Of a stretch of 64,000 nt of DNA, positions 1-64,000 are shown one piece after another. Location of the stretch: positions 13,826,001-13,890,000 of the forward strand of contig CM106586.1 in assembly GCA_048013815.1 (NCBI GenBank). The letters run 5' to 3'. The notes under the pieces are model-generated. The model was given only the letters and a program-made list of their open reading frames with translations, had not been told where the DNA came from and searched no databases. The position numbers and the translations under genes were made by a program. The DNA is from Setoptus koraiensis. Its lineage: Eukaryota > Animalia > Arthropoda. The first letter of the stretch is position 1. Each line of letters starts with the position of its first letter.

Positions 1-186
1 ACAGGCGACCCCTTGCGGTAGGTATGCCCTGATCCCACTTCGGGTGAATACCGTTTTTCCCGCTTCGGGTTTTGCCGGTTTTCGGGCACTGTAGGGGGCG
101 CTGCGCGCCATTGAATACCAATGCAGGTTTTTGCCGCCACAGGCACAGTTTTCCCTGGGCAGTTTCGCTTGGGTCAGCCGGGTTAA
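1..186. mobile_element. Possible right end of a piggyBac-like DNA element (left end outside window)
   Basis: The first ~180 bp lack the microsatellites of the following DNA, carry repeated CGGGT/CCGGTTTT words, and end ...CAGCCGGG|TTAA (TTAA at 183-186). This matches the GGG|TTAA piggyBac end. No second end or transposase is visible. Confidence 0.25.
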
Positions 187-3100
187 AAACAAAACAAAAC
201 GGTTTGTAGCAGCAAACTCGAAGCGTCATCAATCAATATCCCAATTTGAGAATGATAATGATGATGATGATGCAATGCGATGAAATGAGATTGTATTTTA
301 TTGCACATGCCGTGTACATCGACCAGGTATATTGAACACACACACACACACAACTTTCGGCCGGTAGCATCAGGTGTCTCAAGGTAGCAACAGGTCAGCG
401 TGGATAGAGCAAAATTGGCTCACGTAACGTTTGCGATTTGCAACACTGCCGGACATTGCGTAAGCTGTCCGGTGTTTTTCGCAAGCGCAAGTGAGTCTCA
501 TCTTCCTGTTTGCTGCTACTGTCCGCCTATTGGTCACTTTTGTCTCACTTTTTCTAGCGCTCGATCGGGATTAGGATGCTGGCGATCGGCAATCAGCTGA
601 CCAATGATGATGAGCCAGCATGGTTATAGTGGCCGGAGAGTGGCGATTGTTGTTGGCGAAAGTGATCCAATTGCGCGCATTGATCCAATTGGCTCAGCAT
701 GGGTTGCATAATAGCGTGGCTTGCATAATGGCCTGTGTGTCAAGTGGCTCGCTGCTACCTGTGGCCAGCGGAGCGCAGTCACATTAGCTTATTAGCATAT
801 TTGTTGGTCGTTGTTAGCACATTGGCTCGCCTGTGTGTATGTTACGTAATGTGTGTATGTTGCGCAATGTGTGTAGGTTATGCAATGTGTGTAGGTTATG
901 CAATGTGTGTGTGTGTGTGTGTGTGTCGCTATTATCCCGAAGCCGCATGGAAATATGGCGAGCGGCGAGCGGGCATTCGGGCTACTGGCCAAGCGGCCGT
1001 TTAGCGATAACGGTCGCCATGATAATGTGAAAAATGCGAAATCTGCGAGCAGTGCGACTCGCAAGCGAGCTATTCGTGTGTTGTTGCTGTTGCTGCTGCC
1101 GATGTTGTTGTTGCTGCTGCTGCTGCCGATGTTGTTGTTGTTGTTGCTGCTGTTGCTTCTGCCGGTTGTTGCCGGCGTCGTTGTCAGGGTGGAATTGATT
1201 TAATTTGATTTGATCCAGTGCACACTACTAATGACCCGACTCAACTGATCAATTTTGCTTTCTAATGTGACGCCAACTGCGCCACTCTCTGACAATTGCA
1301 GCAACAACAATTTTGCAGTTTGCAACAACCACGATGACGAGCCTGCCGGCACACAATAATGACAGGAAGAGTCCGCCTAATTTGCATATAATGAGCAAGC
1401 CGGTCATTTTTAGCGGCGAAATGGCTCAGCCGGCCTGTCGAACGGCCTTTCGCAAGCCAAGGACGAAAGGCAGGCAAATCGGCGACGACGACGATGCAAT
1501 TCAGTTTCAATTCTCCCGGCGCGATTGTAACTGTTGCCCAAATGTTGCCTTGTCTCTCTTGTTGTCAATTGAATCTGACTGACTCTCGACACACCAGTTA
1601 CCCGTTATTTGCCGCTCGGCCAGCCCGTCGCCGGCTCTCGTCATGGCCAATTATGTATGTACGGCACTCATTGCGTCCACTGTGCTCCTTTCTGCGACCA
1701 ACGAAAGTTTTCTCCTTTGGCAAGCTCGCTCTCTCTCTCGCTCTTGCCGATTGACGCCGAGCGAGCTGGCCAAAAGACCAAGCCAAAAGCTGGCCCAAAG
1801 ATCGGCCAGAGGAGAGTTTGTTTACTTTATTTGGTTGGTGGTTGGGAATATTTCTCGATGACGCGATGGCCACAATTTGCATGTTTGTGCGCGGCGCACT
1901 GTGCCGGACACGACGTCAATTAGCGCCAATCACGCCACCAATATTCACTCCGCTCATATGAACGAGCGGACCTTACCTGGCATGCATGCGATTGCGTCAC
2001 TGTGCCACTATATCGCCGGCTACATCGGCGACTGTCCATTGTGCAGGAGCCGAGAGTCGCCGTCTCGTCGTCGAGACGGCAAAAAACATTTGTTTTCGTG
2101 CCATTATCGGGCCGATAATTCAAGCTGCACAATGGTCGCTCGAACGCAGTCGCCAGTTCGGAGAGGATGGGGTTAAAGCCGAGCGAACAGCCGTTGAGCG
2201 CCATTATTTATTGGATCTTATTTACGGCTTTATTTTATTTATCGCTCGGCTTGCGTCCCGGTGCTGGCAGCAACAACAAACGGCAATTAGAGAATATTGC
2301 CAATAAAACGCCAAAACGCTCGATCGAGGGACTTTCGATGGGCTCGATCGTTTCGATGGTTTCGATGGTTTCGACGGGCTCTACGGGCTCGATTCGGGCG
2401 TGATGTGAGCGCAATGTGAGCGCCATTCGAGCGGCGCCGGCGACCCATTGGCGCACTCGGCGTCGCAATGTCACGTAAGCACGTTTGTTGCGCCATAATT
2501 TATGCATGCACTTTGGGCGGCCGGCAAATCAAAATCTGCCATTGCTGCAACCCGAAATTCGAGCATCGCAAGCTCGCAATTGTTGCGCAACGCACGACAA
2601 TTGCAAGCGAATGTATCGCTCATAGCCGATATATTAACGCCGATATTCGCCGTTTATACGGCGATCAATTTACAATCGTTGCGGATATTTGTTGTCGATT
2701 TTGGCTCATTTCGAAGCTTCTTCGGCCACGACTGGCCGCTTGCGTGGCCCACCGAGCGGCCAACCGGCCAACTGTCGGCTGTCGATCAAGCGGCCGTTTA
2801 GCAGTCGCTGGCGACTCAATGGACTGCGTGATCAATGAAAGTGTCATTGCTGCTATTGCATGTATCAATAGTATCAATATCGCCAATATTATCATTTGTG
2901 CCATTATTATCATTTGTGCCATTATTATTATTAGCATTGTTGCCATTGTTGTTGTTGCTGTTGTTGGCATCGCTGCCATTTGTATTGTTGGCGTTGGTAT
3001 TGTTGGCGTTGGTATTGTTGGCGTTGGTATTGTTGGCGTCGGTATTATTGGCGCTGTTACGTGACATTTGGCCGGCGACGGAAAGCGCCGTTTGTAAACA

Positions 3101-3294
3101 AGCGACGGGCTGTCAGTCAGGCCAGCGTTGGCCGGTTCGATGACCTGCCCATGCTAACAACCAAATTCACGAGTGAATACAACTATGCGACTGCCAGTTA
3201 CGCAATGGCCGGCGTAGCACGACAATCGGGCCATAATAACAACACCGCTCACGGTAGCCACTTGTATTGACACCTGATCATATCAACTTGCAAC

Positions 3295-3362
3295 TTGTTG
3301 TTGTTTGTTGTTGTCGTTGTTGTTGTTGTCGTTGTTGTTGTTGTCGTTGTTGTTGTTGTCGT

Positions 3363-3394
<32 letters not shown>

Positions 3395-3421
3395 CTGTTG
3401 TCGTTGTTGTTGCCGTTGTTT
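3295..3421. repeat. (TTG)n microsatellite with periodic TCG interruptions (15-bp TTGTTGTTGTTGTCG higher-order unit)
   Basis: Read directly from the sequence. It produces the spurious poly-T/Q/C/L ORFs in the ORF track. Confidence 0.95.
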
Positions 3422-6400
3422 GTCGGCCGTTGCAACAACAGCAACACAACTGACAGCCATCTGTCAGTGTGTGTGTCTAGTAGCTAACAACTGGCATCAA
3501 TAATTATCATTGCGTCGCCTAGACACACAACAGCTGACAGCTAACAGCTGTTCGGGCTGAGGTGTAGGGGGTATCATTATTGCGAGCTGGCCAGTATTTA
3601 CTATTACTGGCAACCAATAGCTACCAATGGCTGAAATAGTGGCCAGAATTCAGCTAAGATCGCTCGCCTAACTTGTCATTTTGCTGTCTTGTGTTCCATG
3701 TCGCATGTAATCCGAGATCTGGATACAGTTTCTGGTTGCAACGATTGGCGCCAGATACGGTCTCTTGTGCAGCTTCGAAATCTCTTCGGGAGGCACGCAA
3801 CTGCGGCTAGCTAGAGCTGCAAACACTTTTTGCGCGCCATTTAGTGATACTGATTGAGAATCGCACAAAATGAGCCAAAATGAGCCAAAATGAGCGCTGC
3901 GGAACGAGTGTTACCAAGTGGGTATTACGCAACAAGCACTGCGAAATGAGCGCCACGAAATGAGAATTTGCCACCATTATCCGTTTCGCCTTTATCCGCC
4001 TCCGTCCACCTTCGTCCACTTTTATCCGCTGGCCACTGTCGGCCGGTGTTATCCGGCAGTCTTTGCAGGCGCTTGTTTTTGCCGGGCTGCTGAATATTAA
4101 GAGCTGGCTCGTAATATTCAACGGTTGCAAACAGCAGTGGGCCGCTCGTATATCATGCCGCTTGTATCGTACCTAAATAGTAGCGCCGGCTATTTATGGT
4201 TGCGCGGCTAGAGCCGAGCGATAGTCCGACAGCGCCGATTGGGTATCGCTCGTTGGCGATCGCCGGCCAATCGTGCCCGTTAGTTGGCTAACTAGCAATT
4301 TATTCATAATCACATCCATACCCATGGGCATATTGCATATTGCCTGGCGCTCGTTGCCTCGAACGCACTTAGAATCACAGCGGAGCTTCGAATGACCATT
4401 TCGGCTCCGAACGGCCGCTTCGAAGGGCCACTCGCCCGCTTGTTAACAGTTATCGGCTTGCAGTGGTCTGTTGTTACAAACAAACGGCTCGCCAGTAACG
4501 GTGCGCACCGCATCGTTGTCTAATTGATTTTGTTGCAGTTGCCGGCCGGCCGGCGAGCCAGTTTCAGTTTCGATTTTGATTTCTATTCCGATTTCGAATC
4601 CGATTTTCGTTCGGTGCCGGCTGCAAATTCAATTTGCGACCTTAGACATTTTGCCATTTCAGTGTTCGTTTTCGCCCTGTTGCCATTTGGGGTGGCTCGC
4701 GCTTTTCGAGCCAGCCAGCGACCTATCAATGGGAGCCGTGTCTCGCTATGGGTCCGGTCGCTAATGAGATGCCTCCTGCGAGCAGGCAAATCTCTCAGCA
4801 GTGATTACCGACGATTATCATTACTTACTAACTGGTTATTATTATCGCAATCGCAAGCGTTGCGCAAGCACAACAACCAACGATACTAATGCTATGATAG
4901 TAACTTATTATTAATAAGCATCGATGCTAGCTCGCCACAGCGGCCAGCCGATGCCGGCACAACCGTGGCCATGATACGGCCAAATGATGATGGCGAAACA
5001 TGGACGCACCATGATTACATGTTACATCACAAGTTAGTTGCGTCATTGACGAAAGTGAGCTCGCTTGTGGGCCAATTTTGTTGCGTTTCGTTCGTTTGAG
5101 TGGTCGCCCAACCGACGATGATATCGCTGCGCCGCATCGCTCGCAATCCATCAATATCAATTGCGGCCATAATTAGCATCGGGCTGCTGTCCGCCGGATG
5201 GCACCGAATGCGCTCCAACGTCGACCGCGCCGACCCGGCACAGCCCAATGGGCGACCCGTCCATGTCCAAGTGTCGGCGCGCAAATCTCACGCCGCACTC
5301 GTCGGTCACATCGACCGTCGATGATCGACGGCGCCACGATTAGAATCTCATCGGATACCGGCGTTCGCAGCAATTGCAGCGTTCGCAGCGTTTGCGGCAT
5401 TTTCAGCGATTGCCAATTCCCAACGACGATCGAAGCAAATCGTCGGTGCGATTCCCGCGCTGGCCGCTCGCTTCGATCGCTGCGCCGGCCAGCCCGACGA
5501 CGAGACCGGCTCCATTTGCGAAAGTGCGAGCGTCGCGCTTTTTTGCTTGCGTTTCCGCGCGCCGTCAGGTCAAATTTCCGGCGGGGCGCGCCATGCGAAA
5601 GGTCGCCACCGACCGATATCGATGCTGGCCAGCGTCGGCCGCTCCGATGGCGGCCACTCGGCGGGCGCCTGTCGTGACAATATGACTGTCGGCGCAATCG
5701 CCGGAGCGTGTATGTGCGTGTGACAGTTGCGCAAGGTCGCGGACAGGGCGACCGCGGTGACATGGGCGATGCAAAATCGGCCGGCCGAAATGCATCTCGG
5801 CAGCGTGTCGGCCGGCCGTGATGCGGTGCGCTCGTCTCGCCGAGCGCCGTCGGGCGCCGCATATCAAGCCGCACAGCGAGCCAAATAGCCACTGGCGACA
5901 CGCAACGGCCGACAGGTGACAGGCGAGCCGCAGAGCCGGAGAGCCGCGGAATTGCGTCGGCCGGGCAGGCGCACGAACAAGCGAACGGCCGGTCGGCCGG
6001 TCGGTCGCGGCCGGGTCGTCGGGTCGTCAACTGGACAGCAGGCGCCGGCGGTAGGCGCCCTGTGGCACCTGCCACTACCTGTTCACACGAGGAGCCCGCT
6101 CGCTGGACGGCGCTGTCGTCGATTGTGTGTGTGTGTCGCTCCATTGACCAGTGTGGGTAAATGGACAAACGTTGTTGCGAGCGAAACGCAAACAACAATG
6201 GCCGTCGCTGTTGTTGTTTATTCAATTTGCAATTATTTTTTGTGTTGGCTCTTGTGCGCCACTTGTTGCTTGTTTGCATTTTAATAGCTTGTCAATAGTT
6301 TGACGGCTCGCCAGCTGGCCACTCGACGCCGCTCACCTGTGCCCTCTGCGCGCTCACCTGTGCCCGCTCGCTTCCTCTCGGCCGCTCTCAGTCCGCTCTC

Positions 6401-7080
6401 GGCCCGCTCTCGGCCCGCTCTCGGCCCGCTCTCAGGTGAGCCGAGGGAGCTTGCCGGATGATGCTGGCAAAGTGCGCCGGGCAAACTGACACACTCAATG
6501 GACAACAAGCGAGAGTGCGCATTGTGCCGTGCCTCGGGCCACTAGTGACGCGGCTGCCCGATTGAGTTTGCCCTCAATCGCATCCAGCGATAATAACACG
6601 ATTGACGATGTCCAAACATTTGTAGCTATCCAACGGCTGCCGCTGCCAACTTTGCTCTCGGCCGCTCTTGTCCGGCTCTTGTCCGGCTCTGGCCAGAATT
6701 GCGCGCACAATTTTTTGCGCTTGCAACAGCCGCCGGGCCGCCACTGACCGACTTGAGTCAAGAGCCGCTGGCCGGCCGACGGGACGGGACGGGAAGGCCG
6801 ACGGGATGGCTGACCAGCGGCTGATCGAACAATGGCCGGCAACAAATCAGCGGCGCCGGGCTGGCTGCGGATCTTTCATCGGCGGTCAGCGCCGAGCGAG
6901 ACTTATCAGATTGTTGCTGTTGCCGGTGTTGTTGTTGTTGCTGGCAGGGCAACAATTAGCCATTGGTCGCGGACAGCTCTGCGCTTAAATGCAAGCTGAT
7001 GCAACGAATTTGTTTGTTAGTGGCGACCGGCGAGCCAACTTTGCAATGCAAACAACAATGACGCACCGTCAGCGGCCACG

Positions 7081-7170
7081 GCAGCAGCAGCAGCATCAAC
7101 AGCAACATCAACAACGGCAACAACAGCGGCAACAACAGCGGCAACAACAGCGGCAACAACAGCGGCAACA
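7081..7170. repeat. CAG/CAA microsatellite plus 12-bp GGCAACAACAGC tandem repeat
   Basis: Read directly; about 4.5 copies of the 12-mer at 7116-7170. Confidence 0.9.
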
Positions 7171-7929
7171 ATTGGAGTGACTGCGGATAAAAGTGAACGC
7201 GAAACGGCGAATATTTGGCAACATATTTCGCAATATTTGCCAACATTTCGGACAGGCAAACTGTGCCCACTGTCTTGCCATAAAGGTCTCGCCACTATGG
7301 TCTCGCCATCATGGTCTCACTATTCGCCACTACGGTCTCGCCACTACGGTCTCGCTGTTATGGTCTGGCCATTATGGCCTAGCCAGCTAGCGCCTGCGAT
7401 GCATCGGCGGATGTTGCCAAGGTAATCATAGTAATTAACTGGCCTGCATAATGGGCAGCATGGCGACGGCTCATCATTATCGTGGCCCATGTAATGGCGT
7501 ATGTAATGGCGCATGTTTATTATTGTTATTATTATAGTGTGTGTGTAGTTAAACTCCTACTCCTTGCCACACAATGGCCACACAATTACCTGTGGCCCGG
7601 CCCGTTGTCTCGCCATCGGTTTGTTGCATCATTTGCTGCTGGCCGCGTCCGTCCGTCCGTCTGTTTATCGCCGTGTATCGCCGTGGCCGTGTCGCTGCAT
7701 CACTTGCGATGACGCGCTGACCATTGGCCAGAATTAGAACATGGGCACCGGTCATGGGGGCTCGCCTATACAAACAGGCCGGCGAGCATACTGAGCCGCG
7801 TAAATCATTAGCGGATAAATCATTTTTATGCGTGTGCCAGCCGCGATCAAGATTATGCGCGATTGCCCGCTCTGGCGATAGCACTGGCGATGGCCGGTAT
7901 TGCCCGCTATAACCGTATTGCCGTATTAA

Positions 7930-8000
7930 CCGCTCGCCAGTTAACCGCTCGCCAGTCATCCGCTCGCCAGTCATCCGCTCGCCAGTCATCCGCTCGCCAG
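7930..8000. repeat. 15-bp tandem repeat CCGCTCGCCAGTCAT x5
   Basis: Copies start at 7930, 7945, 7960, 7975 and 7990. Confidence 0.9.
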
Positions 8001-8240
8001 AGCTATCCGCCCGTTATTAGCCCGTACGAGCGACGGGCCGTCGCGGCAATCGGGCCGGCCCGACGGGCCGGCGAGCCACAATCGTGTTTGCGACGGCGGC
8101 CCGTGGGTGCCCATCGGCCGCCGTTGCTAGCGCACAGGCACACAATGGCGATAGTGAAACGGCCCTTTCAAATGCTCACGCCGGGCCAACGCTCAACTGG
8201 CCAGGCCATAAACGGACCCTGGCGGTGCTTTATGGGCTCG

Positions 8241-8457
8241 CTATATTTAGAGCGCAGCGAGCAGTCCGATGGCGGCCAAACGGTTTGGATGTCGCTCACA
8301 ATTCAATCTCGGCTGGCATCTGCGCCGTCCGACAGAGTCTGTCTCTGTTGCGCAAGCTCGGCGCGCTCTGCAAAACTCTTGTTCTCACTCATGACGTAAT
8401 GTATCGCCGGCCAGCGGGCTTAGCGTTAATCTAATACACAGAGTGTGCTAAATATAG
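8241..8457. promoter_or_regulatory. Pair of MEF2-consensus sites (YTAWWWWTAR)
   Basis: CTATATTTAG at 8241-8250 and CTAAATATAG at 8448-8457, each followed by AGCGCA. Motif match only. Confidence 0.25.
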
Positions 8458-9565
8458 AGCGCATGTGATATTAGAGGCGATGACGCCGCATCACTTGGCA
8501 ATCACTTGGCAGCCGCCGATTGCCGGTCGCTGGGTCGGCGAATGAGCGACGCCAAGCTGAGAGACAATTCAATTTAACAGTTACTCAACGGTCGCTCGGC
8601 GCACTATTGGCCGCGGCTGGAACTTGCGTCAGATTATGCAGCCAGTGGCTGGCTGGCTATTTATGGGCCGGCTTCTATTAAAATCATTACGTAATATCGT
8701 GAGCGGCACTTGATCGCGTCACATTTGCATCGCTCATGCGCGCTAGTTAGCCCATCGCATGCCCAGTGGCGCTCACTGTCGCAGTTAGCAAACTCATCAG
8801 CGCTTGATTATATTAGTCAGCGTTTATATTTATAGAGGCGACACACAAACAAATCGCTTGACGATTGACTTTCGCGAAGGCTGGCCGTGCGTTTCCCGTT
8901 GCCAACTAATAATATCATTTGCGTATGTAGCGCACACAACATGTGGAGCGTTGGAAAGAATCAGAGCGACACTCATGAACTCATCTCTCGCTCGGCCGAC
9001 TCGCCGGGCCGGCTCGCTCAGCTGTGTCGCTCGCTTGACCACTTGTTGTTGTTTGAGTGGCTGCTGTTGTTTGAGCGGCCGTCTTTGCAGTTGGTGTCGC
9101 TGTTGGCGTCGTTGTTGGCGTCGCTGTTGCCGTCGCTGTTGCTGTTGTTGTTGCAGTTGTTGCAGCACCAACAGCAGCAGCAACAACAGCAACAACAGCA
9201 GCACAACTGCCGCGGCGCACAATCGCAGCAGCGCCAACAAGTGAACAGGTGAAGCAACAGGTGAAGTGCATCAGCAGCAACAGGCCGCCGCCGCCGCCGC
9301 ATAATCAGCCAGTGACAATAATTTGATGCCGCCGTCGCTGTCGCTGTTGGTAATGAATAAAATGCGCATGAAACAGCATGAGTTGCTTGCCACTCGGCCA
9401 GCCAGCGCGCCAGCTAAAAAAGTGGCAATGACGCAATCCGATGCCACTTGAATCACTTTTTCCAGCCAACACACTTGTCGGCCTCACTCACCTAAAACGT
9501 CGCTGGCTTGTCAGTGAGTCGGTGTTTTGTTGCCTGTTGTTGCCACTGAGTAGCCGACACTGGCC

Positions 9566-9622
9566 ACTAGCAGTCGCTGTTGGTACTAGCAGTCGCTGTT
9601 GGTACTAGCAGTCGCTGTTGGT
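9566..9622. repeat. 19-bp tandem repeat ACTAGCAGTCGCTGTTGGT x3
   Basis: Three perfect copies. Confidence 0.95.
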
Positions 9623-10180
9623 CGCCGGCAGCCACTAGCGGCCTCTAGTAGCCAGCTCCACTTGTGTGCACTGTCACTTGTCACTGGGTGCCGATACCCG
9701 TGTCAAGCTATGTAAAGTGCATGTGCCCACAATGCACATGCAGCTCATGCGCATGTGACGCAATGTGTCAAAAAAGCGTCCTCGCAGGTCGTCGCTCTCA
9801 CCTGTGCAACCAGTGTGAATGACACTGGCAGCGCCACTCTATACTATAGAGTCAACTGACAGCACTAACACTGCCATTCACTGTGGTGGCCATTCAATAG
9901 TGATTCTCTGGCACTGATTTTACAAGGCCTACACTGGCCATTGCGTAACAGGCGCCTGTAGGTAGACGGCGCTCAGGTGAGAAACTGGCCACTGGCGACC
10001 GATCCGAAGTCGTCGCGAAGAGCAACCGTGCCGAGAGCGGTGTCAGCAGTGGACAGCAGATATAAATAAATGGGCATACAAATGAGACAAACAGCCAGCC
10101 AGCAACAAGTGCTTTTGATGGCACGAAAAAACAATGCTCCAATTATTACAATTGCGCAACTTTAATCCCATTCGAGCAAC

Positions 10181-10219
<39 letters not shown>

Positions 10220-11838
10220 TGCTACGGGCGACTTGCGTAATGCAAGTTGCATTGCTTTGCTCTTTGCTCGCTCGCTTGCAATCCTGCACGTCCCAAAACC
10301 TGTGCCACTATGACGCGTTCACGCGTCGCGTGCGGTGTGAGCCATATTTAATTTGCACCCTGCACTGTCTGCCAAGACACCGCCATGACACATGCAGCGC
10401 AACGGCCACTGCTAATTAACATTGTCGATGCAATACAGTGACATATAACGGACACCGTCGACACCTTGGCACAAGGCCGGCAGGACAGGCGAAAAATAAA
10501 CCGTCACGAATATTGCGTATTGCCACAATTAGATTGGATGGCCCCACTGAGTAGGGCGAAAAATTATCTGCTTTTGGGCAGATATTTGCGGGCAACTTGG
10601 CTCGGCTTAATCGGCTTTTAATTGTAGCTTGTTGATTAGATGGGCTGATAGATGGAACTGGCACACACTGGCGAACGCGTAATTGAAGGCCGAGCGCCCA
10701 TGCCGCAGATCGTCGGGGCTCGCGACTTGGCGCCCTTCAATGGCGTTCACGTTGCGCTAAATTAGTCGAATTAGTCTAATTAATGGCTGGCCGGCCGTGC
10801 TGGCTACTAATGACTCATTAGTGACGAGCACAACAAAGGACATAAATAAAATAAAAATAAATACAATGCAATACATAACAACAATACGAGCTACACAATA
10901 AATGCTTGCCACGACACTTGAGCGCGCACGGCAATAAATGGCAATGAGACAACAATTCCGACAGCCCCTTTTTGAGCCTGCCCAATTGAGATATTAGTCG
11001 GACTGGCAATAATGCCAATGTTTGTGGCAATTGTGTCGGATCATCCGACAATTGTGAGCCCCAAGTGGAAGTGCGAGACGAGCGTAACTAACTCACTGTG
11101 CGCACTGTTCAACAATTACACAATAACGGACATAACGGCGAGCCCATTATCACTGCGTTGGGATAATTTAATTTAATTTTATTGCATTGCAACGGATTGA
11201 TTGCCGGCCGGCCGGCCGGCCGCTTGCAACGACGCCAATCAAATGGAACGGAGCGAGAGGGGATTTTATTGGCAACGAGCTCTCTCTCTGTCTAATCTAA
11301 TCTCGTTAGATCGAGAGTCTTATTAGAGATAATCTGATCATCTGATCAGGAAGAGATTGATCGATTGTAAACTATCGGATGAGTACGCAATTTCCTCCGC
11401 TGCAAATTGCACCCATGCTTTTCCTGAACCCGGCCACGACAAACTGGCTACGATTTGACCAGCCAGCCAGCCCGACCTCAACTGCAGTTCGTGTGAGCAG
11501 CTCGGCAATTGGCTCGCCAGTTTCTCTGCCGGGCTTGTCAGCGACTTGATTGGCGTATTGATTGGCTGATTGGCTGATTATTGATTGGTTGATTGGTTGA
11601 TTAGTGAGAGTGTGAGAGTGGCATTTCGACGTCCCTGTCGAAGGCAAAGTCGGAGGCCGCCAACTTTGCATTGAATTCGCTCGGCACAGTCGGCTTATCT
11701 CGTCAGCTGTTATTATTATTGTTTTCCTTGTCAGTGCAATGATAATAAAATACAATGTGTGATGCAATGTTGGTTGGCCCAGTCATAATAAAATGACGGC
11801 CGCTAATAAATCCACTCCGGACCCACTTGAGCGATACC

Positions 11839-11942
11839 ATCAGCTGATATCTGCCAAAAATCAGCCGATATCTGCCCAGAATCAGCTGATATCTGCCCAG
11901 AATCAGCGATATCTGCCAAGAGTCAGCCGATATCTGCCATAT
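11839..11942. repeat. 21-bp tandem repeat ATCAGCYGATATCTGCCMARA x5
   Basis: Five imperfect copies; copies 1 and 3 contain CAGCTG. Confidence 0.9.
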
Positions 11943-14900
11943 CTAACCAGTCATATAACAATAACATACCTAACAAGCCAGTCAGCTGATACAGTCGGCC
12001 GATACCGGTCAGCTGATAGCGGCGAGCCGACACAGGCCCGTATCACAGCTGATACTATGGCGAGAGAGCTGCAAAAATAATGCAAAGGCAAGGCACAAAC
12101 TTGACCTCTCTGGCCGCTCGATGGGCACTCGATTGGCCGGCGATTGGGCCAAAGAGGCAGGCACATTTTCAAGAGCTACAATGACACGACTAAACGGCCC
12201 GATACGAACAACTGAGCCGCTGGCGAGCTCGCTTGCCAGTTTAGTCTTGCCGACGAACGGCAAGTGTCAGATGGTTTGATCGTAAAAAAAGCTTGCGCTT
12301 GCGACAAAACCACTTGTGTGATCGCAGGCTCAGCCAGTTGAGTGGACACTCGATGCGACCATCGCATATTATATTATATATTGCGTATAGTATTATGTAG
12401 TGTGTCCGCTGCAGTTTAACTAAACCCACTAAACTCCGACAGAGGAAGAGGAAGTGGCGCTGGCGGTTGTGATCCGCAGGGTTGGCTAGCGCGGAGTTAG
12501 TGTGAAAAAAGTTTATTTGTCTTTGTTGTTGTATCACAACTTGTGCATGCCAGCTTGGTCGCACACTATGTAAAGCGCCGCTCGAGAGGGCTTGTCGTCG
12601 TCGTCGTCGTCGCTGTTGTTGTTGTCGTCGTTGTTGTCGTCGTCGTGAGAGTCGTGACAATCGATTAAGCATTATCTGGATTATCAAGATCTATGGTCGC
12701 ACACACAATGCGCGTGCCAGCAACGACAGTCTCGTTTGACTCTGTCCATGACCGGCGACGGCGACGACAACAACGACAACAACGTCGACAACAACGACAG
12801 CGACGACAACAACAATGAACGCCAGCGGCCAGCAGCCAACGGCCAGCGGCCAGCGGCCAGTAGGTGCGTGTGTGAGAGTGACCACAATTTCTTTGTTTGC
12901 AGTGGAGCAGTCAACAAGTTTGAGCTGTTGTTGTTTGTTGTGCCTTTGCATTGCCAAGCTGCCACTAATGGGCCTTTGTGTCCGGCATTATTGTACGCCA
13001 TGGGCATTAGCTAATGTGCATTATTTGATCTGCGTTCATTACGTAATCTAGAACATTATTGTTATTGTTATTATTATTAGTATTGTTGTTGTCGTCGTCG
13101 TTGTTGTTGTTGCTGTTGTTGTTGTTGTTGCTGCTGCTGTTGCTGCCGTTGTTGTGACTGGGCTCAGGAAGACTTTCGCCAGGGCGCTCTGTGGTGTCGT
13201 GGACGAGATTTGCATAACGTGAACGAGTTGCATAATTCCGTTGAATCCTATTGATTTATGTGTGTCTGATGGCACATAAATCCGTAATAAAAGCCGCGAC
13301 TGCAGCGCGCATAACTGCACCGTAGCGAGTCATTAGGCCATATTCGCACAAAAATTCACCTGTCGCTCGCCCCTCACTACGACTCACCTGCGACTGTCAG
13401 ACCCTAAATATCCGTGTTGTCTCACCTTGCCGGATTAGCGCCGGTCGGGTGATTATCACTATATTCGAGCTAATGATACCTACCGTGTGGCGCGTGAATT
13501 GGTGTGGCGCGTGAATTGGTGTGGCGCATGAATCAGTTTGGCAAACAAAGCCGGACAATTTTGCCATTGGAAATGGCCGCAATCAAGCGCGTCCATATAT
13601 ATATATACCTACATATGAACATATGAAGACGTCATGATAGCCGCTGTGGCGGTGGGCCGCAAAATGATCAGCCAGCTTGGCAGCGATCAGAGTGTCTCTG
13701 AGACCAGTTTGGCTATTTTCGTTCACGCTCCATTTGACCGGCGAGTGTGTGTGTGTGCAGTATTGATGGCCGGCTCAACTGGTGCTAATATGAAACGGTA
13801 ATTGCTAGTCACTGGCCGGCCAGCGGTCATCCGCTGGCGCGCTATTCACCGGTGAATATATATTTGTGACGAATGGTTCAGATGTATCAACGGGCTTGTC
13901 GATGGCATCGCTTTCAGTTTGACTCATTAAATTGGTAATTGCAGACTGTGGCACAAAATATGCCAAGATACACTGAGATAGACACTGAGATAGACGCTCA
14001 GATATACGCAGACTCTCCGATGTGTGGTCCGCAAATATACAATAAAATATATGGCAACGCATGCGGTCATTGCTGCCGATTCACTGCGGCTCACGGCCAC
14101 TGGCTAGCTGCAAAATTCAATTCAGCGCTCACACACTATGGAGTGTCTACTCTACTGGAGTATAGACTCACCTGAGCTGCGTTATTTCTTGACGGACTTG
14201 ACGGTCGTCGTTGTCTTTTCGCTGTTGCTCAACCGCAACATTTATATTTGTTTGCCAGTGGCCGGTTGCAGCCAGTTGCGGGTCGCCGGCCAGCCATTTT
14301 GGCCATTGTGTGTCACAGTTTTAGTTGTGTGGCGTCTTTGTTTTGTGTCAATGTTTGTGTGTCGCTCGTTGACCAACCAAACAAACAATAACCAATTTAT
14401 CCAGCCCTTCGAGCCTGTGTGCCCTTTATGGCCGTCGCCACGGCCACGGCCTGCGCACCGCATAGTCGGGCATGCCGACAATTGTGAGCTCTCTTTTAAC
14501 TCAACGTTTTCAAGAGACAAATTCGGACAAATTATTTAGCGGCCAGACAGAGCGCAACAGAGAGAAACAATCATCTTTTCCATCATCTGGCCAACAGCTA
14601 GAAATTGGCCAAGAATGCTTAATCGGCGCCAGCCTGTTGCTCTGTTGCTGCTCCGTTGGCGAGACAGCCCGAACCCGACAGTTCGCACATGATAAAGCCG
14701 CTCGCCAAAAGAGTTGCTGCTGCAAACATGAACGGACGCTTCTTTTTTTGCGAAAGATTCTTCGCTTTATTATCGCAACTTTTTCATCTCGCTCCGTCTG
14801 CCCGGCGATGTTAATGTGCCGGCTAATGCGTCTCCGTTTAACCGATTGCCGCATCCCAAAACTCACTTTTGGCTTCAATTTTTAAAGTGCCAACCTCGCC

Positions 14901-15127
14901 GGCCAGACACGCATCGGCCGATGCCGGCCCGATTGACCCGACATCGATGACCATTAGTGGCCGCAGCTAACCGGCCAGTGCCTATTAATATATATATACG
15001 TTTTAGGAGCCGTGTAACGACACTGGCCGACACATTTAGTTTCGTTTCATTTCAATTTATTTCACTCAGTTCAATTGGAATTAAATTCATTTCTCTCTCT
15101 CTCTCGTTCTCATTCTTTATCTATCAG

Positions 15128-15231
15128 CTCGCCGGCGCTAAAATTGGCTATTTCGAATCGGCAATTCGGCGCAATTCGATCTAACGGACTCGATGAACAG
15201 CTCAGCAGCGGCCACATTCTGATGCAATCAG
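15128..15231 (+). other. Candidate internal (probably 5'UTR) exon, 104 nt
   Basis: A long pyrimidine tract (TTTCTCTCTCTCTCTCGTTCTCATTCTTTATCTATCAG|) ends at 15127, and a perfect donor CAG|GTAAGT starts at 15232. Only one frame is open and it has no recognisable homology. Confidence 0.4.
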
Positions 15232-15821
15232 GTAAGTGATAGCGCCGTCGATACTTATCGATGGCTGCATGGCGAGTGCATGGTCGCTTGGAGCGACCAT
15301 AATAACCACGAGATCTTGATGACATTAAACTGCTACCCAGTCGGCGGTGGGCCGTATCAAGCCAGCATTGAATGCGGTCCCGTTTGCGGTCACTTGCTGG
15401 CCGTTATGCGCTCGTCGAGCTCATGTTGAGTTAGTTCATGTTGAGATTGGTTCATTATCTGAGCGCTAATTGGAGCAGCCTAATTGGCCTAGCGGACACT
15501 TTTCCATCCAGGGCATCTCACGCTTGTTCGGCCCGGCGCGGACACACACACACAGTTGACAAAAGTGGAAATTTTTCATCATTATTTCGGCCTATTATTT
15601 GCCATTCTGCCCACAACTGGCTGCAGGAACGACAATTGCCAATAGTTTTTTGCTGTTGCAATCAACGATTTGTTATTGACAATTGCAACTGTCGCTGGCT
15701 TCAAATATCCACTCGCGCCAGTCGGTATCGCTGGCCAAGTGACAGCAATTGCAAGCAATTGTAGGCTAGCTCGACCTCGGACTGGATCGCAACCGCCGGT
15801 GCATTGTGTGGCTATTCACCT

Positions 15822-16004
15822 GTGGATATCGTGGATATCGTGGATATTCGTGGATTTCGTGGATGTTCGTAGATATCGTGGATATTCGTGGATATTCGTG
15901 GATATCGTGGATATTCGTGGATTTCGTGGATGTTCGTAGATATCGTGGATATTCGTGGATATTCGTGGATATTCGTGGATATTCGTGGATTTCGTGGATA
16001 TTTC
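15822..16004. repeat. Minisatellite, 19 units of GTGGATA(T)TC-type 9-11-mers with a duplicated 67-bp higher-order unit
   Basis: Units were counted by eye. The 7-unit block at 15831-15897 is repeated exactly at 15898-15964. Confidence 0.95.
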
Positions 16005-19000
16005 GCCATGTGCCGGCGCAAAGATGCTGGCGAAAGGGAAATCATTCGAGTCAAATGCTCAAATGTTGAAATGCGTTCACTTGTCAGTTGTTGCAATTGT
16101 TAGATAGAGATCGCAACGAAAGAGCCCGTCACAGACAATCGCTGCTCGTTGTCGCTCGCCGAGACAAGGCCAAGTCATGTAACATGAAGCTCACAAAGGC
16201 GCCAATGGAGCGATTCTGGTCGGCTGGCTGGATTTGCGCAAACTGACAAGGTGAACCTCTTGCGAGTCGCAAGTTGCGAGAGCCCGAATTGGCCCGACTG
16301 TGTGCGATCCGTTGCTTCGTTAAGCGTCTCTCGCTCGAGTCGCGACCGATCGTGATCGACTCGATCGTGAAATTGAGGCCGCTCGTCGTCCCGGCTCAGC
16401 CCGCCATCTGGCGCCTGACACAATGCGACGAGCCTCGGATATAGAGAGATAATGAAAAACAGACAAATCTTTGGAGAGTGGCCGGCCGGCCACCCACCCG
16501 GCCCGATAAGCTGATAACTTTATCTTTGCCATTATGCTAATGCCAGCACACAAGGTGGCGATCCGGTGTATCCGATCGGCGCCGTGTGCCAGCGTTCAGT
16601 TTGCGAGATCTCGCCAGACTGTTCGGCGTTTCGCGCCAGACTGTTCAGCGTGTCGCGCCAGACTTTTCAGCGTTTTGTGCCAGACTTTTGTGTGATCCGT
16701 CGATCGGCGAGTCTGGCGCTGGCCGGTTGCGAGCGCCGAGCCAATTGAGAAGTCAGCGAGTATCAAGGTCGCGAACATCATGCTCGCAAGCTGTCTAGCT
16801 ACCAATAATCACCTGTTTCCTCTCGCTCTCTCTGCCCGTTTCGCTGTTGTGTGCGCATGTATATTCATTAATGCATGCTATTTGTATTCATTGGACTCCA
16901 ATGATTGGAGGGTATTTTCGAACGCACACTCAGTTCAGCTGCAGACTGCAGTTTAGCGGTTTCTTTGGCGGACACAATCGACTAATGCTCGCACAGTCGC
17001 TGCGTCACGCCGCCGGTGCTATATTGGCGAGGTCCGTTGGCCGTCGCGTAAACCGCAAGCGCAATCGTGACCCTCTTCAATGTGTGTGTGTGTGCCAGAT
17101 AATCCAACTCGAACACCAACACTCGAGACGCACAAGTGAACGATATCAGTTAGTCGCTACTTATATTTTGCCAGTATTTGCCGTTACTTACCGTTACTTG
17201 TAACTATTGACTAACAGCGCTGCTGCTGTTAGTCAATAGTTAGTCAATATTCGCTCGACAGGCATGCAACCAGCGGTGATGCAACCGACAAACGTTCGCG
17301 AATCGCGCCAGATAATCGATTATCTCTGACCTCCGACGGGCTGTTTGTGCGCTCATGTTCACATACGCGCAAACACTGATACTGGCAATGATACTATCAT
17401 TATGACAGTTATTGTTTGTGTTGTCGGTTTGAAAATCCGCGCTCGAAAAAAATTGTCCGATGTCGTGTGTCATTCGCGCCGTATACAGCTCGTTGTGTCA
17501 CGGTCACAAGTTTGTTTGTGATCCCTCACACTGTGTCCCATCCCGTGACACAGTGTGAGCATGATGCAACACACAAACAATGAATAATTGACATTGCCGT
17601 TTGACCAGTTTGACATATATTACCGGTATAATGGTTGCGCAACGTGAATACTCACTTGCGCAATTTCAGTTTCGCGGATTTGCGCGATTTGCATTTGTTC
17701 ACCTGTTCAGTTTTGCTGGCTGTTGCTGGCTGTTGCTGGCTGTTGTTGTATGTTGCTGGCCGTTGTTGGCTGTTGCTGGCTCGCTGTGGCTGTTGCTGGC
17801 GCCTAGTGATCGATGGATCAATTCCAGTTCGAATGTAAACGCAACGATAATTGATTTATCGATTCTCGTTGCTCATTGATTATGCCGTTGCCGGTTGGTT
17901 CGTCTTGCGTCGCCCAGCCAGCATTGGTGGTGCCAGTGAGAGTGGCCACGCAGCAGCCATGAAGTGAATCCCCCCCGATTGGTGGATCCGTTAGTCGCTG
18001 TCGGTTGTGGCGGCGATACCCACTTGAGCCATGCGGAACAGCTCGATTATTGGCCAAAAACAATCACTCCGCTTGCGTGTAAAGTGGTGAACAGTCTACC
18101 AGGCGAATCACTGATTCGCAATCAGGTTCACTGCAGTGAAACGGCAGTGATCGACCAGCGAAAATATGAACAAAAATGAGGGTGAAAAAGAGTGATTTTG
18201 TTTCGAGCGCCAATCGCAAGTGCAATCGTTGGTTTGTTTATCCGTTTAATGACTCCACTTGTAAAGTGATTTCTCTCTCACTGACTGCACTCACTTGGCT
18301 TTCGATAAGGCCCACACTAATGCAAAGGCAATTGCATTACGCCAAAACAAATTACACACAGTGAGACAGTCTTCCTGTTTCGTTTTTTGTTTTTGTCTTT
18401 TTTTGGTCACACAGCCAAAGAGAGATGAAATTTGCGAACGCACGGCAAATATAAATTCTAATTGATTTGTAGATGATTTCCAGCTGTTTGAGCTATTTGC
18501 GAGCCGCGTTCGGGCAAATAGCTCAAATTCAAACTCAAGCTCAAACTCGAACGGCAACCGCAACGCCAACGACGGACAAAAATTGATTTATTACTAATAA
18601 TATCAGTGCCGTTAACAATGATAGTGCCAGTTTGCCACTTGTTGTGCGACTCGCTGAATCATTATTCACATCATCCGACTCGCTAACCGTGGACGCGGCC
18701 GACTGGCTTGGGCGCTCGAACCGAACCAAATCAGCCCGTCGTCCCATGCGAAATGCGAACTGCCAACTGCCTACTGCGAAATCGCCGACGCGAAGAACAA
18801 ATAACGCAATAATTATGGAAACGAAACCAAACGATAAATAAAATCAAAACGCAAGCAATAATACATGCAATAATGACACAATAAAACAGAGAGGCGTCCT
18901 TGGCGACCGTCCGTGGCTCCACCTGGGGTTCGCTGTCTCGAAACAGTAGCCAGACTCGGGCGGCCAGACTCGGGCGGCCAGAGCGATGGTAGAAGAATCC

Positions 19001-21968
19001 GGCATTAAGATGAAGCGCTGAGATCGGATTTGATTTGATTGGACTTGGCTGGCCCGGCTCGGCTCGCATCGGATGAGACCAGGCCAATGGAGTGAATAAT
19101 GGATGTGGTCAAGCTTGTCGAATTTGATTAATTTTGTCTCTCTCTCTCTCGTCTGTTTAATCTATCCACGCTTCGTTCTCTTGATAGGCGTCTTCCGCTT
19201 TTTATGCTTCGATTGTTGTGATACGCAATATGCTGGATAGTATTATGTTTCATGTATTATGTAATAGACAGCGCGAGAGCGAGCCATTTATTTTTGATGG
19301 TCCGATCAAGGCTATTGCCAGCAGCAGTGGCCGTAGCAGCAGTGGCCGCAGCAGCAACAATAATAGTAAAAACAAAAACGATGTAAAGAGTCTCGAAAAT
19401 CGTTTTAGGGAGACCATAACATCGTCATGACGTAACAACAACAATTGAAGTGTGGCCTGCAGTGGCGCAGCCGAGATGCACAGTGAAAAGACAGTGAAAC
19501 CGAGCAAAGAGAGAGAGAGAGAGAGAAAGATTTGAATTGTTGGCCGTAAAACAATGGCCATCGCGCATCAACAGCAACACTGGACAACAGGTTGTTGGTC
19601 TCTCTCGTGTCTCTTGTGTCGCTTGTGGACATGGATGGATGTCGTCGTTGGTTTGAGCGGACGAGGCGCATCCCGACGGCTCAGCCCGTCAACAGAGGCA
19701 AACGTACGAGCGATCGATTGCCACAGTCGAACAGTGTCTGACAGTGGCGAATTGACAAGATTGACAAATGACCATTCAACGCAAACGCGCCAACAACAAC
19801 AGCAACAACAACAGCAACAACAACAGCAACAATTTTGTCTAATCAACTGGCAATGTGTCCACTGTAGCGCCGACTCTTGCGCCGAAGTTTGGATAGACCT
19901 CGGCCGAAGTTTGGATAGATCTCGGCCGAAATGCAAGCAAACCTTGGATTGCAAAGAGTCGCTTTTATTGTTGGCGTGGAGTGTGTTGTCCGCGCCACAG
20001 TGTGTAATACAGCGTGTGTATTTGCGCCAACAACAATGACGCAGCACACGACCCCACGGCATACGAAACAGTATACAAAACAATACACGAACACATACGA
20101 AATAATATACACAACAAGGGGAGAAATAATATAGGCAAGCAAAAGCATCATTAATATTAATAAATAATAATGATCTGGCCCAAGTGTATCTGTGTGCCCG
20201 TTATCCGGCGGCCTCCGGTGTGTCGGTCCATTGTTACGCAACGGCCGACACACCACTGCCGCCCGTATTTGTGTCTCGGCGCGCCGACCGAGCGACAGCT
20301 GACTGTCGGCTACACTTGTTGCAGCCGTCGGACACTGCAGCGGATATTGGCGGCGGCTGCGGCGGCGGCGGCGGATATCGCGGCCGCAGCGAAACTGATG
20401 ATACAGGCACAGAGTTATTATTACATTCAATGCGCCATTAGCGGCACATGTCAGTTTGGCCAACTAATTGTTTTCGATTTGCTCCACGTCTGCCGTGCAT
20501 CATTGCGTCATCTCGATTGCGTCATCTCGATTTTCACTTGTTGCGAGCATTCGCTGCAGTTGGCGCCGAGTGGCGCTCGCTGCAATGCAGTGTCCGGTCG
20601 GCGTGAGCGGCGCTCCATCGGCCAGCCGCAATACACGATTACCTTGGGCAGCCGGCGAGCGGCCGGATAAGCGAATAATGGCCAGCGAGCGACAGCTCCC
20701 AAAAGAACGAACAGACATCTAAAAGGCGCATGCTGCAAATCCGATCAGCCAATAATGGAGAGTGAAGCGAAGTGGCGATTATGAGGGCGCCATTGTTTCT
20801 ATTAATCAAACGACCGAAAGAGAAAGCCCGGCCAACAGGTTGGCCGGCATCGATGCCTTATGGCCCGCGAGAAGCCAGCCTGCCGTTGAGTGGCCACTCG
20901 CGACTCGCGAGAGAGCTTACCGAGAGCCGACAAACTTGTCGGTAAGCTAACCTGCTAACTGGCACCGGCTAGCCTATTCGGACTCCGCGCAATTTCGGAG
21001 AGAAAGCAGCATAATTATGTAAGCTGACGAGCTGCAAGCGTCTTGGCAAGCGACCGACGGGATGTTGTTTGGAGCTGGTGGCCTCGGTAATTTGAACGAC
21101 CCGCTAATATTGCCGTCGCGTCGAATAGCTGCCTGGCTATTCGACGGCTGCTCGAATCTGGCCGCTCAAACGCCACACAAAAGTGCCGGCAGTTTGCGTT
21201 TAGCAGCATCCGGTCACGATTAGTAGTAGTCGTCGTCGCTGTTGCTGCTGCTGGCTAATGGCTGCCGCTCAAATATCTCGGCTCAAATATCTCGGCTCAG
21301 ATATCTTGGCCGCGCTCGTTATTAATCCTTGTCGTTGCCCTCATATTGCCGTGTCGGCCATTATTATTACCATTACCATAAATACCTATTATTACTAACA
21401 TGGCCGTCTCATTATTTATATCACATTTCCTTTCCGTTCTCGTTTGCATCACAGCTCACCGGGCACAAGCATCCCAACAAGCATATCTGGCCGCACTCAC
21501 CTATTTGAGGGATCCCCCCCCAGCACTCGCTCGCCTGGCGCCAAGTGTCAGAGCTCTTTGGCCCGGTTCTTTTTGGCTGCCATTCCGGCCATAAGTTGCG
21601 CCATATTTTGGTCGTCGTAACTGGCTGATACCAAACAAGCGTGCTTCTGTTTTGAGCACACACAAACACAAATTAGCAACAAAAATTAAACACTAAGTTG
21701 CTTTTTTTGGGCAGATAATTGTCGGCCCAAGCCAGCCAAACAAGCGTAACATAAATTGTGTTTAAATACAACCGACAACAATAGCCAGTTAGGCAACAGG
21801 TGACCGGCCAAGTGACAGGTGACGGACGCCAGAGCAAACACTGACCGGCACTGACATTCAATGTTGGCTGGCAAATGTATAAATACACTCGCTAGTGTGC
21901 CGCTCAAATCGTATAAACCGTCACCCGTTGTACAGTTGCAAGATAATTAATTATCGCTATGAAAAAGG

Positions 21969-24900
21969 ATGATGTCATTTACATCATCACCTTCTTCATT
22001 AACTAAGAACAATTCCAACCAAACTTGTAATAATAATATCAACGTTATTATCAACCACAGCAACGGCAGCAAAACAAGCAGCAACAAAAAGTCCTATTAT
22101 GTCTACTATCTCGGCTCACAAGAGGCTCTAGGTTTGCGAGGCGAACAATTTTGTTTGCAAGTATTGGATAGATTGCTGAGGCAGCCACAGGTGGCGCCAT
22201 CTACGGTAACGCTGCAAATAAACGATAAAGGTCTCAAGATATTGCAACAACAACCAACTAAAGATTATCAACTCGCCGTTAATTCTTCTAATCTCGCTAA
22301 TGAATGCAAACAAAAGGGCGCCAGTTTGACCCGCTCATCGCATTCATCCAATTGCAACCTATCGGACAACCAACCAAACAACAACAACACCAACAACAGC
22401 GCCAGCAAATCATCGCTTGCCGGCTTAAGCAACAACAAGAGCAACAAACAGATAAAACATTTCATACCCTTCGATAATATAAGCTATGTGTGTCAACAAA
22501 ACGACATTGTCTCATGTATACTGCTATTATATAATCCAAAAACTAAATGCCCGCTTCATTGTCACGCCTACAGGTGTGATTCGCAATTAACCGCCAGCGC
22601 GCTAACGGATCAATTGAACTCTTACATATTAAAGGGGTCGCAACAGAAAAAATTAGATTTAATAGAGAGAAAATTACTAGCTCAAGGAGTCATAAAGGGT
22701 AGTCTCACTTGCGAAGAGCCTTCGTCGTCGCCGTTAATCATTGGTGCTCACCCAGGTCACCAACAACCCGTAACAATAATGCCCATACATGCACCCGTGC
22801 CCCAGGTAATGCGCGTTCCCGCTGCAACCGCTCAACCCATAGTGGGCGTGCTGCCTAAGAGCATACCCAGCAACCAGAGGCAACTGATGCAGGCAAATAA
22901 GATTATGATGATGCAACAACAACAGCAACAACAACATCATCATCATCATCTTCATCAAAAAATACCCATGTCAATGGCCCATCATTTGCATGCTGGTGAG
23001 GGTGCCGGTGCGGCCTTACCGACAACACCGTCGTCTATTCACAGCGCTATGGGCGTGGCGCCGGAAGGGGCCCAAACACGCTCGGGTCATCATGACAATC
23101 AGCTGGTGGTGATCGTAAACGATGACGATCAATTGAATGGTAGAGATAGTGAACCAATAATAGGACGTCGTCTACCAAACAAATCAATGCACGCCTTAGC
23201 GTACCAAGAGTCACAACAATTGTTCAGCAACAGCTGTTCAGCTGTCAGCTCTGTATCGAACGGTGTCGTGTATCACGCACTTCCGGTCAGCGGCCAGCCG
23301 GTTGCCGGTCACCATTTGGCGCCCATTTTGAAGACACCCAAACAAGCCAATGAGCACCAGTTGGCTGGTATGGCCACAATGGGCCACAACATAAATGACA
23401 TCATTAATCAGCAGCAGCAAACTCAAATGCCCGTGGTGGTTGGTCGGCGCTCGTACAGACCCCAAGCGGTTATGCCGGCGCCATTCGCAAGCGCCAATTA
23501 TCCGGCCCCAAGTCAGCAACAGCAATTCGATGGTCGCCATCAGCAACAGCACAGTCGTGGCTCCTCAATTAATTATCACAATCAGTATCAGCAACAGGCG
23601 CTTACAGCCGAACAAGCCATTGCCATAGCAACGTCATCCGCTGATGAGCAGCGCGGCCTCGATCATCATCGTCACCATCGGCGCCATCACCATGCGCAAC
23701 ATCAGCGACAACAGCAGCAGCTGCATCATCACAGTGACTTATCCCTCAATTATGCCGCCAATCCCTCGGCCGTTCGAGGCAAAGAACCACTAAACTATGC
23801 GCGCGATTCGGCGCGAACATCGGCGGCCGGATCCGTTTCCGGAAGTAGCTCCAATTTGCACCAGCAGCCACAAATCGGGCAGCTCAGATCGGGCCGATTG
23901 GAGCAGGCGGGCCTAGTGAAATCGTTATCATCTATACACCAGAGCAGATATGTCAATCGGCGTCCCGTTAGGCACAGTGGCAGACCAGATGGGGACCACG
24001 AGGTGTGCTCGTTGTCGTCGTCCTACTCGTCGTTGTGCTCATCTTATTCAAATTGTGATGTCAACAGTTTAGATTCTCGCAGCCGATCGCCGTCACAATG
24101 TTCGCGCTGTTCGTCGTGCTCGTTGTCGCAACAACAACAACAGCAGCAGCAACGGCCCTCGTCTAGGTCTAGGCGACGCGCAAGGTCCGGCCCGTTGTGT
24201 GCCGATCAAACCGCCGGTGATTTGCATACCATGTCAACGGGCAACAACAATTCAAAATTGCTAATTGGCGACGCGCCGCCACCAACAAAGTGGCGCCACC
24301 GATCCACTTCCAGCCATCACGGCCATCAATTGAATCACCACAAACAACAACAACAACAACAACAAATGCTGCTGACCGGCGCCGACAGGCAACCCATGTC
24401 GCCCCAATCGCATCAGCTGGGCAACGGGCCCGTTGCGGGTGCCATGCGCCGGGGTTCGTCGTCGCCCTCGTTCGATTTGATGCAACAAACGCATCAGAGA
24501 TACCAGCACCGGCACCACGGCCACTCGCACCATCAGCAGCACCATCAGCAGCAGCACCCATTGCATCGCGTGAACGGTGCACGCGCCAACGGCATGATGC
24601 ATTCGCCCGGCGCTCACCTGTCGAACGCTGACGACCTGGCTAGAATGCAGTCTGGCGGCAGGACCGTGCAGCAACCGTTTGCTGATTGCCCGGTGCCCGG
24701 TCAGCAGCACAATCGCCACGATCAGCATCATCATCGTCACAGATCGCGCCAACAAAACAACGCCACCAATCAGCTGTTGAATCAAGACAATCCGCAGCAG
24801 CAGCAGCAGCATCGTCACAATCGTCGCCCCCATCACCATCACCATCATCATCATCATCACAATCATGCTCACAATCGATCGACAACGCCATCTACACAAG

Positions 24901-26774
24901 CAGACCAGTTGCATCAGCACCAGAGAAATGACGCAACTGTGTCGCCAGAAATCCATCCAGATTCACAGGGCAGACTGGCGCCAACGACAATAACAAGCAA
25001 ACAGTCACTTAGTCACAAACAACGGTCCTGTAACGAAGTGCCCAAAGCAAGCAATGATTTGTTGTCGGTGCCAAGTCAGCATCGTCACACATCGAGGACC
25101 CGTGGCTCGCTCTGCCGGTCAGACTCGGCCACAAACAGGGACCTGTCGTCGAGGCAGCAATCGGTGGCCATGCTGGCGAAACAACAATCCAACGGTGACA
25201 GACGCAACAGCAGCGCCAGCAGCAACGGCAATCAGATCAAATTGACCTCATCGTCCAGTGACATGGTTAAAATGAGACCAATGCGAGGCGGCTATCATGA
25301 CGATCGCGACAACAACAACGACGACGACGACGACGACGACGCCGACGACGATGAAGACGACGACAAACTGAAGCCAATGATTGGCTTCATGTACGAATCG
25401 CTGGCCGCCGAACTCAAGGCCAAACTGGGCAATCCCGAGGTGGGCCCGTTGCTGTTGCCCCCGAAAGACTATGACACAATGAGCAGAAAACAGGGCAAAC
25501 TGACCGGAATAGAGCTGCGTCGCTCCACCAATACCCAAATTGTTGGGCCAAAGATTGTGTTGGACGAGGCCGACGATCTGATTAACGGGCACAACAACGC
25601 AGTGTTAGACAATCACGACACAGGCACCGTTAAGACAGGCTCGTGCAGCGCCACCAGTGTTAGATTGGCGAGCGCCGGAAGTAGCATAGGCAGCGCGGGC
25701 AAACGGGGCCGTTCGGAGGGTTCGGTTTCGGCGCGCTCAAACGGTAGCTCGTCCGGTTTGGGATCGTCGTCTATAGGTGGCGCGTCGTCGTCTAGCGGCG
25801 AGGATCTCAGTCAGAGCCAGGACCATCATCATGATTACGATGAGCAACTACGAGGCGATCACGAGGTCAGGTCGGCCAGCACGGCGGGCAAGACGCTGAC
25901 GGGGCCAGCAGCAACAGCAACAGCAACAAGTGTGCATGTTAACGGCAACACAAGTGCCAAAAAAGCACCCGCCAATAACGGCGACACGAGCGTTGATTGT
26001 TTGCTGGCGGCCAATGTGCCAAAAAAGCCGCCCAGAGTGAGCGTGAATTACGTAAGCGGCGGCGGCGGCGCCAGCAGCAACGGTTACAATGATAATAATA
26101 GTAGTGAAACTGGAAGGGATAACAAATCGGCACAACAACAGCAACAGCAACAACAGCAACAGCGACGCGATAAACAAAGAGCGACGGACATTAGACAGCA
26201 ACAATTTGATAGTTTACGCGGCGAAGAGGAGATATTTTTGCGTGATACAAGCAAGCAGGTTTACTATTATTCCGCCAGTCAGGCCAGCTCGAACGGCAGC
26301 GATTCTTATCAGAGCCGAAGTTCCTCCGCTAGCAACGGCGCCGACGAGCATCGGGTTAACGGCCCGTCGGCGGGCATGACCAACAATGGCCAGGCTGCCG
26401 CTGCCAGCAACAAGCAGTCGGCCGAGTGGAAAAAAACAATTATTAATAACAACATTACGACAACAACAACAACGACAGCCAGCGCAAACAAACAAAAGAG
26501 CAAGGATAGCAACCTGTTCGCCTTAGAGAAGCAACAGCAACAGCAGCAGCTCAACAGCGATCAGCGAGCCAACAACCAATCAGCGATTAAGCCAATTAAA
26601 CAGCAAACAACAGGTGATAATAGTAATAACGACAGCAATAACTCAAGCAACAACAACAACAGCGCAACAATAACAACAGAGAGGCTGTGGCACGGCCGAG
26701 TGGAGGTACCCTTGAAGATCAACAAAAACAGAAGCGACACCACGTATTTGGCCACCAAGCGGATCATATACTGA
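21969..26774 (+). CDS. PTB/PID-domain adaptor-like protein, 1601 aa, single ORF, Q/H/N/S low-complexity rich
   Basis: The N-terminal region has a PTB pattern: YYVYYLGS..., VTLQINDKGLKI, HFIPFDNISYV, LHCHAYRCDSQLTASALTDQL. Two more high-complexity islands follow: MYESLAAELKAKLG..PLLLPPKDYDT (from 25389) and the C-terminal VEVPLKIN..YLATKRIIY. The reading frame is uninterrupted for 4.8 kb. Confidence 0.85.
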   Translation: MMSFTSSPSSLTKNNSNQTCNNNINVIINHSNGSKTSSNKKSYYVYYLGSQEALGLRGEQFCLQVLDRLLRQPQVAPSTVTLQINDKGLKILQQQPTKDYQLAVNSSNLANECKQKGASLTRSSHSSNCNLSDNQPNNNNTNNSASKSSLAGLSNNKSNKQIKHFIPFDNISYVCQQNDIVSCILLLYNPKTKCPLHCHAYRCDSQLTASALTDQLNSYILKGSQQKKLDLIERKLLAQGVIKGSLTCEEPSSSPLIIGAHPGHQQPVTIMPIHAPVPQVMRVPAATAQPIVGVLPKSIPSNQRQLMQANKIMMMQQQQQQQHHHHHLHQKIPMSMAHHLHAGEGAGAALPTTPSSIHSAMGVAPEGAQTRSGHHDNQLVVIVNDDDQLNGRDSEPIIGRRLPNKSMHALAYQESQQLFSNSCSAVSSVSNGVVYHALPVSGQPVAGHHLAPILKTPKQANEHQLAGMATMGHNINDIINQQQQTQMPVVVGRRSYRPQAVMPAPFASANYPAPSQQQQFDGRHQQQHSRGSSINYHNQYQQQALTAEQAIAIATSSADEQRGLDHHRHHRRHHHAQHQRQQQQLHHHSDLSLNYAANPSAVRGKEPLNYARDSARTSAAGSVSGSSSNLHQQPQIGQLRSGRLEQAGLVKSLSSIHQSRYVNRRPVRHSGRPDGDHEVCSLSSSYSSLCSSYSNCDVNSLDSRSRSPSQCSRCSSCSLSQQQQQQQQRPSSRSRRRARSGPLCADQTAGDLHTMSTGNNNSKLLIGDAPPPTKWRHRSTSSHHGHQLNHHKQQQQQQQMLLTGADRQPMSPQSHQLGNGPVAGAMRRGSSSPSFDLMQQTHQRYQHRHHGHSHHQQHHQQQHPLHRVNGARANGMMHSPGAHLSNADDLARMQSGGRTVQQPFADCPVPGQQHNRHDQHHHRHRSRQQNNATNQLLNQDNPQQQQQHRHNRRPHHHHHHHHHHNHAHNRSTTPSTQADQLHQHQRNDATVSPEIHPDSQGRLAPTTITSKQSLSHKQRSCNEVPKASNDLLSVPSQHRHTSRTRGSLCRSDSATNRDLSSRQQSVAMLAKQQSNGDRRNSSASSNGNQIKLTSSSSDMVKMRPMRGGYHDDRDNNNDDDDDDDADDDEDDDKLKPMIGFMYESLAAELKAKLGNPEVGPLLLPPKDYDTMSRKQGKLTGIELRRSTNTQIVGPKIVLDEADDLINGHNNAVLDNHDTGTVKTGSCSATSVRLASAGSSIGSAGKRGRSEGSVSARSNGSSSGLGSSSIGGASSSSGEDLSQSQDHHHDYDEQLRGDHEVRSASTAGKTLTGPAATATATSVHVNGNTSAKKAPANNGDTSVDCLLAANVPKKPPRVSVNYVSGGGGASSNGYNDNNSSETGRDNKSAQQQQQQQQQQRRDKQRATDIRQQQFDSLRGEEEIFLRDTSKQVYYYSASQASSNGSDSYQSRSSSASNGADEHRVNGPSAGMTNNGQAAAASNKQSAEWKKTIINNNITTTTTTTASANKQKSKDSNLFALEKQQQQQQLNSDQRANNQSAIKPIKQQTTGDNSNNDSNNSSNNNNSATITTERLWHGRVEVPLKINKNRSDTTYLATKRIIY

Positions 26775-27634
26775 TACCTGTTGGGCGTTATTACTATTTA
26801 TTATCGTCATTATATATCATTATGTGTTGTTGCTGACCGGCCGGCCGGCTTTGTTGCCCGTTGACACGTGAATACGCGCGCGCACTGCTCAAATCTGGCT
26901 TTGATTTGAGCTGGCCAGATTCGATTTGATTTGAGCTGGCCAGATTTGATTTGAGCCTGGCCGGCCGATTATCCGATCGTTATCGCCAGCAACAACAATA
27001 CCCCGTGAGTCCTAACGCATTCCTTGCGCCCCGTTCATTGTAGGGCCGCCACCATATGTTGCATATACACACACACACAATGACTGTTCAACAAAAACAA
27101 ATGTACAATTGTAGAGTCTCTCGTTCATTGCGTCATGATTCATGAGCTTCGACTCAGAGCCTTTGAGTGTTCGTGTCGGACACGAGACCGAGAGCGGAGA
27201 GCGGAGAGAGAGAGAGAGAGGGACACGACAACGCAAACAAAACGCAAATATCTATACATCTTTTGTGTATAAAACTGTTACGTATTATATAATAACTAAT
27301 TAATAATAAACGCACACACGCATAAAAGATAAAACTGATGACTTATCCGTTGTTCGAGTTACAGTTACAGCAACGCATGCATATATAAGAGGATTTGCAC
27401 GCTGACAGCGACGATAATTGCAATTTGTCGCTTGTTTCTGCTGTCTTGCCACCGACGACTGTTGTTGCATCTGTCAGCAAGACAGTCTAACGAGTCTCGA
27501 GTCTTGTTGGCTTGTGGCCAATTAGCGGTGAAACGTTGCCAGTTGTATCTGTTTTATTTACAATTGCAGCGCGTCTTGCATACGAGCACAACAAACACAA
27601 TTCTTGTCACAGCCAGCTCTACCAAGCAACGGGC

Positions 27635-27644
27635 CTAAATTTAG
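27635..27644. promoter_or_regulatory. MEF2-consensus site upstream of troponin I
   Basis: CTAAATTTAG lies about 1.1 kb 5' of the TnI ATG, with a CAGCTG E-box about 80 bp downstream. MEF2 regulation of muscle genes is established, but this site is a motif match only. Confidence 0.3.
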
Positions 27645-28772
27645 AGCGGATTCTTCAGCAAGGTGACAATTGGAGCGCAAATGCCAGACTTATACTTTCA
27701 CTCATTCGCCTTCAGCTGACACTGTAACCCAAGATTCGTTTGTTAGTTTCGTCTAATTGTCCAATCTAATAGTCTCTCTATCTGGCCATTCTCGCAACTG
27801 CCAACTGATCAACGGCACGCAGTATCAACCAGTGTGTTCAGATCAATAATTGATGCAATCAAATCAAATCAAATCAAATCTAGTGCAAACAGCCGAACAA
27901 TGGACAAGCGAAAGTTGCAACAAAACAAAGCGCATGCTTGCGTCTCGCTTACATCACTCGTACAAATGTAATGAAATCGCTGGCTCGTTTGCCCAACTTA
28001 ATCGCTATATTTGGCCAGCCAGCCAGTCATAGTTTTGGCATAGTTGCCTAGTTTTGTTTCTCTGCGCGCCGCCGTTTGGCATTGATATCAAACAAGAGAA
28101 CTAGGGAGAGACAGAGAGAAATGGGGAGAAAGAAAGAGACAGACAGAGAGTTCTTTATGGGCACACACACACACACACAATTGAATTAACTGCAACTGCT
28201 CAACTCGAGCGAACCGAACCATTGAGACGGATTCACAATAATAAATTGACACAAACATGATCATTCTCTCATTCATTCCAATCGAGACTTCTCTTGATCC
28301 AAAGAATTCTCGCCCTCAATTGCCTGTGCGGTGTAGTGAGTGTGAGTGTGTTGTGTTATGTCATGTTTGTCATTGTTGTCGCAAGATGATAATAACGATC
28401 TCATCATCATCATCATCATCATGTAACACCGGCATTGTTGTGCGACAAAACGGCAAACAAAATGACAATCTCGCACAGCAGAAACAAAGGCGCGCTCTAA
28501 TCCAATAAACAAATTACACTCACTCGCACAATTAAGAGAGACAAATAACTGAGTGTGTCAAATGAACAAAAATGACATTTGGTTTGCGCTACACAATAAA
28601 TACAATTATACCATTCACTAGCAACTTGTCCCAACATACATCACACACGCAATTCTGACAAAGTCTCTGACAAATAATTGTCCTGCTACATTATTACGTT
28701 ACTTGTGCATAATAACTATATAACAATTGTTATATTATTAATTAATTATCTGTCCAATAGTCTCTTACAATC

Positions 28773-30001
28773 ATGAACGAATTGATTAGCGAGGTAAGTG
28801 TCGTATCATCGTATGGTCGCATTCAAAAGTGACACTCTTCCGGAAACCTTTCACGTATCGATCAATTTAACAAGTGTATATCTGAAATGGTTTGTCTCGT
28901 TCCTCGAAATATCAAACTCATAGGAGGAGCGCAAGAAACGCGAAGATCGCGAACGCAAGAAGGCCGAAGTGAGAGCCCGCCTTGAGGCATCGGCAAAAAC
29001 CTCCAACAAGAAGGGTTTTATGACGCCAGAAAGAAAAAAGAAACTAAGAGTGAGTCATATACTTCAAATGTTATCATAATTAATTTTATTGGCATTAGCC
29101 TCACGAATACTAAGATTACGCCATGCTTATATTTCGGTTTATCGTAGTTATTATTGAGAAAGAAGGCCGCTGAAGAGCTGAAGCGACAACAAGAGGCCAA
29201 GGCAGCGGAAAGAAGAAAAGTGATCAGCGAAAGAACGGGCCCCAGAAAGAATCTCGACGGACTTGATGAGGGTAAGTCGTTCGCCGTGTGCCGGCAACCG
29301 AACATTGCATGAGTCATGACTTCCTAATCGATTGTTTGTTGTCGTTTAAATCAATCACACATTGAAGCGCAATTGACAAATCTGTGCAAGGAATACCATG
29401 ACAGGATCACCAAATTAGAGAGCGAAAAATATGACATTGAGTATATTGTCAGCAGAAAAGACTTTGAGGTAAGTTATAACGTTTCCATTGGACATTGGCA
29501 TCGAATTTTTTGTCACATCTTTTCGAAGGAGCACCATTAATCACAGACTACAATCAAATCATATCGCACATTTATAGATCCACGAGCTTTCGACCAAGGT
29601 CAACGACATGCGCGGAAAGTTGTAAGTGAAAGGCCTCGACCAGTTTTTCTTCTCATTCCATTCTCATACTCTTTGTGCGCCATCAAATTCATTTATTTTT
29701 TCATCTGATATGAATTCTCTGCAAACTTTTACAAAAACAAAACTTACCATCGCCTAAATGAAACATAAACAGCATTAAGCCACCCCTGAAGAAGATACCG
29801 AAATATGAGGCCAAAATTGAACGTATGCTACTTAATGCTCGAAAAGAGATCGGATTTACAGTGACGCTTAAATCGGTAAAACGCGACCAATTTAAGGTGG
29901 AAGAGCCAAAGGACAATAAAGATCAGGCCCCCGAGTGGTCATTCAGAACCAAAGGCCAAAAAGGTGAAACCGTCACGGAGGTCGAGGTTGAGGAAGATTG
30001 A
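28773..30001 (+). CDS. TnI: Troponin I (wings up A homolog), 6 coding exons
   Basis: Exons 28773-28793, 28924-29049, 29148-29271, 29368-29468, 29578-29621 and 29773-30001 all have GT-AG ends and join in frame. The product is MNELISE-EERKKREDRERKKAEVRARLE..KKGFMTPERKKKLR-LLLRKKAAEELK..-YHDRITKLESEKYDIEY..-VNDMRGKF-IKPPLKKIPKYEAK, which carries the invertebrate TnI signatures. Confidence 0.96.
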
Positions 30002-30213
30002 TAATTGGATTCATTACTTCAAAGCGAAGCTTTCGAAATCCCACCATGGGAATCAATGATGTGTTGCTGAGAACAAACAATGATTAAAAGTTGCTCAAGT
30101 TTTAAATCATTTTACATTTATAATTTCCGGTGAGCTTCGAAACACTTATTTGGCCCTCTCGTGTGTTAGTTAGAGGATTTATTCTAATCTAGTATTTAAT
30201 TCTTTCACTGAGG

Positions 30214-31043
30214 TCACCGACAGCATTGACTGTGATTCGTTCGGCTACTGGCTGTGTAAAAGACTATATAGGACACTTGCGCTCCATTGATTCCACATAG
30301 GTACCAAAATCTAGTCGCCAGTTTTTTAGCGCCGTTTTTTGTGTCTGGCTGATCGGATATGTGCACAGGATGACTCACGATCTCACCGGTTGATTCTCTG
30401 GCGATGTTAATGGTGAAAATTCTTTCATCGTTTAATAATTCATGATCGAGTTTATCCAAGATATCGTTGTCCTCCAAATCTAGATTGGCTTGGACAAGGA
30501 GAACGCCTTGGCAATATTGAATTGCTCGAATCCATTTGAGAACTCGGGCATTTTCGCTTAAGCTCTTTTCCAGATCGCCTGTGTTGTCGCGAGCCGAATA
30601 TCCTTCCACAGTCAGTGGGGGTATGGTGTAGAAGGAGCCTCGTGCATATTGCTCTATCTTTTTGCAGGCTTTCTTAATTGCTTTCACAATTGAGTAGAAT
30701 TCCTCGGTTGACTGTTGCGTGTTGAACGTCAGTTTGATTGATAATTCTGAATCTGGCGTGGGCTTCAACGAATCTGCCAGAGTGATATTCTCATCCTTGT
30801 TGAAAACTGTCGGGGTAAACTTCGTGGCCAGGTTGAGTATCTTCCTCATGGAGTGAGTATCTCACTCAATTTTTTAAACTTTCTCTCGTCAATCGGCACA
30901 TTGTGTGCTTCCGAAACCTCAATGATCTTGGCCAGACTTGCTACTAATACTTCATCTTTCTCTGCCGACTTCAGTTTTTCTGCTAAAGACTTTTTACAAG
31001 TCAGGACAATTTGAGCAAACATTCGGGAGAATGGAAGCAGCAA
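30214..31043 (-). pseudogene. Truncated, frameshifted copy of the local secreted/TM protein family
   Basis: The piece FAQIVLTCKKSLAEKLKSAE (31043-30846) shifts frame near 30850 into RKILNLATKF..LKPTPD..KKACKKIEQYA..KWIRAIQYCQGVLLVQ. It lacks the signal peptide and N-terminal third, and lacks the C-terminal hydrophobic end. Confidence 0.8.
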
Positions 31044-31094
31044 AAAACAAACATGTGTAGAGAAACCTCCGGGAGAGAAATAAAAGTTTGGGGA

Positions 31095-31652
31095 CTATAA
31101 CTCTAAACTATCAAGTTGATCCATAAGTTGATTGTCGAATTTGAGCGAGGTGACTACCAGATCCTTTAGAATGTTTCTCAGTTTGTTACACTTTGCTTCC
31201 AAATTGCGTATAGTTGTCAAATAGTAATCACGCAACTGCAATTGATGAGCTTCTTGTCTTTGAAGTTTGAGTTGTCTCTCACGAACTGTCAATTTTTTGC
31301 CGCTGGATATCCCCTGTTTTTGTTGTTGTTGACAGTGGAGAGCACTATGCTTTACCTCCATTTTAGAGGAGCTAGCTCGCGTCTTTAGCGAACAAACCTC
31401 GTCTGTAATTGGCTGCATTGGACAAACTTCATTAGGATCGACCATGGGATATAGAGAATTTTGCGATTGATTCGTTTCGGCAGGCACAAATGACCATACT
31501 TCTTGTGTATTAAACTCTGGTTGTAATGATAGAATATCCAGATAAGCTAATTGGTCGTCCATAATTCTGTAATTATTTAGTAATTGTTCCATATCTTTGA
31601 AGGTTGAAGTAATTTTTGGTCTATTATAAAAATCAGGAACAAAATCCTTCAT
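31095..31652 (-). CDS. Hypothetical 185-aa protein with C-terminal basic segment and leucine-zipper-like coiled coil
   Basis: The ORF from ATG 31652 has protein-like composition. The heptad Y-x6-L-x6-L-x6-L lies in YLTTIRNLEAKCNKLRNILKDL. There is no canonical bZIP N-x7-R signature. Confidence 0.6.
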   Translation of the reverse strand: MKDFVPDFYNRPKITSTFKDMEQLLNNYRIMDDQLAYLDILSLQPEFNTQEVWSFVPAETNQSQNSLYPMVDPNEVCPMQPITDEVCSLKTRASSSKMEVKHSALHCQQQQKQGISSGKKLTVRERQLKLQRQEAHQLQLRDYYLTTIRNLEAKCNKLRNILKDLVVTSLKFDNQLMDQLDSLEL

Positions 31653-32198
31653 TACTGGACCGGCAAGTGACACTAGTGACACAAATGACACCAGTGATTG
31701 ATTAAGAAGACTCGAGGCGGCACTTAGGGCACCACACTTCGCAACAATTTCAGATCAGGGTGTCCAGCAGTACTATTAAAACATCTGTTCAACGTTTTTA
31801 CCTCTCCCTTTTCCAGCAAGCTGGACAAGTCTGCTAAATAAGAGCAATTCAACTTTATCTATTTTCTTCACTTAAGCACACACGAAACCTGTGTCGAATG
31901 TTCAAAAGATGGATGCAAATATTTGTTCCAACTGATCTCATGACATATGCGCAATTAATTTCAATAAGTTTTCAATGAGGTGCTGGCCAATTGAACTCAA
32001 TTCAGGTGACGTTATTATTAGAAATTCATAGGAAGTTGAATTCAATTGTTTGTTACGATGCGACGTATCTATTTATATCGCGATGAAACCCGAGAAAGCT
32101 CGCTAGTGAGTTGGTGATTTTATCCTAATACGATGATCTAGTCTTAATGTTCGGCTGCCTTCTTTCTGGCCTTTTCCTCTCACTCTGTTGCATTTTTC

Positions 32199-34180
32199 TC
32201 ATCCATGCGAAGAGCGATACGAGCACAATTTTACTAACAAACATACGAAAAAAGTAGTGAACAGAATTGTTGCAATACCCAAAGCAACAGCTATACCTGT
32301 CTCAGAATTATTGAGGTAGCTGGCGTGCTGAAGATCATGCCACACATTTCCCGTATGGCCAGTTGCGGTGTGAAGAACCGCATGACCGAAGGTCGCATGC
32401 CCAACAGATGCCACACTACCGCCAAACTGGACCGGACGTTCGGGATCGTCTCGATTTTTGAGCAACGATTGCTTGATCGATTCGTCGAGAACGTTTATCT
32501 GGACAAATTTCGACAACAGAAGTTCGCGCTTGCTTCCCGCTCGTCTCATCAGCCATCCGGTGAGGCCATCCGTTTGTGTGTAGCATTCGAGGTCGGTGTC
32601 GAATGAGTTGAAATTATCTGGCTGTTTGAACTTGTGCGCCGATTGTCGCAATGAATGATTTTGTCTGACCACATTGACAGTGAATATACTTTCGTCGTGT
32701 AGCACCTCTTGGTCCATTTTCTCAATGATATCGCTCTCTAAATCGACAGTGGGTTGCACGAGCAGGACGCCCTGACAATATTGCACAGCTTTGACCCATT
32801 TCTGAACGTTTGGATCGTCTTCGAGACTTCTATCGAGACTTCCAGCATCGTTTCGTGCAAAATATTCTTTCCATGCCAGCCGAGAAATCGTATATATCGA
32901 GTTCTGGGCATATTGATCAATCAACTTACACGCTTTTTTGCCTTTCACAAATTCGTCCACCATACTCTGACAGTTCAATGTTATACCCATCGAGAAATCC
33001 GCTTCCGGTGTAGGTTTCAGCGATTCAGTCAGTATGAGAGTCTCTACTTTTGTCAACACATTTGGGTTGTATTTCATCGCAAGACTTAGCAGCTTACGCG
33101 TTCTTTTATGAAGATTCTTAATCTGACTTTCGTCGATATTGGCGCCTTTTGTATCTGACAACTCATTTACAATGTCGAAGCTTCTCCTCAATTCATTATC
33201 AGTATCCTCGGCTGATTGTAATTTTTGTGCCAAAGATTTCTTACAAGTTAAAGCAACTTGACCGGCAAATAGTCTGTGGAACCGAGGTAGTCTATTCTTT
33301 CGTTTGCGTTTCAGATATTTACCTTCGCTGGCATTATCTTTTAATTGTTTGCCTAATCTCAGCAATTCATTTGCAAAGTCAGGCTCGCATACAGAGTGAA
33401 NNNNNNNNNNNNNNNNNNNNNNNNNNNNNNNNNNNNNNNNNNNNNNNNNNNNNNNNNNNNNNNNNNNNNNNNNNNNNNNNNNNNNNNNNNNNNNNNNNNN
33501 NNNNNNNNNNNNNNNNNNNNNNNNNNNNNNNNNNNNNNNNNNNNNNNNNNNNNNNNNNNNNNNNNNNNNNNNNNNNNNNNNNNNNNNNNNNNNNNNNNNN
33601 NNNNNNNNNNNNNNNNNNNNNNNNNNNNNNNNNNNNNNNNNNNNNNNNNNNNNNNNNNNNNNNNNNNNNNNNNNNNNNNNNNNNNNNNNNNNNNNNNNNN
33701 NNNNNNNNNNNNNNNNNNNNNNNNNNNNNNNNNNNNNNNNNNNNNNNNNNNNNNNNNNNNNNNNNNNNNNNNNNNNNNNNNNNNNNNNNNNNNNNNNNNN
33801 NNNNNNNNNNNNNNNNNNNNNNNNNNNNNNNNNNNNNNNNNNNNNNNNNNNNNNNNNNNNNNNNNNNNNNNNNNNNNNNNNNNNNNNNNNNNNNNNNNNN
33901 CTGTGCCAGCTTGCTCCACTATTTTCTTCAACGCCAGGATATCATCGAAACCATTTTCGCTGTGGATACACTTGTTGAGAATCCCCCTTTCTTTCCTGCT
34001 CAATGCATCTATGTTATCGTTTTTGAGCATTGTTTGTGCAAAATTCAGAAATGCAGGGATTTCCTCCATTGTCTTAACCGAAGAAACGCATAGTTCCTTG
34101 CTGATAGCTTGAGCGTCAGAAGTGTAAGTCAAACAAACATAGACCAGACAGACAATCGCAAGCAGTTTTATCTGAGCCAT
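32199..34180 (-). CDS. Secreted/TM family member 1 (493 aa once the N-run is removed)
   Basis: It starts with signal peptide MAQIKLLAIVCLVYVCLTYTSDA. Joining 33901 directly to 33400 gives ..EQAGT-V-HSVCEPDFANELL.., collinear with the paralog sequence DQAAH-I-RSVCQTDYADKLL. 280+1202=1482 nt = 494 codons. Confidence 0.85.
33401..33900. other. 500-N assembly spacer, apparently of zero real length
   Basis: Exactly 500 N. The flanks join in frame (G+TT = Val) and align to the paralogs without a gap. Confidence 0.9.
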
Positions 34181-35114
34181 TTTGCCGATTTTCTTTCGAA
34201 GCTTTAATTTTTATATTCAGGTGCAATCAATTGCTTGATGTTGATCGATGGAAAGATTATAAAGAACTCTGATCGGGACAAGAAATTAATTTTAAAAATA
34301 TCTGGAAAAATACTTTTCGTGTGCATAAAGCTTGCTTTTTCTGTAAAATAAATGGGGCCTCGAGGTTCATACCTGTCACTATTTATACTAGAGATCGAGA
34401 AGCTTGCCTCTTTGAGTTGCATTCAGCAGTCTATCTTTTGACACTATCATGAGACTGTCAGATGGTTGGAGTCATACTTATCGTGCATTTAGAGTCTACT
34501 TTTTCTGTAAAATGAGGCATATCTTTCAGGGGTTTATTTTTAAACGCTATCATGTGGTTATCTGAGTTCCGAGGGACCAATGAATATGCTCACGTCAGAA
34601 TGCCAGACATCGCGATCCAACCAGCCAGATTATTATTCAGATTATTTTTCACAATATAAGGCACATTTTTGAGAAAATCTTGACCCCGGTATTATAGGTT
34701 TTTCGTGATTTTAACCAAGACTGCGCGACTTTTCTCACTATTTTTTTATTTCACCTTATAGTTCACTGAAGAAGACGTCGTTTAGAGCGAAAATTAGCCT
34801 GGTATCTCAGCTCTCTCGGGGTGAAACGGGGCCTCAAAGTTGAAATTCTGAGAAAAGTGGGCGTGTTTGGTGAACGAAAAACCAGAAACAGAAATAAGCC
34901 AGATTTCAGGCTCCACCTGAGAGAGATCTTTCCAACCATACCCTATTTTCAATAATCGGAGACCAAAAATAAAAATACCCTAAAATGGGACAACCCCTTT
35001 GTCACAAAATCAGTCACACTCTGTTTCTCGTCAGCTGAAATTTTTCTTTTTCTTTAGTTTTCTGGAGATTTGGGAGAATGAGGGAGAACAGGGGAGTAGA
35101 AAATCAGATCGTAG

Positions 35115-35190
35115 GGAATGATTATGACAGTAAAGTTTATTATGTGAATCACTGCGTCAGAACAACATTGTCAACAAGACCGGAACCTAA
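35115..35190 (+). pseudogene. Degenerate WW-domain-like fragment
   Basis: After a CGTAG acceptor-like site the frame reads NDYDSKVYYVNHCVRTTLSTRPEP, compared with the WW consensus GRVYYVNHNTRTTQWERP. The second Trp is lost and the first Trp is not seen. Confidence 0.35.
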
Positions 35191-36836
35191 CTTTTTGAAA
35201 TTGGTTATTAGAGTCTTGATGTCACCTGAGAGCTCTTCTTCTGAATTAGGCTTCATAACCACTCCAATCTTCCGCTGAATGTTAGCCTCCATATATCCAA
35301 CTCGAGTCTCTTTCATGGTCCGAAATGAAAACCAATGAGGCTATTATTACTTACCATACGTTATGCTCACCAATCGTGAATTGAATGACCATTACATTGA
35401 ATTATCATTAAACGATAACGTTACTGAGCCAGTATCTCGCAAACGAGCTCAGGACTCTCTCAAAACTTGTTAGACTAATCTGTATTGTCAGCCAATTAAG
35501 TGATGGCAAACGAAAGAATACAGAATGAGGCACTGAGACTCTATGTCATGGGCGCAGAACAGCTTGGACTCTCTCGGCGTAATATCATAGATGTCAATGA
35601 GTGCGTCGTGTGACACATTCGCGTGTTTTATTGCGGAATGGGGAAAAGTTGGCTTATATTTTTCAGGACGAATCATCAACCATTCGAGCGTGAACTGCCA
35701 GATCACAGAACAAACTGATGAAAGCTGGGCATTTCGCAAAAATGAAGGCGACTGTGCAAATAAAAGTTATACATATGTATATATCATGCTAGCGGCTGAT
35801 ATTAGCCGTATCTGATTTTAGTTACCGTCATATAGTTGTGACATTATAGATGGGTCTCTAGCTGCTCATCAATTCACTGACAATCATGATAGCTGAATAA
35901 AAGTATCTGTCATGTAGACGGAGAGACACGAACGACGAGCAATCTAACCGAACGCATGAGAGAACTAGAGCCTCACTCATATGAGAAAAACAGATCGACT
36001 ATCCAAATCGAAAAATCTAACCAATCACCAGGCCTAGGACACGAGCATAGATTATGTAAAACAGCTTCGAGTTTCTTTTTATGAATCAATTCTGCATAAT
36101 TCAATGATACGGACCGACTTTCGTTGGTTGATGATGAACTGGAATCTGTGCTCGACGTCGATGTTGGTAGTGATTCATTTATATTAAGTTGTAGCACTCA
36201 CAGGCCTCTTATGCTTTGGCTCGATACATGGCACAATAACCACAATGGCTTCTTGCAGCTTGGTCTGGCCTCAAAGGTTTACCCTGTAAACGAAATGACA
36301 GTCAGCTTACAACGAGGAGGATTCCAGTGTTGAACCAAATCTTCCCTGAAATTACTTATTATACAGTGCACTGCCAAATGACAACGCAAAGCGCGGATAT
36401 TTTCTCTGTATTTTCACTAATCATCACAGTGTATCCTAGTGTTGCGGAGCGATCGCTTGCTCCAGGCGGGATTTTTTCGTTCCGAGAATTTTTGTCATGA
36501 TAATTGTAATCATACCATATAGTGTGCTGAAGTGCTTATCATTCTGTTGTGATGAACAAAACACCTGGGTTCATTCAGTGAGCTGCTGAATGCATCCGAT
36601 GAATGATTAGTTGTAATATTGCACAATAAACGATACAATCCATTGTATAAACTATAACAATTTTTCGCTACGAGCCAAATCTTTGCTCCAAGATAGCTCT
36701 GAGTGTGAGTTATAGAACCCGTAAAGTTCAATGAAATTATCACATTTGTCATAGGAGCTCCGCTAATACTTGCACTTTTATCTGTGCATTTTATTATTAG
36801 ATCTTATTTCATCACGGACTATGGAGGAGTGATACA

Positions 36837-38876
36837 TTAATTCACACATCTTAGCATACTAAATCTATCCTGGAAGCCCCGGCGTAATCTTTCGTTCATC
36901 CAATAATAAATTATTGGATTTGTGATGGTGTGGCACATAGAAATATGATGCGTAAAGATCCAAAAATTTTCAAGTCTTCTGATGTTTTCGATTGTAGGCT
37001 CAAGTTCGCGCATAATAAGATATATCTTAGCTGGGAGCCAGGTTAATACGAATGCTGTAAAACAGTATATCGCCATTCTGAGTGCCTAAACAAGTAGTTG
37101 TGGAATATGTTGAGTTGTAAACAGAAGCGATAGAATAGTCATTAGTTAGTAGTTTTCATTCGCAGCATCAGATTGCTTGGAAAAAAGATGGAATCGATTG
37201 GGGTTGGAGTTATAATGTGTTGAGTATCGGAATCAAGAATAGAGATCAACAAAAGGCGTCATCACTGTAGCTCAATATTGATTGCATAACAATGATATTA
37301 GTGATAGTCCTACTATACAGCTATCATGAAGGCGATAACCTGACCGGATCTATGTTGATTAACCAGTTACACTATCGGAACGCATGGCTAATCTATTTAT
37401 TTGGTGATTTTGATCAGTCTAGCCTTATGTCATATATTTGAGTCCGAGATTGCTGTGGAAATTGCTAAAGACACTTAGATCCTGATGATTAGGGCCAACC
37501 AAATCGGCGCTAGTTTTCGGTGGAAACTGGGATCCCTCAGAGTTTCCGGCAAAAGCTCGATTTTCAACAACAACAACAAAAAATTCCATGAGCGCTAAAA
37601 AAAACATAGGCAAAGCTAGACAATCTCCCCCATTTTTTTTTTCGGTTAAAACCCTCAAAGTAAGATTATTCGGCGAAAAAAGTGAACATAAACGGCCCCC
37701 GAAACGCTTCAAATAAGTAGAAAAGTAAAATGTGTGATTCAAGAATGTAACAGTAAAAAAAAAGCAAAAATCAGGTGCATGCACTAATCAACCGATCACT
37801 GGGTCACCCCAGTGAAAAAGTTATTCTGCCATACAATGTCAAGATTACATGGCTTGAGATCGTCTATGATGATAATGTGTAGCTTGGTGAAATATTGAAA
37901 CTGCATCGTATCCAACTCACCTTCTTTTTTGAACGAGCTCGTAATTCTTCTTCTCTTTCATTCACGCCGCCAGGCTTTTGGATGTTCCGAACAGTTAATA
38001 CTACTCTAGTAAATGTGATGGAAAACACAATTAGGGGGACTATAAATTGTAAAATCACCAAAACCAAATAATAGATTCGGCGCCATATAACTGATTCCCA
38101 TTTCTCAGAGCAAATTTCTGCATCTTTCTGATCCAAAGTTGTATGAATGGTTGATGGGATAGTAGTCAGGAAGGCCGCTATCCAAATAGCCCCAATGATC
38201 ATCTTGGTCTCTCGTAAAGTCAGAGGTGGCCGCAAAGGATACACAATAGCCAGGTAACGGTCAATAGATATAGCCATCATGGTATAGGTGCTTAATTTAG
38301 TACGGATGACAAAAAACATGATAGATTTGTAATTCTTGATAGAGCTGTGTGAATTTCTCTGTAATCATACTTTTCTTAAATTGCGCTTGCCCGATTGAAT
38401 TGTTGGATTGTCAGCATGAAAGGGCTCGTTATGATTGATACCAGTGGTGAAAAACGACAGAGAGACAATCGTCCTATTTTTCATCACCATCCACTCACCT
38501 GACAATGATAGAATTAGTTCCGAGATAGTTGACACAAACACATAAGGTGCTGCCCAATACCCATTTTTCGTAAATAAGATAGGAAATGAAAGTAACTGGT
38601 ATATTAATCAGTCCTATGAGTATGTCACCAAATGCTAAATTTACAATAAAATAATTTGTTGCTGTATGCATTGTTCTATCTGAAAGAACTGTATTGCAAA
38701 CAATGAGATTACTTGCGATGCTGGTGACAAATAAAAAACCGTTGAGGACATACATGGGAACCTGTGAGATTCAACAAAGTTGCAATTACTGATCTACCAA
38801 TCCGCAATGAATTCGGAGAGTCTTATTTGAAATTGATTACCAAGATACTCACTGACAACTCTGGTGAAAACTTCAT
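36837..38876 (-). CDS. RYa-R: RYamide/luqin-receptor-like class A GPCR, 4 exons, 301 aa
   Basis: Exons 38876-38853, 38761-38499, 38290-37921 and 37085-36837 have GT-AG ends and join in frame. Motifs: MHTATNYFIVNLAFGDIL, AISIDRY, RARSKKK-ALRM, TWLP, HHISMCHTITNPIIYYWMN. Exon 1 is less certain than the others. Confidence 0.8.
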
Positions 38877-39340
38877 TTTTCCTAGATATGCTTTTGAATA
38901 ATTGAATAATAGTTGAATAATTTTACTCGAACACTCAGATTAGTTCGACTCGTTGATAGTCAATTGAAACTGATTGATTGGTCGTGGTCCTTTCACAGGA
39001 AAGGTGCAATCGAAGATAGTATTGTTGAGTTAGCTGCTGCCGATCAAAACGAGTGCTGACATCTTTTTTATGATCTACAGAACCTGTACAGATATTTTGT
39101 ATAACTTATACTGTTTATAGAACAATTGTCGACTTAACTGATTGATCGATTTCTCTATCCAGGTTCGAATTCGCTGACCTCATAGCTCGGATTGTGTTCT
39201 TTTAGTCGGCACTTTCCAAAATGAAGGATACAAGGATAGTGATATGGCACTTCGAAGACGACCTCTTTCACATGAGGGCTCGAAAATTGAAATTGTTTCT
39301 GATCGGATTTTTTATGAACCCTGTCAGACACTACACTGCA

Positions 39341-39773
39341 TAGTGATCGGGAAAGACCCTTTTCCCTTTCCCTTTCCCAAATTCCAGGCTGGGAAAGAGG
39401 AGAGCCCATCCTCCATTTCCGACATTGGGAACGGGAGGGAAAGATCCCCGTGGAACCAATTCTCCCCCGGGGAACGCCCGCGGAGGGTCTAGGCATGCTT
39501 CACCGACCACCAAACCAGTAGACATGTAATAATCTACTAAAACCATTCGATTATCTCGACTCTCGACTATTTTATTCTTTCATCATTCGAAATCTCGCTT
39601 TTGGTGGTCCGTGAAACATGCTGAGAGCTTCCCCAGGCGTTCCCCGGGCATCTCCCGCCGGTTTCATATGGCGGGAAATGGGAAGCCCCCTTTCCTTCTC
39701 CCATGCCGGGGAAAAGGAAGAGAAAGGGCTTTCCCGTCGGGGAGAACTGCTTCCCGATTTCCCCCAATCACTA
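39341..39773. mobile_element. Non-autonomous hAT-type element (MITE), 433 bp
   Basis: TIRs are TAGTGATCGGG (39341-39351) and, on the reverse strand, TAGTGATTGGG (39773-39763), 10/11 identical. The 8-bp TSDs are ACACTGCA (39333-39340) and ACACTGTA (39774-39781). The GC-rich subterminal regions are diverged inverted copies of each other. Confidence 0.85.
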
Positions 39774-40324
39774 ACACTGTACTTGTATTTGTAGTACAAA
39801 TTTCGTTCCCACCGACGCAGTCTCCATCCGACAAACCTCTATCGCTTCACCGCTAGGCGGTGTTTTCGCTCGGAAGCAGACAAGAATGGAAAGTGAATTT
39901 TGGTGTGAGCAGATAAAATCTCATGTTGATTGATTGTATCTCGAGAAAATCTGACATAAATTTGAGGTGTCTCTGTGCGTTTTTGTGCATTTCTGCGTAC
40001 CGTGCGGATATTCTTGGCGATTATGTAATGCACATTCAAAACAGCCAAGAAATGTGCACATTTCTGTGTACTATAAACCCGAATCTCTCCTCAATAAGTT
40101 CTAGATGACAATAGTAAGATAAAGCGAAATAAATGTCACCAACAGCGTCGACTTGAGGAAAAAAACTCTAATCTCTAGCTTTAATTTGTTCAGAATAGTT
40201 GAAAGACTAGTTAATAGTGACCAACGTGCTCAACTAATCATCCTGATTATTATATTTTGGGCCTGCTTTGATCCTTATATTGGGGATTATTGCTATCAGT
40301 TACGACGGAGCTGTATGTATTGCT

Positions 40325-41881
40325 TTATTTGCACCAATAATCAAGTAAAAGTTTTAAAGTCATCACAAAAAACGTTCCTGCAAACGAGATAGCGAATAAT
40401 ATACCCAACTCGGCTATTGGCGAACCACCAAGATAACCAAGATGTTGAGCACCAGTAGCGGCAGCAGTTGCAAGGTGAGCCCCAGTTGTTGATGTTGCCA
40501 TTGTTGCCGCAGTGCCGCCAAATTGTACCTCACCCTCAGGATCTTGATAGTCCTGGATCAGCGATTGTTTGAACGATTCGTCTTTCACATTCACATGAAT
40601 ATATCTCGTTATTAGAAGATCACCCAATTGATTTAATAGCCACCCTTTAAGACCGTTCGCATAAGTGTAGCATACCAGATCGCTATCTAGTTCATCAAAA
40701 ATATCTCGCTGTTCAAAAATGTGAATAGATTGCTTCTCGCTGTCTGTTACTTGACCAATTCTGCTCAGATTAATTGTGATCAATTGCTCATAATGATCCA
40801 AAACATCTCTATTCAGCTTCAATAACGGTCCTTGCTCCATGTCGAGATGCATATCTACCAATAAAACACCCTGGCAATATTGGACGGTTTTTATCCACTT
40901 TTGCACACGTTCATTGCCGTTCAGACTTATATCGACACTATTTGATTCGTCTCTAGCCAGATAACCTTTCCACGCCAGTCTGGCTATTGTATAGACAGAG
41001 TTTTGTGCAAAAGACTCGATCAGATCGCAAGCCTGTCTGGTTTTCGAGAATGCATCAAATTTACCTATGTCATTTACTGTAACACCAAGAGAGAATGCAG
41101 CATCCGGTTCCGGTTTCATCGATTCTAACAGTATGATATTTTCTACTCTGTTGAATAACTTTACTTTAGTCTTTAGAATCAAGTCCAGTAGAAAATTTAT
41201 GCTAGCCGAAAGTTTTCCATTCAGTTCGGCGGAAACTGCTGATCTCGATTCATCTCTCGCATTTGCAGCATTAAGAATCAATTCAATGCTATCTACTAAT
41301 CTGCTATTATTCCTTTCGATCTCTTCCAGCTTTTGAGCAAGCGACTTCTTGCATGTGAGAATCACTTGACCGGCGAACAAACTAAAAAAACGAGATAGCC
41401 TATGCTTTTGTTTACTCGTAAAAAAGAGTATCTTATTGTGTAATATATTCTCTTTCATTCTCCTGTCGAATTTTAACAATTCATCGGCGAAGTCTTTTTG
41501 GCATACCGAATTGATACGAGAAGAATGATCAACGATTTCTTTCAGCTTCCTAAGATCACCATGACCATTAATACTGTGCATGCATCTATTCAATGTTGTT
41601 TTTTCTATCTTCACATCTTCTGTAGTAAATATTAACTTTTGGTCTTCATTAAGATTCTCCTTGTCTTGCAAAAGATGTTGCAGATGTTGTGTGGATTCTA
41701 CGTCATCTTTTATAAGTTTGCTAGCATAGAACTGAAAATCTTTGATTGTGCGGATGCTTCGAAATGCCTCCCTGCATTTTTCTTTTGTCCATAGTTCCGG
41801 TTCCGAAGTGAGGACGCCGATCGAGGAGACGCTAATGCAGACTAAGCAAACGAACAATGCGACTTCAATTGTGTACTTCAT
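40325..41881 (-). CDS. Secreted/TM family member 2, 518 aa, intronless
   Basis: Signal peptide MKYTIEVALFVCLVCISVSS, seven Cys shared with the paralogs, a Gly/Ala/Thr-rich segment, then the hydrophobic helix ELGILFAISFAGTFFVMTLKLLL. Confidence 0.9.
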   Translation of the reverse strand: MKYTIEVALFVCLVCISVSSIGVLTSEPELWTKEKCREAFRSIRTIKDFQFYASKLIKDDVESTQHLQHLLQDKENLNEDQKLIFTTEDVKIEKTTLNRCMHSINGHGDLRKLKEIVDHSSRINSVCQKDFADELLKFDRRMKENILHNKILFFTSKQKHRLSRFFSLFAGQVILTCKKSLAQKLEEIERNNSRLVDSIELILNAANARDESRSAVSAELNGKLSASINFLLDLILKTKVKLFNRVENIILLESMKPEPDAAFSLGVTVNDIGKFDAFSKTRQACDLIESFAQNSVYTIARLAWKGYLARDESNSVDISLNGNERVQKWIKTVQYCQGVLLVDMHLDMEQGPLLKLNRDVLDHYEQLITINLSRIGQVTDSEKQSIHIFEQRDIFDELDSDLVCYTYANGLKGWLLNQLGDLLITRYIHVNVKDESFKQSLIQDYQDPEGEVQFGGTAATMATSTTGAHLATAAATGAQHLGYLGGSPIAELGILFAISFAGTFFVMTLKLLLDYWCK

Positions 41882-42451
41882 TGTAGAAGTTCGGAGAAAT
41901 CTTTTGATGCTAAATACTAGCAGTTTCTATCTTGACTTGTTTTTCGATGAAAAAGTCTATCATGGATATTTGGTTGAGAGACAATAAAAAATTTCTCGGA
42001 AATGTCATCGCGGAGAAGATATCGACTTAATAAGTGATATTTTTTCGAATTCAGCAGTGTTGATTATCAGCTGGCTAAAGCGTCTGCTATAATTGTTATA
42101 AATAACTTGCCTTCAGTCTTACAGGTATATCTTTAAACATTTCTCGCTTGTGACATTCCATCGATGAGTTATTTTTAGCCCGATCCTAATTTCATGATCT
42201 AAAGATTGTGAGTCTCCTTGGGCGTAAACCACACTTTAAAATTTTTTAATTCCAATAGACCTAAAAGAATAAGTCCCGTGCCGAATATCGCTTGGATCGG
42301 ATAATTAGAATTCGCTAAAAACTTTGAGTAGTTTATCCTGTGAATCTCAAGAAACTCATGTAACTCGGCCTCTTGTTGTCCAAAAGCAACCTGAGAAATT
42401 GTTTTCTTCAATAGCACTGTCCGACAGCATAAAATTTCATTAAAGCCTGCA

Positions 42452-44020
42452 ATGAAGCATACTATTGAAACTTTATCATTTGTTTTTCTAGTCTGCATTG
42501 GATTATTCTCTGATAGAGTCTATACTTCGTCAGAAGATGGTAGCTACCCAATTCATAGTTCAGGACCTGAAACATGGACTAAAGAAATATGTAGAGATGC
42601 ATTCCGAGGTATCAAGACCATTAAAGAGTTTCAGTTTTATGCCAACAAATTGGTTAAAGACGATGTAGAATCAACCGAGCCTCAGCAAGCATCATTCATC
42701 GGCGATGTAAAGATAGATACGGCAACATTCAATAGATGTATGCACAGCGTCGATGGTATTGGTGATCTCAGAAAACTTCGAGATATTGTTGATCAAGCGG
42801 CACATATCAGGTCAGTCTGTCAAACGGACTATGCTGATAAGTTATTAGATTTCGATAGGACAATGAAGGAAAACGTGGCACATAATAAGGTTTTATTTTT
42901 CACTAGCAGGCAAAAACATAGGCTTTCTCGTTTCTTCGGTTTGTTCGCTGGTCAGGTGGTGTTGACTTGCAAAAGTTCACTCGCCCAGAAGCTAGAAGAA
43001 GCTGAAAGGAATGATGGAGAGTTAAGTGAAATCATTGATCTTATTCTGAGATCCGCAACCACGAGGGAAATTTCACAATCGCAACAGTCCGCCGCTTGGA
43101 ATAATAAATTTTCAGCTGGTGTGAATTTTCTATTGAACTTGGCTCTCAAGAGTGAAACAAAGCCATTCAATAGGGTGGAGAATATCATTCTGTTGAACTC
43201 AATGAAACCTGAACCGAACTCAGCCTTTTTCGTTGGCGTGACAATAAATGACATTGCAAAATTCGAAGCATTTTCGAAAACAAGGCAAGCTTGCTATCTG
43301 ATTGATTCCTATGCTCAAAACTCCATCTATACAATATCCAGGCTTGCATGGAAAGGCTACCTGGCCAACGACGAAAATAACATTGTCGATGTAAGTTTAG
43401 ATGGTGATGAGCGCGTACGGAAGTGGATAAAAGCCATTCAATACTGTCAGGGGGTTTTGCTGGTCAATGTCACTGTCGATATTGAACAAGAAGAGATTAT
43501 GAAGCTGAATAACGAACCATCGAATCTTATAATTGATTTAGTTAGAATAGATAATGAGAACGACAATTGGAATGAGGAGCAGCCTGCTCACATATACATG
43601 TATGAAAACTCGGACACTTTCGATGAATTCGATGACGATCTAAGATGCTACACCTATGCTGGTGGTCTTAAAGGATGGCTACTGAAGCAAGTGGGTGAAC
43701 ATTTGATCACCAAATATATTCGAGTGAATGTGAAGGACGAATCGTTCAAACAATCGCTCATGCAAGACTATCAAGATCCTGAGGGTGAGGTGCAATTTGG
43801 TGGCACAGCGATTACGATGGCAACATCAACAACTGGGACTCACGTTGCAACTGCTGCCGCCACAGCCGCTCACCATCACTATCTTGGTGGCTCGCTAATC
43901 GCTGAAATCGGTATAATAATGGCTCTAATCACAGCATGCTCATTCGTGATTGGAGTTATTGGAGGTTTTCTTATTTACTGGTGTTACGCTGCACACGAAA
44001 AGCCAGTTTTTCTCAAATAA
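42452..44020 (+). CDS. Secreted/TM family member 3, 522 aa, intronless
   Basis: Signal peptide MKHTIETLSFVFLVCIGLFS. It is collinear with member 2 (WTKEICRDAF, NRCMHS, LFAGQVVLTCK, QYCQGVLLV, DYQDPEGEVQFGG) and ends in a C-terminal TM helix. Confidence 0.9.
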   Translation: MKHTIETLSFVFLVCIGLFSDRVYTSSEDGSYPIHSSGPETWTKEICRDAFRGIKTIKEFQFYANKLVKDDVESTEPQQASFIGDVKIDTATFNRCMHSVDGIGDLRKLRDIVDQAAHIRSVCQTDYADKLLDFDRTMKENVAHNKVLFFTSRQKHRLSRFFGLFAGQVVLTCKSSLAQKLEEAERNDGELSEIIDLILRSATTREISQSQQSAAWNNKFSAGVNFLLNLALKSETKPFNRVENIILLNSMKPEPNSAFFVGVTINDIAKFEAFSKTRQACYLIDSYAQNSIYTISRLAWKGYLANDENNIVDVSLDGDERVRKWIKAIQYCQGVLLVNVTVDIEQEEIMKLNNEPSNLIIDLVRIDNENDNWNEEQPAHIYMYENSDTFDEFDDDLRCYTYAGGLKGWLLKQVGEHLITKYIRVNVKDESFKQSLMQDYQDPEGEVQFGGTAITMATSTTGTHVATAAATAAHHHYLGGSLIAEIGIIMALITACSFVIGVIGGFLIYWCYAAHEKPVFLK

Positions 44021-45789
44021 GCTGCCCCTGAAAGACGCTTAGATTGAACGATTGAGAGTTAACCTTAGCCAGCTGTTAAAGATACAAGATTGTGCCCCTC
44101 CATCTGAACCTGCTGAACTGCTCTGGTTGGTTAACCTTGATTATTTCAGAAAATGCCGAAAACTATGGCAATTTGGATTCAAGATGGCTAGCCAAAGAGA
44201 ATCCTCACCCTTGAATCATGGTTGGCAGCTGTCAACAAAGATGGGGCAGCTCGTTTTCATGACAACACGGTGATATAAAATCCGTCGCAATAAGAGTGGA
44301 GTAATGGAGATTCGATACTGATTTCGATCCAAAATTTTTTTTCTTCTAATTAGATAAAGGAAAGATAGAGCTACCGAATGAACATAGTCTCGTCCCCACC
44401 GATCCTATGCTTCAATGCGAAACGAGGTCCCGAAGAAAAAGAAAACGCCATGCGCCCTACCGCAACGTCGTGTGCATGTGCGAACCGACCCGGCCCGATG
44501 GGCACCCCTCGGGATGCTCTATCATACTCACAGCGAGAAAAACTCGAAGCAAAAATTTTCACAATCGACCCAAAAATTGAGAGAAGTCGTTGACCCACTG
44601 GTCAGACCCAGTAGAGGTTCACCTTCCCGCCAAAAATACTTCTGGGCGTGCGCGAGGTCCAGGAAAGACTAGAATATCTCGGAGACGAAAAATTGCCGGT
44701 TTTGATTTACAAGAATAGACCCATTAGAGACCTAAGAGTTAAGTTTATCTTTTCAATAGTTGTTGCAGAGTTACCCAAATCGAGGTTTCTAGGAGTATCA
44801 GCAAACGAAGAAAATAAAATACCGATTTATTGCTGGAAGACAGAGAAAAACTGAGCCGGTTAATACTAACGAAAATCTCATCAAATTCTAGCACCGGGAT
44901 ATGTTTTCTTGTAATTAAATAAAATGACTTTGCATCTTGAGCAAGGAAAGATGAACTGTTTGATTGCAGGCCCGGTATCTCCAGTATTCTAGGATGCCCT
45001 GCTCATTCTGCTCAAAATTAGCATATGGGCCCCAAGCTTTTCCGTGCTAGCGCGTCTAGCACTCGAGCTATCATCCTCTTGATATCATCACCGGGAAAAA
45101 TAGAGCATCCTCGAAAGGAGAAGAAAGAGAGTCGAGGATGGTATAAATACAACCGGCCGATCAATAGATCGACAGTCTAGTTTCGGCAAGATATTGTGAA
45201 CATCGCCAAGGTAGATTCAATAAGTAATGTCGTAGCGGTTAACGAATAAAGTCGTTCGAATAGAGCTATGATTTTAGTAGCTACAGAAATATCCTTAGTA
45301 GTTATTATCGTTTATGTTTGCTCGGTCTTATACCAAGCTGTTGGAGACCCCATTAATACTCTACGAGTGACTAACTTAGCCTAACGCTTACACTGTAGAA
45401 GTATAGTTGAAACGTACTTCACAGCTGTCACCAACCAGAACATTGCGTGAGAGGGAATTTCTGTCTTGCTACCGGAAAGGGCCTCCATGACCTGCCTCTC
45501 TTCAATGTAATATGCGAGTCAAAAGCAATTAGTCACAGGCAATTTTTTCTGCTTTTTTACTCGATCTTCCGCTGACTTACAGTTGCGAACAAGACTTTAA
45601 TTACTATTGAATAGAAGATAAATTTCAACTGATTGGTTGTATAAGTCATAGCCAGAAATTGAATTAAAATAACATACACATTCGTTTGAGGGATGTATAT
45701 CAATGGAGCATGTATGTAAATGGAACAACTATCTATTACAGGTGTACTGACACAAGCAGGATTATAGTCAAAACACATTTTTGCTATAA

Positions 45790-47484
45790 CTAGAGATTGC
45801 TACTTCTAAGAGCTAATGTGATTAGGTCCCACGGTCTCTGAAAATGGCTAGATGGTAGAGGCGCACAATGCAATGAATCATAGTCATTCAAGTATTTTGA
45901 AGCCAAATATAAGACAAGTTGATCCTTTGATGATCGATCCAAATCAGGTCCAATATCCACTGGATAGCATGTTTTAGTTGTTCTAAAATGGTCCAATAGT
46001 TTTCGCATGCAGTTTTTCGCATTCACTGAGTATCTATTAAGATAGTTATTTTGATGATCTGCACCACCTGCTAGGTATTCTTGCAGCAAACTTGAGGAGC
46101 GTTCATCCATCAATATGGGGAATCTTTGTTTTAAGAGATCCAGCAGCAAGTGGTTGGCCCGATTAGTTGAGGGTGAATTGTTTGGATCTGTTGCTATCAC
46201 TTCATCTTGAGTTCGACGAATAAGAAGAACGGGTCCCTGGTAATGCCGTAGATGGGCAGAATTATTCAAATCGAAATACTTATTAATAGCAACTCGAGTG
46301 AGTGGCGCCAAAACGGGTGGCATTACGTTGAGAGCTAACGGTAGTATAGAGTCAAAGCTGGCATCTATAATGAGGCCACTAATATCGGGATATCTCATGC
46401 CAGCCCATGTTGCTGTGAATCCTCCAATTGACCAGCCATGCACGATGATTGATTGTGGCTTAAAACCCAATCTATCTATGGCAAATTTTATTACCACATC
46501 TATGGCAGATGCTTCTTGGCTAGGGTAAGGTTTTCCTGAGGATCCACCAAATCCCGGATGATTCCACCCTAAAACAGAGTAACCGCATTCCAATGGTGCA
46601 TTTATTACACCTAACTCATAGAATCCTCCATTTCCCTCACAACCAATAACGAGAGTATCCCCGTTTGGAGTAGCGTTTCGACGATCCACAAATATCGAGT
46701 CAATGGAGTTTCTATCGTATGACACTAGTTTATATCTGACACCTTCATGTTCTTCAACTAATTTAGCACGACCGGCAAGAATGGCTGGTTGCATAATGGC
46801 TTGAAAAAAAGACATAGATCCAGGATAAATCATTCTGCGACCAAATGTAGCCATGATGACATAACTCAGTGATTCCATTGCATATCTCGCTACCCTTTCT
46901 AAAAAGGTTTCGTTGCCAAAACGCGATGATCTGGCGCATGGTGGAAACGTTTTCTCATAAGGACTAGGTGGATTGTTCACGTCGGCCAAACTAGAACCAT
47001 GCCATATGTAGTCGGCGGGCCAAGCTTTGAATTCAAAGTCATAATGATTCAGAATGCGTCTTGTAGCATCCGAGGGATGAGACTTGGCTCGAGCCAAGGC
47101 TCTCATGAATGCCGTGTAATCAGGATTCGTGTATCTGCCATAACCGCGCAAAGCAAATGTCGTAAGTAGAAACGCAGCTATCGTGACGACAATTTTAGCA
47201 ATGAATATTTCGTTTAAACCCGATTCACCTGTCAGAGGTATGTGTTTGTTGTAAATACAGTAGGATAATATTACCGGAGATATGTAGATTCCCGCCTGGA
47301 CGGCTATATTGATCAGTCTTAATATATTATCGCTGATCAACTCCAATTGGTTGCGCTTATAATAACGGTTTGAGCCCAATAAAGCTGCTGGCGTTTCCTC
47401 TGTCAATGATCTCCCGTTTATTTTGAAAAAAGCGTTCAATCTCGGACCAGAAGAATAGGCTAATAGGGACCTTAGAGTCGACAT
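45790..47484 (-). CDS. ABHD16A: ABHD16A (BAT5) phosphatidylserine lipase-like alpha/beta hydrolase, 564 aa, intronless
   Basis: Motifs GRRMIYPGS, LVIGCEGNGGFYELG, GYSVLGWNHPGFGGSSG, nucleophile elbow GWSIGG, IDASFD, LIRRTQDEVI, C-terminal HCAPLP, and N-terminal TM segments. The first ATG is at 47484 (the ORF-track start is TTG). Confidence 0.93.
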   Translation of the reverse strand: MSTLRSLLAYSSGPRLNAFFKINGRSLTEETPAALLGSNRYYKRNQLELISDNILRLINIAVQAGIYISPVILSYCIYNKHIPLTGESGLNEIFIAKIVVTIAAFLLTTFALRGYGRYTNPDYTAFMRALARAKSHPSDATRRILNHYDFEFKAWPADYIWHGSSLADVNNPPSPYEKTFPPCARSSRFGNETFLERVARYAMESLSYVIMATFGRRMIYPGSMSFFQAIMQPAILAGRAKLVEEHEGVRYKLVSYDRNSIDSIFVDRRNATPNGDTLVIGCEGNGGFYELGVINAPLECGYSVLGWNHPGFGGSSGKPYPSQEASAIDVVIKFAIDRLGFKPQSIIVHGWSIGGFTATWAGMRYPDISGLIIDASFDSILPLALNVMPPVLAPLTRVAINKYFDLNNSAHLRHYQGPVLLIRRTQDEVIATDPNNSPSTNRANHLLLDLLKQRFPILMDERSSSLLQEYLAGGADHQNNYLNRYSVNAKNCMRKLLDHFRTTKTCYPVDIGPDLDRSSKDQLVLYLASKYLNDYDSLHCAPLPSSHFQRPWDLITLALRSSNL

Positions 47485-48497
47485 GATTGTCTGAATTGTC
47501 AATCCAAGATACCAAATGTCAGTTATTATTATTAGTGGGTCTGTGAGGGTTTATGCCAATCTATTCTTTAAGTTGGAGATTATCATTGTTCGTGTTGAAT
47601 TCTACGTAGTGGATTATATGCATGTCATGTAAAAAAGCCCGGTCTCACTAGGAACGTTAGTTGTGGGTATTGGTATTTGTTAATCTACCTGATGGTGATG
47701 CTTTTTTCCTTGTAAATGACATAATAAATGTAGTATTAACGATTTTACTGCAAGGTACATTGCTGAATATCACTTTACAGCAGATAGATGTGTGCGTCTT
47801 TTTTTTTTCAAATGTAAACAACTCCCAGTCAACAGAACGTCCGCCAGAGGCGCTGACGACTTCGTGAAAGTAGTACAGGGTGTACCCTGAATTTGGCGCA
47901 ATCATTTGTCACTGACTTTCTATCGATATAATCGATCATAGAGCCCTCCTTTATCTGACCCCTTGAGTATAGAACGTTTTACTGTTTATCTTCATAACAA
48001 CTCTCGAGATATGTGTTGTGCACAATGCAATATCTAAATGAAGTGAAAAAAAAGTTATATGCCCATTTGAGGTGCAACAAATGCATCAAATGAACTGACA
48101 GCTCGGCCAAAGAGACTTCACAAGTCTAGTCAGTTGCACCTGAGATGAAAGGGATGACTAGAGAGAAGGTTAATGTTTTGAATGATAGTTGTATGCTTGT
48201 CGGATCATTAATAGGGCACTCATTTGGATTCATATCGGCTTATCTAGATATCAATGGAAACATGGCGGCGATTTACTTAAAAGAAACAGCGGCGGAGTGG
48301 CAAATACAAAACATTCTACTACAAAAACCTCTGTAATGATTTCAAGGGTCATGGTGAGATTAGCGACAGAAAAGAACGACTTCAACAATTCAGATATAAA
48401 TCATTCGCATTTCATTCGCGCTAAGTTTATTCAGATTTATTAATACCCACTCACAACTGTTGTCAGACATAGATTGTGCAATGTGTAAGTGTTGGTG

Positions 48498-49253
48498 TTA
48501 CTCAATTGTTTGTACAGGTCTGATTAAATCGTTGACATAATCGCGAGATTTCATGTAGATCTTATTTAGATCTCGAACAATTTCTCCCTCATAGTTGAGA
48601 TTCTTTTTGTCGCAATTGAGTTTAAATATTGCCTCAGCCTCACGAAGAAATACACAATATCTGGCCGCTCGCTTCATTATTTGAACCTGAGTCTCTTTGT
48701 CATTTTTGCCTGGTGTATTATCGCTCAGGGTTCTCACCATTGCTTGCAATTGTCTGTGGCGGTTCTTCTCCACTTCGCGGTGACGCAATTTTTTGTTGTT
48801 GTAATTTCCATGATTAGCGTAATAATGATTATTTTGTTGGAAGTTTCGCTCACGTTCCTCCTCTTGCTCTTCCTCGTGTTCTTGTTCTTCTTCTTGCTCT
48901 TCCTCCTGTTCCTGTTGTGGTTGGTGTGGTTGTTGCATATCTAATTGTTGCTGCTGCAGTAATTCTTGTTGTTGCTGAAATTCGTGTTGTTGTTGGTGAT
49001 GTAATTGTAGCTGTAAATCATGTTGTTGATGATGTAAGTGTAACTGCTCTTCATGAAATTGTTGTTGTTGAAATTGAAGGTGCTGGTGATACTGATTTGC
49101 CTCGCTATAGGGGCAGCAATCTTGGTTTAATCTACAACTGAGCAAAAGGCAGTAATAATGTGCCGAAACCTCTTGTTGCGACATTGGCTCGTACATGTGT
49201 GCCATCGTGTTGTCATAAAGAGTGCACTGATAATTTTTGGTTATCATTGACAT
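48498..49253 (-). CDS. Divergent bHLH protein with poly-Q/E N-terminal half, 251 aa
   Basis: The segment KKLRHREVEKNRHRQLQAMVRTLSDNTPGKNDKETQVQIMKRAARYCVFL fits the basic-helix-loop-helix spacing (H..E..R, L, P, loop, helix 2). Confidence 0.75.
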   Translation of the reverse strand: MSMITKNYQCTLYDNTMAHMYEPMSQQEVSAHYYCLLLSCRLNQDCCPYSEANQYHQHLQFQQQQFHEEQLHLHHQQHDLQLQLHHQQQHEFQQQQELLQQQQLDMQQPHQPQQEQEEEQEEEQEHEEEQEEERERNFQQNNHYYANHGNYNNKKLRHREVEKNRHRQLQAMVRTLSDNTPGKNDKETQVQIMKRAARYCVFLREAEAIFKLNCDKKNLNYEGEIVRDLNKIYMKSRDYVNDLIRPVQTIE

Positions 49254-50049
49254 CTTGACAGATTAATGAGGCGCCTTCGACCAAATATATCAATTTATTT
49301 TTGGAATCAAACATATGAATTGAACAAGTGGACGAATAGACTGGTTAACAGTTGGACTATTGAGGATAAAAAAATGCTTCAATGCTAATGCAAATGCTCA
49401 ATTTCAACGCTGCTTGAACAACGAAAAAATTTTTCGTCTGACTGTCAAAAAAATTAGCCGGTCTGTCAGTCGACTTTGAGCGCATTGTGTGAAAATGCGC
49501 ACACACAAAAAAATTCTGACAGATTTTGTGCATGTAACAGTCGTATTCTGGAGTGCTTCTTCAGATAAGAATAGTGAAGAGTTGATTTGAAATGCTTACT
49601 CAGACAATATGGCGTGCTCAGCTCAGTTAATTATGCTCGAGTGCGCCAAAATGATTCACAGGCGTTCGCACATCTAACGTTATGCGTTGCGTAAGTTACG
49701 TTTTTTATACTGTGCTGGACTAAATTTCAATAAAGAAAACAAATCGGTCCCAGACACACACAAAATTGGTGCTGAAAAATCGTATTGCTCGTCAGGTCGA
49801 GACGTTTCGGTTTTCGCCAGTTCCAATCGCTCGCATTTAATTTTGATCTACACTGTATACTCAAGTAGTCAATCCGTTTTTCAAATGTGAAACCGGAAAT
49901 TGCGTAATCTGAATAAAAAAATTACAGTTATGAGAAAATCTAGAGAGAGATCGATCCATTCTACGTGAGAATATGAAAAATAAGCCTTGAACACACTATA
50001 TTTGGAACGATCAATTTTGTTCGGTTTAATAATTACAATAATCTCGGAA

Positions 50050-53000
50050 TTACTTCCGTCGCCTTCTGAAATATCTACTAATATTGAAAAATCGAGCTAA
50101 TCTCGACCTCCTTGGCGGTGGCTCCTCTATACTCTCATTTGAGCTACTTGAAGAATCTAGGCTGCTCAAGCTAGACGACGAGGATCTATTTAAACGACGC
50201 GCAGATCTTGGACGTCTTGAGTATGCTCTTCTGGGAGTTTTCACATTTTTGATCCTAGTTCCTCTCGGCGAGCTTTTGTTCCGCTGAGGGCTTCGGGGTG
50301 ACCCTGTTTGTTCACTTGACGATTCAGCTATACCTGGATCATTGAAAATATTAGACACATCAGAGCTATCGCTAGAATGAGAATTTTCCCTGGATATAGT
50401 TCGGGTGGTCTTTTTATGTACAGTTTTTCTTGTTGTTTTCCTAGTTCTACCTTTAACGGTCTTTTTTGTTTTAGTTCGTTTGGCAGCTTTACGAGAGACT
50501 GATCTTTTAGTGGCACGTTTTCCGGTCGATCTACTTCTCGATTTGCGACGTAATCTAGGAGAATCCTCCAATTCATGTAGTACAGCCACTATTCTGGGCT
50601 GCCCTCTACTACGGCTACGTCTAGGTGTTACTCTTTTTCTAACTCTCGAGTTTTTTGTCGTTTTTCTTCCTCGCACACTCTTGGCCTTCCTTGTGTTTTT
50701 TTTCTTTCTATTGCTTGAATCACTTTGTCCGTCTTCGCTCATTTTGTTTTCGGAAGATCCGGTGTGCTGGGCGGTTGACGAAGATGTTGACCCATTCGTT
50801 TCTGATGATTTTGTCTTTATTTTAACCCTGGACTTTGTCAGACTGCCGCCGGATTTCGATTGGCTGTCAGACCCACCAATTTTTTCTCTGGTCTCTTCGA
50901 CATCAGGCTCTTTGGTTGATTCACTGGAGCGATCACTACTTTTAGCTCTCTCGACTTGATTAATGGTCGCATCTTGAGGCTTTTGAACCTTTTCGGAGAT
51001 AATACCACTAGCGCCTCCATCTTGTTGCATCCCAGGCCGTGATTTGTTTTCTTTACTCTCCAATTCTCTCTCAGCTTGAATTCTCTCCTCAGTTGTCATG
51101 GTTAGATACTGTGTTGTTTCAATCAATCTCCATCGGCGGCGCTTCTTGATGGCGGCCTCTTTGGCATTCATTCCTGGACCGTCCAACTTTTCCATATCTT
51201 CAATCACGGTTTCAGCTTGCTTTCTCTTTTCGGGAGGCAATCTAGCTGATACTTGTTGCGCTTGAGATAGCTCGGCCTCAATGAATTTTGTCAAGCGCAT
51301 CTCTGAATCAAGCCTGCGAATGTCTTTATTTGACTGTTGGGTTACCGAATCAATACGTTCTTGTGCCTTGTGAGAGGAAGTACTGCCTCGAATATCTGCA
51401 TCGGATTTGGAAACTGATTTGGAGGTGTCAGTTACTTTTTGAGCCTGGTCAGTAGAATTTGTGGTACTTTTGCTAGTGCCGAGTTCCACCTCTCGAGACT
51501 TTGTGCGGCCTGCTGTTGACTGCATGATAGATGCATCACTCATTTCTTTGGTATTTTTGTAGGAGACTTCATCGTCTGCGCGTTCTGCGTGTCGAGTCTC
51601 TGACTTCACTCTACTTTCTTGATTCTCCAACTCCTTCTCGGCGCTGATTCTTTCCTCGTTGGTCATAGTCAGATAGTGTGTTGTTTCGATCAATTTCCAC
51701 CTGCGGCGCTTTTTGATAGCTGCCTCCTTAGCACTTATTTCTGGACCGTCCAACTTTTCCATTTCTTTGATCACAGTTTCAGCTTGCTTTTTTTTATCAG
51801 GCGATAATTTTGATGCAACTTGTTGTGCCTGAGATAACTCAGCCTCGATAGTTGATGTGCGGCGAAGCTTTCCCTTCGACTGCTGGGTATCGAGGTCTTC
51901 GATAGGCATATCAGAAGTATCTTTGACACGATCGCGAGTGCTTGCATCAGATGGGGAAACCGTTTTTGTTTTGCCAGTCTCATTAGCCGAGATTGTAGTA
52001 CTCGTACTCATGGCGGGCACTTCATCGGGTTTCGCCATGGTGCCGGCGGCTGCTGAGTTTTGAGTAGATGCAGCATTTGTTTCCCCAGATTTCTCAGCAC
52101 TAGCGCTTGGTGTTTTTTTGGAGTCACGGTTGGGATCTGGAACCTTGCTCATCGTATCTTGAGCCACTGGCAGCGACTTGTTCGCGAGGTGATCCGAATT
52201 GTTCGGTGAGCTCTGTTGTAATTCTGTTTTGGTTCTGTTCGAACGTTCACCATCAATCGCTGCTTGCTCGGCTTGTTTGAGGGTCACCCCTTGAGAAGTA
52301 TCTATGCTATTGCTGCGATTGCTTGCATCAGATTCGAGAAATGCTTGGTCTCGCGCAGATGCAGTAAATAAAGGCCTCTGAGATAGAGTCAGTCTTCTAC
52401 CAACGGGGAAAGTTGGGTAAGTATTTTCAGGGCTACTTGCTGCTTCCTTTGCTTGTGTGACTGTTGCATCCTGAGGCGTTTCCATTGTGCTAGGGCCATC
52501 CTTAGCATTGGCTCGAATATTCGGTTCCATTTCAGAAACCGATCTAGCTTGTTGCGCGGAATCTTCATCTCGGCCAGTTGCTACGAATAAGGGCTTCTCA
52601 GATAGAGTCCTTCTTCTACCCGCAGCGATTTTGGGACTTTCAAGATTTGTTTGGTCAGCAGTTGTTGCTTGTTTAACTTTTGCATCTTGAGGCTTTTCCA
52701 CTGTTTCAGAGATTTCACTTGGAATACTTTGAATGCTTGACCCTGATATGGAAACTGATTTGGAGATGCCGCTCGCCTTTGAAGCTTCATCAACAGAACT
52801 CGCTGTGCTCGTGCTGCTGTCTTGACCCAATTTTTCGGGCATTTTGGGGCTGCCAGCTTTTGATCGCGTCGCAGATTTATCTGTTATTTCTTTCATCTCT
52901 TGAACATCGGTACTCGGTGGAATGGTAGTCTTACTCGTTGTTTCCTGAACAACGGAAAATGGATTACTTTGCAGATGATCTGAACTCTTTGCTTTAATTC

Positions 53001-54519
53001 GTGGTGACGGCCCTGCATCAGATTTGACCATTCGATCAGGCTGGCTAGTCTGGGAAATTTTCTCGGCGATGGCTAATTTTTGATCGGCAGGAGACTCACT
53101 ACTCCTCTTCGACAAGTCTGACGATTTTTTACTGACAATGGCCGAATCACTAGATCTACGAAGTTTGTCAGTAGATCGTTCGCTGGTAGATGTGTGCGGC
53201 TTCGAAACAAATGATGCGGCTGATTTTGACTCACTCGTTCCTTTGGATCCGGTCGACTCGACCTGCGACTTTTTTGGTGATTTGTTCAAGCTAACTGCTG
53301 TCTGTTTGTCTTGCTTAGTCATATCTCGAGACTTTCCCACAGTGTCCACGACGTTTTTCACATTAGCGCGAGTGCTTGCATCAGGTCTCGTAATTGATTT
53401 AGTGATGCTGCTGACTTTTTTCGCAGTAGTCTGTGAGGATACTTTATGTAGTTTTGGAGCGGTCACCTGATCTCGATTACTGGATTTCGTATCAACTTTT
53501 TTAGGTTTAGGTAAAGTTTTTGGTTGTGACGTTGTGGCCGGTTTTCTGGTATTATCTACATTTTTTGTTTTCGTGTCTTTTTTGACAGAGGAGTTCTTAC
53601 TCGTTTCAGATGCAATTTTAGGTTGAGGTTTAGGTAGAGACTTGGGCTCAGACTTTATTGTTTTGGTATTAATTTTCTTTGCAGTAGTTTTCTCAACTTT
53701 TTTCGCGTTCGCATTGACATTTTTTTGTGCTAACTGTTTGCCAGTCATCAGTTTCGATGCTTTACCTATCGAGCTGAGTGAACCATCCGAACCATGTGAT
53801 ACAATAGATTCGTGGGATCCGATAGAGGTCAACGATGATGATCGTCTTAATGGTTTAGGTATTTGTTTGGAGGCTCGCTCGACTTGCTTGGAAGTCTGCT
53901 TGATTTCCTTCCTTGAGACGTCTTTTACAGTTGCAGCCTTCTTCAATGGAACCATTCTACTTGATGGACTCAAATTGGCAGATCTGGATCGAGGGATCGG
54001 CTCCTTTACATCCTTCTGTTTCGAAGATTTTTGCGAAGAACCTCTGCTTCCAGTCGATCCCGTCGAAGTTGGCTTTTTAGCTCCCAATTTAGGCAAGTTA
54101 ATTTGACGGGGTGCACCTGATTTCGAAGTTTTGTTTGTTGGCACATTCTCTTGTTTAAGAGACTTATCGCCTTTTTCAGTGCGTTTAGGTAAAATGGTGC
54201 GTTTGAAATGAGGATTCTTTTTAGCCTGATAAACTATGCTGGTTTTGGATTTAAGAGTGCTTGATGAGGGCGTTGGGGATGAAGTTTGAGAGACCTTTTC
54301 GTCTATTGGTTCACTGAATGTTGGTAACAATAACGACGACGGCTGGCTCGTTACACCAATGATGCGATCGTTCGAGATCTCTCGCTTCCGGCCAGCTTTT
54401 AGTCTCTTGGTCAATATTGTTTCTATATCTTTAGCGACTCGCTTCAGTTTTGAGTCAAATATAAATTGTTCATCTGAGAAGGCACAAAATACCACAATTT
54501 GACTTTTGTATCGGAACAT
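50050..54519 (-). CDS. Giant S/K/T-rich protein A (1489 aa) with two 74-aa repeats and an Arg/Lys/Ser-rich tail
   Basis: A 4.5-kb open frame from ATG 54519 (MFRYKSQIVVFCAF). The repeats are at 51846-51625 and 51279-51058. It is paralogous to 55097-60127. Confidence 0.85.
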   Translation of the reverse strand: MFRYKSQIVVFCAFSDEQFIFDSKLKRVAKDIETILTKRLKAGRKREISNDRIIGVTSQPSSLLLPTFSEPIDEKVSQTSSPTPSSSTLKSKTSIVYQAKKNPHFKRTILPKRTEKGDKSLKQENVPTNKTSKSGAPRQINLPKLGAKKPTSTGSTGSRGSSQKSSKQKDVKEPIPRSRSANLSPSSRMVPLKKAATVKDVSRKEIKQTSKQVERASKQIPKPLRRSSSLTSIGSHESIVSHGSDGSLSSIGKASKLMTGKQLAQKNVNANAKKVEKTTAKKINTKTIKSEPKSLPKPQPKIASETSKNSSVKKDTKTKNVDNTRKPATTSQPKTLPKPKKVDTKSSNRDQVTAPKLHKVSSQTTAKKVSSITKSITRPDASTRANVKNVVDTVGKSRDMTKQDKQTAVSLNKSPKKSQVESTGSKGTSESKSAASFVSKPHTSTSERSTDKLRRSSDSAIVSKKSSDLSKRSSESPADQKLAIAEKISQTSQPDRMVKSDAGPSPRIKAKSSDHLQSNPFSVVQETTSKTTIPPSTDVQEMKEITDKSATRSKAGSPKMPEKLGQDSSTSTASSVDEASKASGISKSVSISGSSIQSIPSEISETVEKPQDAKVKQATTADQTNLESPKIAAGRRRTLSEKPLFVATGRDEDSAQQARSVSEMEPNIRANAKDGPSTMETPQDATVTQAKEAASSPENTYPTFPVGRRLTLSQRPLFTASARDQAFLESDASNRSNSIDTSQGVTLKQAEQAAIDGERSNRTKTELQQSSPNNSDHLANKSLPVAQDTMSKVPDPNRDSKKTPSASAEKSGETNAASTQNSAAAGTMAKPDEVPAMSTSTTISANETGKTKTVSPSDASTRDRVKDTSDMPIEDLDTQQSKGKLRRTSTIEAELSQAQQVASKLSPDKKKQAETVIKEMEKLDGPEISAKEAAIKKRRRWKLIETTHYLTMTNEERISAEKELENQESRVKSETRHAERADDEVSYKNTKEMSDASIMQSTAGRTKSREVELGTSKSTTNSTDQAQKVTDTSKSVSKSDADIRGSTSSHKAQERIDSVTQQSNKDIRRLDSEMRLTKFIEAELSQAQQVSARLPPEKRKQAETVIEDMEKLDGPGMNAKEAAIKKRRRWRLIETTQYLTMTTEERIQAERELESKENKSRPGMQQDGGASGIISEKVQKPQDATINQVERAKSSDRSSESTKEPDVEETREKIGGSDSQSKSGGSLTKSRVKIKTKSSETNGSTSSSTAQHTGSSENKMSEDGQSDSSNRKKKNTRKAKSVRGRKTTKNSRVRKRVTPRRSRSRGQPRIVAVLHELEDSPRLRRKSRSRSTGKRATKRSVSRKAAKRTKTKKTVKGRTRKTTRKTVHKKTTRTISRENSHSSDSSDVSNIFNDPGIAESSSEQTGSPRSPQRNKSSPRGTRIKNVKTPRRAYSRRPRSARRLNRSSSSSLSSLDSSSSSNESIEEPPPRRSRLARFFNISRYFRRRRK

Positions 54520-54886
54520 AAATTTCCACGAAAACAAACACTAACAATTAAATAGATCAGGTCAGTTAGATGATGTCGGTCCAGCAATCATCAGAGATTC
54601 ATGGGTGAGACAGTGAGATGATATTCAATTGTTGTTTACAACAAATTGACGTTGACTCGTGATCTCAACTAGCTAGCTTAATAATAAAAAATCACAACTG
54701 AGCAGACTATCTAAATCAAAAAAAATTATTGCACTTGATTATCTGTCTTGCCAATCTCGCGCTGATACACCTATCTTTGTATGTCGAGGAGAAAAAAAAA
54801 ATTCTCGCGGATCAAAGACTTTTCCAAATTATAAATGACAAATCATTATAGAATACGGATGAGATATTTTTTCTATCAACCAATGA

Positions 54887-55013
54887 GATCTTGATTGATC
54901 AAATGATCATAATTCATTTTATTGGTCTGACTAAAATTATATCAATCAAGATCAATAAGATTTTCTTATAAAAGTACCATTATAAAAGAACTAGTTGACA
55001 TCCATCAACTAGT
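54887..55013. promoter_or_regulatory. Shared divergent promoter elements: two inverted repeats and two TATAAAAG boxes
   Basis: 13-bp IR GATCTTGATTGAT (54887-54899) / ATCAATCAAGATC (54941-54953). TATAAAAG at 54967 and 54981. 9-bp IR ACTAGTTGA (54990-54998) / TCAACTAGT (55005-55013). Confidence 0.5.
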
Positions 55014-55096
55014 CAGATTGTCATCAGTGTCACCGTACTCGTATTTACATTATTGTATAATGTTAACTTACAGTCATCGTTACCACAACTATCATA

Positions 55097-58000
55097 ATGT
55101 TTCGTTATAAAGAATATATTGCGGTATATTGTGCCTTCTGTAGCACAAAATATATCTACACCAGCAGCTGGCAATCAGTCAGCGAAGAGATACGGATTAA
55201 GATCACAAGAGAGCTAGAAACTACCACCTATACTACTACAGTCACATCCGGCAGAAGAAGATCGCTATCTCAGAAGCCGTTGTTCACTGCTTCAGCCCGC
55301 GAAGAGCGAGCCGAACAACAAGCTAGAGTTGGTAAGAAAGATGTCACCATTCACGAGCGGGTAACCGTCACAAAAAGGATCGAAGGCGAAGAGTCAACGG
55401 AGCAGCAAAATGAGAATGCAAGAGCGAAAGCGAATCAATTTCGGACAACAACAACTAAGGTTACAAGGACTGTCGCTACAAAAACGGCAAGTGGCATCCC
55501 CAGAACAATTTCTAGATCGGAAACAGACATTCGCAACGTCGCAAAAGATATATCTGATTCAGCTGACAAGTCTAGAGACGCAACCACTAAACAAGCAGGG
55601 AAGAGTAGTCTCCAAACCACAAGTGAATATCTGAAAAAGTCGCAGCTAGAGACAAATGTGTCTAAAAAAGTGGACGAACCGGCAACAAGCTCTTCTACCG
55701 ACAAATCAAAGAGTAAACTTGATAAGTATAGAGGTCTGGGCAGCGCCAGTAGACAATTCTCTGCGACTCTAGCTGATTCCAAGACAGGAAGCAGCGCAAC
55801 AAAGCCCGATGAATTGGCGACAAGCAAGAGCACGGCAATAACCGTTGATGGAGCTGGAAAAGCCAGCCGCATCCCTAGATCTGCTTCAAAATCCGATGCA
55901 ACCACTAGCATCAGTGTCAAGGAGTCAACCGATATGGCAGAGAAGCCTCAGGATACGGCCTCTAAACAAACCAAGAAAACAACTCAGAGCACGAGTGAAA
56001 ACGTCGGAAAGTCACAGGTCGAATCGATTGCGTCGAAAAAAGTGGATGTAACGTCTGGTTCAACGCCAAGTTCCACCACCGCCGACAAAAAATCAGCTAT
56101 CAAACTGAGTAGATCAAAATCTAGTGCCAGTACTACGACTGCCGGAACTCGTGTTACAATGACAAAGACCACAACCACCACCACAACCACTCGTGATGGT
56201 CAAAAATTGAAATCAACCGTGCGAGAGTCGATTGGTCAGAAGGATAAGCAAGCCGAATCATCCGCTTCCAAATCGACGATGAGTACCTCGGGCAAACTTG
56301 GAACATCAAAGTCAAGCAATTTAGATATCTCCACTACACTGGCCTCTCAGTCGTCAAAGAAATCTAGCAAACCTGTTGAGAAAGCCAAATCGAAGGCAGA
56401 ACTGTCTCCACAAGCCAAAGGAAAGAGTTCAGACCATCTAGATGGCAAGCAAATGTCTGCAGTTCGTAAAACAATGAGTAAGCTTTCAACTTCAAAACTT
56501 GGTTCGAAAACACCATCGGGCGTTGATCTTGAGGAGACCGAAGATATAACTCACGCATCTATAGTGCAATCGAAACCGGGCAGCTTAACCAAGCCAGAAT
56601 GGGCCGCCAAGACTAGCAAGAGCACCGCAGATTTCGAAAGTGGGGCTCGAAAAGCGAGTGCCATCCCTAGATCAAAATCTGGTGCAGACAGCAGCAGTAT
56701 CAAAGAGACTTCCGATATTACCGAAATGTCCCAGGATGCAAGCTCTAAAAAAATCAGCAAATCAGAGATTCGAGACAAAAGCCCGATCAAGTCAGCAAAA
56801 AAATCGCAGCTCGATTCTAAAGGTTCTAAAAAAGTGGATGAAACAACAACAGCAGTATCGGCGTCTGGTTCCGCTGCCAAAATATCGACCAGCAAAATTG
56901 CTAAATCTAAATTGAGTGGCATGGATAATGCTGGTAAACAATCCGCTAAATCTACTCTTCAATCAAGAGGTGGCAGCACCACATCGAAGGAAGTAGTTTT
57001 ATCCAGGACTACTACAAGTTCTGTTGATCAGGCTGCGAAACCGATCGCCACCTCTAAATCGGTGTCAAAATCTGCAGATACCCGCAGCGCAATAAAGCCA
57101 GAAGAAGTGGCCGTCACGACCAGCAAAAGCACCGCAACTTCAACAGGTGGGTCTCGAAAAGCGAGCACCATCCCTGAATCAGCTTCCAAATCTGGTGCAG
57201 GTACTCGCAGCAGTGTTAAAGAGTCCTCCGACATGGCTGCAGTGTCTCAAGATGAGAGCTCGAAAAAAGCGAAGAAGGCAGCCAGCAGTGAACTGGGCCC
57301 AGCTAAATCGTCGAAAAAGTCTCAGGTCGACTCAACAGCAGCATCTGCGTCAGGCTCAGCACTGGGTTCTGCCCAAAAATCGAAATCTAAAACTCTGGCT
57401 GAATCGACAACAGCCTTCTCTGCGCCGAGTTCGGGTCTAAGCAAACTATCCATTACAGACAAAAAATCCACAAGCAAAATGGATCAGAGTGATTCGGCAG
57501 CGAAGAAGGCAGCCGGAAGTGATGTGGACTCGATTAAATCGCCTAAAAAGTCAAAGCTAGAATCAACCGCATCCAAGAAAGTGGACAAAACAACAACAGC
57601 AGGCTCGGCGCTGGGTTCTGACAAAAAATCAAGTACCAAAATGGACAAATCCGATTTAAGTGATTTAGACAATGCCAGTAAAAAGTCCTCTAAATCTGCA
57701 CTTCAATCGAAGAGCACTAGCTCCGTAATGAAGGCTGATGATAAGTCCGAGAAAGCGAGCGCCATCCCAAAATCAGCTTCCAAATCTGCCGCAGACACTC
57801 GCAGCAGTGTTAAAGAGTCAACCGACATGTCTGCAATGTCTTCAGACGAGAGCTCGAAGCAAGCCAAAAAGGGGGCCATTAGTGAACTGGGCTCGGCAAA
57901 ATCGTCGAAGAAATCACAAGTCGATTCAACTACGTCTAAAAAAGTTGCTGAAGCAGCCGAATCCGCGCCGAGTTCGGCACCTGATTCCACCAGTGACAAA

Positions 58001-60127
58001 AAACCAGCTAGCAAGATCGATATTCCCAAATCAGCCTCTAAATCTGCCGCAGACACTCGCAGCAGTGTCAAAGAGTTCTCCGACATGGCTACAATGTCTC
58101 AAGATGAGAGCTCGAAAAAAGCGAAGAAGGCGGCCAGCAGTGAACTGGGCTCGGCTAAATCGTCGAAAAAGTCGCAGGTCGACTCGACTACATCCAAAAA
58201 AGGTGAAAAATCAACATCAGCAGCATCTGCGTCAGGTACCAAAATGGACAAGTCCACTATAAATGATTTAGATGATTTGGACACTTCTGGTAAGAAGTCC
58301 TCTAAATCTGCACTTCAATCGAAGGGCGGTAGCTCCATGAAGAAAGCTGAGGAAGTGTCCGCCGAAACCAGCAAGGGCGCCGCAACTTCAGCTGATGAGG
58401 CTCGAAAAGCAACTGACATCTCCAAACAAGTTTCCAAATCCGATTCAAACATTCGAAGCCGTACTTCTTCTGGCAAACCAAAAGAAAGCGTCGATTCGGC
58501 GACGCAACAGTCAAATAAAGACCTTAGCAAGCTTGATTCCGAGACGCGCTTGACAAAGTTTATCGAGTCCGAGTTATCTCAAGCGCAACAAGTAGCAGCT
58601 AAATTGCCTCCCGAAAAGAGAAAGCAAGCTGAAACCGTGATTGAAGATATGGAAAAGTTGGACGGTCCAGGAATAAGTGCCAAAGAGGCCGCCATCAAGA
58701 AGCGCCGCCGATGGAGATTGATTGAAACAACACAGTATCTAACCATGACAACTGAGGAGAGAACTCAAGCCGAGAGAGAATTGGAGAGTAAAGAAAACAA
58801 ATCACGGCCAGAAAGTAAACAAGACAGAGGCTCGAGTACTACCGTCGAGTCACGTGTTATAACTGTCGAGTCAGAATTAGCCGAGGCCAATCGAATTGCA
58901 TCGAGGATATCCGGTGAAAAGAGGAAGCAAGCTGAAACTGTGATCACCGAAATGGAGAAGTTGGATGGAAAAGAGATAAGCGCCAAAGAGGCAGCCACTA
59001 AGAAGCGCCGTCGGTGGAGATTGATAGAAACAACGCATTATCTGACTATGACCACAGAGGAAAGAATCAACGCTGAAAAAGAATTGGAGACTCAAGAGAG
59101 CCGAGAAGGCACAGTATATTCGGAGAGTCAAAGTGTTGCAGGTACAAGTAAAGTATCCGATTCACGTTCTAGAACAGTTGAATCAGAATTAGCCGAGGCT
59201 AATCGAATCGCATCAAGGATAGCTGAAAAAAAGAGAAAACGAGCTGAAATTGTGATCTCCGAGATGGAAAAGTTAGATAGCTCCGGTTTAAGCCCCCTAG
59301 AAGCGGCCACCAAGAGGCGCCGCCGATGGAGATTGATTGAAACAACACACTATCTAAGCATGACCATTGAAGAGAGAATTCAAGCCGAAAAAAGGCTAGA
59401 AATTAAAGAAAGCAGATCGGAGAGCCTACAAGTTGACAAGAAAAGTTCTCTGGGTGGTTCGAGTGCTGATAGTAGGCTAGGGCTGTCCAAAGATCAAACT
59501 GCTGAAGCAGAGTTGGCGGAAGCCTATCGAATGTCCTCGAAGCTGTCTAATGAAAAGAGGAAGCAAGCTGAACTTGTCATCGCTGAGATGGAGAAATTTG
59601 ATGGTCCGGGTATAAGCGCCACAGAGGCGGCTATCAGAAGGCGACGTAGATGGAAATTGATTGAAACAACACACTATCTAACCATGACATACCAGGAGAG
59701 ACTGAGCGCCGAAAGAGAATTGGAGCGCCAGGAGAAGGAGGCCGAATTCGAAACAGACGCTGAATTCTTCGAAAAGAAAAACAAGAAACGCAAACAAAGA
59801 AACCGAGAGTCAATCTACAACACAAACGCTAAAAAAGTCTCTTCCAAGCAAGGTCGCGATGCAAGCCAGACGAGAATTGGTGGTGGGTCGTCCAGCGACA
59901 GTGTCGGAACTGATGATGAAGATCGAAGGAGACGAGATGAAGAGGACAAGCTTGGGGCCAAAAAGAGGAAGAGGAGGAAGAATGCACTCCAAGAGCTAGA
60001 GGATGATAGAAAGAAGAAACGTCAAGAATCCACCGTTGGAAAAAAGAAAAGCGCACCATCAACTCCGACGGGTAACAATATCACTGATGATGGTTATGAG
60101 AAAAAGAAGAAGAGGAAAGACTATTGA
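55097..60127 (+). CDS. Giant S/K/T-rich protein B (1676 aa) with four 74-aa repeats
   Basis: A 5-kb open frame starting MFRYKEYIAVYCAF. The 74-aa repeats start at 58565, 58868, 59180 and 59504. Additional internal SASKS(A/G)A(D/G)TRSSVKE(S/F)-type repeats lie at about 57.2-58.2 kb. Confidence 0.88.
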   Translation: MFRYKEYIAVYCAFCSTKYIYTSSWQSVSEEIRIKITRELETTTYTTTVTSGRRRSLSQKPLFTASAREERAEQQARVGKKDVTIHERVTVTKRIEGEESTEQQNENARAKANQFRTTTTKVTRTVATKTASGIPRTISRSETDIRNVAKDISDSADKSRDATTKQAGKSSLQTTSEYLKKSQLETNVSKKVDEPATSSSTDKSKSKLDKYRGLGSASRQFSATLADSKTGSSATKPDELATSKSTAITVDGAGKASRIPRSASKSDATTSISVKESTDMAEKPQDTASKQTKKTTQSTSENVGKSQVESIASKKVDVTSGSTPSSTTADKKSAIKLSRSKSSASTTTAGTRVTMTKTTTTTTTTRDGQKLKSTVRESIGQKDKQAESSASKSTMSTSGKLGTSKSSNLDISTTLASQSSKKSSKPVEKAKSKAELSPQAKGKSSDHLDGKQMSAVRKTMSKLSTSKLGSKTPSGVDLEETEDITHASIVQSKPGSLTKPEWAAKTSKSTADFESGARKASAIPRSKSGADSSSIKETSDITEMSQDASSKKISKSEIRDKSPIKSAKKSQLDSKGSKKVDETTTAVSASGSAAKISTSKIAKSKLSGMDNAGKQSAKSTLQSRGGSTTSKEVVLSRTTTSSVDQAAKPIATSKSVSKSADTRSAIKPEEVAVTTSKSTATSTGGSRKASTIPESASKSGAGTRSSVKESSDMAAVSQDESSKKAKKAASSELGPAKSSKKSQVDSTAASASGSALGSAQKSKSKTLAESTTAFSAPSSGLSKLSITDKKSTSKMDQSDSAAKKAAGSDVDSIKSPKKSKLESTASKKVDKTTTAGSALGSDKKSSTKMDKSDLSDLDNASKKSSKSALQSKSTSSVMKADDKSEKASAIPKSASKSAADTRSSVKESTDMSAMSSDESSKQAKKGAISELGSAKSSKKSQVDSTTSKKVAEAAESAPSSAPDSTSDKKPASKIDIPKSASKSAADTRSSVKEFSDMATMSQDESSKKAKKAASSELGSAKSSKKSQVDSTTSKKGEKSTSAASASGTKMDKSTINDLDDLDTSGKKSSKSALQSKGGSSMKKAEEVSAETSKGAATSADEARKATDISKQVSKSDSNIRSRTSSGKPKESVDSATQQSNKDLSKLDSETRLTKFIESELSQAQQVAAKLPPEKRKQAETVIEDMEKLDGPGISAKEAAIKKRRRWRLIETTQYLTMTTEERTQAERELESKENKSRPESKQDRGSSTTVESRVITVESELAEANRIASRISGEKRKQAETVITEMEKLDGKEISAKEAATKKRRRWRLIETTHYLTMTTEERINAEKELETQESREGTVYSESQSVAGTSKVSDSRSRTVESELAEANRIASRIAEKKRKRAEIVISEMEKLDSSGLSPLEAATKRRRRWRLIETTHYLSMTIEERIQAEKRLEIKESRSESLQVDKKSSLGGSSADSRLGLSKDQTAEAELAEAYRMSSKLSNEKRKQAELVIAEMEKFDGPGISATEAAIRRRRRWKLIETTHYLTMTYQERLSAERELERQEKEAEFETDAEFFEKKNKKRKQRNRESIYNTNAKKVSSKQGRDASQTRIGGGSSSDSVGTDDEDRRRRDEEDKLGAKKRKRRKNALQELEDDRKKKRQESTVGKKKSAPSTPTGNNITDDGYEKKKKRKDY

Positions 60128-60763
60128 AAAAGTCATTTCTGTCGCGTGCTTTTCTAGCACACACATTCAATTGAGCGTTGACTCATCGTGATTTACTGTG
60201 TAAAAATCTACAATTAACATGTATCGTTTGCATTTTTTTTTTCTTACAGCATCATACAAATAAAATGTATTTTCAGTCTATTAACAATTACTTAAATATC
60301 TAATTATTGTTAATATTTATTGTATCATTTCATTGTGTATTGTGTACGAAGATATTCATTATGCATGTTGTGAAGATGTGAAGACGTTGCTCACATAAAA
60401 TACACAGTTTTGTTTAGAAGCACTGTAAAGTGTATTGCAGTGAAATAACATCACTCAACCTAGTTGCTAAACTTTTTTCAGCGCATTACGCACTGCAATT
60501 GCAGACGATCTTTTGGTTTTGTAGCGACTAACAAATGAGTCGCAATTTTCTACTTCATTCGCATATTCTTTTTAACTAATTGACTTCGATTTTTATTTAT
60601 TTTAAATTTCGTTGCTCGCCACGAAAACAAGATATAAAATGCATCTTCGTTAGTAGATAATTGTCACATTGTTGAATTGGTTTGCTACTAGTAATTATTC
60701 CTCTTTTAAAATTAAACCCTGGTGATATTACGACATTATTTACCGAAAGTCGAGTTCTTAATT

Positions 60764-61537
60764 ATGACGACAACAGGTGCCACCGCAGATTCTATGAACA
60801 GTCAGACAAGCGGCGACACAATATCGTCGGCATTTGCACCAACAATGCTCGAGTATTATGATCATCATCATCATCACCATTCAGGTTGGGAGTATGAACA
60901 TTTGGCGAATATGCCTCTTATTCCCTATGGTGTCATACATCACACATCACTGACGACCACAACTCATCATACAACTATAAACACATCGGGTACCACTTCC
61001 AACGGTCCCCCTGCGGCTAATCTTATTTCAACTTCCATCGGTTGTGGCGATCATCAGCTAATTGATTTAGATCAACAGCAACATCAACAACTTCAACAAC
61101 ATCATCAACAACAGCAACAACAACAACAATCGACCTGTCATCATGTCAATCTTAGTAATAGTGATAACAGCAACAACAATAATGGTATCAACATAACCCT
61201 GAACGCTTCTAGTGCAACTAATTGTCTGGATACTCCAATCAAAGTGGAACCAACAGATGGCTCCGACGTCGGCGGGCAGCCTAATTTAAACAATACCTCT
61301 TCCTCATCAACAGTTGTCGGGTCATCTAATAGAGAGATGCACAATGAGATTGAACGAAGGCGCAGGCTCAGAATAAAATATTGTTGCGATATTCTGAGGG
61401 GTCTAGTGCCGGGTGTCAATGACAAAACCGACAAGGCAACTGTATTGGAGCACACTGTCAGATATGTGCGACATTTGAATCAATGTCCAAATTTTTCCTG
61501 CAATTGCGAACTCAACACAATGCCAGCTCAATCGTGA
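60764..61537 (+). CDS. TCFL5-like group B bHLH transcription factor, 257 aa
   Basis: REMHNEIERRRRLRIKYCCDILRGLVPGVNDKTDKATVLEHTVRYVRHL matches the TCFL5 pattern HN..ER.RR.RI..CCD.L..LVP..N..TDKAT.L as recalled. It has a poly-H/Q N-terminal region. The first ATG is at 60764. Confidence 0.82.
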   Translation: MTTTGATADSMNSQTSGDTISSAFAPTMLEYYDHHHHHHSGWEYEHLANMPLIPYGVIHHTSLTTTTHHTTINTSGTTSNGPPAANLISTSIGCGDHQLIDLDQQQHQQLQQHHQQQQQQQQSTCHHVNLSNSDNSNNNNGINITLNASSATNCLDTPIKVEPTDGSDVGGQPNLNNTSSSSTVVGSSNREMHNEIERRRRLRIKYCCDILRGLVPGVNDKTDKATVLEHTVRYVRHLNQCPNFSCNCELNTMPAQS

Positions 61538-61725
61538 AGCTGATTAGATTCTATCGATGAGAAAAATTGTATTCGAATAGAATAGATCGAAAACGAAATA
61601 AACAATCAATAAAATTGCACTGATCAAATCAAATCATCTCGTCTAATTTCTTTCTAATTTGTTCCAACAATTTTTGCTGTTTGTAACATTCGTCATTGAG
61701 TCAGTATTGGAAAACAATTCACATG

Positions 61726-62394
61726 TCACAGATACATTGGATCGGCTTTTGTGTAAAGATATCTGGCTACCCTCTGGAGAACCGCTCTACTAAATTGATT
61801 GTTTGCCCTCACTATATGAGGTGGTAACGCAACGCCTTGTTTATTTGTGTCTGGTCTTCTTCCTAGCATCGTGTACCCGTCTGGGCTTACCATGACTTGG
61901 TCCGGACCTACCTGAGGCATGGGTGGCATGGGTCTTATGGGCGCTGGTATGATGCCGACTCCGGCTCCCGCCCCGGCGCCGGCTACGGCCCCCCCCTCAC
62001 CGTCATCTTGGTCACGATTTCTTTCGGTTCTCTTAGAACTCCTATCTTTTGGCGATTCTTTTGGCCCCTCACCTTGATGGTAAATATGCTCATAATCGGA
62101 AGGAGCTATTGCCATTGTGGGCGCATTTGAGGGCATCTTAGGCATTCCACCGCCACCAAGGGTCATCTTTGGCAAAACATTTGCTGGCCGGGCACCGCTT
62201 CTATCCCGTGCAGAAAACTTTTGGCTCCTATTTTCTTCACGACCACCACTACGATCGGGTACATTCTTTGCAGCACCGGTGCCCTCGTGAAAAATGTGCT
62301 CATAATCCGATGGTGCAATGGCCATTGTAGGCGCAACTGAGGGCACCTTCTTCATACTTTCGTCCCGGCCCCGTTCTCGTTTCTTGGGACCCAT
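61726..62394 (-). CDS. Hypothetical 222-aa Pro/Gly-rich protein with a duplicated APTMAIAPSDYEHI motif
   Basis: ORF from ATG 62394. The two motif copies (about 62338-62282 and 62127-62071) differ mostly at synonymous positions, which supports real coding. Confidence 0.7.
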   Translation of the reverse strand: MGPKKRERGRDESMKKVPSVAPTMAIAPSDYEHIFHEGTGAAKNVPDRSGGREENRSQKFSARDRSGARPANVLPKMTLGGGGMPKMPSNAPTMAIAPSDYEHIYHQGEGPKESPKDRSSKRTERNRDQDDGEGGAVAGAGAGAGVGIIPAPIRPMPPMPQVGPDQVMVSPDGYTMLGRRPDTNKQGVALPPHIVRANNQFSRAVLQRVARYLYTKADPMYL

Positions 62395-62939
62395 GACGGA
62401 GAATAATCTTTCAACTGTTAGTCGAAAAAACAACTACCCTAAAAAGCGAAAGATGAAACAACAAAACGAGTCTCGTGCACTACTGTTCGGAAGTGATTGT
62501 GCTGATATCGAGTAAGATAGGCTCGCTTGCTAATCGATTAACTGAACGCCTCGTGCATATCGTCCACGCATCGTCATGTGCACGAAGTTTGTCCAAAACA
62601 TTCATAGAAAAACACTTGATTGCCACCATATGAGGCGCATTTGCGAAAGTTCTGGTCCTGATAACTTAGCTTTTTCGTAATTTTCACCAATACTACGCGG
62701 ATACATGTATTACATGTATGTACATGTATTATTACACTTAGGGACAGGTTTTTTCGTACGCTGGATCTTTCCGGGCTTATCTCTTTCGGGTAATTCTTTT
62801 TCAGTTCTTTTTCCGGCTGCACCTATCTCACTGTTGGACCCACCTTGAGTCCAAATATTCAGTCTCTCTGACTAAACTGAGTTGCAAAAACGAATAATTT
62901 TCAAATAAGTATCAAAGTAGAAGCGGACAAGTTTTTTCA

Positions 62940-63124
62940 ACCGTCTCACTTGACTGAATGACGAATTGAATTCCTCTGTAATATTCTTCCCATGCATCTC
63001 TTTTCTTCTTTATAGAAGTATCATCATTTAGCCTAGCATTAATTTTTGGATATTTTGCAACCAGTTCTGACAATACTCTCCTCTCCTCATTCGAATAATT
63101 TCTAGATCTATCTCTTGACGACAT
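62940..63124 (-). pseudogene. Myb/SANT-like DNA-binding domain (Harbinger-associated/MSANTD type), frameshifted
   Basis: RSRNYSNEERRVLSELVAKYPKINARLNDDTSIKKKRDAWEE is followed by one extra base near 62983. Removing it gives ITEEFNSS, matching the family motif AWEEI.EEFN. Confidence 0.7.
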
Positions 63125-63281
63125 ATCTGGTTTTTTAATGATAGAAGTTCAACGCAAACTCGAAGAATTAGATAAACAATAGAAATTGACCAACACATGT
63201 GTTCTAATTGACCACATGTGCACAACACGCGTGCCTGAAATCGACTTACAAAATATTTATTTTTTATTATTGAGGACCAAC

Positions 63282-63903
63282 GAGGATCATCGCATCTATA
63301 ACATGGATGGGACCAGATTATCTTGGAAAAAATTACCTTCGAAGACATGCCAGAAGAGGTACAAGAAGTTTTGGGACAAAGCAAGATAAGCAAGCCTTCA
63401 CGTTGTCATTCTCTGTGAGTATGACCGGAACCAAACTCAAGCCTATCATAGTTGGACATCATCAAAAGCCGAGGTGTTTCAAATCTATTGATTATAATCT
63501 GGACAGGCTTCCGGTACAATATTATGCCAATCGGACTGAATGGATGACATCAGACATATTTCAAGACATCATCTGCCACCTACACAAGGATTTCAAAGAT
63601 AGGCAAGAGTGCATGACATCATTACTTGACAGTTTCCAAGGACACAAAATTGAAGAAAGTATGTATCCACGCACAAATTTTCAATACTCACCTCCAAACA
63701 CTACATCCAGGACTTAACCACTCTATGGAATCATAAACTCTTTCAAGTGCCAATACACATCAATCCTTATGGACCAAATAGTCAGATATTATCAAAATAA
63801 CCAAACATTGAAACTTGAGGAAAAGAGCTTCGACCTCTATCAAGCAATCAATTGGGTCTCTGATGCATCATCGAGAGTGGGAGAGGCCACTATCAAGTAT
63901 TGA
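63282..63903 (+). mobile_element. Degenerate pogo/Tigger (DDE_1) transposase fragment
   Basis: IYNMDGTRLSWKKLPSKT, frameshift near 63355, then MTGTKLKPIIVGHHQKPRCFK..LPVQYYANRTEWMTSDIF..LLDSFQGH..PPNTTSRT*PLYGIINSFK. There is a stop at 63715-63717 and the third catalytic Asp is lost. No CENP-B HTH or TIRs are seen. Confidence 0.88.
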
Positions 63904-64000
63904 GCACACTGTGATTATATAAGAAGTGAGACAAACTAACCATTGGGCATGATAGACGATGGTATCACATGTGATCTGACAAAGTAAACCTCATTCCTGA

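What the first reader, a model, noticed from the sequence alone, without database searches (positions are those of the whole stretch)
30214..44020. Locally expanded, unrecognised family of Cys-patterned secreted/membrane-anchored proteins
Seen: three intact intronless genes of about 490-520 aa (32199-34180, 40325-41881, 42452-44020) and one broken copy (30214-31043). The intact genes have a signal peptide, seven aligned Cys (EKC/EIC/ELC, N[RK]C[MI]HS, SVC, LTCK, [QK]AC, QYCQGVLLV, LxCYT) and DPE...VQFGG before a hydrophobic end. I recognise no domain. Intronless, tandemly expanded, fast-diverging secretory genes with birth-and-death turnover are typical of host-interaction factors. A role as salivary effectors or surface proteins of a plant-feeding or parasitic mite is inference.
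Basis: partly seen in the sequence, partly recalled or inferred. Interest (0 to 1): 0.8.

Follow-up and report, generated by a model that had tools for sequence, protein, structure and literature searches.

The report
Orphan single-pass membrane protein family in mites
The window holds three intact genes and one decayed gene of a membrane-anchored protein family that matches no known family by sequence or predicted fold. The family appears confined to eriophyoid-type plant mites, and nothing yet shows that its members are salivary effectors.

Summary
Three intact paralogues and one decayed copy lie at the stated places (tblastn E 1e-26 to 1e-93), and the seven aligned Cys and the DPE..VQFGG motif are present.

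The 500-N gap inside the third gene behaves as a zero-length join:
- Contigs of three public runs pass from 33400 straight to 33901.
- The two flanks complete one codon.
- Relatives have exactly one residue at that position, which gives a 493-aa product.

The proteins are type I membrane proteins. Each has a signal peptide, a helical ectodomain likely braced by disulfides, a His/Gly/Ala/Thr-rich stalk, a transmembrane helix and a juxtamembrane Cys.

A 43-sequence AlphaFold model (pLDDT 78, pTM 0.73) matches nothing in PDB, AFDB, BFVD or the ESM Atlas. Pfam and PDB sequence profiles are blank. None of the 30 homologues checked (of 51 found) has an NCBI or UniRef source.

The neighbouring ABHD16A gene points to an eriophyoid-like mite, a group in which about 84% of genes lack introns. 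Intronlessness is therefore not informative here.

The head-to-head pair is old (dS about 1.3) and under purifying selection (dN/dS about 0.2). Birth-and-death turnover is real. The salivary-effector role is unsupported and the membrane anchor argues against it. A viral fusion-protein lead was tested and rejected. The scan holds no earlier finding of this family.

The parts
40325..41881 (-). gA: intact single-exon gene, 518 aa. Signal-like segment at residues 1-27, helical ectodomain 28-345, beta/loop module 342-445, stalk 449-487, transmembrane helix 488-517, and Cys517 at the cytoplasmic edge.
   Evidence: ORF, tblastn, hydropathy and Cys map, AlphaFold model mec6ae8bf62bb.
42452..44020 (+). 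gB: intact single-exon gene, 522 aa, 66% identical to gA. It is transcribed divergently from gA.
   Evidence: It is sister to gA in the tree, with support 100/99. dN/dS is 0.17-0.21.
41882..42451 (.). 570-bp spacer shared by the head-to-head pair gA/gB. No canonical TATA box; only TATA-like strings near each ATG.
   Evidence: Sequence and motif scan.
33901..34180 (-). gC 5' piece: signal peptide, Cys1 and Cys2, 93 codons plus one base of the next codon. A TATAAA lies 35 bp upstream of the ATG.
33401..33900 (.). Assembly gap of 500 N. It is most likely of zero real length.
   Evidence: Joint 33400->33901 in contigs of X1, X2 and X3 with no letters between. The flanks complete one codon. Relatives have one residue at this position.
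32199..33400 (-). gC 3' piece: two bases completing a codon, then 399 codons from HSVC (Cys3) to the transmembrane helix and the stop.
30214..31043 (-). Decayed copy, main body. It matches family residues of about 166-210 in one frame and 227-413 in another. Homology ends after that: there is no LxCYT motif, no DPE..VQFGG motif and no transmembrane segment.
   Evidence: It is sister to intact P0005, 59% identical over 185 columns.
31225..31672 (.). High-copy repeat that interrupts the decayed copy. It lies inside the 198-aa ORF 31095-31691, which has no Pfam match.
   Evidence: Word depth is 1600-2500 against about 100 in the flanks, and there are loose ends at 31222/31225 and 31672. Pfam is blank.
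31724..31950 (-). N-terminal remnants of the decayed copy. The Cys2 motif region (31724-31855) ends in a stop. The Cys1/VKKID region, further upstream, is in another frame with a stop right after the Cys. No intact signal peptide remains.
   Evidence: tblastn of P0005, E 0.058 alone, and frame translations. Support for this part is weaker than for the others.
40441..40722 (.). Arm of a higher-identity tract between gA and gB. Its partner is 43596-43877. It covers the membrane-proximal region, gA residues about 387-480.
   Evidence: The inverted repeat is 81% complementary, against 73% for the neighbouring arm. Third-position identity is 0.70-0.77 against 0.40-0.55 elsewhere.

Best explanation
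These genes encode members of a lineage-restricted multigene family of single-pass type I membrane proteins. So far the family is seen only in eriophyoid-type mites.

Anatomy. Sequence and alignments show it directly; the structural elements are predicted by the model:
- A cleavable-looking signal peptide.
- An ectodomain of about 420 aa, built from a helical bundle.
- Six Cys that are invariant or nearly so across the whole superfamily, enough for three disulfides, plus a seventh Cys specific to this subfamily.
- A small strand/loop module and the DPE..VQFGG motif.
- A flexible juxtamembrane stalk rich in His, Gly, Ala and Thr.
- One transmembrane helix.
- A tail of only 1-35 residues with a Cys at the cytoplasmic edge of the helix in the window's three genes and P0001, a possible palmitoylation site.

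Inferred history. The subfamily arose from an older branch of about 525 aa that keeps a conserved 45-residue cytoplasmic tail (NFK..W..LR..R...VYKP). The subfamily lost that tail. It then multiplied by tandem and inverted duplication, with occasional gene loss and local gene conversion.

Inferred working. The protein enters the ER, folds with disulfides and is displayed on the cell surface, or on the lumenal face of a secretory or endosomal compartment. There the helical ectodomain binds a partner. The His-rich stalk could make this sensitive to pH or metal ions.

They are not freely secreted effectors as encoded.
For: - Four copies are in the window.
- C100, C127, C177, C285 and C336 are invariant, and C36 nearly so, across 43 sequences that are only 15-20% identical at the extremes.
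- N- and C-terminal hydrophobic segments are present in every intact member.
- Distant members also have a transmembrane segment, followed by a conserved tail.
- The AlphaFold model built on 43 sequences has pLDDT 78 and pTM 0.73. pLDDT is above 90 in most of residues 90-210 and 270-340. The stalk is disordered and there is a terminal transmembrane helix.
- Purifying selection: dN/dS 0.17-0.21 for gA/gB, with dS 1.2-1.4.
- The tree shows three old lineages that have counterparts in other mites.
- Tandem pairs occur in relatives: P0006-P0004 on L004. P0051 and P0012 appear to share contig L007, judged from matching gene and contig lengths, not from sequence.
- No known family matches.
- The neighbouring ABHD16A is closest to that of Aceria tosichella.
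Against: - No function has been measured.
- Evidence of expression is one 237-nt contig, 97.5% identical to gC, from a run only guessed to be RNA.
- Signal peptide and transmembrane calls rest on hydropathy, not on a trained predictor.
- gA ends right after its hydrophobic tail, so a GPI anchor cannot be excluded for that copy.
- N-glycosylation sequons are few (1-3) and not conserved.
- The disulfide pairing is not known.
- Two relatives lack the anchor, so soluble forms may exist.
Confidence: 0.62

Rival explanations
1. They are salivary or otherwise secreted host-interaction effectors. The ectodomain is released by shedding, or anchor-less copies are secreted into the plant.
For: - The organism is a plant-feeding type of mite.
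- The family is lineage-restricted and multi-copy, with turnover.
- It diverges faster than the neighbouring housekeeping gene: 51-52% identity to the closest relatives of gA, against 74-87% for ABHD16A in the same run.
- Two relatives (P0002, P0006) end just before the transmembrane segment.
Against: - Every intact window copy keeps the transmembrane helix and a Cys near its cytoplasmic end.
- The secretome criterion used for Aculops lycopersici excludes proteins with a transmembrane segment beyond the first 60 residues (PMC7738191).
- dN/dS of about 0.2 shows no sign of an arms race.
- In the anchor-less relatives, transmembrane-like coding sequence still follows the stop or lies in another frame. 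They may simply be decaying.
- There are no salivary expression data.
Confidence: 0.13
2. They are distant, unrecognised members of a known family of Cys-braced helical ectodomain proteins, for example an OSTM1-like accessory subunit of a channel or transporter, or a glypican-like surface protein.
For: - The overall plan is the same: signal peptide, Cys-containing helical ectodomain, a stalk, and a C-terminal anchor.
- Glypican-1 appears at rank 26 in AFDB Swiss-Prot.
Against: - No Pfam hit at E <= 1 to any family is shared by more than 2 of the 43 members. OSTM1 and glypican families are not among the 25 families listed.
- The Cys count of 6-7 differs from the 14 of glypicans (number from my own knowledge).
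Confidence: 0.1
3. They are domesticated viral class I fusion glycoproteins of the paramyxovirus F, baculovirus F or errantivirus Env type.
For: - The language-model feature search put Fusion_gly and Baculo_F clusters first, with scores 0.89-0.90.
- The layout fits: signal peptide, long helices, C-terminal transmembrane helix.
- A conserved basic-then-hydrophobic stretch (KHRLSRFF.LFAGQV) resembles a cleavage site followed by a fusion peptide.
Against: - The recognition value of 1556 is below the tool's 2300 mark.
- The distant member P0029 gives no such hits; its best score is 0.71.
- Foldseek against BFVD and PDB finds nothing (TM <= 0.14).
- There is no Pfam hit.
- There is no R-x-K/R-R site in gA, gB or gC.
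- The candidate 'fusion peptide' lies within a confident helix and is not preceded by basic residues in the distant branch.
- No relatives turned up in IMG/VR contigs.
- Relatives sit among ordinary host genes with no retroelement genes beside them.
Confidence: 0.03
4. They are chance ORFs or dead genes with no function.
For: One of the four copies is clearly decayed. Expression is unproven.
Against: - The three ORFs of about 500 codons are intact.
- dN/dS is about 0.2 over dS of about 1.3.
- Cys are invariant across sequences only 15-20% identical.
- The co-evolution signal is strong enough to lift AlphaFold from pLDDT 57 to 78 when more relatives are added.
Confidence: 0.02

Closest known systems
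OSTM1 (Pfam OSTMP1), a type I membrane accessory subunit of the CLC-7 transporter
   Different: There is no sequence-profile match and the structural score is at background level. The ectodomain here is about twice as long and has an extra strand/loop module and a His-rich stalk. OSTM1 is single-copy and widely conserved, whereas this family is multi-copy and lineage-restricted.
Glypicans (Pfam Glypican)
   Same: Length of about 520-560 aa, signal peptide, elongated Cys-stabilised helical core, flexible stalk and a C-terminal hydrophobic anchor signal.
   Different: Foldseek gives E 2.4 and TM 0.10, and there is no Pfam match. There are 6-7 conserved Cys rather than 14. Most members have a true transmembrane helix plus a cytoplasmic tail rather than a GPI signal. 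No Ser-Gly glycosaminoglycan sites were noted.
Class I viral fusion glycoproteins (Pfam Fusion_gly, Baculo_F, Gypsy env)
   Same: Type I topology, long helices and a similar length. They were the top hits of the feature-based Atlas search.
   Different: See the membership test. Fold, Pfam, cleavage site, viral distribution and genomic context were all tested and none was met.
Predicted secretome and candidate effectors of eriophyoid and spider mites (PMC7738191 and the work it cites)
   Same: Lineage-specific proteins with a signal peptide, no recognisable domain, and multiple copies in a plant-feeding mite.
   Different: Those sets are defined as lacking a transmembrane segment. These proteins have a conserved C-terminal helix and are much larger than the described spider-mite effector families (size from my own knowledge).

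Membership tests
Class I viral fusion glycoprotein (paramyxovirus F / baculovirus F / errantivirus Env) | Sequence-profile match to PF00523, PF12259 or PF07253 | tested here: not met
   Pfam scan of the window proteins and of all 43 aligned members at E <= 1 gave no such hit.
Class I viral fusion glycoprotein (paramyxovirus F / baculovirus F / errantivirus Env) | Fold shared with solved or predicted F or Env structures | tested here: not met
   Foldseek against PDB and BFVD gave best E of 0.3-0.9 and TM <= 0.14, with no fusion protein among the listed matches. A wide VIA search gave none either.
Class I viral fusion glycoprotein (paramyxovirus F / baculovirus F / errantivirus Env) | Furin-type cleavage site directly before a hydrophobic fusion peptide | tested here: not met
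   There is no R-x-[KR]-R in gA, gB or gC. The KHR-LSRFF stretch lies within a confident helix and loses its basic residues in the distant branch.
Class I viral fusion glycoprotein (paramyxovirus F / baculovirus F / errantivirus Env) | Relatives in viruses, or next to gag/pol genes in retroelements | tested here: not met
   No relatives in IMG/VR, though the search was limited to two peptide patterns. The neighbours of relatives are ordinary host genes.
OSTM1 | Match to Pfam OSTMP1 and to the OSTM1 lumenal fold | tested here: not met
Glypican | Match to Pfam Glypican, the 14-Cys pattern and the fold | tested here: not met
   Glypican is not among the families listed. There are 6-7 conserved Cys. 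Foldseek to glypican-1 gave E 2.4 and TM 0.10.
Secreted (salivary) effector of a herbivorous mite | N-terminal signal peptide | tested here: met
   A hydrophobic N-terminal segment is followed by small residues in gA, gB and gC. This is a heuristic only; no SignalP was run.
Secreted (salivary) effector of a herbivorous mite | No transmembrane segment beyond the N-terminus (criterion of PMC7738191) | tested here: not met
   A C-terminal hydrophobic stretch of 19 or more residues (mean Kyte-Doolittle > 2) is present in gA, gB and gC. It is modelled as a helix with pLDDT 86-96.
Secreted (salivary) effector of a herbivorous mite | Expression in salivary glands, or presence in saliva or host tissue | not testable with these tools
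   The only hint of transcription is one 237-nt contig from a run guessed to be RNA.
The family itself (this report's definition) | Six conserved ectodomain Cys in the order C..C..VC..LTCK..C..QxCQG, plus a C-terminal transmembrane segment | tested here: met
   gA, gB and gC carry all six, plus the subfamily Cys of LxCYT. The decayed copy keeps only Cys5 and Cys6 in frame within its ORF 30214-30849; Cys4 lies in the adjoining frame piece at 30900-31043.

The most novel reading that the evidence does not exclude
The ectodomain is a new protein fold, and the family is an innovation of eriophyoid mites. An ancestral copy with a cytoplasmic tail would serve a cellular role such as trafficking or an accessory-subunit function. 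The tail-less expanded branch would work at the interface between the mite and its plant host, or the plant viruses it carries. Examples would be a surface receptor in the gut or salivary gland, or an ectodomain that is shed.
Probability: 0.15. Interest if true: 0.7.

Novelty: categorically new. Interest (0 to 1): 0.42.

Why it matters
Eriophyoid mites are the smallest plant-feeding animals. They are major crop pests and virus vectors, and their genomes are stripped to about ten thousand genes. A multi-copy family kept under purifying selection in such a genome is likely to do something important for this lineage.

The family has no relative in Pfam, PDB, AFDB, BFVD or the ESM Atlas. It is also absent from the curated protein databases for the 30 homologues checked. 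It is therefore a clean target for structure determination and for localisation studies.

The result also corrects two easy misreadings. In these genomes intronless genes are the rule, not a mark of effectors. The conserved membrane anchor makes a simple secreted-effector model unlikely.

Without expression or functional data this remains one orphan family among many in poorly studied arthropods.

Tried and rejected
- Viral class I fusion lead from the Atlas feature search. Rejected by Foldseek against BFVD and PDB, by Pfam, by the lack of the same hits for the distant member P0029, by the absence of a furin site and by a blank IMG/VR scan.
- First AlphaFold run with 10 sequences. It gave pLDDT 57 and a meaningless Foldseek list, and was superseded by the 43-sequence run.
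- Fold searches of the better model in PDB, AFDB clusters, AFDB Swiss-Prot, ESM Atlas and BFVD, plus VIA wide and VIA second look. Nothing rose above background.
- PDB sequence profile search. The best hit, PAIP1, had E 0.35 and is chance.
With A2 there were no relatives in viral or JGI metagenome contigs.
- Synteny test. The ABHD16A loci of two relatives (L008, L009) do not carry family members nearby. A 520-aa unannotated neighbour proved to be the N-terminal part of a trypsin-like gene.
- Full-text search for family motifs and for the run accessions found no papers.
- The scan's own index holds no look-alike.
- dS between gC and gA or gB is saturated, so no dN/dS could be computed for those pairs.
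I could not read model coordinates, so the disulfide pairing is not assigned.
Full report
**What is in the window.** tblastn of the two complete proteins against the whole window finds four copies and no more.
- gA is at 40325-41881 on the minus strand and encodes 518 aa.
- gB is at 42452-44020 on the plus strand and encodes 522 aa. It is 66% identical to gA and the two genes lie head to head across a 570-bp spacer.
- gC is at 32199-34180 on the minus strand and is split by the N run at 33401-33900.
- A decayed copy lies at 30214-31031 on the minus strand, in two reading frames.

The alignments show the seven aligned Cys, at gA positions 36, 100, 127, 177, 285, 336 and 404. All three intact genes begin with a hydrophobic signal-like segment and end with a strongly hydrophobic segment.

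**The gap.** With 500 N as written, the two gC pieces sit in different frames, but the length of an N run is arbitrary. Three independent lines say the true gap is about zero.
- The 5' piece is 280 bases, which is 93 codons plus one base. The 3' piece is 1202 bases, which is two bases plus 399 codons and the stop. Together they make 1482 bases, a multiple of three.
- The 5' piece ends in the family motif ..IVEQAGT and the 3' piece starts at HSVC. Every relative has exactly one residue between these motifs.
- Logan contigs of three runs (X1, X2, X3) pass from 33400 to 33901 with no letters between (tables 5 and 5c).

The short side of that joint is 28 letters, just under the tool's 31-letter rule, so a direct PCR or a long read would still be worth having. 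I read gC through only with X at the gap.

**The decayed copy.** Its main body corresponds to family residues of about 166-210 in one frame and 227-413 in another. After that, homology stops. There is no LxCYT motif, no DPE..VQFGG motif and no transmembrane segment, and a search with its closest relative finds nothing further downstream.

Upstream, a segment at 31225-31672 has 15- to 25-fold the read-word depth of its flanks. It also has loose ends at both borders in all three DNA runs. It is a high-copy repeat that sits inside the gene.

Beyond it lie weaker remnants of the N-terminal part. The Cys2 motif region at 31724-31855 ends in a stop. The Cys1 region just upstream is in another frame, with a stop right after the Cys. 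I describe the lesions only and did not read it through with real letters.

**What the protein is.** Pfam finds nothing for the window proteins or for any of 43 aligned relatives, and a profile search of all PDB sequences is blank.

An exhaustive profile search of 1.84 billion cluster representatives finds only 51 relatives. Thirty of them were looked up. All come from Logan, ENA or JGI assemblies, and none from NCBI or UniRef.

The relatives fall into three groups:
- A close branch with a short tail or none, which includes the window genes.
- A branch of about 525 aa that has the same ectodomain and transmembrane helix, plus a conserved 45-residue cytoplasmic tail (NFK..W..LR..R...VYKP).
- A shorter branch of about 400-440 aa without an anchor.

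C100, C127, C177, C285 and C336 are invariant, and C36 nearly so, over all 43 sequences, although identity falls to 15-20%.

**Structure.** AlphaFold gave pLDDT 57 with ten sequences. With 43 sequences it gave pLDDT 78 and pTM 0.73. The model has these parts:
- A helical domain over residues 28-345, with pLDDT above 90 in most of 90-210 and 270-340.
- A few short strands over residues 342-445.
- A disordered stalk over residues 449-487.
- A terminal transmembrane helix.

This model matches nothing.
- Foldseek against PDB, AFDB clusters, AFDB Swiss-Prot and BFVD gave best E of 0.3-0.9 and TM <= 0.14.
- The ESM Atlas search gave TM <= 0.28.
- The second-look alignment of Foldseek's own matches gave nothing either.

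The tools warn that a missing match does not prove a new fold, and the ectodomain could not be searched on its own.

**Viral lead, tested and dropped.** The feature-based Atlas search ranked paramyxovirus F and baculovirus F clusters first for gA. If true, that would make these genes domesticated envelope genes. The evidence against it:
- The recognition value was low.
- The distant member P0029 gives no such hits.
- There is no fold or Pfam match.
- There is no furin-type site.
- The fusion-peptide-like stretch lies within a confident helix.
- IMG/VR holds no relative.
- Relatives lie among ordinary host genes such as Med23, kinesin, dymeclin and RINT1.

**Whose genome.** The neighbouring 570-aa ORF at 45790-47502 is an ABHD16A orthologue. 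Its best named relative is from the wheat curl mite Aceria tosichella, at 54% identity, well above Tetranychus urticae at 43%. The window's genes, and those on relatives' contigs, are mostly single long ORFs. This fits an eriophyoid-type mite.

The one described eriophoid genome has 83.7% intronless genes (PMC7738191). Intronlessness is therefore the default here and carries no functional hint. That paper's secretome definition also excludes proteins with a transmembrane segment outside the first 60 residues.

**Evolution.** A maximum-likelihood tree gives these groupings:
- gA and gB are sisters (100/99). They sit inside a clade with P0001 and P0002.
- gC groups with P0010, P0007 and P0005 (97/97).
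- The decayed copy is sister to the intact P0005 (100/98).

At least three lineages therefore predate the split from the related mites. Only gA/gB is a local duplication, and it is old: dS 1.2-1.4, dN 0.24, dN/dS 0.17-0.21.

Within that pair the membrane-proximal region (gA residues about 411-486) is 82-90% identical at the DNA level. Its third-position identity is 0.70-0.77, against 0.40-0.55 elsewhere. This is best read as local gene conversion between the inverted arms.

Relatives also occur as tandem pairs, for example P0006-P0004. P0051 and P0012 appear to share one contig, judged from matching gene and contig lengths. The run that supplies every relative whose contig was traced holds two different ABHD16A orthologues, 87% and 74% identical to the window's. 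It is therefore a mixed sample, and copy numbers per species cannot be read from it.

The family diverges faster than ABHD16A. The closest relatives of gA are 51-52% identical, while ABHD16A in the same run is 74-87% identical.

**Function.** Nothing measured bears on function. The only sign of transcription is one 237-nt contig, 97.5% identical to gC, from a run guessed to be RNA.

From the anatomy I infer a surface or lumenal membrane protein whose helical ectodomain binds a partner. The features behind this are:
- The conserved transmembrane helix.
- The Cys at its cytoplasmic edge in gA, gB, gC and P0001.
- The His-rich stalk present in most members of the close branch.

Two relatives lack the anchor. 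In both, transmembrane-like coding sequence still follows an in-frame stop or lies in another frame. They are either recent soluble variants or early pseudogenes. The effector reading stays alive only through such forms or through shedding.

**Verdict.** This is a real family with no recognisable relatives. It is restricted, as far as can be seen, to eriophyoid-type mites, and it is anchored in the membrane and under purifying selection. Its functional inference is not supported, and one of its arguments, intronlessness, does not apply. The scan's index holds no earlier finding of this family.

Noticed in passing
window 31225-31672 (inside ORF 31095-31691): A roughly 448-bp segment with 15- to 25-fold the word depth of its flanks in three DNA runs. 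Contigs from other genomic copies run on into unlike sequence at both borders. The loose-end consensus on the two sides contains mutually reverse-complementary strings (GGGTAGGGCAAATCG / CGATTTGCCCTACCC). This suggests the segment is the inner part of an element with inverted ends. The 198-aa ORF has no Pfam match.
   Followed up: partly
window 40441-40722 and 43596-43877: The membrane-proximal part of the inverted paralogues gA and gB is much more alike than the rest: 81-90% nt identity and third-position identity 0.70-0.77 against 0.40-0.55. This looks like local gene conversion between the arms, similar to what another note reports for a nearby inverted gene pair.
   Followed up: partly
window 39466-39514 / 39600-39648: A GC-rich 49-nt inverted repeat, 84% complementary with 85 nt between the arms, in the spacer between the GPCR gene and gA. 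It looks like a small MITE.
   Followed up: no
window 37864-38319 and 38495-38755 (-): Two exons of a rhodopsin-family GPCR (7tm_1, E 1e-23 and 8e-16) lie between gC and gA. The family cluster is therefore interrupted by an unrelated gene, and that gene does have introns.
   Followed up: partly
window 45790-47502 (-): A single-exon ABHD16A orthologue. Its best named relative is from Aceria tosichella (54%), which identifies the genome as that of an eriophyoid-type mite.
   Followed up: yes
L008 and L009 (run SRR33593474): One public run carries two distinct ABHD16A orthologues, 74% and 87% identical to the window's. It therefore contains at least two related mite species, and family copy numbers from it cannot be assigned to one genome.
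   Followed up: partly
L004 about 2267-2340; L006 about 4067-4200: In the anchor-less relatives P0006 and P0002, sequence coding for a transmembrane-like segment follows directly after an in-frame stop (P0006) or lies in another frame (P0002). These are two independent losses of the anchor.
   Followed up: partly
window 34303-34349 and 34467-34513: A 47-nt direct repeat (74% identical, 164 bp apart) in the upstream region of gC. It may be a duplicated promoter element or chance.
   Followed up: no
window 30852-30857 and 31015: One run (X3) carries small indels (1, 1 and 6 bases left out; 3 put in) at the frame break of the decayed copy. These are absent from X1 and X2, so the pseudogene is polymorphic between samples.
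   Followed up: no

Follow-up and report, generated by a model that had tools for sequence, protein, structure and literature searches.

The described systems that stand closest to this locus are TCFL5, a vertebrate testis bHLH, head-to-head paralog pairs homogenised by gene conversion, and Myc. The DCMWSG hexamer is present in human c-MYC and in human N-MYC (PMC10904854, PMC8628738). We compared with these systems four genes of Setoptus koraiensis that lie in a 64-kb window (the whole stretch of DNA analysed; coordinates below are positions within it), which an initial annotation had read as an old inverted duplication of one cassette, giant gene plus bHLH gene, driven from a single central promoter. 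Inverted duplication accounts for the giant genes alone; the bHLH genes have separate families, orthologs and neighbourhoods, and because they belong to two different old families, the mirror of four genes is not a single cassette that was duplicated. We consider it very probable that only the giants were duplicated, and that bHLH_L and bHLH_R are much older, independent genes whose adjacency came about via rearrangement.

Layout of the locus

The palindromic order and orientation of four long ORFs can be confirmed: bHLH_L (48498–49253, minus strand, an intronless and uninterrupted ORF of 251 aa), giant_L (50050–54519, minus strand, 1489 aa), giant_R (55097–60127, plus strand, 1676 aa) and bHLH_R (60761–61537, plus strand, an intronless and uninterrupted ORF of 258 aa), with the two giants separated by a central spacer of 577 bp (54520–55096). 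An uninterrupted small gene carrying a poly-Q tract is indeed present as an ORF on the 3′ side of each giant. The gap between giant and bHLH is 796 bp on the left, as first reported, and 633 bp on the right, where the earlier figure of 636 bp includes the stop codon. The symmetry ends at the outer flanks, as had been noted, with unrelated genes on the two sides: an ABHD16-like gene on the left, and on the right a convergent 235-aa gene without a Pfam domain (61726–62433, minus strand; 75% identity to L007:1964-2335 of the sister species), plus a DDE_1 transposase fragment. By a rough estimate, the chance of finding mirrored genes of the same superfamily beside mirrored paralogs is ~1e-5 for a single locus; the arrangement is unremarkable only once counted genome-wide and post hoc.

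The giant genes are paralogs that still exchange sequence

Paralogy of the two giants is borne out by their N-termini, by BLASTP, by inverted DNA arms and by a common repeat of ~74 aa. The N-termini (MFRYKSQIVVFCAF and MFRYKEYIAVYCAF) have a common MFRYK..CAF start, the motif GRRRSLSQKPLF is found in both proteins, and BLASTP aligns giant_L with giant_R at 71% over 184 aa (E 1e-72). The ~74-aa repeat is present in two copies in giant_L and four in giant_R (58543–59740, plus strand; repeat families D6 and D1). At the DNA level, the inverted arms reach 471 nt at 87% identity (left arm 51007–51477, minus strand) and enclose a near-identical patch in which 202 of 206 nt are the same (left copy in giant_L, 51036–51241, minus strand; right copy in giant_R, 58603–58808, plus strand), marking a gene-conversion tract. 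The arms of the giant genes are still homogenised by gene conversion: paralogy, divergence, conservation in a relative and an over-similar tract were all found for this head-to-head pair.

Both proteins are of biased composition, giant_L being S/K/T/R-rich with a very basic R/S/K tail, and giant_R S/K/T/A-rich with internal S/K-rich repeats in addition. A Pfam search of both giants returned no domain (a WHIM1 match on the repeat was rejected as spurious, the Pfam matches being sub-threshold or summed), and the ~74-aa repeat region has no match among PDB sequences. In a set of 1.84 billion representatives, one homolog of the repeat is known outside the locus: the 1500-aa giant_L ortholog of the sister species (P0064). 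Protein searches with the repeat, both word-indexed and exhaustive, retrieved nothing beyond it, restricting the giants to S. koraiensis and its sister species. The giants are lineage-specific, orphan disordered proteins, for which an NLS-like KKRRRW and a protamine/SR-like tail would suggest a nuclear or chromatin-associated role. The third giant ORF of the window (21969–26771) was checked as a further paralog and is not one.

Both giant types are also carried head to head on a contig of the sister species (L006), with the N-terminus of the giant_R ortholog at L006:1-687 (minus strand) and an equivalent spacer of 589 bp. The inverted duplication of the giants is old, since it predates the split from the sister species. 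We propose that one ancestral giant, an intronless gene for a disordered, basic, S/K/T-rich protein, would have been copied in inverted orientation before that split to give a head-to-head pair around a spacer of ~580 bp, and the inverted ~74-aa-repeat arrays in the 3′ halves of the giants continue to exchange sequence by gene conversion.

The right-hand gene is a canonical bHLH

The protein encoded by bHLH_R comprises a poly-Q/H tract, a canonical bHLH (61325–61483, plus strand) and a C-terminal Cys motif, CPNFSCNCE. The domain matches Pfam HLH (PF00010) with an E-value of 6.9e-15 (55 bits; the cut-off is 20.7) and is modeled with a pLDDT of 92–96. Its family (hereafter R) has a CC in helix 1 and a conserved CPxFxCxCE tail. 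Scored against human proteins, the R profile gives 36 bits for BMAL1, 35 for ARNT and 24 for N-Myc, such that bHLH_R has its top profile scores with bHLHs of the ARNT/BMAL1 type. ESM Atlas feature searches yielded generic HLH clusters only, below 0.9, and a fold search of the Atlas with the bHLH_R model was uninformative.

The left-hand gene belongs to a Myc-like family

In bHLH_L, a poly-Q/E-rich middle is followed by a divergent C-terminal bHLH, with the predicted helix-loop-helix (basic region plus helix 1, loop, helix 2) spanning residues 151–214 (48612–48803, minus strand). AlphaFold models this region at a pLDDT of 82–94, and Foldseek matches the model to the solved structures of Myc-Max, CLOCK-BMAL1 and Cbf1 (TM 0.64–0.78, normalised by target length); helix 2 is broken at residues 215–221 and a further helix occupies 222–244, with no continuous zipper evident in the model.

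The family of this gene (hereafter L) has 43 members, 39 of which carry a DCMWSG-type Myc box II (MBII) core near the N-terminus; because of this core the L family is probably a derived Myc, and probably the Myc of its lineage. Foldseek matches of the family include the bHLH-LZ of Myc and N-Myc, and Pfam Myc_N is matched weakly by 4 of the 43 (best E 0.0033); a regex scan found no conserved MBI-like motif or degron in the family. At the position aligned with DCMWSG, bHLH_L has SCRLNQ, and its closest relative (P0022) is likewise degenerate in the box; MBII has been lost in S. koraiensis and its nearest relative. We regard bHLH_L as a Myc-like gene that evolves fast and has lost the N-terminal box of its relatives.

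Such divergence raises the alternative that bHLH_L is a decaying copy, and the fourth gene of the mirror hence a relic. Pfam HLH weakly matches 42 of the 43 L-family members (best E 3.3e-4, below the gathering score); bHLH_L, which has no match even at E ≤ 1, is the sole exception, and loss of the DCMWSG box would fit the same reading. Against decay, the ORF of 251 aa is unbroken, identity to relatives is 83–87% over the bHLH core with every invariant family position retained, the HLH model is confident, and the degenerate box of P0022 suggests a lineage-wide change. We regard a relic as very unlikely.

The two bHLHs were probably not duplicated together

Direct comparison of the two bHLHs gives 28% identity over 57 aa. 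In hhalign profile–profile alignment the L and R families pair with a probability of 15%, and cross-family HMM scores are 5–17 bits, whereas members score 109–147 bits on the profile of their own family; on the R profile, every L-family member is outscored by human ARNT, BMAL1 and N-Myc (separateness of the families is thus judged from profile cross-scores, with three human fragments as outgroups). Ortholog clusters (21 for R, 42 for L) have no overlap, and in dozens of species each bHLH domain is conserved at 65–89%. Family and orthologs differ between the two genes, an outcome that the initial annotation itself had named as refuting its reading. The similarity it had judged more than generic is not borne out: H..E..R and RY...L are positions common to bHLHs in general; PG.NDK reduces to a PG..DK common to both families, with the N specific to these two copies; and F..NC[DE] corresponds to the CPxFxCxCE tail of the R family alone, the L family having a variable stretch there. 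On this profile evidence, L and R are two different old bHLH families that were not co-duplicated.

The DNA between and within these genes is in keeping with separate histories. The bHLH coding sequences resemble one another only in their CAG/CAA poly-Q codons, and the two giant-to-bHLH intergenic regions have no significant DNA match; poly-Q codons excepted, mirror similarity ends with the giant genes, and the expected continuation through intergenic and second-gene DNA is absent.

Nor do the contigs of relatives show a giant-plus-bHLH module, either single or doubled; orthologs of the two bHLHs lie at two different loci, each neighbourhood internally conserved (for either gene, in three or more other species) and without giants. 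For the R type, the order in three species (L001, L009, L013) is kinase, a 345–378-aa gene, IPK, (GTPase), HLH and an S-rich gene. L-type orthologs lie downstream of a conserved gene of ~160–200 aa in three species (L003, L011, L008), with a kinase and a mitochondrial carrier also nearby in two of these three. None of these neighbours is found inside the 64-kb window. The species used for synteny may be distant, and any giant genes there may have diverged beyond recognition.

These observations bear directly on the alternative that an ancestral giant-plus-bHLH cassette was duplicated in inverted orientation, with both bHLHs diverging since. The mirror order and orientation, the similar spacing (796 and 633 bp), the poly-Q tracts of both proteins and their shared His-Glu basic region and PG..DK loop would all be expected of such an event. 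Paralogy, however, extends to the giants and not to the bHLHs, which are no closer to one another than to human bHLHs despite the strong conservation of each; the giants are confined to S. koraiensis and its sister, while the bHLH families reside elsewhere at different, conserved loci lacking giants; the intergenic regions are dissimilar; and the 1.5 kb beyond the sister giant_L ortholog, which runs to the end of L006, contains neither bHLH_L nor anything similar to the window. As the contig ends at that point, bHLH_L could lie farther downstream in the sister species. Taken with the family assignments, this makes a duplicated cassette extremely unlikely. We favor duplication of the giants alone, with bHLH_L and bHLH_R (the latter a canonical bHLH from another family, with its CC in helix 1 and Cys tail) having reached the pair by rearrangement of a compact genome.

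Promoters and the case for a shared regulatory domain

The central spacer presumably houses the promoters of both giants and is a putative bidirectional promoter region, its activity in both directions being inferred. It has no notable self-symmetry, and the CACGTG E-box is absent from it (54520–55096). Upstream of bHLH_R, a non-coding block (60478–60517, plus strand) is nearly invariant in the sister species and is a candidate for that gene's own promoter or a 5′UTR element; one central promoter for all four genes therefore seems unlikely, and both bHLHs are probably transcribed from promoters of their own. The sister contig that begins in the intergenic region upstream of the bHLH_R ortholog (L007) conserves intergenic region, bHLH_R and downstream gene together, the 235-aa gene being the neighbor there too. 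The RNA evidence is one 219-nt RNA-library contig at 59765–59977, in giant_R, from the sole RNA-labelled run with any sequence of the locus.

A further reading accepts that the bHLHs joined the giant pair independently and holds that they were kept there by a regulatory domain shared by the four genes; this would be, for example, read-through or shared enhancers, a germline or stage-specific programme, or regulation of the giants by the bHLHs. The improbability of the mirror at a single locus (by the rough estimate above), conservation of the bHLH_R-side neighbourhood in the sister species and loss of ancestral neighbors by both bHLHs in the S. koraiensis lineage are in its favor, but the spacer lacks the E-box, a conserved element of its own lies upstream of bHLH_R, and the left-side adjacency is not seen on L006. 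We consider such a domain very unlikely. In its more specific form, in which two unrelated E-box-type bHLHs, a Myc-like gene without its MBII and an orphan bHLH, were captured independently on the two sides of a conserved pair of orphan giants, taken as nuclear proteins, and retained as a co-regulated four-gene domain, it is likewise very unlikely; if true, it would describe a mirror-image regulatory module built by convergent assembly and not by duplication. On our preferred reading of giant-only duplication, the palindrome is no evidence for a duplicated cassette of structural gene and regulator, and failure of the cassette reading removes the basis for the germline regulon that had been proposed.

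Comparison with known systems

Comparison with TCFL5 yields little. bHLH_R has a canonical bHLH and human TCFL5 is its second-ranked Swiss-Prot match in Foldseek (E 1.1e-3, 23% identity, TM 0.22), but this match is no better than those to PHO4, Myc or plant bHLHs, and TCFL5-like identity is a weak lead from the model. Alongside the L family, the R family stands as another conserved group of bHLHs, one marked by its Cys-rich tail.

The L family resembles Myc in several respects: the N-terminal part contains the MBII core DCMWSG letter for letter, the bHLH is C-terminal and has His and Glu in its basic region, Myc and N-Myc are among the best structural matches, and a few members match Pfam Myc_N weakly. 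It differs in that its proteins are very short (about 150–330 aa), with neither a detected MBI-like degron nor a predicted continuous leucine zipper, in the His (not Arg) at basic-region position 13, and in Pfam HLH scores under the gathering score; bHLH_L itself has lost the MBII core. The family is a widespread, Pfam-invisible bHLH family with a Myc box II core in compact arthropod-like genomes.

The giants resemble head-to-head paralog pairs homogenised by conversion in the short spacer between divergently transcribed genes, in the near-identical 202/206-nt patch within the arms of otherwise diverged genes, and in the retention of the arrangement in the sister species; they differ in that the genes here encode orphan giant disordered proteins without a known domain. 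The pair is a clear case of orphan genes for giant proteins that are kept head to head while conversion continues between their arms.

Organization of the locus

The mirror layout proposed for the four genes is real, with open reading frames in the claimed order and orientation: the left small gene, bHLH_L (48498–49253, minus strand, 251 aa); a large gene, giant_L (minus strand, ATG at 54519 and stop at 50050, 1489 aa); a 577-bp spacer; the divergent giant_R (55097–60127, plus strand, 1676 aa); and the right small gene, bHLH_R (plus strand, ATG at 60761, end at 61537, 258 aa). Gaps of 796 bp (left) and 633 bp (right) separate the giant genes from their small neighbors. As also claimed, symmetry stops at the outer flanks, whose genes are unrelated to each other (an ABHD16-like hydrolase on the left; on the right a 235-aa gene without domains, read from the other strand, plus a DDE_1 transposase fragment). 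This fragment, an ORF remnant just past the right flank (63307–63717, E 5e-13 to the DDE_1 domain), could be a link to rearrangement of the neighborhood.

The 577-bp spacer contains no CACGTG and displays no notable internal symmetry. Across the 64-kb window this palindromic E-box hexamer is strongly depleted, occurring twice against an expectation of 15.0 ± 3.8 from dinucleotide-preserving shuffles (100 of 100 shuffles held at least 2 copies, maximum 27). The locus was found in one RNA-labelled public run only, as a single 219-nt contig inside giant_R (59765–59977). Elsewhere in the window lies a third uninterrupted giant ORF (21969–26771, plus strand, 1601 aa), without a Pfam domain and without similarity to giant_L or giant_R.

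The giant genes are a conserved head-to-head pair

Paralogy of the two giants is borne out by a common MFRYK..I.V.CAF start, a common GRRRSLSQKPLF-type motif, a ~74-aa repeat (two copies in giant_L, four in giant_R) and a BLASTP match of 71% identity over 184 aa (E 1e-72). Both proteins are S/K/T-rich; no convincing Pfam domain was found in them (WHIM1 alone matched, on the ~74-aa repeat, as a summed hit below threshold), nor any PDB relative. A GRRR[ST]LS[QE][KR]PLF[TV]A[ST][AG]R motif, resembling an RRxS kinase site, recurs in both (55247–55330, residues ~51–78 of giant_R; twice in giant_L, around 52345–52623) and is kept in the N-terminus of a sister-species giant ortholog (contig L006, 1–687).

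Mirror similarity at the DNA level is located within the giant genes, the best inverted arm pair being 51007–51477 and 58367–58837 (471 nt, 87%). Inside this pair lies a near-identical patch (58603–58808, 202/206 bases); its identity, far above that of the remaining giant-gene sequence, indicates gene conversion between the arms, a process that keeps the pair partly homogeneous. One contig of sequencing run X5 joins 59265 to 59976, leaving out 710 nt within the giant_R repeat array; the join ends (GG..GA) are not intron-like, leaving a variant in repeat number or a collapsed assembly as the source of the skip.

With one ~74-aa repeat as query, exhaustive searching of 1.84 billion representative proteins gave a single homolog, P0064, also recovered by word-indexed protein search. 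P0064, encoded on the 7.3-kb contig L006 (from another sequencing run), is the giant_L ortholog, comprising 1500 aa with the same N-terminus and basic tail. Divergent from its gene across a 589-bp spacer, L006 carries the N-terminus of the giant_R ortholog (MFRYKEYIVIFCAFCNTKYIYTSGW..., 65% identity over 116 aa). This contig shows the head-to-head arrangement to be conserved in the sister species, and since each giant pairs with its own ortholog, the inverted duplication of the giants is older than the split of the two species. The genuine feature of this locus is this pair of orphan giant-protein genes, derived from inverted duplication and conserved head to head.

The flanking bHLH genes belong to two families

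The initial annotation had extended this duplication to a cassette of giant plus bHLH gene. The small genes instead fall into separate families with separate orthologs, an outcome that the annotation itself had named as refuting the cassette. bHLH_R is a canonical bHLH (Pfam HLH E 6.9e-15; model pLDDT 92–96 across the domain). bHLH_L has no Pfam HLH match, even at E ≤ 1; its family alignment yields a confident helix-loop-helix model (helices 151–179 and 189–214, pLDDT 82–94) that matches the solved structures of Myc-Max, CLOCK-BMAL1, Cbf1 and USF2, and Twist, Myc and N-Myc in Swiss-Prot. Database searches gave ortholog sets without overlap, 21 clusters for bHLH_R (the R family, Pfam HLH in all) and 42 for bHLH_L (the L family, precomputed Pfam domain in none).

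The domain is extremely conserved inside each family, and the signal between families is weak (hhalign probability 15%): domain HMMs score their own family at 109–147 bits and the other at 5–17, and the R-family HMM ranks human BMAL1 (36 bits), ARNT (35) and N-Myc (24) above every L-family member. The two proteins are 28% identical over 57 aa; their DNA likeness is confined to CAG/CAA poly-Q codons, and the two giant-to-bHLH intergenic regions have no similarity. Of the motifs taken as signs of kinship, H..E..R and RY...L fall on positions typical of bHLHs in general; PG..DK does occur in both families, but the N within PG.NDK is specific to these two copies; and F..NC[DE] corresponds, in the R family alone, to a CPxFxCxCE tail that is conserved, the segment being variable in the L family.

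Gene neighborhoods differ likewise. R-type orthologs occupy one conserved neighborhood in three other species (L001, L009, L013), in the order protein kinase, 345–378-aa gene, inositol polyphosphate kinase, (GTPase), HLH, Ser-rich 312–361-aa gene. L-type orthologs have a different one, with a conserved 162–201-aa gene directly upstream in three species and a kinase and mitochondrial carrier nearby in two of these three. The 162–201-aa gene is K/E/S-rich and starts MS.YKAQLLAVEAKLAKDP... (L003, 9210–9785; L011, 9034–9639; L008, 5734–6222). Giant-gene homologs were found at none of the R-type or L-type loci, and the 64-kb window holds none of the R-type or L-type neighbors, the 162–201-aa gene included. 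The flanking bHLHs are thus older, mutually unrelated members of two families, unlinked in other species, and their mirrored position is secondary.

Could the juxtaposition nonetheless be functional and kept by selection? Such bHLH flanking at one given locus has, by rough estimate, a chance of ~1e-5, with orientation taken into account and some 45 bHLH genes assumed in a complement of several thousand; if every divergent paralog pair and every large gene family in a genome is considered, an arrangement of this sort would, again by rough estimate, be expected at about the 10% level. The right-hand side is conserved in the sister species: P0001, the ortholog of bHLH_R (E 4.5e-89), is followed by the gene found downstream in the window, and its upstream non-coding region is alignable on contig L007, which starts within that intergenic region. 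A 40-nt non-coding block (60478–60517), ~245 bp before the bHLH_R start codon, is almost invariant there, amid intergenic DNA only about 71% identical. On the left, neither bHLH_L nor any match to the window was found in the 1.5 kb that follow the giant_L ortholog on L006, so the bHLH_L/giant_L adjacency is not seen in that contig. We give a functional juxtaposition kept by selection a low probability.

Comparison with known bHLH proteins

Foldseek places human TCFL5 second for the R family without setting it apart from PHO4, Myc or plant bHLHs; TCFL5 is hence a lead rather than an assignment. The N-terminus is conserved across the L family (MMGPYYYYD...HDCMWSGEC), with [DE]CMW[SA][GA] in 39 of 43 members (alignment A2). 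DCMWSG is the core of Myc box II. The same hexamer is part of the c-MYC transactivation core and of N-MYC (PMC10904854, PMC8628738). The box is lost in bHLH_L (aligned residues SCRLNQ) and in its closest relative, P0022 (DVMWGQ). Some features of Myc are absent or unclear: the L family has no detectable MBI-like degron, the bHLH_L model has no continuous zipper, and basic position 13 is His, not Arg. The DCMWSG-type box, together with weak Pfam matches (Myc_N in 4 members, HLH in 42) and the presence of Myc and N-Myc among the best structural matches of the bHLH_L model (22–26% identity), leads us to lean modestly toward reading the L family as a derived Myc of greatly reduced length.
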